A DNA stretch of 64,000 bases from Nitrospira sp. (GCA_046604365.1 JBJACV010000007.1:121877-185876), one strand, 5' to 3'; shown: positions 1-64,000, counted from the first letter of the stretch. Numbers and translations: made by a program. The notes: generated by a model from the letters alone, not told the origin.

Positions 1-564
1 GGCCTGGGCAAGAAACTCAGCGCTGAGAATCTGCATGTACCGGGCCATCACGACGAGTTCAATGCGCTGCTCCCGCAAGAGTGAGATCACGCGCCGTTCT
101 TGCTCCGGTTTCGTCTCTTTTGTGACAGGACAGACGGCGAAGGGGATCTTGAACAGTTCAGCCCAGTTGGCGCAGGTGTCATGATTGGAAATAATGAGGG
201 GAATGTCGATGCGCAGCTCGTCACGGCGATGGCGTTGGAGTAAATCCGCCAAACAGTGATCCTGCTTCGAGACCATCATTCCGACACGGGTGCGCCGGCT
301 GGTCTGATGGACTTCGTAGCGCATCTCGAACACTTTGGCGATGGGAGCGAACGCTTCTGAAATCTGATCGGGCGCAATCTGCAACCCCTCCGTCGAGCAC
401 TCCATCCGCATGAGAAAATCGTTCGTCTCTTCGTCCGTGTGGTGGTCGGAGTCGAGAATGTTGCCCCCGAAATCATGGATGAATCCTGAGACACGAGCGA
501 CGATGCCTTTTCGATCTTTGCAGTGGATCAGGAGCACGACCGATTCTTTTCTCTGTGAGGTCAT
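1..564 (-). CDS. purU: Formyltetrahydrofolate deformylase, N-terminal ~188 aa only (gene runs off the left edge)
   Basis: Not in the ORF track because no stop lies in the window. My reverse-strand translation from the ATG at 564-562 (GGAG at 574-577) reads MTSQRKESVVLLIHCKDRKGIVARVSGFIHDFGGNILDSDHHTDEE (ACT domain). It continues GMMVSKQDHCLADLL..IPLIISNH..VVMARYMQILS (formyltransferase core), which is the PurU architecture. Confidence 0.8.
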   Translation of the reverse strand, partial: MTSQRKESVVLLIHCKDRKGIVARVSGFIHDFGGNILDSDHHTDEETNDFLMRMECSTEGLQIAPDQISEAFAPIAKVFEMRYEVHQTSRRTRVGMMVSKQDHCLADLLQRHRRDELRIDIPLIISNHDTCANWAELFKIPFAVCPVTKETKPEQERRVISLLREQRIELVVMARYMQILSAEFLAQA

Positions 565-631
565 GAGCGATATCTCCTCAATACGGGTCTTTCAAGTGTA
601 GCAGAAGGGGAAGCGCCCAGGAGGTGTAGGA

Positions 632-2050
632 TTATGTGACGATGTGTCCGACGAGGTCGTAGATGGCGGCTTCGGTGATCTCGACCTTGACGAGCTCACC
701 CGGGTTTGTCGTGCCGTCATTGATATACACGACGCCGTCGATCTCAGGCGCCAGCCCTTCATGGCGGCCTTCCAGCAGCAGAGGCGTTTCCTCCGATGGG
801 CCTTCGACCAGGACGTCTATGACTGAGCCTATGCGAGCCTGCCCCTGCGCGGCGGCGATGCCTTCCTGTATCGCCAGGAGTTCATTCCGCCGTTCGTCCA
901 TGACGGCACGGTCAATCTTCTCATCGAGCGCAAGCGCCGTCGTATCTTCTTCGTCGGAGTAGAGGAAGACTGCCACTCGGTCGAATTCCCGCTCCGTCAC
1001 ATAGGTCTTCAGCTCGTGGTAGGCCTTCTCTGTTTCACCGGGGAACCCCACGATAAAGGCGGTGCGAAAGGTGGCGCCGGGAATGCGGGTGCGAATGCGG
1101 TCCACCAGCTTGTCGATAGCGGCGCGATTCCCTAATCGATGCATGCGCTTCAACATCCGGTCGTTGATGTGCTGGAGCGGCATGTCGATGTACTTGGTAA
1201 TTTTCTCCTCGCCGGCATAGAGATCCAGGAGTTCATCCGTAACTTGCTGTGGGTAGAGATAAAACGGTCTGATCCAGTGAATGTCCTTCACCTTCACAAG
1301 CGCGCGCAGCAGCGTCGTCAATCCGCCACGAATCCCCAGATCCACGCCGTAGTTGATCGTATCCTGGGAGATGAGGTTGATTTCTTTGACGCCTTCCGCG
1401 GCAAGGCGCTCGGCTTCAGCCACGATCGATTCCACCGGGCGGCTGCGTTGCTTGCCCCGCATGATGGGAATGGCACAGAAGGCGCAGTTGCGGTTGCAGC
1501 CTTCGGCGATTTTCACATAGGCGCTGTGCGCCTTTCCGAGCCGCAGGCGCGGGGCATCCGCGTCGTAGAGATAGGGGGGCTCGCTGATCCAGAGCCGTTG
1601 CTGCCGTTTTTGGGGAGCCAGGAGATCCCGGCAGATGGTGGCGATGTTCCCGAATTCGCCGGTTCCCACCACGCCGTCCAGTTCCGGCAATTCTTTCAGA
1701 AGATCGCCCTGATAGCGTTGCGCCAGGCAGCCGGCGGCAATGAGGACGCGGCAGACTCCGTTCTTTTTGAGCTTGCTATGTTCGAGGATCGTGTTGATGG
1801 ATTCCTGTTTCGCTTCTTCAATGAAGCCGCAGGTATTGATGATGACGACCTCGGCTTTCTTTGGATTGTCGGTTAAGGCGAAGCCGTCGTGTACGAGTGT
1901 ACCGAGCATCAGCTCCGAGTCGACCTGGTTTTTCGAGCACCCCAGGTTGACGAAGCCGATGGTCGTTGTTTTAGCAGCCGCGGTCTTCCCGGCAAGCGCC
2001 GTTTTCTTGGCGGTGTGTTTGCGGCCGAGTTGGATCAGAGGCGTAGACAT
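632..2050 (-). CDS. rimO: Radical-SAM methylthiotransferase, RimO-like (ribosomal protein S12 methylthiotransferase)
   Basis: 472-aa ORF. It has an MTTase N-domain (FVNLGCSKNQVDSE, INTCGFI), a radical SAM CxxxCxxC (EGCNRNCAFCAIP) and a C-terminal TRAM-like end (VKVEITEAAIYDLVG). The RimO versus MiaB subfamily call is by eye. Confidence 0.8.
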   Translation of the reverse strand: MSTPLIQLGRKHTAKKTALAGKTAAAKTTTIGFVNLGCSKNQVDSELMLGTLVHDGFALTDNPKKAEVVIINTCGFIEEAKQESINTILEHSKLKKNGVCRVLIAAGCLAQRYQGDLLKELPELDGVVGTGEFGNIATICRDLLAPQKRQQRLWISEPPYLYDADAPRLRLGKAHSAYVKIAEGCNRNCAFCAIPIMRGKQRSRPVESIVAEAERLAAEGVKEINLISQDTINYGVDLGIRGGLTTLLRALVKVKDIHWIRPFYLYPQQVTDELLDLYAGEEKITKYIDMPLQHINDRMLKRMHRLGNRAAIDKLVDRIRTRIPGATFRTAFIVGFPGETEKAYHELKTYVTEREFDRVAVFLYSDEEDTTALALDEKIDRAVMDERRNELLAIQEGIAAAQGQARIGSVIDVLVEGPSEETPLLLEGRHEGLAPEIDGVVYINDGTTNPGELVKVEITEAAIYDLVGHIVT

Positions 2051-2143
2051 TCGAGCAGTCTACGGGAGGCTTGAAAAGCCTGTCAACGAATGGTCAAGAG
2101 CGCAGTCTTGATATTCTGTAAGCCGTTCCCCTAGAGTGCCTCT

Positions 2144-2683
2144 ATGATCCGCACCTTTCAAGGTATCAAGCCGACGGTTCCTACCTCCTGTTTTATCGAG
2201 GATACGGGGGTGGTCATCGGCGATGTGGTCATGGGTGAGGAGTGCAGCGTTTGGTTCCATGCCGTGATCCGTGGGGATGTGAACTATATCCGGATCGGCA
2301 ATCGGACCAACATCCAAGACCTCTGCATGTTGCACGTCACCCACGATACCCATCCTCTCCTGATCGGGAACGACGTGACGGTCGGCCACGGTGTGGTTCT
2401 CCATGGCTGTACGATTCACGATCGCGTGTTAGTCGGGATGGGCGCCATCATCATGGACGGGGTGGTGATTGGAGAGGATTCGATAGTGGGAGCCGGGGCG
2501 TTGATTGTGGAAGGTACCGTTGTCCCGCCGAAGAGCCTCATCCTGGGCTCACCCGCACGGGTCCGACGGTCCGTGACAGGCGAAGAATTGACCTGGATCA
2601 GGAAATCCGCTGAGAACTATGTGAAGTACGCCGGGCTGTATATGGGCGGTTCCGCCAAACAGAAGACCGGCTTTCGACCGTAA
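2144..2683 (+). CDS. Gamma-class carbonic anhydrase family / hexapeptide-repeat protein (YrdA/PaaY-like)
   Basis: 179 aa. Left-handed beta-helix hexapeptide repeats (VIGDVVMG, IRIGNRTNIQD, LLIGNDVTVGHGVVLHGCTI, VLVGMGAIIMDGVVIGEDSIVGAGA) with conserved His positions typical of the gamma-CA-like family. Confidence 0.8.
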   Translation: MIRTFQGIKPTVPTSCFIEDTGVVIGDVVMGEECSVWFHAVIRGDVNYIRIGNRTNIQDLCMLHVTHDTHPLLIGNDVTVGHGVVLHGCTIHDRVLVGMGAIIMDGVVIGEDSIVGAGALIVEGTVVPPKSLILGSPARVRRSVTGEELTWIRKSAENYVKYAGLYMGGSAKQKTGFRP

Positions 2684-2718
2684 CTGATCTCAGGCTTGTA
2701 CCCCTTACGCCTCACCCC

Positions 2719-3414
2719 TCACTCCTTACCGACTTTAATAAGACAGATTGGGTCACCGACGAGCGCGGTGGGATACTGTTTCCGCTCCACGCGATAGGGA
2801 ATCCTGTGTCGGTGGCACCAGTCGGCGATCCACACGACTTCTTCCGTCGAGGTTGTGACCAAGCCGGGCAGGCTGAGCTTGGGCATGCACCGGTTGACGA
2901 TCATTCGAACGATCCGACGCTGCCGTTCAAACCGCGCGGAGTTAAATGTTACCGGGTTCGCATTCCCGTAGGACAACGGCGAGAGATCAGGAAACCGTTC
3001 CGGATCGTTCAACACGCTCACGATCCAGAGATGGTCGAATGGCCCCTTGGCCTTCTCCGCGGTTGTTGCGTAAAACTTCACCGGCGTGCCATGGCAGGCT
3101 CGATTGAGCGCGGTGACTTCAGGCCGGCGGAGGTTATAAGGCTCCACTTGGCGCTGGAGCTCCATGGCTTCAGCCAACAGGACCGGCAACTCTGCGACAC
3201 CGGCTCCCACGTAGAGGCTCCGACCGCCTGAGGGCAATTTCTTCACCAGCGCTTCGGCTATCCTCACGCCGAGGCGTTGACAGGGCTTTTTCTTCGCCCG
3301 CCAGAACTCGTCGCCGCCTTCGTAACAGTATATTGCCCCCAACATTTTGTAATCGAGCTTCGCATATGTTGCGGCAATCAGCGCTCTCGTTGCCGGACGA
3401 ACCCGCACAGACAT
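2719..3414 (-). CDS. Hypothetical protein, possible Rossmann/SAM-methyltransferase-like fold
   Basis: 231-aa ORF whose ATG shares one base with the stop of the upstream M28 peptidase gene (TAATG at 3412-3416). It contains SLYVGAGVAELPVLLAE, reminiscent of methyltransferase motif I. No family recognised. Confidence 0.5.
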   Translation of the reverse strand: MSVRVRPATRALIAATYAKLDYKMLGAIYCYEGGDEFWRAKKKPCQRLGVRIAEALVKKLPSGGRSLYVGAGVAELPVLLAEAMELQRQVEPYNLRRPEVTALNRACHGTPVKFYATTAEKAKGPFDHLWIVSVLNDPERFPDLSPLSYGNANPVTFNSARFERQRRIVRMIVNRCMPKLSLPGLVTTSTEEVVWIADWCHRHRIPYRVERKQYPTALVGDPICLIKVGKE

Positions 3415-4295
3415 TATGAAGTTCCTTCAGATTCTGTGAGACGCAAGACCACTGCTGTGACCCCATCTGCGACGGCGGACATGAAGTCCAGATTCAGCGT
3501 GTCGATGGTATCGGTGGGCCGATGATAGTGCGGATTGCGGAAGTTGGCCGTGTCAGTCAGCATCACAGCCGGAAAGCCCTGCTCCCAAAAGGCCGTGTGA
3601 TCGCTCCGTCTGGTGTCCGGTAGCAATTCGCCGTTGCCTGGGACGATGAGAGGCACGATCGGCACGTGCCGGTTCATGGTCTGGGACAAGGCAGCTGTCA
3701 GGGCGGCTGAGTTCTGATTGCCGATCACGGCCAGAAAATTGCCGATCGTCGGAACGGCGATCGGGACGCCCGGCGGAATCTCTTGCGACCCTTCTTCATC
3801 ACGCGCGTAGCCGACGCATTCCAACACGACAGCTCCGTACAGGGACTGTCTCGTGGCCGCGAGATACGCCGTATAGGCCTGACTGCCGAGCAGCCCTTCT
3901 TCTTCAAGGCAGAAGGCGATGAATCGGATCGGTCGTCGAAGCTGATGAGATCCGATCCGGTGCGCTACTTCCAGCAGGACCGCCAACGCGCTCGCATTGT
4001 CATCGGCGCCGGGCGATCCGGGAACTGTGTCGTAATGCGCGGCCAGGATCATCGGTGGTTCTTTTCCATCTTGACCGGAAGCGGGAGATACCGCCCCGAT
4101 CACGTTGTGATAGATCCCGCCCATCGCCTCGAAATCGTGCATCGTGACGGCAAGGCCGGCTTCGGAGAACTGGTCACGGAGATAGCGTTCCGCTTGCTGT
4201 AGGCGGGCTGGTGAGGACAGGGGATGGCGTTCGCCGACCACGGCGCGAAGATGAGCCATCAGCCGTGACTTGGCAGGAATCGTTCGTTGGTTCAC
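3414..4295 (-). CDS. M28 family metallopeptidase (aminopeptidase-like)
   Basis: 293 aa. ILAAHYDTVPGSPGADDNASALAVLLEVA and FIAFCLEEEGLLGS match the zinc-ligand/catalytic motifs of peptidase family M28. Confidence 0.75.
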   Translation of the reverse strand: MNQRTIPAKSRLMAHLRAVVGERHPLSSPARLQQAERYLRDQFSEAGLAVTMHDFEAMGGIYHNVIGAVSPASGQDGKEPPMILAAHYDTVPGSPGADDNASALAVLLEVAHRIGSHQLRRPIRFIAFCLEEEGLLGSQAYTAYLAATRQSLYGAVVLECVGYARDEEGSQEIPPGVPIAVPTIGNFLAVIGNQNSAALTAALSQTMNRHVPIVPLIVPGNGELLPDTRRSDHTAFWEQGFPAVMLTDTANFRNPHYHRPTDTIDTLNLDFMSAVADGVTAVVLRLTESEGTS

Positions 4296-4310
4296 GATTG
4301 ACGAGCGACG

Positions 4311-5207
4311 TTACGCGACGATTTCCGTGCCGATGCCCTTGCGCGTGAAGATCTCGAGCAGAATCGCATGGGGGATCCGGCCGTCGATGATGTGCGCTTT
4401 TCCGACACCGGCGTCGATGGCATCCAGGCAGGCATGTACTTTCGGCAGCATGCCTTCCGTGATCGTCCCCTTCTTGACCATGCGCTGGACGTCTTTGCGC
4501 GAGACGGTCGAGAGGTGGTGGCCTTTGGCATCGCGAATGCCTTTGATGTCCGTCATCATGACGAGCTTTTCCGCGCGCAGGGCGCCCGCGATAGCGCCTG
4601 CGACCAGATCGGCATTGATGTTGTAAGTATTTCCCTCGCGATCGGTTCCAATCGGAGCGATGATGGGGATATAGTGATCGCCTTGAAGTTTATGCAGCAG
4701 GCTCGGATCGACCCGTTCAATATCGCCGACGAGCCCGAAATCCCCGTCGTCGTCCTTGTCGTCCCAGTCGCGGTCCAGACTTTCCGCCCATGCCTTGGCT
4801 GTCAGCGGCTTGCTTAAAATCAGTCCTCCGTCTTTTCCGCTCAGGCCGACCGCGCTGCCGCCGTGCCGGTTGATGAGATCGGTGATCTCCATGTTGATTT
4901 GTCCGGCCAAGACCATTTCGACGATTTCCATCGTCGCTTCATCGGTGACGCGGACACCGTGCCGGAACTTTGCCTCGATCCCGAGCCGATCCAGCATTTT
5001 GTCGATCTGAGGGCCTCCGCCGTGGATGATGACCGGATTGATCCCGACGTATTTCAACAGCACGACATTCTGTGCGAACCGTTCTTTTAAGGAGGTATCT
5101 GTCATCGCATGGCCGCCGTACTTCACCACGACGGTCTTTCCGCGGAATGCCCGAATGTAGGGCAGGGATTCGATCAGGACGTTGGCTTTTTTGATGAGTC
5201 TGTTCAT
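4311..5207 (-). CDS. argB: Acetylglutamate kinase
   Basis: 298 aa. RGKTVVVKYGGHAM, PVIIHGGGPQI, NINADLVAGAIAGAL and GVGKAHIIDGR are classic ArgB motifs. Confidence 0.9.
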   Translation of the reverse strand: MNRLIKKANVLIESLPYIRAFRGKTVVVKYGGHAMTDTSLKERFAQNVVLLKYVGINPVIIHGGGPQIDKMLDRLGIEAKFRHGVRVTDEATMEIVEMVLAGQINMEITDLINRHGGSAVGLSGKDGGLILSKPLTAKAWAESLDRDWDDKDDDGDFGLVGDIERVDPSLLHKLQGDHYIPIIAPIGTDREGNTYNINADLVAGAIAGALRAEKLVMMTDIKGIRDAKGHHLSTVSRKDVQRMVKKGTITEGMLPKVHACLDAIDAGVGKAHIIDGRIPHAILLEIFTRKGIGTEIVA

Positions 5208-5244
5208 GCTTGCGCTCCAGCTGCGGAATACGCGAGACCTGCGG

Positions 5245-5279
5245 GAGGGGCGGATGGTTTATCGCGCGTCCCGCCCCTC
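5245..5279 (-). terminator. GC-rich hairpin between hslU and argB (no U-tract)
   Basis: GAGGGGCGG (5245-5253) is complementary to CCGCCCCTC (5271-5279), giving a 9-bp stem with a 17-nt loop. It lies in the 76-nt hslU-argB spacer. It lacks a T run, so function as terminator or processing site is uncertain. Confidence 0.25.
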
Positions 5280-5283
5280 TCGC

Positions 5284-6681
5284 CTAGAGAATATACCGGC
5301 TCAGATCCTGATCCTTTACCACATCTTTGAGGCGGTCACGGACATACTCAGCCGTGATGTTCACGGCTTTGTCCGGCCACTCCGCTCCCGCGAATGAAAT
5401 CTGCTCCAGCAACCGCTCCATAATGGTAAAGAGACGGCGCGCGCCGATGTTTTCCGTTCGCTCATTCGCCTGCACCGCAATGTCGGCGATCGCTTCCAGG
5501 CCGTCCTTCGTGAACTCGACGGTGAGACCTTCCGTCGCCAACAGGGCTTGATATTGCCGGACCAGCGCCCCTTTCGGTTCCGTGAGGATACGCACAAAAT
5601 CGTCTTTCGACAAGGGGCTCAGTTCGACTCGTATCGGAAAGCGCCCTTGGAGCTCCGGAATCAGGTCGGACGGCTTGGCCACGTGAAAGGCTCCCGCGGC
5701 GATGAAGAGAATATGATCTGTCAGAACCGGCCCATGCTTGGTCGTCACCGTGCAGCCTTCGACGATCGGGAGCAAATCGCGCTGTACGCCTTCCCGTGAG
5801 ACATCGGGCCCCGCAGTCCGTTCCCGTCCGGCGATTTTGTCGATTTCGTCGAGGAACACAATCCCGGTTTGCTCGACCTTGGCGATGGCCTCACGTACGG
5901 CGTCGTCCATGTCGATGAGCTTCTGCGCTTCCTCCTGGGTGAGGTGCTTCAGCGCCTCAGGCACTTTCATCAGCCGTTTCTTTTTCTTACCCTGGAACAT
6001 CCCGCCCAACATGTCCCGCAAATTGCCTTCAAGTTCGTCAAGCCCGCCGACATTGGAGATGACACCGACCGGCAGGCGTCGCTCCTGGGTCTCCATCTCG
6101 ACTGTCCGCTCGTCGAGTTTGCCTTCTCGAAGTTGGAGGCGTAGTTTCGATCTTGTAGTCTCGTGTGAATCATGGGGAGTCGATGTGGCGGTCTCACCGG
6201 TGCCTTCCGTAAATCCTGGTCGAGGCGGAGGGGGCGGCAAGAGGAGATCGAGCAGGCGCTCTTCTCCATGTTGCTCGGCCTTGTGCTGAACCGCTTCAAG
6301 GCGGTGGGTTTTCACCATGTTGATGGCCAGTTCGGTCAGATCGCGAATGATGGATTCCACATCCCGACCGACATAGCCGACCTCGGTGAATTTCGAAGCC
6401 TCGACCTTGATGAATGGGGCTTGAGCCAGCTTGGCCAGCCGTCTGGCGATCTCCGTTTTTCCCACTCCGGTCGGGCCGATCATGATGATGTTCTTCGGCA
6501 TCACCTCGTCGCGTATATCAGGAGACAGCTGTTGTCGGCGCCAACGATTGCGGAGCGCGATCGCCACCATCCGCTTCGCGTCCTTTTGGCCGATTACGTA
6601 GCGATTGAGCTCTTCCACGATCTGGCGGGGTGTGAGGCTATTGAGATTCAGCGGCTCTGGGTCGGTTGCCGAGTGTGTCAT
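5284..6681 (-). CDS. hslU: ATP-dependent protease ATPase subunit HslU
   Basis: 465 aa. [34 protein letters not shown], Walker [26 protein letters not shown], and a C-terminal DLSRYIL. Confidence 0.95.
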
Positions 6682-6690
6682 GTTCCTTGT

Positions 6691-7227
6691 TTACCCTTGG
6701 AGTTCCTCGACGGTGATCTGTTGGTTAGTATAGATATCGATGGCGCCGGCAATTTTCATCGCTTCAGTAACGATGGCTGGAGCGTCCAGTTGAGACTGTC
6801 CGAGGAGCGCCCTGGCTGCAGCCAGGGCATACGGTCCACCGGAGCCGATTGCCAGGATGCCGTCCTCCGGCTCTACGACATCGCCGGTTCCGGAAATCAG
6901 GAAAGACTGTTCCCGGCCGGCCACGGCCAGCAGCGCTTCCAAACGGCGCAGGACGCGGTCGGTCCGCCAGTCCTTGGCAAGTTCGACCGCCGCTCTCGTC
7001 AGGTTGCCCCGGTGCTCTTCCAGCTTGGCCTCGAACTTTTCGAAGAGCGTGAATGCATCCGCGGTGGCCCCGGCAAAGCCGGCGAGTACCTGTTCGTGAT
7101 GGAGACGCCGCAGCTTTTTGGCATTGTGCTTCATCACCGTTGTGCCGACGGTCACCTGGCCGTCGCAACCCATGGCGACTCGTCCGGCCCGGCGGACGCA
7201 CAGAACAGTGGTGGATCGAATCATCAT
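6691..7227 (-). CDS. hslV: ATP-dependent protease subunit HslV
   Basis: 178 aa. The N-terminal TTVLCVRR catalytic-Thr context, and [14 protein letters not shown]. Sits directly upstream of hslU. Confidence 0.95.
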
Positions 7228-8165
7228 GACGGCTTCTGATCCTTTCGCGGCAGAGCGGTTGTGACCGAACGTGCCCGCGGGTGGGCATGGTCGTAGACGG
7301 CAGCCAAGCGATCGCCGGCCAGATGCGTATATTTCTGCGTGGTGCTGAGCGACGCATGCCCGAGCATCTCCTGAATCGATCTGAGGTCTGCGCCCTCATC
7401 GAGCAGATGGGTTGCGTAGGAATGCCGCAGGGCATGTGGACTGACGGCTCCACCGGCAAGGCGACTGGAATATCGAGAAACGATTCGGGCCACGCTCCGT
7501 GTGGTGAGTCTGCCTCCGCGATGATTCAAGAACAGAGGAGCGGCCGGGTGCCGTTCGATGGATTCAGACCCCAGTGATTGACGATACGCGCGGATGGCTC
7601 GAGTTGCGACATCACCGATCGGGATCACTCGTTCCTTCCGGCCCTTGCCTCTCAGGCGGACAAGTCCCTCACCTTCATCGAGATCACCGACGTTGATTCC
7701 GACCGCTTCACTGACACGAGCGCCGGTGGAATACAATGTTTCAAGCAGAGCGCGATCGCGCAAGGAGAGAGAGGACTGGCCCTCAGGAAATTCCATCAAG
7801 GCTCCGGCGTCGTCCTTGGCCAGAACGCGTGGAAGCGGTTTGGACAGTTTGGGGCTCCGGATATCATCCGCCGGATTCTTCTGTACCGATCCTTCACGCA
7901 GAAGAAATCGGTAGAAACTCCGTACGGCAGCCAGCTTTCTCGCCAGGGACGAGGCTTTCTCACCTTGTCGATCCAACTGGTGGAGGTACGCCCGGATATC
8001 TTCAGCCGTAACATGGTCTGCTTGAATCGGACGGGATGCGTGGCCTGTTCCAGAAAGAAATGATGTCAACTGCCGGAGATCCGACCGGTAATTGCGAATG
8101 GTTTCGGCGGATGCATTACGCTCGACGTCAAGAAAGCTCATGAAAGCCCGGATTGCGTCTTCCAT
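7224..8165 (-). CDS. xerC: Tyrosine recombinase XerC/XerD family (chromosome dimer resolution)
   Basis: 313 aa. N-terminal SAM-like domain ([20 protein letters not shown]) and catalytic region ([52 protein letters not shown]). Its stop overlaps the hslV start (ATGA). The trmFO-xerC-hslVU synteny supports a housekeeping role. Confidence 0.85.
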
Positions 8166-9454
8166 GATGCAAAGTCCTCAAGAGCCCGTTGGGCGATCAA
8201 GCGCCGTTTCATTTCTTTGTCCCTCGGCGTGCTGGATAAGGGAGGAAACAGGCCAAAATTCGTGTTCATCGGCTGAAAGTGGCGGGGATCGGACAGCGCC
8301 ACGTGAGCGACCAGGCATCCATGCGCCGTCGTCGGCGGAGGCGTCACCGTCGGCTCCCCGTTCAATACCCGCACCGCATTAATGCCGGCCAGGCCGCCCA
8401 TCGCCGCTGATTCGGTATAGCCCTCCACGCCGACCAACTGCCCGGCGAAGAACAACGTGCTGCGGGCTTTGAATTGCAGCGTGGCGGTGAGCAACTGGGG
8501 CGAGTTGATAAAGGTGTTGCGATGCAAGCTTCCATAACGCAGAAACTCCGCATGCTCCAAGCCTGGAATCAGGCGGAAGACGCGTTTTTGTTCCGGATAC
8601 GTGAGCTTGGTCTGAAATCCAACCAGGTTGTAACAGGTACGATGCACATTCTCAGTCCGCAGTTGTACGACGGCGGCGGGCCGCCGGCCGGTTCGGGGAT
8701 CTGCCAAGCCGACCGGCTTGAGCGGCCCGAACTGCATGGTGTGACGACCGCGTTCCGCCATGACCTCGATCGGGATGCAGGCCTCAAAATAGGGCGTTTT
8801 CTCGAAATCCTTGGGCTGCACCTTTTCGGCTGCGAGGAGCGCGTCATAGAAGGTGTTGTACTGTTCGTCCGTCATGGGACAGTTAAGATAATCGTCTGTG
8901 CCTTTATCGTAGCGGGAGGCACGAAAGACGATATCCATGTCGATCGAGTCTGCGTCGATGATCGGCGAGATGGCATCGAAGAAATAGAGATGCTGTGATT
9001 GGGTCACGGCGCGAATGGCCTGGGAAAGTGTGTCGGACGTCAACGGACCGGTTGCCACGATGCAGACACAGTCGGTGGGGATGTCGGCGATCTCCTCGTG
9101 AAGAATTCTGATATTCGGATGGCTTTCCAATGTCCGGGTAATGGTCGAAGAGAATTGATCACGATCGACTGCCAGTGCCGATCCGGCCGGGACTTTGGAT
9201 TGTTCGGCTGAGGCGATAATCAAAGAGCCCAGCCGGCGCATTTCTTCCTTAAGCATGCCGGGTGCGTTGTGCGGATCGATCGACCCCAACGAATTTGAGC
9301 AGACGAGTTCGGCCAGGCCGCCGGTTTTGTGCGCCTTCGTCATTTCCTTCGGGCGCATTTCGTAGAGCGTGACTCTGGCGCCACGGTTTGCCGCCTGCCA
9401 GGCCGCTTCCGATCCAGCCAGACCACCACCCACGATGACGATGTCATCTCTCAT
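8138..9454 (-). CDS. trmFO: Methylenetetrahydrofolate--tRNA-(uracil-5-)-methyltransferase TrmFO
   Basis: 438 aa. FAD-binding [21 protein letters not shown], and [19 protein letters not shown]. Length and motifs fit TrmFO (Gid). Confidence 0.9.
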
Positions 9455-9571
9455 GCGATCAACAATCCTTGCCGGGGAAAGGAGCCCATTCTAGAAACCG
9501 TGTTTTAGTGAAGTCAAGGCAGCTGTCATATAGATTCAGGTTGGTGACGGAGCATCAGCACAAGGTTCGCA

Positions 9572-9601
9572 TTGAACCTCGCCGAAAGCCCATGCTAGAC
9601 T
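9572..9601 (+). promoter_or_regulatory. Sigma-70-like promoter for tRNA-Val
   Basis: TTGAAC (9572-9577), 18-nt spacer, TAGACT (9596-9601), ending 9 nt before the mature tRNA 5' end. The block AGCCCATGyTA is shared with the candidate tRNA-Ser promoter. Confidence 0.4.
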
Positions 9602-9610
9602 CCACGCAAT

Positions 9611-9685
9611 GGGCGATTAGCTCAGTGGTAGAGCGCTTCCTTCACACGGAAGAGGCCACAGGTTCGATACCTGTATCGCCCACCA
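9611..9685 (+). tRNA. tRNA-Val (anticodon CAC), CCA encoded
   Basis: Hand-folded cloverleaf. Acceptor GGGCGAT/ATCGCCC, D arm GCTC..GAGC, anticodon stem CTTCC/GGAAG with loop TTCACAC, T arm ACAGG-TTCGATA-CCTGT, discriminator A, then CCA. Confidence 0.9.
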
Positions 9686-9857
9686 TGTGTTCCCTGCCGG
9701 TGCCACGTTTCTTGTCTTCCAAAGCAGCAATTTTCATGGGAATCTCCAATCTCCGTGAATTCTGGACAGAACGGGAGATGTCGGCTACACTTCGCCTATC
9801 GTTTTATAAGACTGAATCGGTGGTCTGGATGTGGACCAAACCAAGCGAGGTAATACC

Positions 9858-10193
9858 ATGAGAGCGATGTCGTGGGCTGTCGGTATTGCGATGGTGACGA
9901 TGGTTGCAACTGGCTGTACAACCACTGGTCAACAGAGCATGGATAACAAGGAATACACCCCCCCTACAAGCATTTACAACATTCTGGATAGCACCGCATT
10001 GGTTTATTCGAACCCGGTTGCCGGATCGGCCATCAATGACCATCCGCTCCGTTGGGTGGGATTCATTTCACACCCATTCGGCCATGCCTTCGATTATGGC
10101 GTCAATCGTCCGATGTATACTCTTGGCGGCAGTATCCCCTATATCTTCGGTTATACAGCGGAAGATAGCATGCTGGACGCACAGCGCCACTAG
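9858..10193 (+). CDS. Small putative lipoprotein, unknown function
   Basis: The track ORF begins at 9831. The ATG at 9858 has GAGG about 8 nt upstream and yields MRAMSWAVGIAMVTMVATGC, a signal peptide with lipobox (VATG|C). It is followed by a strong intrinsic terminator. Confidence 0.55.
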   Translation: MRAMSWAVGIAMVTMVATGCTTTGQQSMDNKEYTPPTSIYNILDSTALVYSNPVAGSAINDHPLRWVGFISHPFGHAFDYGVNRPMYTLGGSIPYIFGYTAEDSMLDAQRH

Positions 10194-10221
10194 TTTGCGG
10201 TAGACGAGTTGTCTTACGATG

Positions 10222-10257
10222 GGCCTGCTTCTCTCTGAGGAGCAGGCCTTTGTTTTT
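10222..10257 (+). terminator. Rho-independent terminator downstream of the small lipoprotein gene
   Basis: GGCCTGCTTCTC (10222-10233) pairs with GAGGAGCAGGCC (10237-10248): 12 bp including one G-U, with a 3-nt loop. It is followed by TTTGTTTTT (10249-10257). Confidence 0.7.
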
Positions 10258-10326
10258 ACTCTTCGCCAAGCTTCTCCAAATCGTGTATCGTCTAGACAGA
10301 GCCGTCTTTCCCTTGAGGAGCGCCTA

Positions 10327-11475
10327 ATGGATATCTCCGGCCGGTATGTGTGTCTGGCAAGTGTTCTTTTGGTTGTTCTTGTCATGGTTGGCTGTAGCCA
10401 GCAGACATCCGTGCGCTCAAACCTCCCCCCTTCCGCAACCGATCTGGTTCTTCTCAAATCGACGGCACTCTGCGAACGCAAACAGGAGTTTTTGAAGAAA
10501 CACGCCTCGACGGTCCCCAAGTCGAATGCATGGGGCAGTGGACAGGAGATCGTAATTTCGCAGGCAAAAAGCGCGTCGAAGGGAGATGAGTCGTATTTTA
10601 TCGATGAGGACGGACTCCTCGTCGGAGCCCTCTTCACTTTTCCGAAGGGACTCAATCTTGACCGCTATCCTGTGCTTCGAGACACGCTGTCTCGGCTGAA
10701 GCCTGCGCTGGAGTTTTATTTGAACGTGTCGCAACTAGAGACGAAAGCGAACATGGAGGCCAGCAGCATCTTCGAAACGGGAGACGAGAAGAGCACCACA
10801 CAATATCTGGTCACCGGTTCACGGGATCACCCGATCCTTCTTCAGGCGTCCTTTACCATCGATCCCTATGTGCGGCTGTTCTCTCCCTATCGCCGGGAGT
10901 TTCTAGATCGGCTCAGGAACCCCAAAGGAGGGAAAGGCGGACTCACCATCGAGAGCCAGGGCAGCGAGGACAAGGAGCCGTTTCTTTCACTCCAGCAATT
11001 CGCCCGCGGACAAACCGCGCAGCTGGCCTACTGTGGCGACAAGAATTATGACATCGCAGGGGACGCGTATCAAAAGGCCATCGCCGGCGGGTTTACGAAC
11101 AAGGTCTGGCTTGCCGAAGCGCATCATAAGCTCGGGCTGGCCTCGGCGGCTAAAGGCCAATTCGATAAGGCGAAAACAGAAATGTTGCAATCACTCGCGA
11201 TCAGACCCAACATTCCGGAGGTCTTGAACAACCTCGGCACGGTCCATGTCAAACTTGGTGAGAGAGCTGAAGCGTTAGGCCTGTTCGAAAAGGCTGTGAC
11301 CCTGCGCCCCAATTATGCCGTGGCCCGGTATAATCTTGCGGAAGCCTCCGAAGAGACCAACCCCAAGCGCGCATTGGCGGAATATGAAACATTCCTTGCC
11401 CTGGTCGAAGGGATTCCCGAAGAAGAAGCTCGAGCAGCTCACGCGAACGAACGAATCAAAGTTTTGAAACAGTAA
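10327..11475 (+). CDS. TPR-repeat lipoprotein
   Basis: The track ORF starts at 10219 but that part overlaps the terminator. The ATG at 10327 gives MDISGRYVCLASVLLVVLVMVGCSQQ (lipobox). The C-terminal third has TPR repeats (AHHKLGLASAAKGQFDKAKTEMLQSLAIRPN, NNLGTVHVKLGERAEALGLFEKAVTLRPNY, ARYNLAEA). Confidence 0.7.
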   Translation: MDISGRYVCLASVLLVVLVMVGCSQQTSVRSNLPPSATDLVLLKSTALCERKQEFLKKHASTVPKSNAWGSGQEIVISQAKSASKGDESYFIDEDGLLVGALFTFPKGLNLDRYPVLRDTLSRLKPALEFYLNVSQLETKANMEASSIFETGDEKSTTQYLVTGSRDHPILLQASFTIDPYVRLFSPYRREFLDRLRNPKGGKGGLTIESQGSEDKEPFLSLQQFARGQTAQLAYCGDKNYDIAGDAYQKAIAGGFTNKVWLAEAHHKLGLASAAKGQFDKAKTEMLQSLAIRPNIPEVLNNLGTVHVKLGERAEALGLFEKAVTLRPNYAVARYNLAEASEETNPKRALAEYETFLALVEGIPEEEARAAHANERIKVLKQ

Positions 11476-11580
11476 CTCCTGCCCTCTACTCGCAGCAGGC
11501 CCACTCGCGACAAGAATCAATTATTTGAGGGCCGGCTTTGAGCCACTGTTGCTTAACTCAGCGAGGGACGAAGGGAAGGG

Positions 11581-12048
11581 CTAACGGTTGGCCCGTTCTT
11601 CCTGCTCTTGGAGGGTCTTGCACTCGATACAGAGAGTCGTGACCGGACGGGCCTTGAGGCGCTTGTAAGGAATGTCTCCGTCGCACCGCTCGCAGATCCC
11701 ATAGGTGCCGCTGCTCATTCGATCCAGCGCTTCCTCGATCTTCTTGAGCAACTTCCGCTCGCGATCGCGAATCCGCATCGAAAAGTTCTGGTCGACTTCG
11801 GCCGATGCCTGATCGCTGACGTCGGGAAACGCTTCAAGGTCGGGCCGGTTCGTCAGCACTTCCTCAACTTCTTCGAGGATTGCCGTGCGTTGGCGTTCGA
11901 GGTCACGGCGAATATCAGGATACTTGGCCGACGCCGAGCCTGATTTCTTCTTATTCTTGCGAGCCGGGGGTGTGGCGGCTGCTGTTGTCGATGATTTTGC
12001 CGAGGACGCGCGTTTAGCGGTAGAACGGACCTTCATGGCCCTCCCCAA
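11581..12048 (-). CDS. dksA: DksA/TraR family C4-type zinc-finger protein
   Basis: 155 aa. Coiled-coil region with acidic tip (DVSDQASAEVDQNF) and a CERC..(17)..CIEC zinc finger. It carries a basic Lys/Ala/Ser-rich N-terminal extension. Confidence 0.8.
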   Translation of the reverse strand: MGRAMKVRSTAKRASSAKSSTTAAATPPARKNKKKSGSASAKYPDIRRDLERQRTAILEEVEEVLTNRPDLEAFPDVSDQASAEVDQNFSMRIRDRERKLLKKIEEALDRMSSGTYGICERCDGDIPYKRLKARPVTTLCIECKTLQEQEERANR

Positions 12049-12124
12049 CTCTTGAGAGTGGACAGCACGGAGGAACTATAGCAGGCTGATTGAGAAGGGG
12101 TCAACGGGGCAACACCGACGGGGT

Positions 12125-12727
12125 TTACAGATCTCGCCGTCCCTCGATGGATTTCAGCAACGTCACTTCATCCGCATACTCAATATCCATTCCAACAGGA
12201 ATCCCGTAGGCGATGCGAGAGACCCGCACGCCGAACGGCTTGAGGAGCCTGGTGAGATAGATCGCAGTGGCTTCCCCCTCGATGGTCGGGTTCGTAGCGA
12301 GAATGACTTCCTCCACACCGCCCAGTTTGATACGGTCGGCTAGTTCTTCAGCCCGGATGTCTCCGGGACCGATGCCATCGAGTGGGGAGAGTGCGCCTAA
12401 CAAGACATGGTACAGTCCCCGATGGACGCCGGCCCGCTCGATCGCATAGAGCGTACTCGGTTCTTCAACGACGAGGATCTTCGTACGGTCCCGCTTCGGG
12501 TCCAGACAGAATTCGCACAGGTCTCCCTCGGCAATGTTGCGGCATTGAGTGCAGAAGGCTAACCCGTCCTTTACCGCCCGAATCGCCTCGGCCAAACGCA
12601 ATGCATCTTCCCGCTCGGCCTTCATGAGGTAAAAGGCCAACCGTTGCGCGCTCTTTTGACCGACCCCGGGGAGGCGAACGAGTTCCTTGATCAGCCGTGC
12701 CAGCAAGCCCTGTTGGTCGACGGCCAT
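12125..12727 (-). CDS. recR: Recombination protein RecR
   Basis: 200 aa. LPGVGQKSAQRLAFYL helix-hairpin-helix, C4 zinc finger (CTQCRNIAEGDLCEFC), and a Toprim region. Confidence 0.95.
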   Translation of the reverse strand: MAVDQQGLLARLIKELVRLPGVGQKSAQRLAFYLMKAEREDALRLAEAIRAVKDGLAFCTQCRNIAEGDLCEFCLDPKRDRTKILVVEEPSTLYAIERAGVHRGLYHVLLGALSPLDGIGPGDIRAEELADRIKLGGVEEVILATNPTIEGEATAIYLTRLLKPFGVRVSRIAYGIPVGMDIEYADEVTLLKSIEGRRDL

Positions 12728-12729
12728 CG

Positions 12730-13053
12730 TTAAAACAGGCCTGGGATTTTCATCCCGCCGGTTAAGGCTTTCATCTCACTCTCCATCAGTTCTTTGGCTT
12801 TTCGCAGCGCCTCATTGGTCGCCGCCACGACGAGATCTTGCAGCATATCCACATCGCCGCTCTTGACGATCTCGGGGTCGATCGCCACGCTGACGATCTG
12901 CATGGCGCCGTTTGCGGTTACCGTGACGATTCCACCGCCGGCTGTCCCGCTGGCGGTCTTCGACGCCGCCTGTTCTTGGAGTTTAGCCATCTGTTCCTGC
13001 ATGGCCTGGGCTTGCTTGAGGATGTTGTTCATATTGCCGAAAGGACTTTTCAT
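12730..13053 (-). CDS. ybaB: Nucleoid-associated protein YbaB/EbfC
   Basis: 107 aa. MNNILKQAQAMQEQMAKLQE...GGGIVTVTANG...AATNEALRKA. Conserved dnaX-ybaB-recR synteny. Confidence 0.9.
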   Translation of the reverse strand: MKSPFGNMNNILKQAQAMQEQMAKLQEQAASKTASGTAGGGIVTVTANGAMQIVSVAIDPEIVKSGDVDMLQDLVVAATNEALRKAKELMESEMKALTGGMKIPGLF

Positions 13054-14870
13054 TCTGTGGCCTCCTTCTGGGCTACTCGTCGGACCTCGGTCAATTCTGT
13101 GCCGAAGATCTCGATCGCCTGTTTCACTGTAGGATTGGCCCGTGCCCGCTCAAACAGCACAAGCCGCTGGTCCTGTTCTTTGGCTGCCCGCACTTGTGCC
13201 ATCGTCGGTCCCGGAGGATCTGTCTCGGCGAGCTCAACGACGCGGATCCGCACCGGAATACCGGACTGCTCCTGGCACAGTGTCGCCAGCGCCCGGAGAT
13301 GCTCTTCTTTCTCCAATCTGGTCCGTGCCAATGTCGAGTGTTTGGCAAATCCGATTGTCACAAGACCTCCCTCTATGCCAAGAAACCTGCCGGCTTCCAG
13401 GAACGGGGCAATATTGGGAAACGAAGCCGCGATCTCGTTCTGGATGGCTTCCCAATTCAGTGTGGCTTGTCCGGCCACCGATTGGGCAGTAGCTGCGATC
13501 AGGGTAGCCGCGGCTTCCTTGGGTGTAGGCTGATCAGGTGGCCGTTGTGGCATCGGCCTTTCCCCTAGTTTCGGTTGTGACAGTGAGACGGGTTTGGATT
13601 GCGGCTGGGAGGCGGCCGGATCAGTACGGCCAGACGGAGCGGAAGTGGCGACGGATGGATCCGTGGAAGAGGCAGCTGATCGTGAATCAATGGCTTCAGA
13701 ACGGACGGGAGATTTTTGTCCTGCGGGTGCAGGGGCTGTTTGAAACAGGCGGGGATCGCCGGTGTCTCGCCGGCGTAACAACCGCGTTGCCCGAATCGCC
13801 GCGGTTTCCAGCACGAAACGCGGATGGGCGCTGAGCCGGAGCGAATCTTCCGCCTGAATAAAGAGGGTCAGCAGTTCCTGAAGCTGTTCCGGGGTCAGGG
13901 TCTTGGCATCCGTCGCAAGCTGTTTGATGTCCTCCTCGGAGGCTTCAATCAGGCTGCGCAACTCATCTGTCGACGGAACGACGGACGCTACGAGAAGATT
14001 ACGGATCTGCTCCACGACGTCGTCACAAAACGCCCGCAAGTCATGCCCCTGGTCCATGAGGTTCGCCAGCACGGTGAGTGCTGCAGCACTATCTTGGGTC
14101 ATCACGGCCTTGACGATGCCTTGCACCAGTTCGTGAGGCACGGCTCCGAGGAGCGCTTCGAGATCCGGATGATGGATCGTCTTACCCCCGAACGCAATGG
14201 CTTGATCGAGAAGACTCAGAGCATCACGCATACTGCCTTCACTCGCCCGTGCCAGGGCGAGGAAGCTACGCTCCTCAATGGTCAGTTGATCCTGCTCAGC
14301 TACGTGGCGAAGCCGTTCGATGATCTCGGCCCGTGCAATCCGGCGGAAATTGTAATGCTGGCAGCGCGAAAGAATGGTTGCGGGGATTTTGTGAATTTCC
14401 GTCGTCGCGAAAATGAAGACGACGTGTGCCGGAGGCTCTTCAAGGGTTTTCAGCAACGCGTTGAACGCCGAGTTCGACAGCATGTGTACTTCGTCGATGA
14501 TATAGACCCGGTACTGGCCTCGGAAGGGCGTGAATTTGACGTTTTCCCGAATCTCGCGCACATCGTCCACGCTGGTATTGGAGGCGCCGTCGATCTCGAC
14601 CACATCGACTGAGCTGCCCTGCGCGATCTCCAGGCAGTTCGCGCAACGGTCGCACGGGCGGCCTGTGGGGCCCTGCTCGCAGTTCAGCGCCTTCGCGAGA
14701 ATGCGCGCGACGGTTGTTTTTCCCACTCCGCGGGTACCGGAAAACAGGTAGGCGTGTGCAATGCGTTTCGTCGAGACCGCATTCATCAAGGTCTGCACGA
14801 CGTGCGGCTGACCAATCACATCGTCGAATGTGCCGGGACGGTATTTGCGGGCGGAAACTTGGTAATCCAT
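13050..14870 (-). CDS. dnaX: DNA polymerase III subunit gamma/tau
   Basis: 606 aa. YRPGTFDDVIGQPHV, Walker A GTRGVGKTTVARILAK, zinc module CDRCANC, and IIDEVHMLS. Pro/Ser-rich linker, then a tau C-terminal domain. Confidence 0.95.
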   Translation of the reverse strand: MDYQVSARKYRPGTFDDVIGQPHVVQTLMNAVSTKRIAHAYLFSGTRGVGKTTVARILAKALNCEQGPTGRPCDRCANCLEIAQGSSVDVVEIDGASNTSVDDVREIRENVKFTPFRGQYRVYIIDEVHMLSNSAFNALLKTLEEPPAHVVFIFATTEIHKIPATILSRCQHYNFRRIARAEIIERLRHVAEQDQLTIEERSFLALARASEGSMRDALSLLDQAIAFGGKTIHHPDLEALLGAVPHELVQGIVKAVMTQDSAAALTVLANLMDQGHDLRAFCDDVVEQIRNLLVASVVPSTDELRSLIEASEEDIKQLATDAKTLTPEQLQELLTLFIQAEDSLRLSAHPRFVLETAAIRATRLLRRRDTGDPRLFQTAPAPAGQKSPVRSEAIDSRSAASSTDPSVATSAPSGRTDPAASQPQSKPVSLSQPKLGERPMPQRPPDQPTPKEAAATLIAATAQSVAGQATLNWEAIQNEIAASFPNIAPFLEAGRFLGIEGGLVTIGFAKHSTLARTRLEKEEHLRALATLCQEQSGIPVRIRVVELAETDPPGPTMAQVRAAKEQDQRLVLFERARANPTVKQAIEIFGTELTEVRRVAQKEATE

Positions 14871-14973
14871 ACATCCGTTAGGGATTAGAGGTAAGGCGTG
14901 CGGGGATGTGCTGAAGGACGACAGAAGAAAGAATCGCCTTACGCCTCACGTTTCACGCCTTACGCCTTCTACA

Positions 14974-15076
14974 GCGGGGCCAGGTGATCCTGCGGCACAC
15001 AGAACTGACCGCTTACCGTTGCTTCCTTCCGGACCTGGCGGGGTTCACAGGGTTCTGTCGCACAGGGCCCAGCCCC
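14974..15076 (-). ncRNA. ffs: Signal recognition particle RNA (small, 4.5S-type)
   Basis: The reverse strand reads GGGGCUGGGCC...CCAGGUCCGGAAGGAAGCAACGGUAAGC...GGCCCCGCU. CAGGUCCGGAAGGAAGCA is the conserved domain IV core, the termini are complementary, and the position upstream of dnaX is the common synteny. Ends are approximate (plus or minus 5 nt). Confidence 0.8.
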
Positions 15077-15171
15077 TTGTTCGCATACAGCATTCACTCA
15101 ATCTCGAGACGCCCAAAAGAGTGGACGGGTCACACGAAGTGCGGTATGGCGGATCCGCCTTGTGCATCGCC

Positions 15172-15196
15172 ATAAGAAACTGGCGAGATCTCGCCA
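15172..15196 (-). terminator. Hairpin plus short T-run downstream of tRNA-Ser
   Basis: Perfect palindrome TGGCGAGATCTCGCCA (15181-15196), about 20 nt 3' of the tRNA on the minus strand. It is followed on that strand by GTTTCTTAT. Confidence 0.4.
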
Positions 15197-15216
15197 TCAT
15201 TTGCCACAGCAAATGG

Positions 15217-15306
<90 letters not shown>

Positions 15307-15332
15307 ACGGCCGGGACAGTCAAAGAGGCGGC

Positions 15333-15361
15333 ATCTTAACATGGGCTCTCATGAGCGGCAA
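15333..15361 (-). promoter_or_regulatory. Candidate sigma-70-like promoter for tRNA-Ser
   Basis: Minus strand: TTGCCG (15361-15356), 17-nt spacer, TAAGAT (15338-15333), about 26 nt upstream of the tRNA. It shares AGCCCATGyTA with the tRNA-Val promoter. Confidence 0.35.
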
Positions 15362-15561
15362 GGTGAACAGGGGCTTTTCCGCTTGATTCAACAAGGAATC
15401 TGCCGGGTCGGTGGATTGCGACAATATTTTGCCCCCTACCCAATTCCTCGATCGTATGGGTTGACACTTGGATACATCCGACGGTACAAACGCTGTACGG
15501 CATCACGTGTTTTTTCGGTTCGAGATATCGCGGTAGCAGCTCCGCGGACAGGCGCACTTGT

Positions 15562-15644
15562 GCGAGAGTGGCGGAACTGGCAGACGCGCGAGACTTAGGA
15601 TCTCGTGGGTAACCGTGGGGGTTCAAGTCCCCCCTCTCGCACCA
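15562..15644 (+). tRNA. tRNA-Leu (anticodon UAG), CCA encoded
   Basis: Acceptor GCGAGAG/CTCTCGC, anticodon stem CGAGA/TCTCG with loop CTTAGGA, long variable arm, T arm GGGG-TTCAAGT-CCCC, discriminator A, then CCA. Confidence 0.9.
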
Positions 15645-15703
15645 TAAAAGTCGATGATGATCGCTAGAGAGTATCCGACGCTGAAGAGAAGGATTCCCAC
15701 CCG

Positions 15704-17020
15704 ATGAAAATGGAAATGACAGAATTGGGCCCCATGAAACGCGCGTTGAAAATCGAGGTGCCGGCCGACGAAGTGACGCAGCGATTTTCCCGGGCCTACG
15801 TTGAATTGAACCGCCAGGTTCGAATTCCCGGGTTTCGACCAGGGAAAGCTCCGTTGGCCATCTTGGAAAAACGCTATGCCAAAGCCATAGAAGAAGACGT
15901 CATCAGAAGTCTTATCCCGGATTATTACGATCAAGCCGTCAAGCAGGCGGGGATCAGCCCTGTGGTCGTAGAAATTCCGCCCCTGGATCGCGTCAAAATT
16001 AAGAAGGATTCGCCATTTACGTTTACCGCGACCGTTGAGATCAAACCAAAAATCGAACTGCGTGATTATAAGGCGCCCAGTCCCATTTCTCTCAAGCCGG
16101 ACAAGCGGACGGTGGCAGATGAGCAGGTGGACCGTGCACTGGAAGTGCTGCGTGAGCAACAGGCGAGATTAGACGCAGCGCCTGCTGGAACGGCCTTGGC
16201 CGAAGGCGACTATGCCGTGGTCTCCCTCGAAGGGTTCTTGGACGGCGGGCCGCTCGATGGCACGAAGAAAGAGGGCCATCTCCACAAAGTCGGCTCGAAG
16301 GCCGCCTTGCTTGGAATTGAAGTCGATGCTCACCTGGTCGGTAAGGTGGAAGGGAGCGTCATCGAGATCGCTCAACCGTATCCGGCCAGCCACCCCGATC
16401 TTCGGGTCGCGGGCAAGACCGTCCAGTTCCGTTTGAGCATCACGGGAGTCAAGCATAAGCAGCTCCCCGCCCTTGACGACGAGCTTGCCAAGGACTGCGG
16501 TCCATACGCCTCGATTCAGGAACTGAAAGATACGGTACGGGGTGAAATGGAAAAGGCGCTCAAGAAAGACATCGAACAGTCGTACAAAGATACGATCCTC
16601 TCGCGCCTGGCCGACACCTATCATTTCGATCTGCCCGAGACCCTGGTCGAGCGTGAGCTCGATACCATTGTTCGGCAGAAACTTCAGGAACGGCACCGGA
16701 GCAAGGACGCGGACCCGCTTCCTCCCGCGGACGCGGAGGAAAACCGGCGGATTCGCGAGGAGCATCGGGAGGCCGCGAATCGCCGTGTGAAAGTGGGATT
16801 GATCCTCGAAGCCGTTGCGGAAAAAGAAGGACTGTCCGTCAGCGAGGCGGATTTGAACGACGAAGTGACCCGGTTGGCTTCGGAACTGCGGGTGCCGCTG
16901 GCTGACCTGGTGAAAATGATTCAGGCGGGCGGCCAGGATTCCATCGAGAAGTTGCGCACGAAGATCTTGGCGGATCAGGCGCTGGATTTCGTCTACCGAC
17001 ACGCGGTAATTCAAGGATAA
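15704..17020 (+). CDS. tig: Trigger factor
   Basis: 438 aa. N-terminal ribosome-binding region with GFRPGKAP signature, central FKBP-like domain and helical C-terminal arm. tig-clpP-clpX synteny. Confidence 0.95.
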
Positions 17021-17084
17021 CGACGGTGCCGGCGCATCCTGGCCTCAATGCAGAGGAAGGCTGTCGCGGAAAGGATTTGACGAC

Positions 17085-17723
17085 ATGTTGGTTCCCATCG
17101 TGGTCGAACAAACCAATCGAGGCGAACGCGCCTACGACATTTATTCACGGCTCCTCAAAGACCGCATTATTTTCCTCGGAGCCCCGATCGATGACGTGTT
17201 TGCCAATTTGGTGATCGCGCAGCTCCTTTTTCTGGAAGCGGAAGATCCTGAGAAAGACATCAATCTCTACGTCAATTCTCCCGGCGGCAGTGTCACGGCC
17301 GGATTGGGCATCTACGATACCATGCAGTATGTGAAGCCGCCGATCAACACGATTTGTCTGGGCCAGGCCGCCAGCATGGGCGCGTTGTTGTTGACCGCCG
17401 GCACCAGAGGCAAACGGTTTGCGCTGCCCAATGCACGCGTGATGATTCACCAGCCGCTGGGCGGTTTCCAAGGGCAGGCCACGGAAATCGACATCCATGC
17501 CAGGGAAATTCTGAAGATCCGGGAGCGCCTGAACGAGATCATGGCCAAGCATACGGGGCAGACCATCGAAAAAATCTCCCACGATACCGAGCGGGATTAT
17601 TTCATGTCCGGTGAAGAAGCCAAGCGATATGGACTTATCGATGAGGTCATCACGCGGCCGCCCAAAGTCGTCAAGGCGGCGGAATCCGGAGACAGCGGCA
17701 AGGACGAGGCCAAGAGCAAGTAA
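17085..17723 (+). CDS. clpP: ATP-dependent Clp protease proteolytic subunit
   Basis: 212 aa. [30 protein letters not shown], catalytic [11 protein letters not shown], and MIHQPLGG. Confidence 0.95.
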
Positions 17724-17736
17724 CACAGGAGGGCAC

Positions 17737-18993
17737 ATGGCCAAGCAAGAGAAGATGGATCGACACTTGCGGTGCTCTTTCTGTGGAAAGAGCCGCGATG
17801 AAGTGCGGAAGCTGATCGCCGGGCCGACCGTCTATATCTGCGACGAATGCGTCAATCTGTGCAACGACATCATCGCCGAAGATTGGGAGGAAGCGAAAGA
17901 GGAAATCTCCTCCAAGCTCAAGAAGCCGGCGGAAATCAAACATCACTTGGATCAGTATGTCGTTGGGCAGGAGCGCGCCAAACGGATTTTGTCCGTTGCG
18001 GTGCATAACCATTACAAGCGCATTTCTTCGAAGGAGAAGGAAGTCGACGATATCGAGCTCCAGAAGGGCAATATTCTGATGGTGGGCCCGACCGGCACCG
18101 GGAAGACTCTCCTGGCTCAAACTCTGGCCAAGTACTTGGATGTGCCGTTTACCCTTGCTGATGCAACGACACTCACAGAAGCGGGGTATGTGGGCGAAGA
18201 TGTCGAAAATATCATCCTGAAGCTTCTTCAAGCAGCCGACTACGATGTGGAGCGGGCCGAGCGCGGCATCGTCTACATCGACGAGATCGACAAGATCAGC
18301 CGGAAAAGCGACAGTCCGTCGATCACACGGGACGTGTCCGGCGAAGGGGTGCAGCAAGCGCTGCTGAAACTGATCGAGGGCACCGTTGCCAATGTTCCTC
18401 CGCAAGGCGGGAGAAAGCATCCTCATCAAGAGTTCATCCAGGTCAACACCAGCAACATCCTCTTTATCTGCGGTGGAGCCTTTGTCGGCTTGGAGCAACT
18501 CATTGAGCAGCGGATCAATCGGAAATCCATGGGATTTGGAGCCGAGATTCGAGGGCGAAGCGAGATCCGTTTGGGCGATCTTCTCGCCAAAGTGCAGCCC
18601 GAAGATTTCCTCAAGTACGGGCTGATCCCCGAATTCGTCGGACGTCTGCCGGTCGTGGCGACTCTGGAGGAATTGGACGAGCGGGCGCTTATCCGAATCC
18701 TCACAGAGCCTCGAAACGCGCTGACGAAGCAGTATGAGAAGTTATTGTCGTTTGAAAAAGTGAAGCTGAGATTTACCGAAGGGGCGTTGGGTGCCGTTGC
18801 GCGGAAAGCCTACGCGCAAAAAACCGGTGCGCGCGGGCTCCGGGCCATCTTGGAAGAGGTCATGCTGGACATCATGTACGATGCTCCGTCCCAGAAACAG
18901 ATCAAAGAAGTCGTCATTACTGAAGATGCGATTACGGGAAAAAACCCGCCAATCCGCATATTTGAGCAGGAGATCGACGCGAAAAGCGCGTAA
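17737..18993 (+). CDS. clpX: ATP-dependent Clp protease ATP-binding subunit ClpX
   Basis: The track ORF starts at 17611 inside clpP. The ATG at 17737 (AGGAGG 7 nt upstream) gives [27 protein letters not shown] (zinc-binding domain). It also has Walker [16 protein letters not shown] and [10 protein letters not shown]. Confidence 0.95.
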
Positions 18994-19006
18994 CGGTACG
19001 CACATG

Positions 19007-19035
19007 CGCGGGGCAATGTGTCTACCGCCCCGCGC
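19007..19035 (+). terminator. GC hairpin downstream of clpX (no U-tract)
   Basis: GCGCGGGG (19007-19014) pairs with CCCCGCGC (19028-19035), with a 13-nt loop. It starts 14 nt after the clpX stop and is not followed by a T run. Confidence 0.3.
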
Positions 19036-19204
19036 GATTGCCGCGCTCCTGTTCCCTGTGTGTTTCCGCCCGCCCCGCCCGCTCTATCAGCCAAGTCCGC
19101 ATTTCCTGTGCCGTAGAACTCTCAGCTTTTTCTCGACAAGCTGGAACACTGCGCTATACTTGCGACGTACGAATCTGCCACGAGCAAGAAGAAGAGGATC
19201 GCCT

Positions 19205-19723
19205 GTGAAATACCCTGTTGCATCCAGCCTTCGTCATCGAGGGAAAACGCTTGAGCTTGATGAGACACGCGAACTGGTTACGTTATTGGGGATCAGCGGA
19301 GAACAGATCGGCAGTTTGTCGTGGGACTTCGTGATCGACCAGATCATGGCGTATCGCAAATTGCCTGTTCAGAAAGAAGTCCGATCCGAGCCGCGGATCT
19401 CGCTGGCGTTTCGGGTTCGCTACAATACTCCGGAAGGACAGAAATTCGAGAGTCGGGCAGGAGGTATCGGTGGCGGCGGCATGTTTATCGAAAGTCACGC
19501 GCCGCTCCCTGTGGGAACCAAGCTGTCCATGGAGTTCTCACTTCCGGAAAAGCCTGACGAATGGCTCCCGACGAAGGGGGTCGTGGCATGGGTGTGTCCC
19601 AAAGCCGATCAATATACGTTTAGCCCCGGGATGGGAGTGCAGTTTACAGAAGTCGCGCAGAATATTCGCGACCGGATTCTCGAGTTGGTGAAATCGACGC
19701 AGGTTAAAATCCCAGCGGCCTAG
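19205..19723 (+). CDS. PilZ-like domain protein (paralog 1)
   Basis: The GTG at 19205 (AAGAGGA upstream) is chosen because VKYPVASSLRHRGKTLELDE aligns with the MKFPVISTAGHQGKTMIVDA start of the downstream paralog. The C-terminal beta-barrel has an RSEPR (RxxxR) motif and ..PGMGVQF.., typical of PilZ/TIGR02266-like domains. Confidence 0.65.
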   Translation: MKYPVASSLRHRGKTLELDETRELVTLLGISGEQIGSLSWDFVIDQIMAYRKLPVQKEVRSEPRISLAFRVRYNTPEGQKFESRAGGIGGGGMFIESHAPLPVGTKLSMEFSLPEKPDEWLPTKGVVAWVCPKADQYTFSPGMGVQFTEVAQNIRDRILELVKSTQVKIPAA

Positions 19724-19765
19724 GATCCTAGCCTGCTTCCTCGTGCGCGAGGTCCAATCACAACC

Positions 19766-20287
19766 ATGAAATTTCCAGTCATCTCTACTGCGGGCCATCA
19801 GGGCAAGACCATGATCGTCGATGCCGATCTCGAAACAGTCGCGGTGCAAGATCCATCGGGGAAGGTGTTGGGCGATATGCCTTGGGGCGAGATCATCGAA
19901 CGAGTGCTTGCCGGCGACGATACCGCATTCGCCCATTGCCGCGCATACCCGCGTGCCCCGCTTGCCATCAAGGTGCAGTGTTCGACGCCTGATGGGAAGA
20001 AATTCGAGAGTCTCACAGCAGGAATCGGAGGAGGCGGGTTGTTTATCGAGAGTAGCTCCCCGCTGGCGATGGGAACGGAATTGTCTCTCGAATTCTCGCT
20101 GCCTGATCGGCCCCTGGAGAAACTGAGAGCCAAAGCGAAGGTGGCCTGGGTTCGAAACAAACCGGAGCGGTATCTCCTGTTTCCTGGAATGGGTGTGCAA
20201 TTCGTGGATATCGATAGCAAGGTGCAAAATCTTCTCGTAGGGCTGGTCGAGGCATTGAACCGGAGCCGAACTCGCGCTCAGACCTGA
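19766..20287 (+). CDS. PilZ-like domain protein (paralog 2)
   Basis: 173 aa, alignable over its full length with the upstream gene. It has RAYPR (RxxxR), GIGGGGLFIES, and PGMGVQFVDID. Confidence 0.7.
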   Translation: MKFPVISTAGHQGKTMIVDADLETVAVQDPSGKVLGDMPWGEIIERVLAGDDTAFAHCRAYPRAPLAIKVQCSTPDGKKFESLTAGIGGGGLFIESSSPLAMGTELSLEFSLPDRPLEKLRAKAKVAWVRNKPERYLLFPGMGVQFVDIDSKVQNLLVGLVEALNRSRTRAQT

Positions 20288-20530
20288 ATCGCAGGGAGCG
20301 TGGTTCATCCACTCATTGAGCCGGCGCACGGTCTCCCGCACGACCGATTCCAGCGTTGCGGTGATGGATGTAGTCCCAAGAATCGCACCCGATATACAGT
20401 TTCCTCCCGAACGCTCACCATAAAAGAGCCGTGCCATAGACGATCCTAAGAGCCGGAACGGCTTGAACATCATCCGTTTTTCCCAGCCCACTGAACAGTC
20501 TGTGAAAACGATACGTGCCCAATGTGGGAC

Positions 20531-21346
20531 TTACACGGGCTTCGGGGGATCTTCCTGAACTGCTGCTGGTTCTGCTGCGGCGTCAAGAGATTGTTGAAGT
20601 TCTTTGTGCGCGGCATCCATTTCAGCCTGAAGCGTACGCATCTCAGGGGCGATGCTGTTGCGGACATCGGTTGCCGCTTGCCGGAAGGTGCGTAAGACGT
20701 CGCCCATGCCTTCACCGAGGCTCTGCATGTCTTCAGGAGAGACCCCTGACGGAGCAGGCGCTCCCTTGGCCTTTAGTGCGGCTTGCTGGGCTTGCACACG
20801 AGCGACCGCGTCTTTGTTCACGATTGCTGAGGGGCGCTTACCGGACGGCTTCGTTTGGGTCCCCGGCGGCAAAGGTGGATATTGACCGCGGGCCATCGGA
20901 GCAGGCGCAGCCGCCCGCTCTTCCATCGTGACCACATGTTGGGCCGGTGCCTCGGCAGCTCGTGGCGTTCGATCAGGGGCGGTCTTCGATGTATGAGGGG
21001 ATTGCGGCCCTGTTGTGTAGAGGAACGACGCGGTAGTCCCCGGTGTCATTTCAGGACCAGGGGTATAGGGGATGTTGGGTTTGGTGGTTGTGGCTGCGGT
21101 GCTCGATGCCCTAGGAGCCTGAATCGGCGCAGAAGCGATCGGCTGAGGGTGCTCAGGCCGTGCAGAGGGTGTTTCTTGTTGAGGCGGTGTCTCGACTGCA
21201 GGCGGGGCGTCGTGAACTTCCTTTTTGAAACCTTTCAAGGCCTTGCCGACACCTTCGCCGATCTGGGGTAACCGGCCTGCCCCGAAAATGATCAAGATAA
21301 TGGCCAGAATGATGAGGAGCTCAGAAATTCCCATTGTTCCGAACAT
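20531..21346 (-). CDS. tatA: TatA/E-family twin-arginine translocase subunit with long Pro/Ala-rich C-terminal extension
   Basis: The ATG at 21346 (GGAG 6 nt upstream) gives MFGTMGISELLIILAIILIIFGAGRLPQIGEGVGKALKGFKKEV, a canonical TatA transmembrane helix, hinge and amphipathic helix. The remaining ~220 aa are low-complexity Pro/Ala/Thr, ending in a helical segment. Confidence 0.7.
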   Translation of the reverse strand: MFGTMGISELLIILAIILIIFGAGRLPQIGEGVGKALKGFKKEVHDAPPAVETPPQQETPSARPEHPQPIASAPIQAPRASSTAATTTKPNIPYTPGPEMTPGTTASFLYTTGPQSPHTSKTAPDRTPRAAEAPAQHVVTMEERAAAPAPMARGQYPPLPPGTQTKPSGKRPSAIVNKDAVARVQAQQAALKAKGAPAPSGVSPEDMQSLGEGMGDVLRTFRQAATDVRNSIAPEMRTLQAEMDAAHKELQQSLDAAAEPAAVQEDPPKPV

Positions 21347-21483
21347 GGCTGCTCCGCTTGATGCAATGCCGCACAAGAGACCTGGCCGACCCGCGAGTAG
21401 AGTGAATCTAGCTGCCCTCTCCGCAGAGTGTCAAGAAAGGGAGGGCATGGAGCGAGCCGGAGAGAGCGGAACGGTCGTGAAGG

Positions 21484-22686
21484 TCAGAGAATGGGAACGA
21501 TGTCGGTTTGGAGCGGTTCGCCATACGTCAATGCGTCCCGTTCCGATACATAGACATCGAATTCGCTACGGATGCCAAATTCCCCAGGGAGATAAATGCC
21601 CGGCTCGATGGAAAAACAGGTTCGAGGCATGAGCCGACGCCCGTCCTGTGTTTCCAAATTATCGATGTTGGCGCCGTTGCCATGGACTTCTTCACCGATG
21701 GAATGACCGGTCCGATGGACGAAGAAGTCGCCATAGCCCGCGTCTCGAATGACGTTCCGGCACACATCATCGACTTCCCATCCGAAGGGAAAGTGGCCGG
21801 AGGCGACCCGTTCTCGAACAAACGACAACGCCGCATCGCGCCCTTGCCGGACATAGTCGAAAATCATGCGCTGTTTTGCCGGTACCTGCTTGTCTGTGTA
21901 CCCGGTCCAGGTAATGTCGCCGTAAACTGAGCCGGGCTCGGTCTGTTTGGCCCACAGATCGATCAACAGCAAGCTTTCCCGGGTGATGGGAGAAGAATCG
22001 GACTCCACCGGCCCATAATGGGGGTCGGCGCTATGAGCATCAACCGCCGCGATGGGAGCGCTGGAGGTTGTCATTCCTGCGTCGTGAATGCGTGCGAGAA
22101 TGAATTGCTGCAGGCCGTATTCGGTGAGCACTCGTCCCTTGGCAATCGATGCGCCGACATGTGCAAATGCCTCATCAACGATCCTTCGAAGCGCTTCGGT
22201 GGCATACCGATGCGATTCCAGTTGGCGGTCCGTCCAAACCGCTTCAAATCGCTGCACCAGATCGGCGGATGTGACGACGTCGAGTCCGAAGCTTCGAATC
22301 AAATCGATAGTTCCGGCATCGACCCGAGCCAGATAGGGAACGGCATTGAGGGGCGAATACTGCATGGCGATACGGCGTCGGTTGCGTAACAACGATGAGA
22401 GTAAGGCGCGTTGTTGTTCCCATGACACATATAGTTGAGCCTCGCCGGGCAATTCGTCCAAGACATGCGGCTCGATCCGGTGGAGCAGCTTGAGCGGCTC
22501 TCCTGTCGCAGGAATCCAATAGTACCATCGCCGTGTGACATGCCGTCCGGGATCCAGGAGCAGAACTCGATAGGCTAACGGGTCGCTTCCACGAAAATCG
22601 TAGAAGAGCCATCCGTCAAGCCCATCCATTTCTTGAAGGGCGCGCTGGATCGCTGCCACCCGCTCGCCATGCAAGGTCATACTCAT
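21484..22686 (-). CDS. M24 family metallopeptidase (Xaa-Pro aminopeptidase/dipeptidase-like)
   Basis: 400 aa. Pita-bread fold motifs: LLLIDLWA, HRTGHSIGEEVHG, and CFSIEPGIYLPGEFGIRSEFDVYV. Confidence 0.8.
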   Translation of the reverse strand: MSMTLHGERVAAIQRALQEMDGLDGWLFYDFRGSDPLAYRVLLLDPGRHVTRRWYYWIPATGEPLKLLHRIEPHVLDELPGEAQLYVSWEQQRALLSSLLRNRRRIAMQYSPLNAVPYLARVDAGTIDLIRSFGLDVVTSADLVQRFEAVWTDRQLESHRYATEALRRIVDEAFAHVGASIAKGRVLTEYGLQQFILARIHDAGMTTSSAPIAAVDAHSADPHYGPVESDSSPITRESLLLIDLWAKQTEPGSVYGDITWTGYTDKQVPAKQRMIFDYVRQGRDAALSFVRERVASGHFPFGWEVDDVCRNVIRDAGYGDFFVHRTGHSIGEEVHGNGANIDNLETQDGRRLMPRTCFSIEPGIYLPGEFGIRSEFDVYVSERDALTYGEPLQTDIVPIL

Positions 22687-22759
22687 ACGAGTGCATCTTA
22701 TCGTCGAGTCCGAAGGGCGTCAATCAAACGCTGGCCCTCAGAGCGCATCATGATACAAT

Positions 22760-23239
22760 GTGCGACTTATGGATCAGACATCATTACCTGAACTTTCATC
22801 CTACCGGGTTACGTTATTCTTCGGGCCGGAGCCGGTGGAGAAGGAGGCCGGTGTCCAGGCCTGCACATTCAACGTCAAGAAACGGAGCTGGAAGGCTGGC
22901 GTGCAAGTGTCCGTGGAAATTGGATCTGAACAGCTGGCGAACCTTCGTCACAAAGTGCGGCTTGTCGATCGTCTGGCCGAAGTTTTGATGATGCTTTCGC
23001 CGGACGAGCGCCCAGCGTATAAAGAACGCGCGGAGGATTTGTTCGTCCAGTCCGTGACGTGGTGCAAACTCGATCTCTGCTTGCGAGCCGGCTTGAATCA
23101 GGAAAACCAGCGAATCTCAGCGGTCGACTTTGTGTCCGAGCTGGATCGGTCCGTCGTTGCCCGCACGGAGCATGTGATCGCCTACATTATGACGGAGCTT
23201 GATGTTGTGCCCGATCGCTCATCGCCTTCATCTCATTAG
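22760..23239 (+). CDS. Hypothetical protein
   Basis: 159-aa ORF from the GTG at 22760, or 156 aa from the ATG at 22769. An extended -10-like TGATACAAT (22751-22759) lies immediately upstream. No family recognised. Confidence 0.45.
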   Translation: MRLMDQTSLPELSSYRVTLFFGPEPVEKEAGVQACTFNVKKRSWKAGVQVSVEIGSEQLANLRHKVRLVDRLAEVLMMLSPDERPAYKERAEDLFVQSVTWCKLDLCLRAGLNQENQRISAVDFVSELDRSVVARTEHVIAYIMTELDVVPDRSSPSSH

Positions 23240-23357
23240 ATGTTTGAACCGGCAGGGGGTTTGCATTCGTTGAGGAATTTGTTATAAGGCCTGTGGGTAT
23301 TGTGCATGGAGTTTCTATCGTTCTTGATTTCGCGCAGCAGCGGAAGGAGGCAGTTCA

Positions 23358-23762
23358 ATGAATACGTCCGGATATGATCGTCGACTCCCGCTCGTCACAT
23401 GTGTCGTAGCGGTGATGTGTTTTTCCCTGATGACAGCGTTCACCACACCGGCCTGGAGTCAGGCTTCGGCTTCGGACCAGCAGCAAGGAACGGCCGCCGG
23501 CGCCGGCATGCAAGCAGCCGCGGCGGTGAGCACGATCCTGTATTTCCCGTTCAAGGGCGCGTTTGCGATCGGCGGCGGAATCGTCGGCGGCCTCGCCTAT
23601 CTGTTCTCAGGCGGCAGTGAACAAACAGCCAAAAGCATCTGGATCCCCAGCATGTACGGCACCTACGTCATCGTGCCCGAACACCTCACGGGCGACCGTC
23701 CTGTACGATTCTTGGGAGTCGCTGCCGAGAGTGAGAGTATGACCGCCGAACCAGTCCAGTAG
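23358..23762 (+). CDS. Hypothetical secreted/membrane protein
   Basis: 134 aa. GGAGG 7 nt upstream, signal-peptide-like N-terminus (LVTCVVAVMCFSLMTAFTTPAWSQA), and a Gly-rich hydrophobic segment (FKGAFAIGGGIVGGLAYLF). Its stop is 1 nt before the next gene's start. Confidence 0.5.
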   Translation: MNTSGYDRRLPLVTCVVAVMCFSLMTAFTTPAWSQASASDQQQGTAAGAGMQAAAAVSTILYFPFKGAFAIGGGIVGGLAYLFSGGSEQTAKSIWIPSMYGTYVIVPEHLTGDRPVRFLGVAAESESMTAEPVQ

Positions 23763-23763
23763 T

Positions 23764-24504
23764 ATGAAGCCTGTGATCGGCGTGACGCCGGACTTCAATG
23801 CCGGTGACAGGAAGGATATGGGCGGGCGGGAACCCACCTATTTTCTCCGAGCTCGCTACATACGGGCTATCGAAGAACTCGGCGGCGTTCCGCTCATTCT
23901 GCCTCTTGTGGCTGCGACGGCTGCCAGACGGAGGCTGCTCGACGGGGTTGACGGGCTTCTTCTCACCGGCAGCGGTCCTGATCTTCCTCCCCGTCTCTAC
24001 GGGGAACGCCAACGGTACAAATTTCCGCTCGTGAGTGAGCGACGCGCCGATTTCGAGCTCGATCTGGTCTCCCAGGCTCGAACCCGCGATCTTCCTCTGT
24101 TAGGAATTTGCGGAGGCATGCAGACAGTCAACGTCGCGTGCGGTGGCAGCCTCTTTCAGGACATTCCGTCGCAAGTGCAGCATGCGCTGGACCATCGTCA
24201 GCAGAAAAAAGCGACCCATGTCTCTCATCCAGTGGCGGTGACACCCAAGAGCCTGCTCCGGAAAATTGTCGATCGGGCAACCCTGATGGTGAACAGCTCC
24301 CATCATCAATCCGTCAAACTGGTGGCGCCGTCGCTGGTTGCGAGCGCCGTCGCTCCCGACGGAATCGTCGAAGCGATCGAGTCGCCCCAACACCGGTTTC
24401 TGCTGGCGATTCAATGGCACCCGGAATTTCTCTTCGAGCGCCACGCAGCCCATCGGCGGCTGTTCGAAGCGCTGCTGCGGGCTGCGCGGCGGTCTCGCGC
24501 GTGA
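23764..24504 (+). CDS. Class I glutamine amidotransferase, peptidase C26 / gamma-glutamyl-GABA hydrolase-like
   Basis: 246 aa. PLLGICGGMQTVNVACGG nucleophile-elbow Cys and AIQWHPEF His motif. Confidence 0.8.
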   Translation: MKPVIGVTPDFNAGDRKDMGGREPTYFLRARYIRAIEELGGVPLILPLVAATAARRRLLDGVDGLLLTGSGPDLPPRLYGERQRYKFPLVSERRADFELDLVSQARTRDLPLLGICGGMQTVNVACGGSLFQDIPSQVQHALDHRQQKKATHVSHPVAVTPKSLLRKIVDRATLMVNSSHHQSVKLVAPSLVASAVAPDGIVEAIESPQHRFLLAIQWHPEFLFERHAAHRRLFEALLRAARRSRA

Positions 24505-24636
24505 TTCTCACACAATCCATCACGCGGTCAGAACGCCATCCTCATTGCTGTCCGCCTGCTATACTTGATTCCAAATGGAGCCTGGGCCGGTGATCCTACT
24601 ACAGCCGATCCCACCACGTCTGACACAGGGCACTTT

Positions 24637-26070
24637 GTGATCAGCCGCCTCTTTCGAACAAAATCGATCGAACAGTGCCTTGCCGACGCGGATCGTCCCG
24701 AGCATCGCCTCAAGAAAACGCTGACAGTCTGGAATCTCACGGCTCTCGGTATCGGCGCGATTATCGGAACCGGCATCTTCGTCTTGGTCGGCACTGCCAT
24801 TGTGGGCGATGCGCATCGGCCTGGGGCCGGGCCAGGCATCGTGCTCTCATTCGTTCTCTCGGGACTCACCTGTGCCTTGGCGGCCCTGTGCTATGCGGAA
24901 TTTTCGGCGATGATTCCGGTAGCCGGCTCTGCCTATACCTATTCCTATGCCACGCTCGGTGAATTTCTTGCCTGGTTGACCGGATGGAATTTGATTTTGG
25001 AATATGGAGTCGCTTGCGTCGCCGTGGCCATCGGCTGGTCCGGGTACTTCAATAATTTGCTCAAGCTGGCAGGGCTGGACCTTCCCTATTGGGCGACGAA
25101 TCCTCCGCATTGGGCCGGAGGACCGGAAGGAAGCATCGCCAATTTTCCGGCTGCCATCATCGTTCTGCTGATTACGATCATTCTGGTCATAGGAATCAAA
25201 GAAAGCGCTCGCGCTACCGGCTATATCGTCGCACTGAAGCTGGCGGTCATTCTGTTCTTCCTCGCTGTCGGGACTCCCGCCGTGAACCCTGAGAACTGGA
25301 CCCCGTTCATGCCGCAGGGGTTTGAGGGGGTACGGTCTGCAGCGGCGGTGATTTTCTTTGCCTACATTGGATTCGATGCCGTTTCTACTGCTGCGGAAGA
25401 GGCCCGCAATCCTCAACGGGATGTGCCATTGGGTATCATCGGCTCTCTCGCGGTCTGTACCGTACTGTATGTGTCTGTGGCAGCAGTGCTGACCGGACTC
25501 GTACCGGTAAGCCAGATCGATATTCATGCTCCGGTGGCGGAGGCGCTGAGCCTAGCCGGGTACAAATGGGGGGCGGCGGTCGTGGCGATCGGCGCCGTCG
25601 CCGGGATCACCAGTGTTCTGGTGGTGATGATGCTTGGGCAGATCCGCGTGTTCTTTGCCATGTCGCGCGACCGGCTGCTGAGTCCGTCACTCTCGATTGT
25701 GCATCCGCGGTTCGGCACACCCCATCGAGCGACGATTCTTACCGGGGTCGCCGTCGCCATCCTGGCCTCGCTGTTTCAGATCGGCGATGCAGCCGATATG
25801 ACGAACATCGGCACCTTCTTTGCCTTCGTGCTGGTGTGTGTCGGTGTGATGCTGCTCCGGCACACGCGTCCGAATCAGCCCCGCCCGTTTCGTCTCCCCC
25901 TGATGCCGCTCGTGCCGCTACTCGGCATGGGGGCTTGTCTCTATCTCATGGCCGGACTTCCGCAAGTGACCTGGATCCGGTTCGTTGTCTGGACGATCAT
26001 CGGCATCGTGGTCTATTTGGTATACGGTATGAAGCACAGCAGACTTGCCGCACAGAACAGTCAACCGTGA
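24637..26070 (+). CDS. Amino acid permease (APC superfamily, cationic amino-acid transporter-like)
   Basis: The track ORF starts at 24565. The GTG at 24637 gives [15 protein letters not shown].., the usual N-terminus of this family. It has [19 protein letters not shown] and about 12 hydrophobic segments. Confidence 0.85.
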
Positions 26071-26142
26071 TCTCTTGATGACGGATGATTCTCCCTCGCC
26101 TCGCAATTGGATGCTGAACCGTCTATCGGCTGAATCTGCGGA

Positions 26143-26685
26143 CTAGCTGGATTGTCCTGACGGTTGTGGTGTGGAGACGGGTGTTGTGGCCTGTTGGCCA
26201 TTTGCAGCAGAGGCGGGGGCCGCCTGTTCAGGAGCCGTGTTCGATGGAGGGGGGGGCTGACTGGATTGAGTAGGAACAGCAGCCGGTTGATCCTCTGTCA
26301 CTGAGGGAGCCGCAGCTCGGTCAGGGGTAGCCTGAGGCTGAGGTGTCGGTGGACTTACAGGCGCAGGGCTGGCTGCTGCCGAGGCGGCAGGCTTCGTGGG
26401 AGCGGCCGGTTTCGGAGGAGCCGGTCTCTCAGGCTTGATGCCCCCTTCCCAGGCCGGACCGGAGTACATATCCGCCGTCAGGCCTCTGGCTTTCCACTTT
26501 TCTTCAAAATCAGCAGCGGCCTTGTTCGGCGTGTCGCCCAGACCGATGACGTCATTCCAGGGATAGACCTTCGGCCCGATCTGGCACCCGCTCTCCGTCC
26601 GCTTGAGATACAGGGCGATAGGATTGCCTCGATAGGGGCCGAGGTAAATATGCACAGAGCCGACATATTCGAGCAATGAAGCCAT
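26143..26685 (-). CDS. Hypothetical protein: ~75-aa globular N-domain plus ~100-aa Pro/Ala/Gln/Thr-rich tail
   Basis: The track ORF extends to 26877, but the ATG at 26685 has GGAGG 5 nt upstream and gives MASLLEYVGSVHIYLGPYRGNPIALYLKR... No family recognised. Confidence 0.5.
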   Translation of the reverse strand: MASLLEYVGSVHIYLGPYRGNPIALYLKRTESGCQIGPKVYPWNDVIGLGDTPNKAAADFEEKWKARGLTADMYSGPAWEGGIKPERPAPPKPAAPTKPAASAAASPAPVSPPTPQPQATPDRAAAPSVTEDQPAAVPTQSSQPPPPSNTAPEQAAPASAANGQQATTPVSTPQPSGQSS

Positions 26686-26890
26686 TGCGCCTCCAGGAAC
26701 GGGCATGATGCCACAAGCAGGAAGAAGAGGGCAAGACGGGCTTAGATGGTTACTTGGATTCGGGACATCTGATCGCTCGTATCTCGTGAAGCGTATCTCG
26801 CAAGCAAAGCCGAGGCACGCCTTCTTTCCGTCCTGCGCTCGCCTCGCATCGTCGGCGAAGCGGGTTTCACGCTTCACGAGGCACGGACAA

Positions 26891-27991
26891 TCAGGCGGGT
26901 TTGGCTATTCGTTCCCGGGCCTGGTGGATCGATCGTAATAAGGCCCGGTGGGTTCGGCACCCCACGATCAGCCGTGCATCAGATACCGAGACGGGTTTAT
27001 AGGGAACGAGGAACCGCTGTTTCAAGCGGGCGATGCGCGCGAGGGACACCTCCAGCCGCTGTGTTGAAATCGTGCCGTCCGCGACGGCTTTGTCCAACGC
27101 GCTGATCGCCGCCGCTTCACGGTTGCGATCTTTACAGATCAGCGGCATATCGCAGCCGGCGAGAATCGACTGGACCGTGGCCTCTTCGATGCCGTAGTGA
27201 TCGATAATCGCGTGCATCTCAAGATCGTCGGTCAGGACGACGCCGTCGTATTGCATCTCCTTCCGGAGCAGGGATCCGATGATCGCCGGAGACAGCGTCG
27301 CCGGGCGCTGATCATCCAATGCGCTGTACAACACATGGGCCGTCATCATCGTCGCGACACCACGCGCGACGGCATGCCGGAATGGAGGGAATTCGATCCG
27401 TTCCAACCGTTCGCGCGGCGCCGCTACGAGCGGCAATTCCTTGTGCGAATCCACAGTCGTGTCGCCATGGCCTGGAAAATGTTTGCCGCAGGCTACAACG
27501 CCGTTGTCTTGCAAGCCTCCCACCGTGGGCACGGCCAATTCGCAGACCGCCGCCGGTTCGGAGCCGAAGGCGCGATCCCCGATCACGGGATTCGCCGGGT
27601 TGCTGTTCACGTCGAGCACCGGCGACATGTTCATATTGATGCCGACAGCCCGCAGCTCTTTTGCCGTCGTGGCCGCCGCGGCATAGGCCAGCTCCAACGA
27701 ATTGCACCGGCCCAACACCTCGCACGGAGGGAAAATCGTAAACTCGTTCGGCAATCGCGAGACCCGCCCGCCCTCCTGGTCGATCGAGATCAGCAGCGGG
27801 GAATGGGGACTGCATCGTTGCAGCTCGTTCGTCAGATCCACGATCTGTTCGGTCGATTCGAGATTCCGCGAGAATAAGATGACTCCGCCGGGTTTATATT
27901 CTTTGATGAAGGCCGCGAGATCTGCCGAGACAGTCGTGCCGTCGAATCCCACCATGAAGAGCTGCCCGATTTTGTCACGCGACATGAGCAT
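26891..27991 (-). CDS. nagZ: Beta-N-acetylhexosaminidase (GH3), NagZ-like
   Basis: 366 aa. IGQLFMVGF, ISIDQEGGRVSRL, and KHFPGHGDTTVDSH are the GH3 NagZ motifs. Confidence 0.85.
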   Translation of the reverse strand: MLMSRDKIGQLFMVGFDGTTVSADLAAFIKEYKPGGVILFSRNLESTEQIVDLTNELQRCSPHSPLLISIDQEGGRVSRLPNEFTIFPPCEVLGRCNSLELAYAAAATTAKELRAVGINMNMSPVLDVNSNPANPVIGDRAFGSEPAAVCELAVPTVGGLQDNGVVACGKHFPGHGDTTVDSHKELPLVAAPRERLERIEFPPFRHAVARGVATMMTAHVLYSALDDQRPATLSPAIIGSLLRKEMQYDGVVLTDDLEMHAIIDHYGIEEATVQSILAGCDMPLICKDRNREAAAISALDKAVADGTISTQRLEVSLARIARLKQRFLVPYKPVSVSDARLIVGCRTHRALLRSIHQARERIAKPA

Positions 27992-28005
27992 AGGTGTGTC
28001 CCGTT

Positions 28006-29538
28006 CTACAGCGTTCGATCGATAAGGTATTGAATCAAGAGCCTCGTGCCGATCCCGGTCGGTCCTTTCGGAATATAGGCCCGTTCACGCTCGCTCCAGT
28101 CGGTGCTGGCGATGTCGAGGTGCACCCAGGGCCAGTCGCCGGCAAACTTGCTGAGGAACAGAGCGGCCGTAATCATGCCGCCCCCGCGTCCGCCGATGTT
28201 CCGCATGTCAGCCACATCGCTCTTCAGCTGCTCAAAATACTCATCCCACAGCGGCATTTCCCACACGCGCTCGCCGGCCCGCAATCCAGCCGTGCGCACC
28301 GATTCCTTGAGGGGCGCGTCCGTGCCGAACATGCCGATGGCAAACTGGCCCAGCGCGACGACACAGGCGCCGGTCAGCGTGGCGATGTCGATCAACACGG
28401 CCGGTTTGTAGCGGCCTGCGTAGGCCAGTCCGTCGGAGAGAATCAGCCGGCCTTCGGCGTCGGTATTCTGGACCTCCACGGTTTTTCCGGAGAGCGTCGT
28501 GACGATGTCGCCAGGCTTCATCGCCCGGCCACCGGGCATGTTTTCAGTCACCGGTAGAATACTGACCAGATTGAGCGGTAGCTTGAGGCGGGCTGCCGCT
28601 CGTATGGCTGCCAGGACTTCGGCGCCGCCGGTCATGTCCGCCTTCATATGTTCCATGTTTTCCGCCGGCTTGAGCGAGATGCCGCCGGTATCGAACGTGA
28701 CGGTTTTGCCAACCAGCACCACGGGACGGTCCTCTTTCTTTCGAGCGCCGTGATATTCGAGGATGATGAATTTCGGCGGTTCATGGCTGCCTCGGGCCAC
28801 CCCCAGGAGCGCGCCCATGCCCAATTTCTCCATGTCTTTCTGCTCGAGGATCTTGAGGGTGACGCCGGTTTCTTTCGCAATGGCTTTCGCTTCTTGTGCG
28901 ATCTTGGTCGGCGTCATGACATTGGAAGGATGGTTGCATAGGTCTCGGACGAACACAGCCGCTTCTGCCGAGGCTGTTCCGCGCCGGATGCCCTCGGACA
29001 GGTCGCGCAATGACGATTTCTCCGGAGCAAGCAGGGTCATCTGCGCCAACTCTTTTCCCGGCGCCAGGTCGCTTCGATACAGGTTGAACTGATAACTGGC
29101 CAGGATGGCGCCTTCGGCCATCGCTTGCGCGACTTCGATGACGGAGGAATCGCGTGGAATGAGAGCGGGGACCGATACGGTGAACGATGTAGCTTTGGCC
29201 TGACGGACGCGTTTGGCTGCATAGCCCATCGCCTGGCGGATCGTATCCAGCCCGGCGGACGCCTTTTTCCCGACTCCGACGAGCAACACACGTTTCGCAG
29301 GAATTGTTTTCTGAGTGTGGAGCAGTACTAACTCTCCGGGTTTCCCTTCGAACTCTTTGGACTTGAGCAGATCCGTAAGCGCTCCCCCCATAGCCTTGTC
29401 GATCGATGCGGCACTCTGTTCTGAGAAGTTGTCACCCTCGCAGAGCATTAGGACGAGCGCCTCGGTCGCTTCTGTTTCTACCCGCCCCGCTTTCACTCCG
29501 ACTTGCATAATTTTCATTCCCTCATGCTCCTTTGTCAT
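28006..29538 (-). CDS. pepA: Leucyl aminopeptidase (M17)
   Basis: 510 aa. VGKTVTFDTGGISLKP, the NTDAEGRLILSD signature, and ATLTGACVVALG. The start may instead be the ATG at 29517 (MKIMQV), which is preceded by AAGGAG. Confidence 0.9.
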   Translation of the reverse strand: MTKEHEGMKIMQVGVKAGRVETEATEALVLMLCEGDNFSEQSAASIDKAMGGALTDLLKSKEFEGKPGELVLLHTQKTIPAKRVLLVGVGKKASAGLDTIRQAMGYAAKRVRQAKATSFTVSVPALIPRDSSVIEVAQAMAEGAILASYQFNLYRSDLAPGKELAQMTLLAPEKSSLRDLSEGIRRGTASAEAAVFVRDLCNHPSNVMTPTKIAQEAKAIAKETGVTLKILEQKDMEKLGMGALLGVARGSHEPPKFIILEYHGARKKEDRPVVLVGKTVTFDTGGISLKPAENMEHMKADMTGGAEVLAAIRAAARLKLPLNLVSILPVTENMPGGRAMKPGDIVTTLSGKTVEVQNTDAEGRLILSDGLAYAGRYKPAVLIDIATLTGACVVALGQFAIGMFGTDAPLKESVRTAGLRAGERVWEMPLWDEYFEQLKSDVADMRNIGGRGGGMITAALFLSKFAGDWPWVHLDIASTDWSERERAYIPKGPTGIGTRLLIQYLIDRTL

Positions 29539-29609
29539 CGGTCTTTCGCTATCGATCGGTGGATACCGGAATTGGACGAAATGTCATGAACGACCAGCAC
29601 CGCATGACA

Positions 29610-30245
29610 TCAGACCCCTCTCATGTCCGGGGCCCAAATGTACTTGTGCATCTGAATCTGATACCGCACCGGCAACCGATCGGCGAGCACCCATTCGGCC
29701 AGCTGCCGCGGGTCCAGCGTTCCAAACACCGGGCTGAACAGTACCGTGCATTGATGGTCGATCCCATACCGCGTGACCGTCTCTTTTGCCCATTCGTAGT
29801 CGGGCCGGTCCTGAATGACGAACTTGGCTTCATCGTGCGCCCTGAGGCGCGGGATATTGGGCCAGTGGATCCGATCCGTCATGCCGCTGCCTGGGCACTT
29901 GACGTCCAGGATGACATGCACCCGCGCATCAACCGCTGTGGTATCGATGGCTCCACTGGTTTCGAGCAGGACCGTGAACCCCTCATCACACAGCCGGGTG
30001 AGCAGCACGAGGCATTCCGATTGCGCGAGCGGTTCTCCGCCCGTCACCTCCACCAGGGGGCAGCCATATGCGCGAACGGTCTCGACGATTTGATCAATCG
30101 ACTGCTCGACGCCGCCGTAAAAGGCGTAGTCCGTATCGCACCAGGTACAGCGGAGCGGGCAACCGGTCAGGCGCACGAAGACGCAGGGCCGTCCGGCGAA
30201 CGTCGACTCACCCTGGATGCTATGAAAAATTTCGCTGATGCGCAT
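29610..30245 (-). CDS. queE: 7-carboxy-7-deazaguanine synthase (radical SAM)
   Basis: 211 aa. MRISEIFHSIQGESTFAGRPCVFVRLTGCPLRCTWCDTDYAF is the QueE N-terminal CxxxCxxC cluster context. Confidence 0.9.
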   Translation of the reverse strand: MRISEIFHSIQGESTFAGRPCVFVRLTGCPLRCTWCDTDYAFYGGVEQSIDQIVETVRAYGCPLVEVTGGEPLAQSECLVLLTRLCDEGFTVLLETSGAIDTTAVDARVHVILDVKCPGSGMTDRIHWPNIPRLRAHDEAKFVIQDRPDYEWAKETVTRYGIDHQCTVLFSPVFGTLDPRQLAEWVLADRLPVRYQIQMHKYIWAPDMRGV

Positions 30246-30273
30246 ATGCTCTGTTCACGTCACGTGTGGGGCG

Positions 30274-30966
30274 CTATTGCCATCGCGCAATCGGCCACTT
30301 CTGCCGCTTGGCCACGCGAGCCATTCCCCGGATGGGATTCACCACTGTGGGGTAGCCGACCGCGCGCAAGAGCTCGAGGTCGCCGGGGCTATCGCCGTAG
30401 GCATAGCATAGGGAGAGGTCCAGCGTCAGGTCCTGCGCCAGCTGCTCGATCAGCCGGCGCTTTCCCGCGCCGTAGGGCAAGGGTGGGACAAGATGGCCTG
30501 TATAGACGCCGTCGACTTGCTCCAGGCGGTTGGCGAAGCAACGATCGATCTGCAACGCAGTGGCAATGGGGTCGATCAGGAAATCGAGGGAGCCTGTCAG
30601 CAGCACGATCAGGTGGCCGGCACTCCGATGTTCCTCGATCGCTCGCATTGCCGCAGGGGATACGCAGGGGCACAGTTGTTCGCGGCAAAACTCTTCTCCC
30701 AGCGGCTCGATCACTTGGGCCGGTTTTCCTGCAATGTACAGCTTGCGTTCACGGAGCGGGTGCAGGGAGAGCGACGGCAGGTGCCGCATGAGCCACGCAA
30801 GACTCGCCCGAGCCTCGGGCCATCCCACCACCCCGCGCTGCCAGAGCCATCGGAAAAACCTGACTTCGCTGGCTTCTCCGGGCAGGATGGTGTTGTCCAG
30901 ATCGAAAAAGGCCGCAACCTGGCTGTTGAGGCGGCAGGGAGCGGTCGATGTAATGAATGGCATCAT
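30274..30966 (-). CDS. HAD-IB family hydrolase (SerB-like phosphatase superfamily)
   Basis: The track ORF runs to 31356 but that extension crosses tRNA-Leu(GAG). The ATGATG at 30966 gives MMPFITS..AAFFDLDNTIL (HAD motif I DxDxT), LLTGS (motif II), and GDSPGDLELL (motif IV). Confidence 0.7.
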   Translation of the reverse strand: MMPFITSTAPCRLNSQVAAFFDLDNTILPGEASEVRFFRWLWQRGVVGWPEARASLAWLMRHLPSLSLHPLRERKLYIAGKPAQVIEPLGEEFCREQLCPCVSPAAMRAIEEHRSAGHLIVLLTGSLDFLIDPIATALQIDRCFANRLEQVDGVYTGHLVPPLPYGAGKRRLIEQLAQDLTLDLSLCYAYGDSPGDLELLRAVGYPTVVNPIRGMARVAKRQKWPIARWQ

Positions 30967-31043
30967 GCGAGAGTCAGCTTCGTGCAGCGCCCTATGCGCC
31001 GGTATCTCAAATAGCGAGCTGATTCTACCGGAGGGCTCCTTCA

Positions 31044-31073
31044 TTGACAAGAATTTTGCCCTACTTCTATAAT
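31044..31073 (+). promoter_or_regulatory. Consensus sigma-70 promoter (TTGACA-18-TATAAT)
   Basis: TTGACA at 31044-31049 and TATAAT at 31068-31073, with an 18-nt spacer. The predicted start is near 31080, about 80 nt upstream of tRNA-Leu(GAG). Confidence 0.5.
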
Positions 31074-31160
31074 GCTTCTCCCTCGGGCGTCGATCGTCGT
31101 TCGTAAAGGATACGGCGAGCACAGGGTTCACGACGCATTCCGACGAACGACACGTTTTTT

Positions 31161-31244
31161 GCCGAAGTGGTGGAATGGCAGACACGCACGTTTGAGGGGC
31201 GTGTGGCGCAAGCCGTGCGGGTTCAAGTCCCGCCTTCGGCACCA
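31161..31244 (+). tRNA. tRNA-Leu (anticodon GAG), CCA encoded
   Basis: Acceptor GCCGAAG/CTTCGGC, anticodon stem CACGT/GCGTG (one G-U) with loop TTGAGGG, long variable arm, T arm GCGGG-TTCAAGT-CCCGC, discriminator A, then CCA. Confidence 0.9.
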
Positions 31245-31446
31245 ATTGTTCCTCAACAGATACTGACTCGCCGAAGCGAACGCGCACCGTTCTCGCCGCT
31301 GCATGAGCACGGTACGTTTTGATGAGGGTGCGTCCTGTCACATTTTCTACGACCATCGTTCTTACCTCGCTGGTTTTCCTCTGACGATCGAGAGCTCTAT
31401 CCGGACTAGACGATCACTCCATGAGCGTTCTTGATAAGGAGTCTCT

Positions 31447-34400
31447 ATGCCCACCCCAACGACGTTGCCCGAGGCACTCACTGAGATCGAGGAACTGCGT
31501 GGCCAGGTTCGCGAACTGCTCCAGCTGCTGGGGGAGGATGCGCAGCAGGAAAATGGAACCGGCTATCCCGTCCGTCCGTCACGCACCACCATGAACGGCA
31601 GGGATCGGGAGTCAGCGGAATTGGCCCAGCCGCAAAGTGAGTCGGACTTCCGCGCCATGATCGAGAATTCCTCGGACATCATCACGGTGCTGGACCTCGA
31701 CGGCACGATCCGGTTTGAAAGCCCGTCGTTCGAACGGCTACTCGGGTATACCCAGCATGAGATCGACGGCCGGATCGCCTTCGACTTTGTTCATCCGGAC
31801 GATCTTCCGGCCGTCATCGAGAAGTTTCAGCGGATCCTCCAGCAGCCGGGCGAGACACAAACCGCCGAATTCCGCTTCCGCCATAAAGATGGGTCCTGGC
31901 GAAGTTTAGAGGGCATCGGCCGGGCGACGTGTGATTCGCAGAGCCGGTCTTGCGTCATCGTGAATTCACGCGATATCACCGAGCGAAAACGCGCCGAGCA
32001 ATCGCTGTTACAAACCCGCGATCTCTTAACATCGTTCGTGGAAAATACACCTGCTGCCGTCGCGATGCTGGACAGAGAGCTTCGATACCTGGCAGTCAGC
32101 CGGCGTTGGCTGACAGACTACCGGTTAGGCGACGAGCCGCTGGTCGGACGGCGTCACTATGATGTGTTTCCTGAAATACAGGACATGAAAGAGTGGCAAG
32201 AGATTCACCAGCGTTGTCTCTCGGGATCAGTGGAGCGACGCGAGGAGGATCGATTTGTTCGCGCCGATGGATCAGAAGACTGGCTGCGCTGGGAAGTCCG
32301 TCCTTGGCACGACATCACCGGAGAGATCGGCGGCATTATCATCTTTACCGAAGTCATCACCGAGCGTAAACAGGCCGAAGCGGCCCTGAGAGTGAGCGAA
32401 GAACGTTTAGCGCTGGCCGTGGAAGGCTCGACCGATATCCTCTGGGATGCTCACCGGCTTCCCGGTGAGCCCTGGTATACCCCTCAAACACCGATCTGGT
32501 GGTCGCCACGAGTCCGAGGATTACTGGACTTGGAGGAGTCAGAATTGTTCGAGACGCTCGAACAATGGGCGATGAGACTACATCCGGATGACAAGGATTT
32601 GGTGTTTGGCAAACTCACTGCGCATATCGAGCATCGAGTTCCGTACGATGCCGAATACCGGCTGCGCACCAATCGAGGCGACTATCTCTGGATTCGCGCA
32701 CGCGGGCAGGCGAGTTGGGATGAGCAGGGAGAGATCCGTCGAATGTCCGGCTCCTGCCAGGATATTACCGACCGCAAGCACGCAGAGGAGGCGCTCCGTG
32801 TCAGCAAAGAGCGGTATGCCAGGGCTACGGCGGTAGGAAGGGTCGGCGTGTGGGAATTGGACGTCGCAACCGGTACGTACTATGGGGACACCAATCTGAA
32901 GGCGCTATTCGGCTATCGCGATGAGGAACTTTCCACCGATCCCTATGACTGGCTCAATCTCGTCCATCCGGACGATCGCTCCATTGCGATGGAACACTGG
33001 CAGCGGATCGTACGAGGGGAAGCCGACGGCTACAACTATGAACTTCGTATGGTCAAGAAAAACGGGACGGTCATTTGGACGGATGTGCGAGGCCATGCCG
33101 TTCGCAATAACGAGGGTCAAGTGAAGCATCTCTTCGGTGCGACAGTAGATATCACCGACCGGAGGCTTGTCCAGGACGCATTGACCAAGAGTGAACGCCA
33201 GCTCCGCACCGTGCTTGACGCCCTGCCGGTGGGTGTCTGGCTGACCGATCAGAAGGGTGAGGCGCTGTTATTCAATCCGGCGGCCAAGGAGATCTGGTCG
33301 GGTATCAGGCGCGCCGGGTGCCAGAATCCGGATGTCACGATCAGATGGCCGGAATCGCTCGAGGCGGTCGGTGAACCGCTTCGCCGGGCCCTGGACGTCA
33401 CCCTGGCCAACGGTATTGCGTCGCTGAACGAGACGATGGAATTAGAATATCTTGACGGAACCAGGAGGATCGTCCGCAATTCGACCATTCCAGTGCAGAA
33501 TCAGGAAGGTCTGGCGTTCGGGGCTGTGGTGTTGACCGAAGACATTACGATGCTTCGACAAACGGAGGCTGACCTGAAGTTGACTCAGTTCTCGGTCGAT
33601 CATGCGCTTGAAGGATTCCTCTGGATCAGCTCTGACGGCAGGATCCTCAATGCGAACGACACGGTCTGCCGCCTGCTGGAATACTCGCACGATGAACTGC
33701 TTGCGATGACGATCTTCGACATCGACCCTAAGGTTTCATCCGAGGTATGGTCGGCCCATTGGAATGCGTTGACGCAAAAAGGATCCTTGTCATTTGAATC
33801 GATATACTGGTCACAAACCGGTCATATTCACGAGATGGACGTGACCGCCAACTACCTGCATTACGGGGATCGTGAATACAGTTGTGCCATCTTGCGTGAC
33901 ATCGGAGAGCGCAAGCGTGCCGTCGAGGCTCTGCGGGAAAGCGAGGAGCGTTTTTCCAAGGCCTTCAACGAGGCGGCGATCGGGATGGCTCTCGTGGGGA
34001 CTGATGGCCGCTGGCTCCAAGTCAACCGGGCGTTGTGCAATATTGTGGGTTATTCAAAAGAAGAACTGGAAGCCACGACCTTCCAAGCCGTGACCCATCC
34101 GGACGACCTGGATGCCGACCTCACTCTTTTGCGACAGCTGTTGAAAGGCGAAATCTCTACCTATCAAATGGAGAAACGGTATCTCCACAAGCAAGGCCAT
34201 ATCATTTGGATCGTTCTCAGTGTCTCGTTGGTGAGACATCCCAACGGGGAGCCCCAGCATCTCATTTCCCAAATGCAAGACATCACTGATCGGAAACAGG
34301 CGGAGGAGGCGCTGGCTCTCAGTGAGCGCCGACTGCGGACCGTGCTCGACACCTTGCCGGTCGGTGTGTGGTTTACCGATTCGGCGGGACGGGTGCAGTT

Positions 34401-36267
34401 CGGCAATCCGGCCAGCCACAGGATTTGGGGAGGAGCGGCGTACATCGGTCTTCCCCGTCAAGGAAAAGAAGAGTGGTGGGAGTCGTCAGCCGGAGATTAT
34501 GTGCCGCATCGCTGGGCGCTTGCCGGCGCGCTTTCCAACGGCGAATCGTCATTCCAAGACAAGATGATGATTCGGTATGTGGATGGCACCACGAAGACCA
34601 TCATGAATACCTCAGTGCCGGTCCGGGGCGATGCCGGTCGGATGATGGGCGCCATCGTCGTTACCGAGGATATTACAGAAAGCACACGGCTTGCCCAACG
34701 AGAAGCGGCTCGGATCGAGCAGTTGAGACAACTATCCGAACTCAGTCTGACGCTGTCAGGTGATCCTACCGTCGTCTTCACGCAGGTGGTGCGCATGATC
34801 GGTGAGCTATTCAAGGTGCGGGTTGTCTGTCTGTCGGAAATCGTCGGGCAGGAGCTGCATTTCAAAGCCGTCTATGCCGACGGCTGTGTCATAACCGATG
34901 CAGGGTGTTGTCCGCTGACCGTCACGCCTTGCGCCACGGTGCAGATGGACAAGGACGTGCGTCTGTTCGATCGGGTGATGGAGCGCTTTCCACAGGCCTC
35001 GTTTCTCCGCGACCACCAGGCCGTTTCCTACTGCGGTTTCCCGGCGTTGGACGGCGCGGGGCGCGTGGTCGCGGTGACCTGCCTGTTGGACGACAAGTCG
35101 CACGAGTTCAGCGACGAGGAACAAGACTTGTTGCAGATTTTCGGACAGCGCATTGCGATGGAGTTCGAACGACACCACCACGTGGCCGAGCAACAGCGAG
35201 TGGCGGAGGAACTGCGGCGTTCGCATGCCTTCCTGCGACAGGTCATCGACACAGATCCGAACTTCATCTTTGCAAAGGACCGTGAAGGGCGGTTCACGTT
35301 GGTCAACAAAGCGATCGCCGAGGCCTATGGGACGACGGTGGACAGTTTGATCGGGAAGACCGATGCCGATTTCAACCGCAACCGGGATGAGATAGAGTTT
35401 TTCCGCCGGAAGGATCTTGAAGTCATGGACTCCTTGCTGGAACGGTTCACCCCGGAGGAGAAGTTCACGGATGCAACCGGACACGTCCGCTGGCTGCAGA
35501 CCGTCAAGCGTCCGCTGCTCGACGATCACGGCTACGCCGTCATGCTCCTGGGCGCGTCGACCGATGTTACGGCCCGCAAGCGTGTGGAAGAAATGCTCCG
35601 TCAACGGGAACGGGATCTGCGTGCCGCCGTCGAGGAGCGCGAACGAATCAACGAGGATCTACACGACGGCATCTTGCAGTCCATTTTTGCGGTCGGTCTG
35701 GGCCTGGAATCCTGCAGGACGCTCGTTTCCAAGTTGCCGCTGCCGCGGAAGAAGACCGCCACGCCGCTCATGGAAGCCTTGAATCGTGCGATCGGGCAGC
35801 TGAATCATGTCATGACCGACGTCCGGAATTTCATCGCGGGAATCGAGTCGCACGTTTTGGAAGAAGCCGACATCGGCGAGACCCTGCGGACGATGGTTCA
35901 GGCCGTGTGCGCATCCAATGGAACGGCCTGCCGTGTGACGATTGAGGAGGCTGCTGTCCGGGAGCTCTCGACGGAACAGGCCTATCATGTGGTGAACGTT
36001 ATGCGGGAGGCGCTGAGCAACAGCATTCGACACAGCGGGGCCGGCCGTATCACCCTGTCGTTCAAACGACTGCGCCGCTCCGTGCGTCTATCGGTCACCG
36101 ATAACGGAAAAGGATTCATCCCGGACTCGGCCCGTGATGTCGGGCATGGATTGATCAATATGACGGCGCGGGCGCGGAAACTTGGCGGTCGGATCGAGGT
36201 TCGCTCTCGGCCTCGGCAGGGAACGAAAGTGCTGCTGGACATACCTAGGGTGTCGGCCAATGCGTAA
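31447..36267 (+). CDS. Cytoplasmic multi-sensor histidine kinase: nine PAS/PAC modules, one GAF, HisKA_3 and HATPase_c
   Basis: 1606 aa, AAGGAG 7 nt upstream, no hydrophobic segment. There are nine recurrences of the PAC-end motif D(I/V)T-x-RK-x-(A/V)E-x-L. A GAF-like block spans ~aa 1090-1240. The H-box is ERERINEDLHDGILQSIFAVGL (His codon 35662-35664), typical of NarX/DesK-type HisKA_3, and the C-terminal ATPase has VTDNGKGF and GHGLINM. Confidence 0.9.
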   Translation: MPTPTTLPEALTEIEELRGQVRELLQLLGEDAQQENGTGYPVRPSRTTMNGRDRESAELAQPQSESDFRAMIENSSDIITVLDLDGTIRFESPSFERLLGYTQHEIDGRIAFDFVHPDDLPAVIEKFQRILQQPGETQTAEFRFRHKDGSWRSLEGIGRATCDSQSRSCVIVNSRDITERKRAEQSLLQTRDLLTSFVENTPAAVAMLDRELRYLAVSRRWLTDYRLGDEPLVGRRHYDVFPEIQDMKEWQEIHQRCLSGSVERREEDRFVRADGSEDWLRWEVRPWHDITGEIGGIIIFTEVITERKQAEAALRVSEERLALAVEGSTDILWDAHRLPGEPWYTPQTPIWWSPRVRGLLDLEESELFETLEQWAMRLHPDDKDLVFGKLTAHIEHRVPYDAEYRLRTNRGDYLWIRARGQASWDEQGEIRRMSGSCQDITDRKHAEEALRVSKERYARATAVGRVGVWELDVATGTYYGDTNLKALFGYRDEELSTDPYDWLNLVHPDDRSIAMEHWQRIVRGEADGYNYELRMVKKNGTVIWTDVRGHAVRNNEGQVKHLFGATVDITDRRLVQDALTKSERQLRTVLDALPVGVWLTDQKGEALLFNPAAKEIWSGIRRAGCQNPDVTIRWPESLEAVGEPLRRALDVTLANGIASLNETMELEYLDGTRRIVRNSTIPVQNQEGLAFGAVVLTEDITMLRQTEADLKLTQFSVDHALEGFLWISSDGRILNANDTVCRLLEYSHDELLAMTIFDIDPKVSSEVWSAHWNALTQKGSLSFESIYWSQTGHIHEMDVTANYLHYGDREYSCAILRDIGERKRAVEALRESEERFSKAFNEAAIGMALVGTDGRWLQVNRALCNIVGYSKEELEATTFQAVTHPDDLDADLTLLRQLLKGEISTYQMEKRYLHKQGHIIWIVLSVSLVRHPNGEPQHLISQMQDITDRKQAEEALALSERRLRTVLDTLPVGVWFTDSAGRVQFGNPASHRIWGGAAYIGLPRQGKEEWWESSAGDYVPHRWALAGALSNGESSFQDKMMIRYVDGTTKTIMNTSVPVRGDAGRMMGAIVVTEDITESTRLAQREAARIEQLRQLSELSLTLSGDPTVVFTQVVRMIGELFKVRVVCLSEIVGQELHFKAVYADGCVITDAGCCPLTVTPCATVQMDKDVRLFDRVMERFPQASFLRDHQAVSYCGFPALDGAGRVVAVTCLLDDKSHEFSDEEQDLLQIFGQRIAMEFERHHHVAEQQRVAEELRRSHAFLRQVIDTDPNFIFAKDREGRFTLVNKAIAEAYGTTVDSLIGKTDADFNRNRDEIEFFRRKDLEVMDSLLERFTPEEKFTDATGHVRWLQTVKRPLLDDHGYAVMLLGASTDVTARKRVEEMLRQRERDLRAAVEERERINEDLHDGILQSIFAVGLGLESCRTLVSKLPLPRKKTATPLMEALNRAIGQLNHVMTDVRNFIAGIESHVLEEADIGETLRTMVQAVCASNGTACRVTIEEAAVRELSTEQAYHVVNVMREALSNSIRHSGAGRITLSFKRLRRSVRLSVTDNGKGFIPDSARDVGHGLINMTARARKLGGRIEVRSRPRQGTKVLLDIPRVSANA

Positions 36268-36916
36268 GGCGAAACTCAAGACCGTTCGTGTCTTGCTTGT
36301 GGATGATCATGAGATCGTTCGTGTGGGTCTTCGGACGGTGCTGAGCCAGCATCGCTCCATTCTGGTGGTGGGAGAATCGGCGACGGTTGCGGGGGCGACC
36401 AGGCAAGTGGAGAACCTGAAACCGGATGTGGTGCTTATGGACGTGCGTCTCCCGGATGGTTCAGGTGTCGATGCCTGCCGGGACCTCCTTGCCGCTTTTC
36501 CCGATCTCCGGGTGATCATTCTGACTTCCTATGCCGACGACGACTCGGTTCTGGCGGCCGTATTGGCCGGCGCGCATGGGTATGTGCTCAAAGCTATCGA
36601 CGCCCTGTCGTTGATCGGCGCGATCCGTTCTGTCTCCGAGGGCCGGTCGATCCTGGATCCCGCCGTGACCGACCGGGCGCTCGCGTGGCTGCGCGGATTG
36701 GCGGCCGGTAAAGACATGCCGGGGGTGGAAAAACTCTCTACGCAGGAAGAGCGGGTATTGGCGCTCGTCGCCGAAGGAAAGACAAACAAGGAAATCGCCA
36801 CGGCACTCGATCTGAGCGACAAGACCGTGAAAAATTATCTTGCCAATGTCTTTCATAAACTTCGCATCACCCGCCGCTCGCAGGCGGCGGCGCTCTTTGT
36901 CAAACGGCAGAGCTGA
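36260..36916 (+). CDS. NarL/FixJ (LuxR-type HTH) response regulator
   Basis: The ATG at 36260 overlaps the kinase stop (ATGCGTAA). It has a receiver (VLLVDDHEIVRVGL, VVLMDVRLPDGSG) and a C-terminal LuxR HTH (LSTQEERVLALVAEGKTNKEIATALDLSDKTVKNYLANVFHKL). Confidence 0.9.
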   Translation: MRKAKLKTVRVLLVDDHEIVRVGLRTVLSQHRSILVVGESATVAGATRQVENLKPDVVLMDVRLPDGSGVDACRDLLAAFPDLRVIILTSYADDDSVLAAVLAGAHGYVLKAIDALSLIGAIRSVSEGRSILDPAVTDRALAWLRGLAAGKDMPGVEKLSTQEERVLALVAEGKTNKEIATALDLSDKTVKNYLANVFHKLRITRRSQAAALFVKRQS

Positions 36917-36926
36917 TTCGAGACAA

Positions 36927-36965
36927 ATAGCCCTATGACGATAGGGCTATATTTCTGTTCGTTTT
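36927..36965 (+). terminator. Rho-independent terminator after the NarL-type regulator
   Basis: Perfect 10-bp stem ATAGCCCTAT (36927-36936) / ATAGGGCTAT (36941-36950), loop GACG, followed by ATTTCTGTTCGTTTT. Confidence 0.65.
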
Positions 36966-37089
36966 CCAGCCATTTCACCTAAACATGTTGCTTGAGCCTG
37001 TGTATAGTTATAACTGGGGTAAGGGAGGTTACGTTCTGGATTCTGGCCGAGAGAGTCCAAGATGATTTGTATGATTTGAAAGAGGCTAA

Positions 37090-39972
37090 GTGTTACTTTT
37101 CACCGGTTCCGCTCTCCTGCTTCTTGGCATCGCGGTCTGGCGTCTTGTCCGGCAACGCCGAGAGTGCCGGTTCCAGTCCAAAGTCATCGCAGCTACCGGT
37201 TGCGGCGTGGTGATGACCGATGCCAGGGCGTCCCATCATCCCGTGACCCGCGTGAATCCTGCCTTTCGGTTACTGACCGGCTATACGGACAGCGAGATTG
37301 TGGGCAAGACGATGGCCATCCTGGCCGGTCCGGGGACCGATCGGGCCTCGGTGGAAAAGCTTGAGTTGGCTCTCCAGCAGGGGAGGGCCTGCCGGGTCTG
37401 TCTGCTCCACTACCGTAAGGACGGCACTCCTTTTGTGAATGAAATTACCCTCTCTCCGGTAAAAGGTCGAGCCGGGCGTCTGATCGCGATGGTGTGGGTG
37501 ATGATTGACGTCACACGATGCCGGGAGGCAGAGAGTGTCCCCATCAATGCACTCGACCATTTGCGCCATCACGACATAGCCAGAACCGAAGTGCATCAGG
37601 AATCAGTCCGGTCTTCTGCCTGCTTTGGAAGGTGGGAGCGGGATGTTCGTACCGGCGTGGAAATATGGTCCGATGAACAATGCCGCATGTTTGGCTATGA
37701 GCCTGGCACGATCCTGCCCACGTATGACACGTTCAAGGCCGCCATTCACCCTGAAGACCGTGGGCGAGTCCTCGACGCCGGTGAACGCTCGCTTGTCTTG
37801 GATGAGCCCTTTGATGTGGAATGTCGAATCGTTCAGCCCAGCGGGAGCATTCGCGCCGTCCATTTTCGAGGACTGGTCATTCGCAACCTCGCCGGCGAAC
37901 CCATTCGCTTCTTAGGGATCGTTCAAGATCAGACGGTCGGTGCGTTGCTCGACAAGTCGGCGAAGGAGCAGGATCTGTTATTCAGACAGGTCGTGGAATC
38001 TGCCCCCAACGGTCTGCTGATGGTCGACCAGGACGGCGTCATCTCGATGGCCAATACGCAGATTGAACATATGTTCGGCTATTCCCGCGACGAATTGCTG
38101 GGCAGGCCGGTGGCCACTCTCTTTCCCGCGCGCGACCGCACGGCCCTTGAAATAGCGAGGGCGGAGTCGTTGTCAACTTCCGCTGCCCGTCCTATGGGGC
38201 AGGGGATGGAATTGCGCGGGCTGCGTCACGATGGTTCTGAATTTCCTGTCGAGATCGGCCTGAACCCCGTCGCCATGGCTTCGGGGACTTCGCTGTTGGT
38301 CGCGGTCATTGATATCACAGCCAGACGCCAGGCGGAACGCCAGCTCCGGGAAAGCGAAGAACGACTCGATCTCGCCGTTCGCACCGCGCAGATCGGCATC
38401 TTTGAGCATGATCACCAAGCCGATACGCTCTATTGGTCGCCGGTGCTGCGGTCAATCTACGGTGTGAGCGTGGATGAGCCCGACCTTCTTCAACACTATA
38501 GCGAACTCGTCCATGAAAGCGATCGAGAGAAAGTCTTTTCCGCGGTCAAGGAAGCCCATGACCCGTCAGGCAATGGGCAGTTCCAGGTCGAACACCGGAT
38601 CGTCAGACCGGATGGGGAAGTTCGGCATGTCAGCCTGAATTCCCGCACCTGGTTCGATAGGGAAGGGGCGGCGCCTGTGCTCAGACGCACGGTTGGGATC
38701 GTCATCGATATCACCGATCGCAAAAAGGTCGAAGCGTCTCTGCGCATTGCGTCGAAGATGACGGCGATCAGCACACTCTCCGGCGGAATTGCGCATGAGT
38801 TCAACAACAGCCTGACGGCGGTGCTCGGTTTCAGCCATCTGGCACTCCCGCTGATTCCCAAAGACAACAAGGCACATCATTATATCCAACAAGTGCTGTC
38901 CGCCGGAATGGAATCGCGTGAGCTGGTCCATCAGCTGTTGACGTTCAGCCGGCAGAGCGAACAAGTCCGGCATCCCCTTCCTCTCCATTTGTTGGTCAAA
39001 GAAGCGATCAAACCTCTGCGTTCCACGATCCCTTCCTCGATCGAACTCAAAGAGCAGATTGATACATCGACCAGTCCTGTCTTGGCCGATACGGCTCAGA
39101 TGCATCAGATGATCATGAATTTGGCGGACAATGCCATCCATGCTATGAGGAAGACCGGAGGAATTCTGGAATTCCATCTCCACGACAAGGAGATCGAGAC
39201 CGATCAGGTCACGCCGTCGGGCCGACTCGCGGCCGGACGCTACGCCTGTTTGACTGTTCGAGATTCCGGCGAAGGCATGGAGCCGGCGGTTGCTGATCGA
39301 ATCTTCGAGCCGTTCTTTTCCGGCAAGCCATTGGGTGAGGGCCGGGGAATGGGGTTGTCCGTCGTCCATGGGATTGTGACGGCGCATGGAGGGAGCGTCG
39401 TAATCGACAGTCAGATCGATGTCGGCACAGTGGTGTCGGTCTATATTCCCGTGCTGTCGCGTTCTGCCGCAGTAGTTCCTGCGCCAGATGACTCACTCCC
39501 GCGCGGACGCGAATGCGTCCTGTTCGTCGCGGCCGAGGAATCTTTTGTCCGGTCTGGACAGAAAATACTGGAGTCGCTCGGGTACCGTCTGATCGTACTT
39601 ACCAGTGGAACAGCGGCCTGGCAGGCGTTCGGTCTTGCTCCGCAACGCGTGGATCTCTTGATTGCCGATCTGACCCTGCCCGATATGTCGGCGGATCGTT
39701 TGGCTCACCGATGCCGGCAACTGCGGCCGGATCTGCCAGTGATCTTCTGCGCCGGTTCAGAGCAGGCGCTGTCTGATGAAGACGATCGTGTGAGTGGAAT
39801 TGTCGAAGTCGTTCCGAAGCCGCTCATCGTGCAGGATCTGGCGCATAGGATTCGGCGGGTCTTGGATAGTCGAGCTGCGGCCTGTCCACCATCGACTGAA
39901 CCGCTGATGCAAGGCGAAGAGCGATCACAGTTGTCGCGAGAGGGGTTCGATGCCGTCAGTTCTCGTTATTGA
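37090..39972 (+). CDS. Membrane-anchored hybrid sensor histidine kinase: TM, LOV-like PAS, three further PAS, HisKA, HATPase_c and receiver
   Basis: 960 aa from a GTG start, with one N-terminal hydrophobic helix (LLFTGSALLLLGIAVWRLV). The first PAS aligns without gaps to LOV domains. The H-box is GIAHEFNNSLTAVLGF, the ATPase has DSGEGM and GRGMGLSVV, and the C-terminal receiver has LLIADLTLPDMS. Confidence 0.85.
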   Translation: MLLFTGSALLLLGIAVWRLVRQRRECRFQSKVIAATGCGVVMTDARASHHPVTRVNPAFRLLTGYTDSEIVGKTMAILAGPGTDRASVEKLELALQQGRACRVCLLHYRKDGTPFVNEITLSPVKGRAGRLIAMVWVMIDVTRCREAESVPINALDHLRHHDIARTEVHQESVRSSACFGRWERDVRTGVEIWSDEQCRMFGYEPGTILPTYDTFKAAIHPEDRGRVLDAGERSLVLDEPFDVECRIVQPSGSIRAVHFRGLVIRNLAGEPIRFLGIVQDQTVGALLDKSAKEQDLLFRQVVESAPNGLLMVDQDGVISMANTQIEHMFGYSRDELLGRPVATLFPARDRTALEIARAESLSTSAARPMGQGMELRGLRHDGSEFPVEIGLNPVAMASGTSLLVAVIDITARRQAERQLRESEERLDLAVRTAQIGIFEHDHQADTLYWSPVLRSIYGVSVDEPDLLQHYSELVHESDREKVFSAVKEAHDPSGNGQFQVEHRIVRPDGEVRHVSLNSRTWFDREGAAPVLRRTVGIVIDITDRKKVEASLRIASKMTAISTLSGGIAHEFNNSLTAVLGFSHLALPLIPKDNKAHHYIQQVLSAGMESRELVHQLLTFSRQSEQVRHPLPLHLLVKEAIKPLRSTIPSSIELKEQIDTSTSPVLADTAQMHQMIMNLADNAIHAMRKTGGILEFHLHDKEIETDQVTPSGRLAAGRYACLTVRDSGEGMEPAVADRIFEPFFSGKPLGEGRGMGLSVVHGIVTAHGGSVVIDSQIDVGTVVSVYIPVLSRSAAVVPAPDDSLPRGRECVLFVAAEESFVRSGQKILESLGYRLIVLTSGTAAWQAFGLAPQRVDLLIADLTLPDMSADRLAHRCRQLRPDLPVIFCAGSEQALSDEDDRVSGIVEVVPKPLIVQDLAHRIRRVLDSRAAACPPSTEPLMQGEERSQLSREGFDAVSSRY

Positions 39973-40351
39973 TGATGAGGATCGGATACGCAGTCTTATC
40001 CGGGAAGTTCTGGAGCAGGCCGGGTATGTCGTCGAGGAGGCACGTGGCGGGAAGGAAGGACTGGAACGATATCGGGCTCGCCAAGCCGACGTGGTGATCA
40101 TGGATATCTTGATGCCCGACCAAGATGGTCTGGAAAGCATGGTGACTCTGCACCGTGAATTTCCCTCCTCTCGCGTGATCGCAATGACCGGCGGCGGTGA
40201 CATGATCGGTATCCTGAATTTCTTGGATGTCGCCAAGATGCTGGGCGCCAGCCGAACTCTTCAGAAACCGTTTGACGTAAATGTCCTACTCGAGGCCGTT
40301 GCCGCCGAAGCCGGTGTGTCTTCGGCCCGTACGGTTCCGTCACCTCATTGA
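39950..40351 (+). CDS. Single-domain CheY-like response regulator
   Basis: 133 aa. VLVIDDEDRIRSLI, VVIMDILMPDQDGLE, and ...LQKPF. The start overlaps the end of the hybrid kinase gene by 23 nt. Confidence 0.85.
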   Translation: MPSVLVIDDEDRIRSLIREVLEQAGYVVEEARGGKEGLERYRARQADVVIMDILMPDQDGLESMVTLHREFPSSRVIAMTGGGDMIGILNFLDVAKMLGASRTLQKPFDVNVLLEAVAAEAGVSSARTVPSPH

Positions 40352-40406
40352 CATCGCATTGGGTCCGCAGTCAGACTTGGCCTTCTACGCGGCTGTCTGA
40401 CACACG

Positions 40407-40829
40407 ATGATCATCCTGAATCTCATCCTGGGAACCCTTGTCACGACCATTGGGTTTTGGATTCTCCAGGGGGCTGCCTCTCAGGGTATCGTGGCGCTCT
40501 GGGCTTTCACGGTGGGGGGATTTCTGTGGTGGAGGGTTCGGTCCATTACGGAGCTCTGGGCTTGGGCGACGCTCTTGCTCGGCTTGGAAAGTTTTGCCTG
40601 GCCGATACACGTGATGATTCAGCTCAAGGGTGTTTCTGAAACGCCTTCCCAAGACCAGATGGAAACGATGCTCATGGCCGTCGTACTGGGCCTGTTCTCT
40701 TCCGTATTTTGGATCGCCTTTTCATACGGTCTGTTCAAACGGACGTGGGCAGCTTCCACAGATGCGACGGACCATCCTTCTCAAACGAGGCATGTGTCTC
40801 CACCGACCGTACGGAAAAAGTCCCGATAA
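40407..40829 (+). CDS. Hypothetical integral membrane protein (about four TM segments)
   Basis: 140 aa with four hydrophobic stretches and a Trp-rich loop. It is co-directional with, and 55 nt downstream of, the CheY-like gene. No family recognised. Confidence 0.5.
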   Translation: MIILNLILGTLVTTIGFWILQGAASQGIVALWAFTVGGFLWWRVRSITELWAWATLLLGLESFAWPIHVMIQLKGVSETPSQDQMETMLMAVVLGLFSSVFWIAFSYGLFKRTWAASTDATDHPSQTRHVSPPTVRKKSR

Positions 40830-40831
40830 CC

Positions 40832-43102
40832 TTATCCCATCTCAACGGGATCTATATCGACGACGAACTTGACCTGCCCTCTTCGGTATGTGCCTTCCAT
40901 TCGCTCCACCGATCCCTGTATGAGACGGCATAAGAGCGGACGATCGGTTCCCTTTACAAGAATCTGATGCCGATGATGCCCTTTCGGCAGGCGTCCCATG
41001 GCGGACACAGGCCCTAACAGGGTGATCGATGCGCTTCCGTCCAGAGACCCCTCAAGACAGCTCTTCCACTCTAGCGCAGCAGCTTCAACGTCTTGCCGGT
41101 TTCTTCCTGATGCTGAAAGGGTGGCCAGGTGACAGGCCGGTGGATAGTTGAGCAGACGCCTCGCTGCCAGTTCCTCATCATAAAATCGGCGCGGGTCGAC
41201 GGACAGTATTGCCTGCACGGCATGGTGGGAGGGAAGCCGTGTCTGTACGATGACCCGGCCTCCCTCCGTCGCCTGCCGACCACAACTCACGGCTTTGTCC
41301 AGAAGTTGGTACGTGTGTTCCGCGGCGCGAAAGTCCGGAACATGCAAACCTGAATCAGCGTGAAGGATCCCCACCAACCCCCTGCGCGGGAACGGTTCCC
41401 GCTGAAACAGTGCCTGTGTGCCGATTAGGATGTCCCATGTTCCTAACCGGACTCCTTCCCAGAGGTCGCGCGCGGCAGCTGCACGATGCAATCTGCTGCC
41501 ATCCAGCCGCGCGATCTTCGCCTGGGGAAACAACCGCCGGGTGTCGAGCTCGACACGCTCGGTTCCGTCTCCGACGGTATTGAATCGGGCGGCTTTACAA
41601 ATCGGGCAGGATTGCGGCAAGGTATCGGTCTTCCCGCAATAGCGGCAGGTCAAATTTCCTGCTTCGCGTGAGTAGGCAAGGGTGACCGCACAGGAGGGGC
41701 AGCGCGGCATCCAGCCGCAGTCTCGGCAGACCAGCGTTCTGGCGTAGCCTTTACGATTCAAGAAGAGCAGGACGCCCGCCTTGCGTTCCAAGGCTTCCTG
41801 TATTGCCGCCACAAGCTTGCCGCTCAACAGGGTCCCTCCAGGCTCCTGGTTGAGATCGACGAGCTCGATCGATGGTCGGCGGGCCGGTTCTGGTGAAATG
41901 GCATAGGTTTCGGCACTCGGGTCACATGCCGATTCGAGCGACGGATGGGCGGACGCGAGCACCACCAGCGCACGTTCTCCTTTGGCCCTCATCCAGGCGA
42001 CTTCTCGGGCGTGGTAACGCGGTTCTTGGGGCTCCTTGAAAGCCGGATCTTCTTCTCTGTCCACCCAAATGAGTCCGATCGATGGGAGCGGCGCGAATAC
42101 TGCCGAGCGAGTTCCAACAATCACCGATGGCGTTGTACCCTGTTTGGCTGTCCGGTTGTCCGATGCCGGCGACGTGGGAACGATGGTGATTGGGAGATCT
42201 GTAAGGGTGGAGAGAAGCCGTCCGAGCCATTCTGCTCTGGCAATCTCGCCGGCCAGAATGATGGCTGATTTGCCGATTGCGTGCGTCTGCTGGATGGCAT
42301 CGGCAAGCAGGCTGACTCGATCTTCCCATGGGGCGCACAAGACGATCTTCCGTGCTTGATTGGATTGAAGACAGGCGGCCACACGAGTGGTCCATGACCG
42401 ATCAGGTTCCGTTCGCACCTTCTCAAGCAGTGCCCGATCGGCTTCTCCTGCTCGATCATCTTTCTGGGCGATTGGTTGTGTTTGTCGTTTGGGAACCGCG
42501 GTCTTGCCTACCGGTGAAACAGTGGCGACCACCCAGGATAGTTGTTCGAGAGCCTTGACCGTTTTACGACTGGTTTGATCGCGGGCTTTGAGAAGAGTGG
42601 ATGACAGCAGGCCTCTGGCTTGCCGCGCGATACGGTTCAGCATGGGTCGTAAATGGTCCGGACAAGTTCCAGAAGCCAGCACGGTGCGCCCCTGATCGGT
42701 GGCCACGTATCGCGGAGGTCTGGCCTGTTTTGCAGGAGTATTCGACAGGACAAGCCGGAGACACTGGCCCCAGGGTGCGACATAGTACTCTGCGATAGCG
42801 CGAGACAGATCGAGTCGCGCGGGCGAAAGATCGGGATTGTCGGTTCCGCCGGCCAGAGATCTGATTTCCTTGAGATAGGCAGCCTTCATCCCCATAGGGG
42901 GCTGATCACTGAGTGAGATCACCGCTCCTTCGAGCATTGATGAGCCGAACGGGACAAGGACCCGTTGGCCTACGGCGAGTGTCTGCGCCAATGCCGGAGG
43001 TACGACATAGGTGAAGGCCTTGGCGATATGACGGGGGACGATGACGTCGGCATAGAGAGTTGGAGTTGCATGGACAGGAAGGCTGCGTTCATCGAGAGGC
43101 AT
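40832..43102 (-). CDS. priA: Primosomal protein N' (PriA) homolog with degenerate ATPase/helicase motifs
   Basis: 756 aa. N-terminal 3'-DNA-binding-like region (ADVIVPRHIAKAFTYVVP..GQRVLVPFGS), PRYHAREVA, a Cys-rich zinc module (CRDCGWMPRCPSCAVTLAYSREAGNLTCRYCG..CPICKA), and a C-terminal domain. Walker A and DEEH positions are not conserved (see findings). Confidence 0.85.
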   Translation of the reverse strand: MPLDERSLPVHATPTLYADVIVPRHIAKAFTYVVPPALAQTLAVGQRVLVPFGSSMLEGAVISLSDQPPMGMKAAYLKEIRSLAGGTDNPDLSPARLDLSRAIAEYYVAPWGQCLRLVLSNTPAKQARPPRYVATDQGRTVLASGTCPDHLRPMLNRIARQARGLLSSTLLKARDQTSRKTVKALEQLSWVVATVSPVGKTAVPKRQTQPIAQKDDRAGEADRALLEKVRTEPDRSWTTRVAACLQSNQARKIVLCAPWEDRVSLLADAIQQTHAIGKSAIILAGEIARAEWLGRLLSTLTDLPITIVPTSPASDNRTAKQGTTPSVIVGTRSAVFAPLPSIGLIWVDREEDPAFKEPQEPRYHAREVAWMRAKGERALVVLASAHPSLESACDPSAETYAISPEPARRPSIELVDLNQEPGGTLLSGKLVAAIQEALERKAGVLLFLNRKGYARTLVCRDCGWMPRCPSCAVTLAYSREAGNLTCRYCGKTDTLPQSCPICKAARFNTVGDGTERVELDTRRLFPQAKIARLDGSRLHRAAAARDLWEGVRLGTWDILIGTQALFQREPFPRRGLVGILHADSGLHVPDFRAAEHTYQLLDKAVSCGRQATEGGRVIVQTRLPSHHAVQAILSVDPRRFYDEELAARRLLNYPPACHLATLSASGRNRQDVEAAALEWKSCLEGSLDGSASITLLGPVSAMGRLPKGHHRHQILVKGTDRPLLCRLIQGSVERMEGTYRRGQVKFVVDIDPVEMG

Positions 43103-43210
43103 GCGGCATTGTAGCAGCGCAGGAAAAGGGAGAACAACGTCGCGGGCGGCAGGCGGTTGTCACATCCGGTTTTTCAACCAGCGACGAACCGCCGTGAGCA
43201 AGAATGAGGG

Positions 43211-44872
43211 CTAGAAGCTTGCCGGACCGGCCGGCTGCTGAGGATCTTGCTGGCTCGGACTTGATGACGGAGCACCACCCGTGTTGGGGTTACTTGAGGA
43301 CGCTGTCCCATCCCCTGCCCCTACCTGCGGCTGTTGTTGGCCGGCAGATGATGCAGCCTCACCTGTGTTCGGGTTGCTCGGTGGTGTCGTCCCATCTCCG
43401 GCAGAAGCCTGCTGTTGTTGGCCGATAGAGAGAGTGCCGGCTCCCGGGTCCAGGGGGACGGCCTGAGGAGTGCTCAGTTGGCCGTTCGTCCCTCGTGCGC
43501 TCAGACCGGAAGAATCGTGTCCTTGCTTCTGCGCCTGATCGCGAACATCGGCTGTGGGGGCTTGAGGGTCAGTATCCGGTTCATAGAGCAGAATTTCCAC
43601 CCGACGGTTTTTCGTACGGCCTTCCTCATTGGTATTGGTGGCCGCCGGCTTGCTGTCGCCGTAGCCCACGGCACTGACCCGAGCCGAATCCAATCCGCCC
43701 TTTTCCACGAGATATCGGAGGACGCCGCCGGCGCGGGCGTTGGCGAGGTCTACATTGCTCGGATAGCGAGATTTCAGCGAGGGACCGATCTCTACGTTAT
43801 CGGTATGGCCTTCCACCCGAATCAGCCTGGTATCGCCGCTGGTGAGCAGATGTTCGATCACTTGGTCCAATACTGCGTAGCTTTCAGGTTTGATCGCCGC
43901 TTCGCCGGACTCATAGCGAAGGAAGCTTGCCACGTCGCCTAAGTTGATGCGGCTCTGTCCGGACGCATCTTGTGTTTGCAATTTGCCGGCGACGAGATCG
44001 GCCGAAGCGGCATCCGGTTGCCCTCCTCGCGTCCGGTCTAGTTGTTCTACCTTGGCCGAGGTCGGAGCGATTTCTACCGGCTGAACGACCGGAGCCGAAT
44101 ATCCGACAAGCTTGAATCGGTCCCCCTTGAACACGCGGGTATTGGCTTTGGTGACTCGCGCGGTCGCCGTGTGTTCCTCGGTCGACAAGACTTTGAGTTG
44201 CCCGATCTTTCTTGCGGGGATTCCCACGCTGTGGCGGTGGATATCCATGAGATCGCCGGCCTTGAGCCCGTCCGCGCTTCCGCGGTCCACGTACACGATA
44301 TCGAATTGCGACACCAAGGTCATCGGTTTATCTACTTGTAGTTCGATGATCATGCCGCTGAGCTCGGCGACATCCGATGTCAGACTGGCTCCTGCATCGG
44401 ATGCCGGCGGCGGGATAAACCGCATCACGGAATCGCCCGGAGCGATCTGTCCATAACTTGTGATGGCCTCTACTGTTGCGAGCGCACCATCGGTCTCGAT
44501 CACTCGCACCACCGCCAGCCGAAGCACGACAAAGCCGAGGTATTCTTGCGTTATCGGATGGAAGACTTTGCGCGCACGTTTGTAGACGGTAAAGAGATCG
44601 CCGACTGCCACCTCAGCCGGGTGATCGAGCTTGAGGTAGAGAATATCCCGCCGTGCCAGGAGCATGCGATTGCCCGACGATTGGTTATCCCCGGTGATCA
44701 AATTCACGATACCGTCACGGGGGGTCACTTTTTGAATCACACCGCTTGCGAAGGTAACCGCTGGCTCACCATAGCGAACCATGTCGGCATGCTGGGCTTG
44801 AGCTGTTCCTTGGTCCAGTGACAGGCTGATCCCCATGGATAGGATAAGGACGAATGGTGTCAGAGGTTTCAT
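43211..44872 (-). CDS. OmpA-family peptidoglycan-binding protein with duplicated N-terminal beta-rich domain and repetitive Gln/Pro/Gly/Ser tail
   Basis: The ATG at 44872 (AAGGAA upstream) gives the signal peptide MKPLTPFVLILSMGISLSLDQGTAQA. The OmpA-like domain reads RVEGHTDNVE..SNVDLANARAGGVLRYLVEKGG..RVSAVGYGDSKP..NRRVEILL. The track ORF's extra 82 N-terminal residues look non-coding. Confidence 0.75.
   Translation of the reverse strand: MKPLTPFVLILSMGISLSLDQGTAQAQHADMVRYGEPAVTFASGVIQKVTPRDGIVNLITGDNQSSGNRMLLARRDILYLKLDHPAEVAVGDLFTVYKRARKVFHPITQEYLGFVVLRLAVVRVIETDGALATVEAITSYGQIAPGDSVMRFIPPPASDAGASLTSDVAELSGMIIELQVDKPMTLVSQFDIVYVDRGSADGLKAGDLMDIHRHSVGIPARKIGQLKVLSTEEHTATARVTKANTRVFKGDRFKLVGYSAPVVQPVEIAPTSAKVEQLDRTRGGQPDAASADLVAGKLQTQDASGQSRINLGDVASFLRYESGEAAIKPESYAVLDQVIEHLLTSGDTRLIRVEGHTDNVEIGPSLKSRYPSNVDLANARAGGVLRYLVEKGGLDSARVSAVGYGDSKPAATNTNEEGRTKNRRVEILLYEPDTDPQAPTADVRDQAQKQGHDSSGLSARGTNGQLSTPQAVPLDPGAGTLSIGQQQQASAGDGTTPPSNPNTGEAASSAGQQQPQVGAGDGTASSSNPNTGGAPSSSPSQQDPQQPAGPASF
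43259..43423. repeat. Two imperfect ~81-84-nt tandem repeats within the OmpA-family gene tail
   Basis: They encode GQQQQASAGDGTTPPSNPNTGEAASSA and GQQQPQVGAGDGTASSSNPNTGGAPSSS. The DNA units are visibly similar (for example CCCGTGTTGGGGTTACTTGAGG vs ACCTGTGTTCGGGTTGCTCGGTGG). Confidence 0.6.
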
Positions 44873-45442
44873 AGAGAGGTTCCTTATATAGGGCGTGTGT
44901 GTCTTTGCAAACCATAGCAAATCATGCTGTCTTGTCAAGAATTTGAGCATTTGGCTCATGGTTTGACGGAGGTTTTTCTGAGTGTTATGGTGTCTCGGCT
45001 TGCCGGTACCTGTCCATGCAACGCTGTGAAGGGATAGTTTATGAACGGACGTCGCGATCAAGACCCGGCGATGCCATTCGGCGATCGGAAGAAAACCAGG
45101 ATCGAGACACAGATTCATCGGCGGCGGAAGGCCAAGGCTTCCGGTCCGATGGAGTCAGAGTGGGATATTTCTCAACCGCAGCCGTCTGCCCAGTTACGGA
45201 TGGTTCCTTCAGCGGGACAGACTCGGAGCCGAACCTAATCCACACCCAAAAGTATTCGCAGACTCATGGGCCTGTCGAGTTCCGACAGATGCCTTTGCAA
45301 ATACAGTGGAGTTCGCGCATTGATCCATCCCCAATTTTATGTTCGCTTTAGCCTTTACAGGAGCGTGTGCTCCTATCTCGTCGTAGCATGAATCGGAATA
45401 TCTAGGGCTTTAGGGGCCGGTTCTGTTAGGTCCTTTGTTCGC

Positions 45443-45472
45443 TTGCTATCCCTAGGATCGAGGCTCTAAAAT
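45443..45472 (+). promoter_or_regulatory. Candidate sigma-70-like promoter for the nuo operon
   Basis: TTGCTA (45443-45448), 18-nt spacer, TAAAAT (45467-45472), about 25-45 nt upstream of the possible nuoA starts. Found by eye only. Confidence 0.3.
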
Positions 45473-45494
45473 TTCGATTCTTCTTTCAAGGTCA

Positions 45495-45899
45495 ATGCCT
45501 TGTGAGGCAAGGGCGATGGGCGATACTGATCAGCTCCTTGATTATTTAACCAAGTTTTTTCCGATCCTGTTCTTCATTTTCGTCGCGCTTGCGTTCGGGG
45601 TGCTGACGTTGGTGATCAGCTATTTTGTTCAGCCCAGGTATCCGGAGCCTGAAAAACTATCGACCTATGAATGTGGCGCCGAACCGTTCTCTGATGCCCG
45701 TATGCCGTTCCCGGTGCGCTACTACATTTTTGCGATGTTGTTCGTCATTTTCGATATTGAAGTAATCTTTCTCTATCCATGGGCGGTAGTCTTTACCAAA
45801 ATTGGGCTGATCGGTTTGATTGAGATGATCATTTTTATCGCCCTGTTCGTTGTGGCCTATGTGTATGCCTGGCGGAAGGGTGCGCTGGAGTGGGACTGA
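45495..45899 (+). CDS. nuoA: NADH-quinone oxidoreductase subunit A
   Basis: [41 protein letters not shown] is the NuoA signature. The start may be the ATG at 45516 (MGDTDQL, GAGG upstream). Confidence 0.9.
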
Positions 45900-45906
45900 G
45901 GTTTAT

Positions 45907-46434
45907 ATGGGATTGATTCAACTGGGACGTCAGGAAAAGGACGGTGCCCCCGATGTGTTCACGGGCACCTTGGAAAAAGCCGTGAACTGGGCGCGAAAAG
46001 GTTCGCTTTGGCCCATGACCTTCGGGCTTGCCTGTTGTGCCATCGAGATGATGGCCGCCGTCTCTTCACGGTACGACATGGACCGGTTCGGAGCCGGGGT
46101 GTTTCGGGGTTCGCCTCGGCAGTCGGATTTGATGATCGTTGCCGGAACGGTCTGTCGGCGGATGGCGCCCGTCATCCGAAAGATCTATGACCAGATGCCG
46201 GAACCGAAATATGTCATCGCGATGGGCTCCTGCGCCACGTCCGGGAACATCTACGATAGCTATAGTGTCGTGCAAGGAGTCGATCGGTTCGTTCCCGTCG
46301 ATATTTATGTGCCCGGCTGTCCGCCGACCCCTGAAGCTCTCTTGGACGGCATCTTGAAATTGCAAGAGCGGATCATGGAGAAGCGGGTGTTTGTCGCCCA
46401 ACCGAAAGAGATTAAAGCAAGCTTGAAGGTCTGA
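45907..46434 (+). CDS. nuoB: NADH-quinone oxidoreductase subunit B
   Basis: The ATG at 45907 gives [25 protein letters not shown], then [10 protein letters not shown] and VPGCPP (N2 cluster ligands). Confidence 0.95.
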
Positions 46435-46444
46435 CGGTACTGCG

Positions 46445-46942
46445 ATGCATCAACTGGCAACACGGATTCAGGAGTCCTTCTCGGACGGTTTTGTCGGCGC
46501 GACAGAATGGCGGGGCGATGTGGCGGTGACGGTGACCCGTGACAAGCTGCGTGACGTCGCCAAATTTCTGCGTCATGAACCGGGAATGGATTTCGATTAC
46601 ATCGTCCATGTGAGTTCCGTGGATTGGCCCGATGATGAAGAACGATTCGAAGTCGTGTGGGAATTCTACTCGATTCGAAAACGGCATCGTATTCGACTCA
46701 AGACGCGAGTGCCCGAATCGGACTGTGTGGTCGATTCCCTGACGGACTTGTGGAAAGGCGCTGATTTCATGGAGCGTGAAGTGTACGACATGATGGGTAT
46801 CCGGTTTCGCAATCACCCGGACCTGCGCCGGATTTTGATGCCGGATGATTTCACGGAAGGCTACCCGTTGCGGAAGGATTTTCCGCTTCGCGGCAAAGGT
46901 TGGCGGGACACGTTCGAATTCCTGGACGAAATTCCACGGTAG
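46445..46942 (+). CDS. nuoC: NADH-quinone oxidoreductase subunit C
   Basis: 165 aa. WKGADFMEREVYDMMGIRFRNHPDLRRILMPDDFTEGYPLRKDFPL is the NuoC/30-kDa signature. Confidence 0.9.
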   Translation: MHQLATRIQESFSDGFVGATEWRGDVAVTVTRDKLRDVAKFLRHEPGMDFDYIVHVSSVDWPDDEERFEVVWEFYSIRKRHRIRLKTRVPESDCVVDSLTDLWKGADFMEREVYDMMGIRFRNHPDLRRILMPDDFTEGYPLRKDFPLRGKGWRDTFEFLDEIPR

Positions 46943-46956
46943 GACGCGGCAGCAGC

Positions 46957-48201
46957 ATGGCATTTGAAGATCAGAGAACTACGATCTACAAGGTCAATCC
47001 GGAGCATCCGGAAAGCGAAACGCTTCCGACTCTGCGAACCGAGGAGCTCTTGCTTAACCTGGGACCTCAGCACCCCAGCACGCACGGAGTTCTCAAAGTG
47101 ATTTTGGAGTTGGAGGGGGAACGGCTGGTGAAATCCACACCGGTGATGGGTTATCTCCATCGTGGAGTCGAAAAGCTGGCCGAAGACGGCACCTATCACC
47201 AGTTCATTCCCCATACGGACCGGCTCGACTATGTCTGTGCGATGTACAATAACTTCGCCTATTGCCGCGCCGTGGAGAAGCTGCTGGATCTCAAAGTTCC
47301 CGAGAGAGGGGAGTATCTCAGAACGATTGTTGCGGAGGTGCAGCGCATCATCGGCCATCAATTTTGGCTGGGGGCTCAAGCGCTCGATATCGGGGCGATG
47401 ACCGTCTTTTTCTATTGTTTTCGCGATCGAGAAATCCTGCTCGATTGGTTCGATGAGTTGTGCGGAGCGCGTCTCACGACGAGTTGGTATCGCATCGGCG
47501 GGGTAGAGCGAGACCTGACCCCCGGGTTGATCGATAAGCTCAAGCAGTTCATCGACTACTTTCCTCCTAAGATTGAGGAGTATCAGGTCTTTCTTGAGAA
47601 AAACCGCATCTGGCTGGGACGCACCAAGGGCGTGGCGGTCATTTCCGCGGAAGACGCCGTCAATTTTGGGCTGAGCGGGCCGACTTTGCGCGGCTCCGGT
47701 GTGGACTATGACCTTCGGAAGTACGAGCCTTATAGCGCGTACCCCAAGTGCGAGTTCAGCGTACCGGTCGGAAAAAACGGCGATACGTATGACCGGTATT
47801 GGATCCGGGTGATGGAACTGTACGAAAGCGTCAAGATCATCCGGCAGTGCCTCGAGCAAATGCAGGATGGTCCGGTCATGGCCGATGTCCCAAGCGTGAC
47901 ACTGCCGCCGAAGGAGCGGGTGTTTACAAATTTGGAATCGATGATCCAGCAGTTCAAGCTGTTCTCTCAGGGATTCCAGGCTCCTCCCGGTGAGATTTAT
48001 TGCGGCACCGAAGCCCACAAGGGCGAGCTGGGTTTTTACATCGTCAGTACAGGCGGAGGGAAACCCTATCGACTGAAGATCCGCGCCCCGTCCTTCATTC
48101 ATATGGGCGCCTTCGATCATATGTCCAGAGGCTATATGATCTCCGATGCCTGTACCATCTTCGGGACGTACGATATCGTGATGGGGGAATGCGACCGGTA
48201 A
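46957..48201 (+). CDS. nuoD: NADH-quinone oxidoreductase subunit D
   Basis: The ATG at 46957 gives MAFEDQ..LNLGPQHPSTHGVLKVILELEGE, then HRGVEKLAE and a C-terminal DIVMGECDR. Confidence 0.95.
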   Translation: MAFEDQRTTIYKVNPEHPESETLPTLRTEELLLNLGPQHPSTHGVLKVILELEGERLVKSTPVMGYLHRGVEKLAEDGTYHQFIPHTDRLDYVCAMYNNFAYCRAVEKLLDLKVPERGEYLRTIVAEVQRIIGHQFWLGAQALDIGAMTVFFYCFRDREILLDWFDELCGARLTTSWYRIGGVERDLTPGLIDKLKQFIDYFPPKIEEYQVFLEKNRIWLGRTKGVAVISAEDAVNFGLSGPTLRGSGVDYDLRKYEPYSAYPKCEFSVPVGKNGDTYDRYWIRVMELYESVKIIRQCLEQMQDGPVMADVPSVTLPPKERVFTNLESMIQQFKLFSQGFQAPPGEIYCGTEAHKGELGFYIVSTGGGKPYRLKIRAPSFIHMGAFDHMSRGYMISDACTIFGTYDIVMGECDR

Positions 48202-48292
48202 GGAAGTCGTGAATGATGACGGTTCAAGGTTGCAATGATGAGCGGACATCCGCACCGACTATATTCAGCGCATCATTCAACAGTGAGGCACC

Positions 48293-50986
48293 ATGGGGCT
48301 GAAGCCAGGCACTAATCCCGACGTCGAGGCCGCGACGATTCAACTCAATATCGACGGGAAGACCGTGACGGCGAAGGACGGGATCTCGTTGTACGATGTT
48401 ATTTCGATGACGGGGAAAATCATCCCGGCCATGTGCTACCACTACACTTTCGATCCATTCGGATCTTGCGGCATGTGCCTTGTGATGCAAGAAGGGAAAA
48501 AGGCGCCCGTCCGGTCCTGCACCGCGAAGGCGACGGCGGGGATGGTCATACGAACCGAGGGGGAGGATCTCTTCCTTGCCCGTAAAAAAGCCGTTGAGAA
48601 GCATCTGTCCGTGCATCCGCTCGACTGCCCGGTCTGCGATGCAGACGGCCATTGCGAACTCCAGGACATGGCCTTCGAGCACGGCGTGACCAATCTTGCC
48701 AATGCCAAGCAGAAGTTCATTCCGGAAGATACCCGCAGTCCGGTTCTGGACTTCAATATGAACCGCTGCATCGCCTGCGCCGAATGTATCAACGTCTGCA
48801 AAGATGTGCTGATGATCGATGCGCTGCAATTCATGAAAAAGGGCGGATTCAATCAAGTGGTCCCGAAGGGCGACGTCGCCCTCTCCTGCGAATTCTGCGG
48901 GGATTGCCTGGCGGTCTGCCCGGTCGGCGCCATTACAAACAAGTTCTCCAAGTATTTGTACAAGCCCTGGCAGATGAAGAAGACGACGACGACCTGCAAT
49001 TACTGCGGGGATGGCTGCCAGATGTACCTGGAAACGAAAGATGAAGAGGTGATCCGCGTCACCTCGCCCCTCTCCTGGAAGAATAAGTGGGGAGACCGGT
49101 CGGAAACGGCCAAAGGCCACGGCGGCCTTTGTGTGCGTGGGCGATTCGGATTTGAGTATCTAGACGGGAAGACCCGATTACGGCATCCATTGGTTCGTGA
49201 GGGCAACCGGCTGGTCGAAAAACCATGGCTTGAGGCTATGCACCTAGTCGTAGACCGATTTGCGAATATCAAGAGCAAATACGGCGCCGATGCCATTGCA
49301 GGATTAGTCACCGCACGATGCACGAACGAAGAGCTGTATTTGTTCCAGAAGCTGATGCGGATCGGGTTCGGGAGCAATCATCTTGACAGCAGCGCCCGCT
49401 ACGGCCACCTGAATTTCGTGCATGCCTCGAAACATGCTCTTGGGCTAGGACGGACGCCGAATGATTGGGAAGATCTCACCAAAGCCAAAGCCATCCTCCT
49501 CATCGGCTCGAACATCACGGAAACGAATCCCCTGACAGCCGTGCGGATCAAAGAAGCGATTCGCGTCTATAAGGCACAGGTGGTGACGCTGGATTCCGCC
49601 GTGACCAACATGGCCAAGCTGGCTTCTCATCCGTTTGTGATCAAGCCCGGCACGGAGGGATTGGTCATTCATGGGTTGGTGAAGGCGACGATCGAGCAGG
49701 ACTTGGTGGATGACGAAGCGACCAAGACGCATCCCCAGGCTTTCGCCGCGCTTCAGGCCGCGGTTGCAGGCCTTTCACTAGACGACGTTGCCTCTCAAAC
49801 CGGCCTGACCACGGACAGCTTGAGAGACATTGCAGCGATTTTCGCCGAAGCACCGCGCGCGATCATTATGTGCGCGGAAGGCATCGTGAGGAGAGCCGGT
49901 GGTTACGACAATGTGCTGAAACTCATCGACTTGGCCTGGATCACCGGCAAACTCGGCCGTCCCGGTTGTGGTGTGAATACCGTGACCGAGGAGCCGAATG
50001 AGCAGGGCGCCGTCGATATGGGCGTGGCGCCTGAGTTTTTGCCGGGTCAAGCAAGGTTTGACGATCCGGTTGCACGCGAGCGATTCGCAAAGGCTTGGGG
50101 TGCGGCACTTCCAGTGAGTCGTGCCGGGTCGAGTCTCGTCGATATCCTCAACGGATGTAAGAACGGCAGCATCAAGGCGTTATATGTCCTCGGAGAAAAT
50201 CCGCTGGAGACTTTGCCGGCTTCTATGGAAATACGGGCTGCATTGGATCGGCTGGAGTTGCTCGTTGTCCAGGATCCGTTCTTGACCCAGACGGCTCGGC
50301 AGGCGCATGTCGTGTTCCCCGCTTGTACCTACGCAGAAAAGGACGGGACCTTCACGAATCTGGAGGGCCGTGTCCTCCGGGTTCGTCAAGCAATGGATCC
50401 GATCGGGGAAAGTCTGCCGGATTGGCATATCATGACCTCCCTGGCCAATGCGTTGGGATGTCAGTGGGAGTATCAATCGGTCAATGATATTCAATCGGAA
50501 ATGATGAAGCTCTTACCGGGTTACTACAACCTTGGCCAACCGCGCAAAGTGGTATCGTCGCCGGATCGCTACTTGGAAGATGGGTATGCCGCCGAGGTCG
50601 CCGTCCGTTACCGGACGATGCCGACGTCGCATGACAGTGCGCGTCCGTTCTCATTGCAGATGGGCCAGCTGCTGATGCACTCGGGCAAGATGTCGACGGA
50701 AGCTCCCGGCCTCATCAAAATTGCTCCGAATACCGGCAAGCTTCGTATGAGTCCGGCGGATATGGACCGGCTTGGCCTGCAGGACGGCATGAAAGTGCGT
50801 CTGACTTCCAATCTGGGGTCCCTCCAGCTTGGGGTCCAACCCGACCAGTCTGTTGCCATCGGGACCTGTTTCTTTCCGGAACACTTCAACGAACCGCCCG
50901 TGAAAGATTTGATGAGTGTCTCAGTGGATCCCATGACCGGTGTTCCTGCTTTCAAGCAGGCATGGGTCAGTATTGAACGAGCGTAA
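48293..50986 (+). CDS. nuoG: NuoG-like Fe-S / molybdopterin-oxidoreductase-fold subunit
   Basis: 897 aa. N-terminal 2Fe-2S ferredoxin (CYHYTFDPFGSCGMCLV), the His-Cys3 cluster motif HPLDCPVCDADGHCELQD, two 4Fe-4S motifs (CIACAECINVC, CEFCGDCLAVCP), then an MopB domain (TTTCNYCGDGCQMYLE). It sits in the G position of the operon. Confidence 0.8.
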   Translation: MGLKPGTNPDVEAATIQLNIDGKTVTAKDGISLYDVISMTGKIIPAMCYHYTFDPFGSCGMCLVMQEGKKAPVRSCTAKATAGMVIRTEGEDLFLARKKAVEKHLSVHPLDCPVCDADGHCELQDMAFEHGVTNLANAKQKFIPEDTRSPVLDFNMNRCIACAECINVCKDVLMIDALQFMKKGGFNQVVPKGDVALSCEFCGDCLAVCPVGAITNKFSKYLYKPWQMKKTTTTCNYCGDGCQMYLETKDEEVIRVTSPLSWKNKWGDRSETAKGHGGLCVRGRFGFEYLDGKTRLRHPLVREGNRLVEKPWLEAMHLVVDRFANIKSKYGADAIAGLVTARCTNEELYLFQKLMRIGFGSNHLDSSARYGHLNFVHASKHALGLGRTPNDWEDLTKAKAILLIGSNITETNPLTAVRIKEAIRVYKAQVVTLDSAVTNMAKLASHPFVIKPGTEGLVIHGLVKATIEQDLVDDEATKTHPQAFAALQAAVAGLSLDDVASQTGLTTDSLRDIAAIFAEAPRAIIMCAEGIVRRAGGYDNVLKLIDLAWITGKLGRPGCGVNTVTEEPNEQGAVDMGVAPEFLPGQARFDDPVARERFAKAWGAALPVSRAGSSLVDILNGCKNGSIKALYVLGENPLETLPASMEIRAALDRLELLVVQDPFLTQTARQAHVVFPACTYAEKDGTFTNLEGRVLRVRQAMDPIGESLPDWHIMTSLANALGCQWEYQSVNDIQSEMMKLLPGYYNLGQPRKVVSSPDRYLEDGYAAEVAVRYRTMPTSHDSARPFSLQMGQLLMHSGKMSTEAPGLIKIAPNTGKLRMSPADMDRLGLQDGMKVRLTSNLGSLQLGVQPDQSVAIGTCFFPEHFNEPPVKDLMSVSVDPMTGVPAFKQAWVSIERA

Positions 50987-51028
50987 TCGGGTGTGTATGC
51001 TGCGCCCGTCGGCGAACAGGAGACCCGG

Positions 51029-51616
51029 ATGAGCGTTTCCGTAATAACCAAGAAAATTCTCCAGGCCGCGCTGTTCTATGAGATTTGGGACGCGATGAAG
51101 GTGACCTTCAAGCACATGTTCCATCAGCCGATCACGTTTCAATACCCGCGCGAACAGCGGGAGATTCCGCATGCCCATCGGGGCGCCCTGGGGTTGCTTC
51201 GATACGACGACGGCCGAGAGCGGTGCGTCGGGTGTGATCTCTGCGAGGTGGCCTGTCCCTCCCATTGCATCAAGGTGATCAGCGCCGAGGATACGGCCCG
51301 CCCGCTTCAACGGTACGCAAGCGAGTTTTATATCGATGTGACGAAGTGCGTCTTTTGCGGCTATTGTGTAGAGGCCTGCCCGGTCAATGCGTTGGCGATG
51401 ACCAAGATGTACGAGTATTCCACCCATGACAAGCGCACATTGCTCTTCGATAAGAAGCGCCTGTACGACATCGGGGAGCGCCACCTCAATGACGCCAAGC
51501 AATATCTGTATGCCCACAATCAGGAAAAGAATGTCGAGGAGAGCCGTGAGTATCGGTACTATTTTCCGCAGTCCGTACTCAAGTCCACGCAAACGCCTCC
51601 CAAGCATCTGAGCTGA
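51029..51616 (+). CDS. nuoI: NADH-quinone oxidoreductase subunit I
   Basis: The ATG at 51029 (AGGAG 8 nt upstream). Two 4Fe-4S ferredoxin motifs: CVGCDLCEVACP and CVFCGYCVEACP. Confidence 0.9.
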   Translation: MSVSVITKKILQAALFYEIWDAMKVTFKHMFHQPITFQYPREQREIPHAHRGALGLLRYDDGRERCVGCDLCEVACPSHCIKVISAEDTARPLQRYASEFYIDVTKCVFCGYCVEACPVNALAMTKMYEYSTHDKRTLLFDKKRLYDIGERHLNDAKQYLYAHNQEKNVEESREYRYYFPQSVLKSTQTPPKHLS

Positions 51617-51625
51617 GTCGAAGAC

Positions 51626-52153
51626 ATGGTTGCCGTCTTTTTTGCGTATTTCGCATTGGTGAGTATTGCCGCCGGCGTTCTGACGGTGTCGCTGAAAAAC
51701 CCCGTCCACTGCGGGCTCGCATTGCTCGCGCTGTTGATGCACGTCTCCGGTCTTTTCGTCCTGCTCAATGCCGAATTTCTCTGGGCGGTGCAGGTCATTG
51801 TCTATGCCGGCGCCATTCTGGTGCTCTACCTGTTCGTGCTCATGTTGCTCAATCTCAAGGCCGATGAACGGTATTTTCATTCGTCGTACCCCTATTTCCT
51901 CGGCCCCGCTCTCTTAGGGGCTTGTTATGTAATTTTTCTTTTGATTCGGTCTCCCTATGCGGGAGTCAAAGGCGATGCTCCCGACGCTGCCGTGCTGGAA
52001 CACGGGGACACGTATGCCGTGGGCATCAAGATGTTCAGCGACCATCTGCTGCAGTTTGAAATCATCGGTGTCTTTCTGTTGGGCGCCATCATCGGTGCGA
52101 TCGTCTTGGCGAAGACGCCGAAATCGATCGACACCATGAGCGGGAAGGAGTGA
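51626..52153 (+). CDS. nuoJ: NADH-quinone oxidoreductase subunit J
   Basis: 175 aa. LKNPVHCGLALLALLMHVSGLFVLLNAEFLWAVQVIVYAGAILVLYLFVLML. Confidence 0.9.
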   Translation: MVAVFFAYFALVSIAAGVLTVSLKNPVHCGLALLALLMHVSGLFVLLNAEFLWAVQVIVYAGAILVLYLFVLMLLNLKADERYFHSSYPYFLGPALLGACYVIFLLIRSPYAGVKGDAPDAAVLEHGDTYAVGIKMFSDHLLQFEIIGVFLLGAIIGAIVLAKTPKSIDTMSGKE

Positions 52154-52159
52154 GGGGCG

Positions 52160-52462
52160 ATGGTTCCGCTTAGCGCCTATGTGGCGGTCAGCGCGGTCCT
52201 GTTCATGACGGGATTGCTCGGCGTCTTGATTCGACGGAATTTTATTATCGTGCTCATGTCCGTGGAAATCATGATGAACGCCGCCAATATCAATCTGGTG
52301 GCGTTTTCGCACTACTTGGAGTCCATGGCCGGCCAGCTTACCGCCCTGTTTTTTATTGCCGTCGCAGCCGGGGAAGCCGCAGTCGGACTGGCCATCATCA
52401 TCGTGGTGTTTCGTGGAAAAGTTTCTACGAATGTCGATGAGATGAACGTCTTGAAGTGGTAG
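52160..52462 (+). CDS. nuoK: NADH-quinone oxidoreductase subunit K
   Basis: 100 aa. LFMTGLLGVLIRRNFIIVLMSVEIMMNAANINLVAF..AAGEAAVGLAIII. Confidence 0.95.
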   Translation: MVPLSAYVAVSAVLFMTGLLGVLIRRNFIIVLMSVEIMMNAANINLVAFSHYLESMAGQLTALFFIAVAAGEAAVGLAIIIVVFRGKVSTNVDEMNVLKW

Positions 52463-52485
52463 CAGGATGGAGATGACGACCTAGC

Positions 52486-54462
52486 GTGTCCGACTTAACC
52501 GATCTTCTCATCAAACTGATTCCGATTCTCCCGCTCCTGGCCGTGATTTCCAACGGACTTCTGGGCAGCCGCTATTCTCACGAGATGGCCCATCGGTTGG
52601 CGTGGGGATCGGTCGGCCTTTCCTTTCTCTGTGTCATCGGCGTGTTCGCCGATATTCTGCGAACCGGAACTGCGCACGAAGTCGTCGCCTACCAATGGAT
52701 CTTCGGGGGCGATCTCACGATCAATCTGGCCTATCTGGTCGATCCGTTGACCTGCGTGATGTTGCTCGTGGTGACCGGAGTGGGTTTTCTCATTCATGTC
52801 TACTCAGTCGGGTATATGCACGGTGAACCGGGCTTCACGCGGTTCTTTACCTACATGAACCTCTTCATGGTCTCCATGCTGCTGCTGGTGATGGGGAATA
52901 ATTATCTGGTTCTGTTTATCGGCTGGGAAGGAGTCGGGCTCTGTTCGTATTTGCTCATCGGGTACTACTACGACAAAGTGTCGGCGGCGAAGGCGGCGAC
53001 GAAGGCCTTTGTGGTCAATCGCATCGGCGATGCAGGGTTCTTGTTGGCCATCTTTCTGATCTTCGTCAACTTCAAGACCCTGGACTACACCAAGGTGTTT
53101 GCGCAGGCCGGCCAGCTTTCGCCTGAGATGGCAACCGCTATCGCGCTCTGCTTGCTGGTCGGTGCGGTCGGCAAATCCGCCCAGCTCCCTCTCTATACCT
53201 GGTTGCCTGACGCGATGGAGGGTCCGACGCCGGTCAGCGCGCTTATCCATGCCGCCACCATGGTGACAGCAGGTGTGTACATGATTGTCCGTAATCATGT
53301 CATTTTCGATCTCTCTCCCACTGCGATGGAAGTGGTCGGTTTTGTCGGCGGCGGTACGGCCCTATTCGCCGCCACGATCGGTTTGGTCCAGACCGATATC
53401 AAGCGGGTGCTGGCCTATTCAACGGTCAGCCAGTTGGGGTACATGTTCCTGGGTTGCGGCATCGGCGCCTACACCGCTGCTATCTTCCACTTGATGACCC
53501 ATGCCTTTTTCAAAGCCCTGCTGTTTTTGTCCGCGGGGTCGGTGATTCACGCCCTGTCAGGCGAGCAAGACATCAGAAAAATGGGCGGGCTGAGCAAGAA
53601 AATCCCTTGGACGTACCGTCTGTTTCTGATCGGCACCATCGCGATTGCCGGGATTCCTCCTTTGGCGGGATTCTGGAGCAAAGACGAGATCATGGCCCAT
53701 GCCTTTACCCATGACCACTTCCTGCTCTATAGCATCGCGGCGATCGGCGCTTTTCTCACCTCCTTTTACATGTTTCGGCTGACCTACCTGACCTTTTATG
53801 GTGAGTCCAGAATGGATCACCATGCCGAAGCGCATGTCCACGAATCGCCGCTGGTGATGATTGGTCCTTTGGTTGCGCTTGGTTTCTTATCGCTTGTCGG
53901 CGGGTTGCTGTTGGGGTTTCCCCCGGAACATGGCTGGTTGCATCAATTTCTGGCGCCGGTTGTGGGCTCGGCCGGTGAACACGAGGTGAGCATGGGGTTG
54001 GTGTCCGCTCTCATGGTTGTGGCAACCGGCATCGCAGTGATTGGGTGGGGGCTGGCCCACTTCATGTACCAGGTGAGCACTCCGACGGCCGATGTGTGGG
54101 CCGAGAAATTCTCCGGCGCCTACAGGACCCTGTTGAACAAATATTATGTCGATGAACTCTATGATTTCATGATCGTCGAGCCCCTCAAGCGCTTGGGAGA
54201 CCTGCTTGATTGGTTCGATCGCACAGTCGTCGACGGTCTCGTCCGTGGAGTCGGACGCCTGGCCGATTGGGGCTCTGCCGGATCGACATGGATTGAAAAG
54301 TATGTTGTGTATGCGGGGTTGAATGTCATCGGATACGGCAATCACCTCGCGGCGCGCGAGGGGCGGAAGATGCAGAGCGGAATGGTCCACCATTATGTCG
54401 CTCTCATCGTCGCCGGGCTCTTTCTGTTGGCGCTGGTCGTTCAATTCCTGGTTCAGATGTAG
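52486..54462 (+). CDS. nuoL: NADH-quinone oxidoreductase subunit L (long form, 658 aa)
   Basis: GTG start. It has MGNNYLVLFIGWEGVGLCSYLLIGYYY, AVGKSAQLPLYTWLPDAMEGPTPVSALIHAATMVTAG, and a C-terminal lateral helix plus final TM. Confidence 0.9.
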   Translation: MSDLTDLLIKLIPILPLLAVISNGLLGSRYSHEMAHRLAWGSVGLSFLCVIGVFADILRTGTAHEVVAYQWIFGGDLTINLAYLVDPLTCVMLLVVTGVGFLIHVYSVGYMHGEPGFTRFFTYMNLFMVSMLLLVMGNNYLVLFIGWEGVGLCSYLLIGYYYDKVSAAKAATKAFVVNRIGDAGFLLAIFLIFVNFKTLDYTKVFAQAGQLSPEMATAIALCLLVGAVGKSAQLPLYTWLPDAMEGPTPVSALIHAATMVTAGVYMIVRNHVIFDLSPTAMEVVGFVGGGTALFAATIGLVQTDIKRVLAYSTVSQLGYMFLGCGIGAYTAAIFHLMTHAFFKALLFLSAGSVIHALSGEQDIRKMGGLSKKIPWTYRLFLIGTIAIAGIPPLAGFWSKDEIMAHAFTHDHFLLYSIAAIGAFLTSFYMFRLTYLTFYGESRMDHHAEAHVHESPLVMIGPLVALGFLSLVGGLLLGFPPEHGWLHQFLAPVVGSAGEHEVSMGLVSALMVVATGIAVIGWGLAHFMYQVSTPTADVWAEKFSGAYRTLLNKYYVDELYDFMIVEPLKRLGDLLDWFDRTVVDGLVRGVGRLADWGSAGSTWIEKYVVYAGLNVIGYGNHLAAREGRKMQSGMVHHYVALIVAGLFLLALVVQFLVQM

Positions 54463-54489
54463 AGGGTCGAGGGGCGGACGGCGGTCATT

Positions 54490-56049
54490 ATGTTGGAAGA
54501 ACTCACAGCGGGGTTTCCGGTCCTTTCCTGCATTCTCTTTTTGCCCGTTCTGGGAGCCATCGTGCTGTGGCTGTTCGAGGATGAGGACATGATCCGGACG
54601 TCGGCGCTCGCCATCACGCTGGTTGAACTCGCGCTCTCGGTGTTTGTGCTGCTGCGGTTTGTGCCGGAATCGGCTGCCATGCAGTTCGCGGAGCGTGTGA
54701 GATGGATTCCCGCGCTGGGTATCAGTTACCACCTGGGCGTCGACGGCATCAGCGTACTCTTCGTGGGATTGACGGCTTTTCTGAGCGTGTTGGTCGTGAT
54801 CTATTCCTGGGACACGATCCGCCACCAAGTGAAGCTCTACATGATGTGTCTCTTGGCGCTTGAAACGACGACGATGGGCGTGTTCGTTTCATTGGATCTG
54901 ATCTTGTTCTTCGTCTTCTGGGAGCTGATGCTGATTCCCAGCTACTTTCTGATCAAACTGTGGGGTGGAGGCGCCGAGCGCCATTATGCGGCGTTGAAGT
55001 TCGTTCTCTACACCCTTTTGGGCAGTGTCTTCATGCTGGTCGGCATCGCCTTGCTCAATATCAACTTCCATCAGTGGGCGTCTTTGCACCATACGGATCA
55101 AAGCTATTCGTTCGATTTACTCGAGCTTCTCTCGGCGCCGATTCCGATGGATCAGCAGATCCTGATCTTCTGGCTCATGTTCATGGGATTTGCATTCAAG
55201 GCCCCGATCTTCCCGTTCCACACATGGCTACCGGATGCGCTGATGGAGGGCCCTATCGGCATGGCGGTGGTGCTGGCCGGACTGAAGCTTGGCACGTTCG
55301 GCTTTATGCGCTTCAGCCTGCCGCTTCTTCCCGATGCTTCCCAAAGCGACACGGTCGTGACCGTGGTTGTCGTGCTTGGACTATGCGCCATTCTGTATGG
55401 AGCCTGGATGGCGTTGGTTCAACCGGACTTCAGGCGTCTGTTAGCCTACAGCAGCGTCAGCCATTTGGGTTTCATCGTCGTGGGGCTGTTCTCGCTGAAT
55501 TACCAAGGTCTGCAGGGCAGCCTTCTGACGATGATCAATCTGGGATTCAGCACGGCCGGCCTCTTCTTTATTGCGGGGTTTCTCTATTCGCGTCAACAGT
55601 CCACGCAGCTGTCGGCGTTCGGGGGGATGGCCAAACAAGTGCCGCTCTTGGCCACGTTCTTTCTGATTATCGGACTGGCCTCGATCGGACTTCCGGGAAC
55701 GAACGGTTTTGTGGGGGAGTTTCTCATCCTCTTGGGCGCATTCAAAGCAAAGTGGTGGTTCGGAGCGGTGGCTGTGCTCGGCGTCATTTTTGGGGCGGCC
55801 TATTTTCTCTGGTACTACGAACGCGCCATGCTGGGCCCGGTCGGTAAGGCGGTGAAACAGACGATGAGCGACCTTCAATTGCGTGAGATGGTCATTGCCG
55901 TTTCGCTGTCGGTCATGATTCTGTGGATCGGGCTGTATCCGTCGCCCTTTCTTCGAATCATGAACGGATCGGTGCAGGCGCTCGTCGATCGGTTGAATCA
56001 CGGCACAGTGGCGGCACTCGGATCCTCCACGGCTGAAAAGGGACGCTGA
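54490..56049 (+). CDS. nuoM: NADH-quinone oxidoreductase subunit M (canonical copy)
   Basis: 519 aa. FFVFWELMLIPSYFLI (TM5 Glu), GFAFKAPIFPFHTWLPDA (TM7 Lys), LKLGTFG, and LAYSSVSHLGF. Confidence 0.9.
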   Translation: MLEELTAGFPVLSCILFLPVLGAIVLWLFEDEDMIRTSALAITLVELALSVFVLLRFVPESAAMQFAERVRWIPALGISYHLGVDGISVLFVGLTAFLSVLVVIYSWDTIRHQVKLYMMCLLALETTTMGVFVSLDLILFFVFWELMLIPSYFLIKLWGGGAERHYAALKFVLYTLLGSVFMLVGIALLNINFHQWASLHHTDQSYSFDLLELLSAPIPMDQQILIFWLMFMGFAFKAPIFPFHTWLPDALMEGPIGMAVVLAGLKLGTFGFMRFSLPLLPDASQSDTVVTVVVVLGLCAILYGAWMALVQPDFRRLLAYSSVSHLGFIVVGLFSLNYQGLQGSLLTMINLGFSTAGLFFIAGFLYSRQQSTQLSAFGGMAKQVPLLATFFLIIGLASIGLPGTNGFVGEFLILLGAFKAKWWFGAVAVLGVIFGAAYFLWYYERAMLGPVGKAVKQTMSDLQLREMVIAVSLSVMILWIGLYPSPFLRIMNGSVQALVDRLNHGTVAALGSSTAEKGR

Positions 56050-56053
56050 GTTC

Positions 56054-57760
56054 ATGGGTGAATACGCACTGCTCTATATTCTCTTCGCTCCCTTCGCCGG
56101 CGCGTTGGCGCTGATTCTGGTCTCGAATCGGCAGCCGATGCTGGTCCGAGGCATCGCCGCGAGTGCGGCCTTCGTGTCCCTGGTTGCATCAATATATTTG
56201 TTTTATGCCTACGATCCGGTCAAAGGCGGGTTCCAGTTCGTCCAGAAGTTCGAATGGTCGAGGCAACTCGGTATTTCGCTGTATCTTGGGGTGGATGGCA
56301 TCGGGACCCCGCTCGTGCTGGCCTCGGCGGTCTTGTTGTTTACGGGCATTTTTGTATCGTGGCACATCAGGGATCGCGCGAAAGAATTCTACATCTGGTT
56401 GCTGATTCTCGCCGCCGCCACGATCGGCGTCTTTATGTCCCTGGATCTGTTTTTCCTCTACTTCTTCTATGAGATGTCCGTGATTCCCATGTATCTCTTG
56501 CTGGGCATGTGGGGCAGCCACACCAAGCGGTATTTGGAGATGACGGATACGGAAGGACTCAAACTGAGAGATTCCGTCGGCTTCATTTTCAACTTCGGAT
56601 CGAACAGCAAGGAATACGCGGCGATGAAGTTGGTGCTCTTCTTGTCGGCCTTCGCGGTGGCGGCGCTGATGGGTATCCTGCTGATTTACAAGTATGCCGG
56701 GCTCAATACGTTCGACATTCTCGTGCTTCGCGAGCAGGCTCACCTCATGAATATTCCTGTGCTCGGCACAACCCTGGACAAGATCATTTGGGTGCTGGTC
56801 TTTTTCGGCTTCGCCTCGATCGCTCCGTTGTGGCCGCTCCATTCATGGTCTCCGGTCGGTCATGCCGCGGCTCCGGCCGCGACCAGTATGCTGCATGCCG
56901 GCGTGCTCATGAAACTTGGACATTTTTCGATTATTCGGGTGGCGTTTGAAATTTTGCCTGAGACGACCCGTGAGATGATGCCGATCGCGGCCGTCCTCTG
57001 CATGTTCAGCATCGTCTACGGAGGGTTTGTCGCCTTCTACGCCAAGGACACTAAATATGTCATCGGTTATTCCAGCTCGAGCCACATGGGTTATGTGTTT
57101 CTTGGGATGGCGGCATTGAATTACATCAGTTTGAGCGGCGCAGTCATTTATATGTTTGCCCATGCCATGGCCACCGGCATGCTCTTCGCCATGGCAGGGT
57201 GGGTTTACGACCAGACCCACACGCGGGATCTTCCATCATTGGGAGGCCTCTCGAACAAGATGCCGTTTATCTCCGGATGTTTCATCGTCGGGTGCATGGC
57301 CTCGATCGGCATGCCGGGGACAGTGAATTTCATCGCTGAAATCATGATCATCGTCGGCAGCTGGGAGAAGTATCCCCTTCAAGTCATTGTCGCCGTGCTG
57401 GGGATCGTTCTCACCATGGCCTATCTCTTCAAAATGATGCGGAGCCTGTTCTATGGGCCGATGAATCAACAATACAGCCATGCGCACGATGCCGTGTCGG
57501 CCGTTGATAGGCTGCCATTGCTGGTCATGATTGCCGTCAGCGTGGGATTCGGTATTTTTCCGATGCATTTGTACGATGTGGTTCGTTCAGGCGTCGATCC
57601 ATTAGTCGCCAGGATCACCCATGTTGTTCCGGTCGCCCAGAGCGGCGATGGGTTAGGGGTGAAGAGTGAGGCCACGATCCCGTTGGTCAGGGATCATGTT
57701 CCCCTTGTCGCAAACAACCCCGTACCTCTGACCGCTGACCCTTCACGAGGGCACGAATGA
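56054..57760 (+). CDS. nuoM: Second NuoM-type antiporter-like subunit (divergent copy M')
   Basis: 568 aa. LYFFYEMSVIPMYLLL, GFASIAPLWPLHSWSPVGH, LMKLGHFS, and IGYSSSSHMGYVF. It starts 4 nt after the first nuoM and overlaps nuoN by 4 nt. Confidence 0.85.
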   Translation: MGEYALLYILFAPFAGALALILVSNRQPMLVRGIAASAAFVSLVASIYLFYAYDPVKGGFQFVQKFEWSRQLGISLYLGVDGIGTPLVLASAVLLFTGIFVSWHIRDRAKEFYIWLLILAAATIGVFMSLDLFFLYFFYEMSVIPMYLLLGMWGSHTKRYLEMTDTEGLKLRDSVGFIFNFGSNSKEYAAMKLVLFLSAFAVAALMGILLIYKYAGLNTFDILVLREQAHLMNIPVLGTTLDKIIWVLVFFGFASIAPLWPLHSWSPVGHAAAPAATSMLHAGVLMKLGHFSIIRVAFEILPETTREMMPIAAVLCMFSIVYGGFVAFYAKDTKYVIGYSSSSHMGYVFLGMAALNYISLSGAVIYMFAHAMATGMLFAMAGWVYDQTHTRDLPSLGGLSNKMPFISGCFIVGCMASIGMPGTVNFIAEIMIIVGSWEKYPLQVIVAVLGIVLTMAYLFKMMRSLFYGPMNQQYSHAHDAVSAVDRLPLLVMIAVSVGFGIFPMHLYDVVRSGVDPLVARITHVVPVAQSGDGLGVKSEATIPLVRDHVPLVANNPVPLTADPSRGHE

Positions 57761-59250
57761 CCTTCACGCTGACTCTGTCCTTCGCCGATCTTCTGTTGCT
57801 GTTGCCGGAGATTGTGCTGACCTGCTGGCTCTGCGTCGTCGTGATTGTTGATTTCTCCGTTCCACGCTTGCCCAAGGAACAATTGGCCATTCTCAGCATT
57901 ACCGGCCTCCTGGCCACCCTAGGTTGTTTGGTGTGGTTCGATGTGACTCATGTGTCGGGCGCCCTGTTCGGCAATATGTTCGTGCTGGACCGCATGGCCA
58001 TCTTTTTCAAGATATTTATCGTCGGCTCGACGGCGCTTGTCATTCTTGCGTCGATTCAGTACGTCGAGCGTTTCAGATTCTTTCGGGGTGAATACTACGT
58101 GCTGGTCGTCATGTCGGCTCTCGGCATGATGTTCATGTCCTCGGCCAACGATCTGCTGTCCCTTTTCGTCAGCCTGGAGTTTTCGACCCTCGGGTTTTAC
58201 ATTCTGGTGGGCTATCTTCGTGAGGATTTGGCCTCGAATGAGGCCGGCCTCAAGTTCTTCATCCTGGGCGTGTTCGCCGCCGGGCTCCTCGCCTACGGTA
58301 TCAGTCTCGTCTACGGGGAGACGGGGAAGCTGGTGTTTTCAGAGATGAATCTATCCGCTACCCCGGGCGCGATCATCGGCTTCTTGCTGATCTTCGCCGC
58401 GCTCGGGTTCAAAATCGGAGCTGTTCCTTTCCATTCGTGGATTCCTGATACGTATCATGGCGCGCCGACGCCTGTGACGGCGTACTTATCGATCGCTCCG
58501 AAGGGCGCTGCGTTCGCTATCCTGCTCCGTATCTTCTTCGTGGCGTTGGCCTCCTTCAAACCGATGTGGGTCATTCTGTTGGTAGCGGTCTCTATCTTGT
58601 CGATGACTTATGCCAATATCGTGGCGATTGCCCAACGGAACATCAAGCGTCTTCTGGCCTATTCCGGTATCGCTCAGGTCGGGAACGTGTTGATCGGCTT
58701 GGCGGCTGGGACGAAAATGGGGAATGACGCCATTTTGTTTTACCTCTTGGCCTATCTTTTTGCGAATCTCGGCGCCTTTGCCGTTGTTATTGCCGTCAGC
58801 CACGCGATCGGCAGTGATGACATCGACGACTACAATGGTTTGAACCGCCGCTCTCCGTTCCTGGCCTTCTCGATGCTGCTGTTTCTCCTATCTCTAGCCG
58901 GGGTGCCGCCGCTGGCGGGGTTTATCGGCAAACTCTACATTTTCATCGCGGCGATTAAGGAAGGACTGTATACGCTGATTACGGTTGGGCTGATCAATAT
59001 CGTGATTTCGATGTACTATTACTTGATCGTCGTGAAGAAAATGTATATCAATGAGCCGACCAATCCCTCGCCTGTCACCATTTCTGGTCCGATGAAGGCT
59101 GTCGTCTATATCGGTCTGGCAGGAACATTGGTCATTGGCATTTATCCTCAGCCGTTCATCGATTGGGTTGTCGGCGCGACGCTCATGTTCTCGAACCTTC
59201 CCGCTCCTTCAGCCATCGTCACCCCGCCCGTCCCGCCCTTCGGCGGATAG
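57757..59250 (+). CDS. nuoN: NADH-quinone oxidoreductase subunit N
   Basis: 497 aa. SLEFSTLGFYILVGY, GFKIGAVPFHSWIPDTYHGAPTPVTAYLS, and LLAYSGIAQVG. Confidence 0.9.
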   Translation: MTFTLTLSFADLLLLLPEIVLTCWLCVVVIVDFSVPRLPKEQLAILSITGLLATLGCLVWFDVTHVSGALFGNMFVLDRMAIFFKIFIVGSTALVILASIQYVERFRFFRGEYYVLVVMSALGMMFMSSANDLLSLFVSLEFSTLGFYILVGYLREDLASNEAGLKFFILGVFAAGLLAYGISLVYGETGKLVFSEMNLSATPGAIIGFLLIFAALGFKIGAVPFHSWIPDTYHGAPTPVTAYLSIAPKGAAFAILLRIFFVALASFKPMWVILLVAVSILSMTYANIVAIAQRNIKRLLAYSGIAQVGNVLIGLAAGTKMGNDAILFYLLAYLFANLGAFAVVIAVSHAIGSDDIDDYNGLNRRSPFLAFSMLLFLLSLAGVPPLAGFIGKLYIFIAAIKEGLYTLITVGLINIVISMYYYLIVVKKMYINEPTNPSPVTISGPMKAVVYIGLAGTLVIGIYPQPFIDWVVGATLMFSNLPAPSAIVTPPVPPFGG

Positions 59251-59363
59251 TTTTCCCCGTTTCGCCGTTCGTGGGTTCTGCTACAATTGGCCGTGAGCGC
59301 ACGAGTTCTAGCGTACGCGGTTGCCACCCACACAATTGTCTTGGATTCCGGCCGGCACCGTCT

Positions 59364-60857
59364 ATGTTTATGGAATCACCTACAAAGGAACAGCCGCAAA
59401 TTTCGCTTGCACCGATTAGGGGACCTGAGCCTCACAGCCCCCCTCCCTTGCCTGGGTCATTCTGGCGCGCTCCGATCATGTGGTTTTTGGCACTTACGAT
59501 TGAACGGCGGATCTTGGCCGGGTTCAGTCTCGTGTTCGCCGGCATTCTCGTGATCAGTACAGTGTCGTATCGCAACACCAGCACGGTAATCGCCAACAGC
59601 GGGCTCGATACCCGCAGCCACGAACTCGTGCAGCTATTGACCAATATCGATATGGCAATGGACCAAACCGAGAACAATCACCGCCGGTATCTTGTCACAG
59701 GAGAAGAGCTCTATCTCGAGTCCTACCAGTCGGTCATCAAACAGAAGCCGACGTTTATCAAATACCTCGAACAGCTGACGGAGGGAGTGCCCGAACAGCA
59801 GGAACGCGTCGCGTTGCTCGAGCGAATGATGGATCGGCAACTGGCTGCGGAGGCCGATGCGATTACCGTCCTTACCAATAGAGGATTCGAGGCGGTCAAG
59901 AAAATAGCGCTCGAAGGAGCCGCAGCGCTGGAGATCAGTGAGATTCACCGGGTTGTTGCCGAAATGGAGGCATACGAACGGCAGGCATTGCGTCGGCGGG
60001 TGTTAGAATCTGCGGCCACGACGACGAATACGATCGTGCTGCTCAGCATTGGCGCGCTGCTTCAGTTCGTGCTGCTGGCGTCCGTATACTATTTGATCAG
60101 GCATGACATCACGGAACGGCGGCGTGTCGCCGATGAACTGCAGCGGCGCGGCGAACTTCTCGAGGCCGCGAACAAGGAGCTTGAATCCTTCAGCTATTCG
60201 GTTTCTCACGACTTGCGCGCTCCGCTTCGCCATATCGATGGGTATGCGTCGCTGTTGCGCAAAGCGGTGACTGAATCGTTGAACGAAAAGGCCGCCAGGT
60301 ATTTGCAGACGATCTCCGACTCTGCCAAACAGATGGGCCAACTGATCGACGATTTGCTGGTGTTTTCTCGGATGGGCCGTCAGGAGATGCTTCAAACGAC
60401 CGTTGATTTGAACCAACTGATCCGAACCATCCTTTACGATTTGCGACTTGACTTGCAAGGACGCGAGATATCTTGGACAATTGCCACACTCCCGGAAGTG
60501 CTGGGTGATCCGGCCATGCTCCGGCAGGTGTTTATGAATCTGATCGCGAATGCGGTGAAATTCACGAGCACCAGGCCGCGCGCGCACATTGAGGTCGGCA
60601 TTGACAGGCCGAGTTCCGGTGAAGTCGTCATTTTTGTGCGTGACAACGGAGTGGGATTCGATATGCAGTATGCCGGCAAACTATTCGGCGTGTTTCAGCG
60701 ACTCCATCGGATGGATGAATTTGAAGGAACCGGTATCGGCCTCGCCAACGTGCGTCGGATCGTGCATCGGCATGGCGGGCGCACCTGGGCGGAGGGCGAG
60801 CCGGATAAAGGAGCGACCTTTTATATTACGCTCCCAACCAGGAGGCCTCGATCATGA
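59364..60857 (+). CDS. CHASE3-domain sensor histidine kinase
   Basis: The track ORF begins at 59163, overlapping nuoN. The ATG at 59364 gives MFMESPT.., a TM helix, a CHASE3-like periplasmic segment (VSYRNTSTVIAN..HRRYLVTGEELYLESY), a second TM, the H-box FSYSVSHDLRAPLRHIDGYASLL, and an ATPase with DNGVGFD and GTGIGLANV. Confidence 0.8.
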   Translation: MFMESPTKEQPQISLAPIRGPEPHSPPPLPGSFWRAPIMWFLALTIERRILAGFSLVFAGILVISTVSYRNTSTVIANSGLDTRSHELVQLLTNIDMAMDQTENNHRRYLVTGEELYLESYQSVIKQKPTFIKYLEQLTEGVPEQQERVALLERMMDRQLAAEADAITVLTNRGFEAVKKIALEGAAALEISEIHRVVAEMEAYERQALRRRVLESAATTTNTIVLLSIGALLQFVLLASVYYLIRHDITERRRVADELQRRGELLEAANKELESFSYSVSHDLRAPLRHIDGYASLLRKAVTESLNEKAARYLQTISDSAKQMGQLIDDLLVFSRMGRQEMLQTTVDLNQLIRTILYDLRLDLQGREISWTIATLPEVLGDPAMLRQVFMNLIANAVKFTSTRPRAHIEVGIDRPSSGEVVIFVRDNGVGFDMQYAGKLFGVFQRLHRMDEFEGTGIGLANVRRIVHRHGGRTWAEGEPDKGATFYITLPTRRPRS

Positions 60858-61309
60858 CAGGCGCAAAACCGATCGTACTCGCTGAAGATAATCCGCGAGA
60901 CGCTGAGCTGGCTCTGGCCGCTATGGAGGAACAAAACATTTCCGACAAAGTGGTCCTCTGCCACGACGGCGCCGAAGTATTGGATTACTTGTATTGTCGA
61001 GGGCCGTTTGCTTCCCGGATGAAAGGGAACCCTGCGGTTATCTTTCTGGATATCAAGATGCCCAAAGTAAACGGGCTTGAGGTTTTGCGGACCATCAAGG
61101 GGGATACGCATCTCCGCCCCATTCCTGTCGTCATGCTCACCTCTTCCCGTGAAGAGCGTGACCTCGGCGAGAGTTACGCGCTGGGAGCCAATGCGTATGT
61201 GGTGAAGCCTGTTGAATTCCATCAGTTTGTCTCGGCCGTCAAGGAGCTGGGCACATTCTGGGGTGTGATCAACGAGCCTCCACCGCAGGGATCCGGTTCC
61301 GGCAAGTAA
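60854..61309 (+). CDS. Single-domain response regulator (Rcp1-like receiver)
   Basis: 151 aa. IVLAEDNPRDAELA, VIFLDIKMPKVNGLEVL, PVVMLTSS, and ANAYVVKPVEF. The start overlaps the kinase stop (ATGA). Confidence 0.85.
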   Translation: MTGAKPIVLAEDNPRDAELALAAMEEQNISDKVVLCHDGAEVLDYLYCRGPFASRMKGNPAVIFLDIKMPKVNGLEVLRTIKGDTHLRPIPVVMLTSSREERDLGESYALGANAYVVKPVEFHQFVSAVKELGTFWGVINEPPPQGSGSGK

Positions 61310-61326
61310 CTTTGAATGGAGCTTTG

Positions 61327-62934
61327 ATGACCACGCCTTTGCGAGTCCTCCAACTAGAGGATAATCAGACGGATGCCGACCTCATCGCCGCGCTGTTGGA
61401 AGAGGGGGGAATTCCTTGCGCTCCGATCCGCGTGGAAAGTCGTGCGGCGTTTGTTGCAGTCCTTAAAGAAGGCCTGATCGATCTGATTTTGGCCGACTAT
61501 TCTCTTCCTGGATTCGATGGTGCTGCTGCGCTTGAGCTTGCGCGCAAGCTGGCTCCTGAGATCCCGTTCATTTTCGTTTCCGGGACGCTCGGCGAGGAAC
61601 TCGCCATCGACACCATGCATCGCGGCGCCACGGATTACATTTTGAAACAGCGGATCGGCCGGCTTGTTCCATCGATTCAGCGAGCGCTTCGGGAACGGCA
61701 CGATCGGATGGAGCGGAAGCGGGCCGAGGACGCCTTGCGCCAGAGCGAGCAGCAACTTCGCCAGGCGCAAAAGCTGGAGGCCGTCGGCCGCTTGGCCGGA
61801 GGACTGGCGCACGATTTTAACAACATCCTGACCGTCATCATGGGCCACAGCCAGGTCTTGCTCAATGACTTGCCGTCGGACCATCCTGAGCGGGGCAAGA
61901 TCGAAGAGATGCGAAAGGCCGGCGATCGCGCGGCGGCGCTGATCAAGCAACTGCTGACATTCAGCAGAAAGCAGCCGGCTGTGCCGAAGGTGCTCGATCT
62001 GAATCCGGTGATCGGCAACTTTGAGACGATGCTTCGACGTTTAATCGGGGAAGATATCGAATTGGTCTTACGCGCGAGCCGAGAGCCTCTTCGAGTCAAG
62101 ACAGACCCCGCGCAACTCGAACAGATCGTCATGAATCTCGTTGTCAATGCCCGCGATGCCATGCCCAAGGGCGGAACGCTGATCATCGAAACCGCGTCGG
62201 TCGAGATCGACCGGACGCCGGTGTACCACCTGCGCCCCTTGCCTCCCGGTTCCTATGTGAAGCTCTCTGTATCCGACACCGGCTGCGGGATTTCACCGGA
62301 TGTTCAAGCCCACATGTTTGAGCCGTTTTTCACGACGAAGGAAGAAGGGAAAGGCACGGGACTCGGACTCTCCACCGTATTCGGCATCGTCACCCAAAGC
62401 GGGGGCGGGCTGGATGTGTCCAGCGCGATTGGGCGGGGCACTCGCTTTGATATTTACCTTCCGAAGATTATCGAGGAGCCGGAACGAGTCGTCGGTACGG
62501 AAGTCACGCCGTCGTCCACGAGCGGCCATGAGACCATTTTGCTGGTTGAAGATGATGCGGGCGTCCGCAGTCTGATTCGAGACGAACTTCGAAAGCTTGG
62601 ATATCGGGTCTTCGAGGCCAAACACGGCTTGGAGGCCTGTCTTGTCGGTACGCAGCAGATAGGCCGGCTCCAGCTCCTGCTCACGGATGTGGTCATGCCG
62701 GGAATGAACGGGCCGGAATTGGCCCAGCATCTTCGCGTGATCAAGCCTGAGCTGAAACTTCTCTTCATCTCCGGCTATACCGATGATGTTGGTCTGGGTG
62801 CCGGGGACCCAGCCTGTGGGTATCTGCAAAAGCCGTTCACTCCGGAGGCTCTGGCGAGGGCAATTCGCGAGCTTCTGGATTGGAATCCGGCCAGCACGGT
62901 GGTATCAAGTCAGCAAGGGACAGTGATCCGGTAA
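61327..62934 (+). CDS. Hybrid histidine kinase with receiver domains at both ends (REC-HisKA-HATPase-REC)
   Basis: The ATG at 61327 (GGAG 6 nt upstream; the track uses the TTG at 61312). It has an N-terminal receiver (VLQLEDNQTDADLI, LILADYSLPGFDG), the H-box GGLAHDFNNILTVIMGH, an ATPase with DTGCGI and GTGLGLSTV, and a C-terminal receiver (ILLVEDDAGVRSL, LLLTDVVMPGMNG). Confidence 0.85.
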   Translation: MTTPLRVLQLEDNQTDADLIAALLEEGGIPCAPIRVESRAAFVAVLKEGLIDLILADYSLPGFDGAAALELARKLAPEIPFIFVSGTLGEELAIDTMHRGATDYILKQRIGRLVPSIQRALRERHDRMERKRAEDALRQSEQQLRQAQKLEAVGRLAGGLAHDFNNILTVIMGHSQVLLNDLPSDHPERGKIEEMRKAGDRAAALIKQLLTFSRKQPAVPKVLDLNPVIGNFETMLRRLIGEDIELVLRASREPLRVKTDPAQLEQIVMNLVVNARDAMPKGGTLIIETASVEIDRTPVYHLRPLPPGSYVKLSVSDTGCGISPDVQAHMFEPFFTTKEEGKGTGLGLSTVFGIVTQSGGGLDVSSAIGRGTRFDIYLPKIIEEPERVVGTEVTPSSTSGHETILLVEDDAGVRSLIRDELRKLGYRVFEAKHGLEACLVGTQQIGRLQLLLTDVVMPGMNGPELAQHLRVIKPELKLLFISGYTDDVGLGAGDPACGYLQKPFTPEALARAIRELLDWNPASTVVSSQQGTVIR

Positions 62935-62967
62935 CCATCCCAGACAACGATCTATCGGCCATATGCC

Positions 62968-63873
62968 ATGATCGACGACTTCATGTCAGGTGTTCACTGC
63001 GGGGCATCCGATTCAATCGAGAGGCGGCGATTCCCGACCGTCGCTGGCGGCAAGGCGGGTCGTCTATTCGGCTATGTTCTTGCGTTCTGCACGCTGCCGT
63101 GCGTCACTTTTGCTGAGAATATCAAGTGGGAACAGCTTGCGGATGGTGTTGCTGTGTCAGTGTGGACTCCGGGCGAGCCTTGTCCGGCCGTGCCGTCCTT
63201 GTTGGCCATTGAGATCGATCCGGATCTTGCCAGGTTTGCGATCCATCACTATGCGCATGAAAAACTTGCACAGCCTCCGACGATCGAAGAATGGCAGAAG
63301 CGGACGGGCCATGATGTCATTTTCAACGCGGGCTTGTTTCGTGAAAACTTCGCCTATCTCGGCTTACTATATAAAGACGGCCGGTCATTGGGGAGCCGCC
63401 GGCACGCAACATGGCAGGGAGTATTTGTCGCGGAGCCCTTGGTTTCAGGCGTGAAGAAGGCTCGAGTACTCGACTTGGCGGTGGAGGCCTTTGATGAGCA
63501 ACATCCGCCCTATCAAGAGGCAGCCCAGGCGCTGATGCTCTTGGACCGGAATCGGACGATTCGTGTTCGTCAGACAGGGAAGCGGGCATATCAAACGATT
63601 ATTGCTGAAACGGACAAGGGACGCATTCTCATCTTCAAGAGCCGAGACGTCACGTCTCTGTATGATATTGGCCGATGTCTTCGGGATACGTTGTCCGTCG
63701 TGCGTCAGGCGATGGCTATGGATGGAGGCTCATCGTCAGACGTACTTGTTTCGGAGTCGCTGTGGCAGAGAGACCAGCAGAATGAGAATCGAGTTTTCTG
63801 GAAGGCCTTGTTTAGCGGAAGCACCTCCGCGCACATCCCATTACCGACGGTCATCGGTGTGAGCCGGCGCTAA
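62968..63873 (+). CDS. Possible phosphodiester glycosidase family (DUF2233-like) secreted protein
   Basis: 301 aa. Signal-like segment LFGYVLAFCTLPCVTFA, and the C-terminal AMAMDGGSSSDVLV resembles the NxDGGGS motif of this family. The family assignment is weak and by eye. Confidence 0.45.
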   Translation: MIDDFMSGVHCGASDSIERRRFPTVAGGKAGRLFGYVLAFCTLPCVTFAENIKWEQLADGVAVSVWTPGEPCPAVPSLLAIEIDPDLARFAIHHYAHEKLAQPPTIEEWQKRTGHDVIFNAGLFRENFAYLGLLYKDGRSLGSRRHATWQGVFVAEPLVSGVKKARVLDLAVEAFDEQHPPYQEAAQALMLLDRNRTIRVRQTGKRAYQTIIAETDKGRILIFKSRDVTSLYDIGRCLRDTLSVVRQAMAMDGGSSSDVLVSESLWQRDQQNENRVFWKALFSGSTSAHIPLPTVIGVSRR

Positions 63874-64000
63874 GATCTCGGGGCACAAGAATCGTCACAC
63901 GTTGCTTCTCAGCCAGCCAACGAGGGAAGATACTCCAAGCATGAGAGTGGTCCCTCGCTTGAGATAAGGGAAGTACGATACACGTGTCGTCGTTATCTGT

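Follow-up and report, generated by a model that had tools for sequence, protein, structure and literature searches.

The closest described relative of the locus analysed here is the complex I variant CI_1 of Nitrospira moscoviensis, which belongs to clade 3 of the '2M' type (Chadwick 2018) and is encoded without nuoE, nuoF and nuoH and with an enlarged nuoG (PMC6606698, PMC8115632). This combination has been called characteristic of Nitrospira in the literature, where the canonical nuo operons of these bacteria are described as having a fused nuoCD. The insertion in the NuoL of 2M enzymes has been reported to comprise 26 amino acids, and a related hybrid complex is known from 'Candidatus Manganitrophus' (both PMC9040806). 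According to a published hypothesis, the 2M enzyme is a proton-motive-force-driven reverse quinol-to-ferredoxin reductase (PMC6606698, PMC8407350, PMC12324825).

In a 64-kb stretch of Nitrospira sp. DNA, here called the window, ORF listing combined with Pfam and NCBIfam scans revealed the gene order nuoA-B-C-D-G'-I-J-K-L-M-M'-N, all on the + strand at about 45516-59250 (table 1). This 12-gene cluster is almost certainly the Nitrospira orthologue of the 2M complex I, i.e. of the clade 3 enzyme CI_1 of N. moscoviensis. The CI_1 locus (NITMOv2_0156-0167; CP011801.1 147620-170325) has the same twelve genes in the same order and with the same flanks—PriA, OmpA, a CHASE3 kinase and a response regulator—and likewise combines the absence of nuoE, nuoF and nuoH with an enlarged G (85% identical to G'), unfused nuoC and nuoD, a second NuoM and a lengthened NuoL, with the two loci differing by species-level sequence divergence only.

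Layout and conservation of the operon

With the best start codons, which were chosen and then supported by an alignment of 71 loci, the spacers from nuoA to M' are, gene by gene, 7, 10, 14, 91, 42, 9, 6, 23, 27 and 4 nt, and M' and nuoN overlap by the four nucleotides ATGA. The first-pass annotation had described just such a tight array of twelve co-directional genes (gaps of 4-91 nt, ATGA overlap), and its values for the nuoD-G' (91 nt) and G'-nuoI (42 nt) spacers were obtained again with these starts; its two successive NuoM-type genes (519 and 568 aa) correspond to two TIGR01972 matches. The start of nuoA, however, had to be moved: the ATG at 45495 is not conserved, the N. moscoviensis protein has 127 amino acids, and 45516 is the most likely start.

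Table 1. Features of the 2M complex I operon and its flanks in the window.
Feature	Position	Strand	Basis
conserved 5' region of operon	45402..45515	+	promoter scan, blastn, 71-locus alignment
nuoA (127 aa; 134 aa if start 45495)	45516..45899	+	PF00507, E = 2e-39; FDIE and YECG motifs kept
nuoB (175 aa), cluster N2 ligands	45907..46434	+	PF01058; NCBIfam NuoB 255 bits; CC...C...CP cysteines kept
nuoC (165 aa), separate from nuoD	46445..46942	+	PF00329, E = 1.6e-46
nuoD (414 aa), quinone-site His/Tyr	46957..48201	+	TIGR01962 544 bits, above cutoff; LGPQHPSTHG and HTDRLDY motifs kept
G' (897 aa), FdsA-like NuoG	48293..50986	+	Pfam domains, NCBIfam, PDB matches, residue mapping
nuoI (195 aa), two 4Fe-4S motifs and C-terminal extension	51029..51616	+	NCBIfam NuoI above cutoff; alignment
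nuoJ (175 aa)	51626..52153	+	PF00499; Tyr59 equivalent kept
nuoK (100 aa)	52160..52462	+	PF00420; Glu36 and Glu72 equivalents kept
nuoL (658 aa)	52486..54462	+	TIGR01974 737 bits; alignment to E. coli NuoL
nuoM (M1, 519 aa)	54490..56049	+	TIGR01972 547 bits
nuoM' (M2, 568 aa)	56054..57760	+	TIGR01972 416 bits
nuoN (497 aa), ATGA overlap with M'	57757..59250	+	TIGR01770 416 bits; Glu/Lys/Lys/Lys residues kept
CHASE3 histidine kinase and response regulator, 3' of operon	59163..61309	+	Pfam; synteny

As is typical of the Nitrospira clade of the 2M type, nuoE, nuoF and nuoH are missing, nuoC and nuoD are separate ORFs, the 897-aa G' lies between nuoD and nuoI, and a second nuoM-type gene is found between nuoL and nuoN. 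The cluster departs from the canonical NuoA-N arrangement in that neither NuoE nor NuoF is encoded with the complex and nuoH does not lie between nuoG and nuoI, and it agrees with this arrangement in the residues of B, D, A, J and K that belong to the quinone site and the E-channel. When the six frames of the window were searched with E. coli proteins (tblastn), NuoH, NuoE and NuoF gave nothing better than E = 2.7, whereas NuoG, I, L, M and N all matched strongly. Nor was H, E or F encoded within the cluster in any of 81 related loci, i.e. the closed N. moscoviensis genome and 80 GTDB species representatives, and its gene order is identical and uninterrupted throughout. That the window has no NuoE-, NuoF- or NuoH-like ORF, as claimed initially, thus holds, and so does the initial suspicion that the NuoM duplication was probably not new, the 2M type being already in the literature. 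The retention of G in the absence of E, F and H, which had been singled out as a noteworthy combination, is not new either: the gene content of the cluster is real and conserved, but has been published before.

G' homologues with 83-98% identity come exclusively from Nitrospira, with the nearest GTDB genomes being Nitrospira sp. ST-bin4 and SG-bin2 (G' 98% identical). A few MAGs show local defects, i.e. a split nuoK, a truncated M1 or an extra partial L. In N. moscoviensis, all twelve CI_1 genes are transcribed (RPKM 23-350), and peptides were found for G' (72), D (27), L (10), M (6) and M' (7). With its expression known from these orthologues, the cluster is one conserved, expressed 12-gene operon.

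Less closely related clusters share parts of this design. A cluster of the 'Candidatus Manganitrophus' Complex_I_3 type (loci L085/L086) has the order D-G'-I-J-K and also lacks nuoH; its G' (47% identical) has the same degenerate Gly-His site, and its M' (57% identical) also has Ile at the position of the TM7 lysine. Unlike in the window, two MrpD-like subunits replace NuoL, which results in five antiporter-like subunits, and M and M' are separated by a 67-aa ORF. Chloroflexi-type 2M clusters (e.g. L084, with nuoL-M1-M2-N and nuoBCDI elsewhere) resemble the window in that a Lys-less second NuoM adjoins nuoN, but have nuoH among the membrane-arm genes (tblastn E = 3e-67), have no G' in cis and show an operon split in another way.

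Upstream of nuoA, a -35-like TTGCTA (45443) and a -10-like TAAAAT (to 45472) are separated by an 18-nt spacer, with the site count of the promoter scan being not above chance. Two TAGG-N-CTTT-G direct repeats are located 5' of this pair, a GAGG is found in the leader ahead of the ATG at 45516, and blocks of the 5' region are conserved across Nitrospira species (blastn and 71-locus alignment). At the end of nuoN, a GC hairpin followed by a T-run (59233-59256) is terminator-like, again with such sites being not above chance. The CHASE3 kinase and the response regulator, whose synteny with the operon extends to N. moscoviensis, are candidate regulators. Long antisense ORFs within the cluster and an upstream 111-aa ORF gave no Pfam match.

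The G' subunit

While the N-terminal Fe-S domains of G' match NuoG Pfam models, full Molybdopterin and Molydop_binding domains are also kept. NCBIfam scores are 478 bits for Fdh-alpha (TIGR01591, cutoff 666) and 364 for NuoG (TIGR01973, cutoff 470), with neither cutoff being reached, and the best PDB matches are FdsA chains (428-440 bits versus 227 for NuoG). By its sequence, G' therefore resembles formate dehydrogenase FdsA more closely than NuoG. The best match is to Rhodobacter capsulatus FdsA (PDB 6tg9/6tga), which aligns over residues 9-893 and has an identical domain order and the complete set of Fe-S motifs. G' contains motifs for five Fe-S clusters, probably including an additional 4Fe-4S cluster, lost from canonical NuoG, and a degenerate Mo site consisting of Gly371 (49403-49405), His372 and Thr565 (49985-49987). 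In contrast to R. capsulatus FdsA, Cys386 is thus replaced by Gly and Arg587 by Thr, both invariant in 82 sequences, and G' sits in a nuo operon without FdsB, FdsG and FdsD partners in cis. It therefore has neither the Mo/W-ligating Cys/Sec-His pair nor the catalytic Arg of formate dehydrogenase alpha subunits. Invariant columns make up 62-86% of the Fe-S domains versus 26-35% of the Mo-like domains, and this contrast together with the two replacements suggests that G' acts as an electron wire and not as a catalyst. Thus, an apparently FdsA-derived Fe-S subunit would stand where the NADH-oxidising E/F/G module is otherwise found.

Antiporter-like subunits

The encoded enzyme is predicted to be of the complex I type, with a normal quinone module (B, C, D and I) and four antiporter-like subunits, L, M, M' and N. 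M1 is canonical, with E145, K237, K266 and E410 forming the complete charged axis of Glu in TM5, Lys in TM7, Lys in TM8 and Glu in TM12, and with Leu in place of E. coli H348. M', which is 31% identical to M1, keeps E140, K287, H344, H370 and E429, but its axis is interrupted in TM7, where the lysine (K234 of E. coli NuoM) is replaced by Ile256 (56819-56821) in 56/56 sequences. In addition, one loop is enlarged by a 23-aa insertion, and the C-terminus is extended by about 40 aa. M' is a member of a NuoM subfamily that is widespread and has no TM7 lysine, a residue known from mutagenesis to be essential in E. coli NuoM. The initial count of five rather than four pumping modules presumed an ordinary antiporter-like M'; with Ile at this position, pumping competence is an assumption, a fifth canonical pump appears less certain, and M' may be a modified or non-pumping coupling element. 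Compared to E. coli NuoL, the C-terminal region of NuoL carries an insertion of about 29 residues in the lateral amphipathic helix, corresponding to the ~26-aa insertion of the 2M type, and this lengthened helix probably spans the extra subunit.

NuoH, electron partner and direction

In the alignment, the N2 cysteines, the NuoD His/Tyr, Glu36 and Glu72 of NuoK, the NuoJ Tyr and the acidic residues of NuoA are all intact. With the quinone site and the E-channel thus preserved on the side of B, D, A, J and K, an H partner should be needed. In N. moscoviensis, nuoH occurs only in two canonical operons, CI_2 (RPKM 234, 3 peptides) and the silent CI_3, and, going by this gene inventory, only a canonical operon could provide NuoH for the 2M enzyme. 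We know of no demonstrated precedent for a NuoH common to two complex I isoforms.

A mechanism that we favour by a little over even chances is a 2M complex I that would run in reverse, driven by the proton motive force. Electrons would pass from methyl-plastoquinol via N2, N6b and N6a to the Fe-S clusters of G', and G' would hand them over to the low-potential ferredoxin required by the reductive TCA cycle. NuoH would be borrowed from the co-expressed canonical nuo operon, and neither quinone cavity nor E-channel would exist without it. Direct use of NADH is improbable, given that E and F are absent from the window and the related loci. The putative non-NADH, ferredoxin-linked, reverse reading with NuoH in trans that was offered by the first-pass annotation corresponds to the published hypothesis and fits our sequence checks, with the exception of its five-pump count. 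Ferredoxin is generally found at about -420 mV. With this value and an E0' of about +55 mV given in the literature for methyl-plastoquinone, transfer of two electrons from methyl-plastoquinol to ferredoxin arithmetically requires about 0.95 eV, i.e. about 190 mV for each of 5 H+ versus about 237 mV for each of 4 H+. Since M' has no TM7 lysine, the fifth proton, and hence this energetic argument, is uncertain.

Precedents exist for parts of this scheme. The flavodoxin-dependent complex I of Campylobacter and Helicobacter, with NuoG kept and NuoE/F replaced, combines a G without E/F with a low-potential protein carrier in place of NADH but, unlike the window, has two unrelated genes in the E/F slots, a nuoH and a single NuoM, and runs forward. 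The ferredoxin- or F420-linked enzymes, i.e. cyanobacterial and chloroplast NDH-1 and the archaeal Fpo-like 11-subunit complexes, also belong to the complex I family, lack E/F and have ferredoxin as an electron partner; in contrast to the window, they have no G, retain an H homologue and do not combine a second M with a lengthened L.

Could the unusual gene content be an artefact, with nuoH, nuoE and nuoF lost by misassembly or M' being a pseudogene in a decaying operon? Anticipating this, the first-pass annotation had suggested comparing gene order across related genomes, and had named an H, E or F gene within the cluster of an independent assembly, or a frameshifted M', as telltale signs. 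Gene order is the same in all 81 loci, the closed genome included, M' is full length and 83-99% identical across 55 related loci as well as detected as a protein in N. moscoviensis, and every ORF is intact. With nothing in its favour apart from the local defects in a few MAGs, and with orthologue transcripts and peptides at hand, an artefact has practically no probability left and is refuted. More can be said for G' being an active molybdo- or tungsto-enzyme for formate or another substrate, in which case the operon would encode a substrate:quinone oxidoreductase on a complex I chassis: its top scores are obtained with models and structures of formate dehydrogenase alpha subunits, the Molybdopterin and Molydop_binding domains and His372 are kept, and some Mo enzymes, e.g. 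arsenite oxidase, have no protein ligand to Mo. However, the Mo ligand Cys/Sec and the catalytic Arg are replaced in 82/82 sequences, with the Gly also present in the Manganitrophus-like homologue, evolution is much faster in the Mo-like than in the Fe-S domains, and the literature assigns formate oxidation in Nitrospira to a separate soluble NAD-reducing FDH, which together render an active G' very improbable.

The enzyme could still be NAD(P)H-linked if an orphan NuoF docked on G' and restored a flavin site, possibly allowing NAD(P)H/ferredoxin confurcation. In N. moscoviensis, a highly expressed orphan nuoF (NITMOv2_4064) adjoins a ferredoxin gene, Mundinger et al. suggest that its product might interact with CI_1, and FdsA, which G' resembles, naturally binds the NuoF-like FdsB. 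Yet this association is a suggestion only, no NuoE-like partner has been reported beside the orphan NuoF, and nothing NuoF-like is encoded in the window or the 81 loci, so we consider an NAD(P)H link unlikely, while granting it some weight. It is also conceivable that the complex assembles without NuoH, with an unrecognised protein closing the quinone cavity or with no reaction with quinone at all, since nuoH is missing from the cluster in 81/81 loci and in the Manganitrophus-like relative, which indicates that its loss is old and stable. Against this stand the residues cooperating with NuoH, all of which are canonical (NuoD His/Tyr, N2 ligands, E-channel acids of NuoA/J/K), a cluster without an extra membrane protein and with spacers of at most 91 nt, and the availability of a co-expressed NuoH in trans; we regard assembly without NuoH as improbable.

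Beyond the reverse-running enzyme with a borrowed NuoH, a more far-reaching and rather doubtful suggestion is that the 2M enzyme is not simply complex I plus a fifth pump, but a NuoH-borrowing chimera with a modified M' and with G' as the point of contact for ferredoxin. In a chimeric assembly that borrows the canonical NuoH, one gene may serve two isoforms. The extra 4Fe-4S cluster of G' could wire the side of the vestigial Mo site to the main chain and thus serve as a ferredoxin entry or exit point.

What the window contributes to the mechanism are sequence details only, i.e. an FdsA-like G' with a degenerate Mo site and an M' without the TM7 lysine, and the remaining interest of the 2M complex I lies in its direction, electron partner and proton stoichiometry and in a NuoH shared with the canonical enzyme. 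Nitrospira, which dominate among nitrite oxidisers and complete nitrifiers, have to obtain reduced ferredoxin for CO2 fixation from a substrate of very high potential, a task for which no candidate other than the 2M complex I has been named in the literature.

A known Nitrospira operon and its conservation

The close-packed genes seen in the ORF listing of the window were identified by Pfam and NCBIfam scans as those for NuoA, B, C, D, G', NuoI, J, K, L, NuoM, M' and NuoN, where G' is a NuoG/FdsA-like protein of 897 aa, NuoL has 658 aa and the two NuoM-type proteins, M and M', have 519 and 568 aa, respectively. These scans bear out the gene order, the tight packing (inter-gene spacers of 7, 10, 14, 91, 42, 9, 6, 23, 27 and 4 nt with the best-supported start codons) and the ATGA overlap of the M' and N genes that had been described in the first-pass annotation. 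Its nuoA start at 45495 has to be revised, because the ATG at this position is not conserved among relatives, which makes 45516 the most likely start.

The same annotation had singled out one combination, i.e. a G-like subunit retained in the absence of nuoE, nuoF and nuoH, as worth a second look. It is not novel: the cluster is the known Nitrospira complex I operon of the 2M type (clade 3 after Chadwick et al. 2018), and the combination has already been published for Nitrospira (Mundinger et al.; Bayer et al.), including 'an enlarged nuoG homolog' in clade 3 operons (Mundinger et al.). According to a comparative study from 2025, the 2M complex occurs in all cultivated Nitrospiraceae. In N. 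moscoviensis, 12 of the 12 genes of this operon are transcribed, and G', D, L, M and M' have been detected in the proteome. Our literature search found no purified or structurally solved 2M complex.

Among the matches listed, G' homologues with 83–98% identity all belong to Nitrospira, with Nitrospira sp. ST-bin4 and SG-bin2 being the nearest GTDB genomes. In the closed N. moscoviensis genome, the genes follow one another as A-B-C-D-G'-I-J-K-L-M-M'-N, exactly as in the window, and the flanks match as well: PriA and a gene of the OmpA family precede the operon, and a CHASE3 kinase and a response regulator follow it. The gene-order comparison across related genomes that had been proposed gave the order of the window in 81 of 81 loci (80 species representatives plus N. 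moscoviensis), as far as the contig ends. Moreover, a short independent Logan contig joins D-G'-I-J directly.

A nuoH, nuoE or nuoF gene hidden within the cluster can be ruled out, since six-frame tblastn with the E. coli proteins (from the MG1655 nuo operon) left both the entire 64-kb window and the 81 related loci without a match to NuoH, NuoE or NuoF; NuoG, I, L, M and N, used as controls, matched the window strongly. The absence of these genes from the cluster thus stands as originally claimed. Antisense ORFs inside the cluster have no Pfam match, nor has a 111-aa ORF upstream of nuoA, which is not kept as a protein in relatives. Misassembly is ruled out by the closed N. moscoviensis genome together with the 80 species representatives, and M' being a pseudogene by its intact, conserved ORF and its detected peptides. 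With 81 loci devoid of H, E and F, a closed genome and the direct D-G'-I-J contig, neither of the two objections raised in advance against the unusual gene content, i.e. an independent assembly with one of the missing genes or a frameshifted M', therefore holds. Defective variants of the operon occur in some metagenome-assembled genomes (MAGs), with nuoK in two pieces (locus L014), an extra partial nuoL plus a nuoM fragment upstream of nuoA (L018) or M without its first ~280 residues (L062); these probably reflect assembly or frameshift errors.

Positions of features in the window and, where a locus is named, in related loci
Feature	Position	Strand	Remark
HslU-like AAA ATPase, HslV-like proteasome subunit, XerC/D-type tyrosine recombinase	5284-8165	minus	in a row
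Sensor kinase (1606 aa; many PAS, GAF, HisKA_3 kinase) and PAS hybrid kinase (960 aa; receiver domain)	31447-36267 and 37090-39972		both very large; in this order
Conserved region upstream of nuoA	45402-45515		~110 nt
nuo operon	~45.5-59.25 kb	plus	12 genes
Gly371 of G'	49403-49405
Thr565 of G'	49985-49987
Ile256 of M'	56819-56821
CHASE3 histidine kinase, response regulator, hybrid kinase	59163-62934		directly downstream of nuoN
Operon variant, locus L014	13943-14463		with defects
Operon variant, locus L018	4087-6171		with defects
Operon variant, locus L062	16272-17213		with defects
Manganitrophus-like cluster, loci L085/L086	1-13095		metagenome and MAG contigs

Upstream sequence and neighbouring genes

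Nucleotide conservation across 71 Nitrospira loci marks the region directly upstream of nuoA, which contains, in this order, two TAGG-N-CTTT-G direct repeats and a −35/−10-like pair consisting of TTGCTA, an 18-nt spacer and TAAAAT; a conserved TCAA....TTG..AG block precedes the ATG at 45516. This region probably serves as promoter of the operon and includes a binding site for a regulator. The CHASE3 kinase and the response regulator downstream of nuoN, which are syntenic in N. moscoviensis, are possible candidates for regulators of the operon. The HslU/HslV/recombinase row, which adjoins a GIDA-family (TrmFO/Gid-like) gene, is ordinary housekeeping context.

The G' subunit and the supply of NuoH

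By sequence, G' is closer to FdsA of NAD-dependent formate dehydrogenase than to NuoG, with FdsA chains scoring 428–440 bits as best PDB matches versus 227 bits for NuoG, and it falls below the cutoff of both NCBIfam models (formate dehydrogenase alpha and NuoG). Its Fe–S motifs comprise the full FdsA set of five clusters, including the second 4Fe–4S of the ferredoxin domain, which is lost from E. coli NuoG. With formate dehydrogenase models and structures scoring best, an active formate dehydrogenase had to be considered. However, the Mo-ligand Cys386 of FdsA is replaced by Gly371 and the catalytic Arg587 by Thr565, both invariant in 82 sequences, and invariant columns make up only 26–35% of the Mo-like domains as opposed to 62–86% of the Fe–S domains. 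These replacements and the relaxed Mo-like domains make formate dehydrogenase activity unlikely. A Manganitrophus-like homologue with 47% identity also has Gly at the Mo-ligand position. Our reading of G' is that of an electron wire whose catalytic domain is vestigial; the extra retained cluster, speculatively, would connect this vestigial part with the main chain.

The residues that cooperate with NuoH are canonical throughout, i.e. the N2 cysteines, the NuoD His/Tyr, the NuoK glutamates, the NuoJ Tyr and the NuoA acidic pair, so that the enzyme looks built to use a NuoH. In N. moscoviensis, nuoH is present only in the canonical nuo operons CI_2, which is expressed, and CI_3, which is silent. 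Taken together with the canonical partner residues, this points to the NuoH of CI_2 acting in trans. The Manganitrophus-like cluster (order D-G'-I-J-K, two MrpD/L-like genes, M, a 67-aa ORF, M' and N, with a G' of 929 aa) is also devoid of nuoH, which places the loss of H before the split from the Nitrospira type.

M' and a possible fifth proton

NuoL carries in its lateral helix an insertion of ~29 residues in our alignment, which fits the 26-aa NuoL insertion reported for 2M enzymes (PMC9040806). M' is 31% identical to M. Its glutamates in TM5 and TM12 and its lysine in TM8 are retained, but in 56 of 56 Nitrospira sequences Ile256 takes the place of the lysine in TM7 (Lys234 of E. coli NuoM). 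In a search over 1.84 billion representatives, a residue other than Lys, mostly a hydrophobic one, occupied this position, among the matches listed, in 56 of 144 representative clusters overall and in 24 of the 29 that were closest and covered it. Among these relatives, the lack of the TM7 lysine shows as a trait of a large NuoM subfamily. Members of this Lys-less subfamily adjoin nuoN in the Manganitrophus-like D-G'-I...M-M'-N cluster, which lacks H, and also in a cluster of the order A-H-J-K-L-M...M'-N, which has it; two further Lys-less relatives (P0128 and P0130) lie at contig ends. With Ile256 replacing this lysine as a shared subfamily trait, the assumption of a fifth proton pumped via M' is weaker than the number of genes would imply.

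Ferredoxin has a potential of about −420 mV. With this value assumed, and an E0' of about +50–60 mV for the methyl-plastoquinone of Nitrospira, we calculate that moving two electrons from methyl-plastoquinol to ferredoxin needs about 0.95 eV or, per proton, about 190 mV if five are moved and about 237 mV if four are. A fifth proton would matter energetically if M' really delivers one. Reverse electron transfer of this kind, in which quinol would reduce ferredoxin for the reductive TCA cycle at the expense of the pmf, is the published proposal, given there as a hypothesis, and the functional interpretation in the first-pass annotation, i.e. an enzyme that may use ferredoxin or run in reverse, agrees with it.
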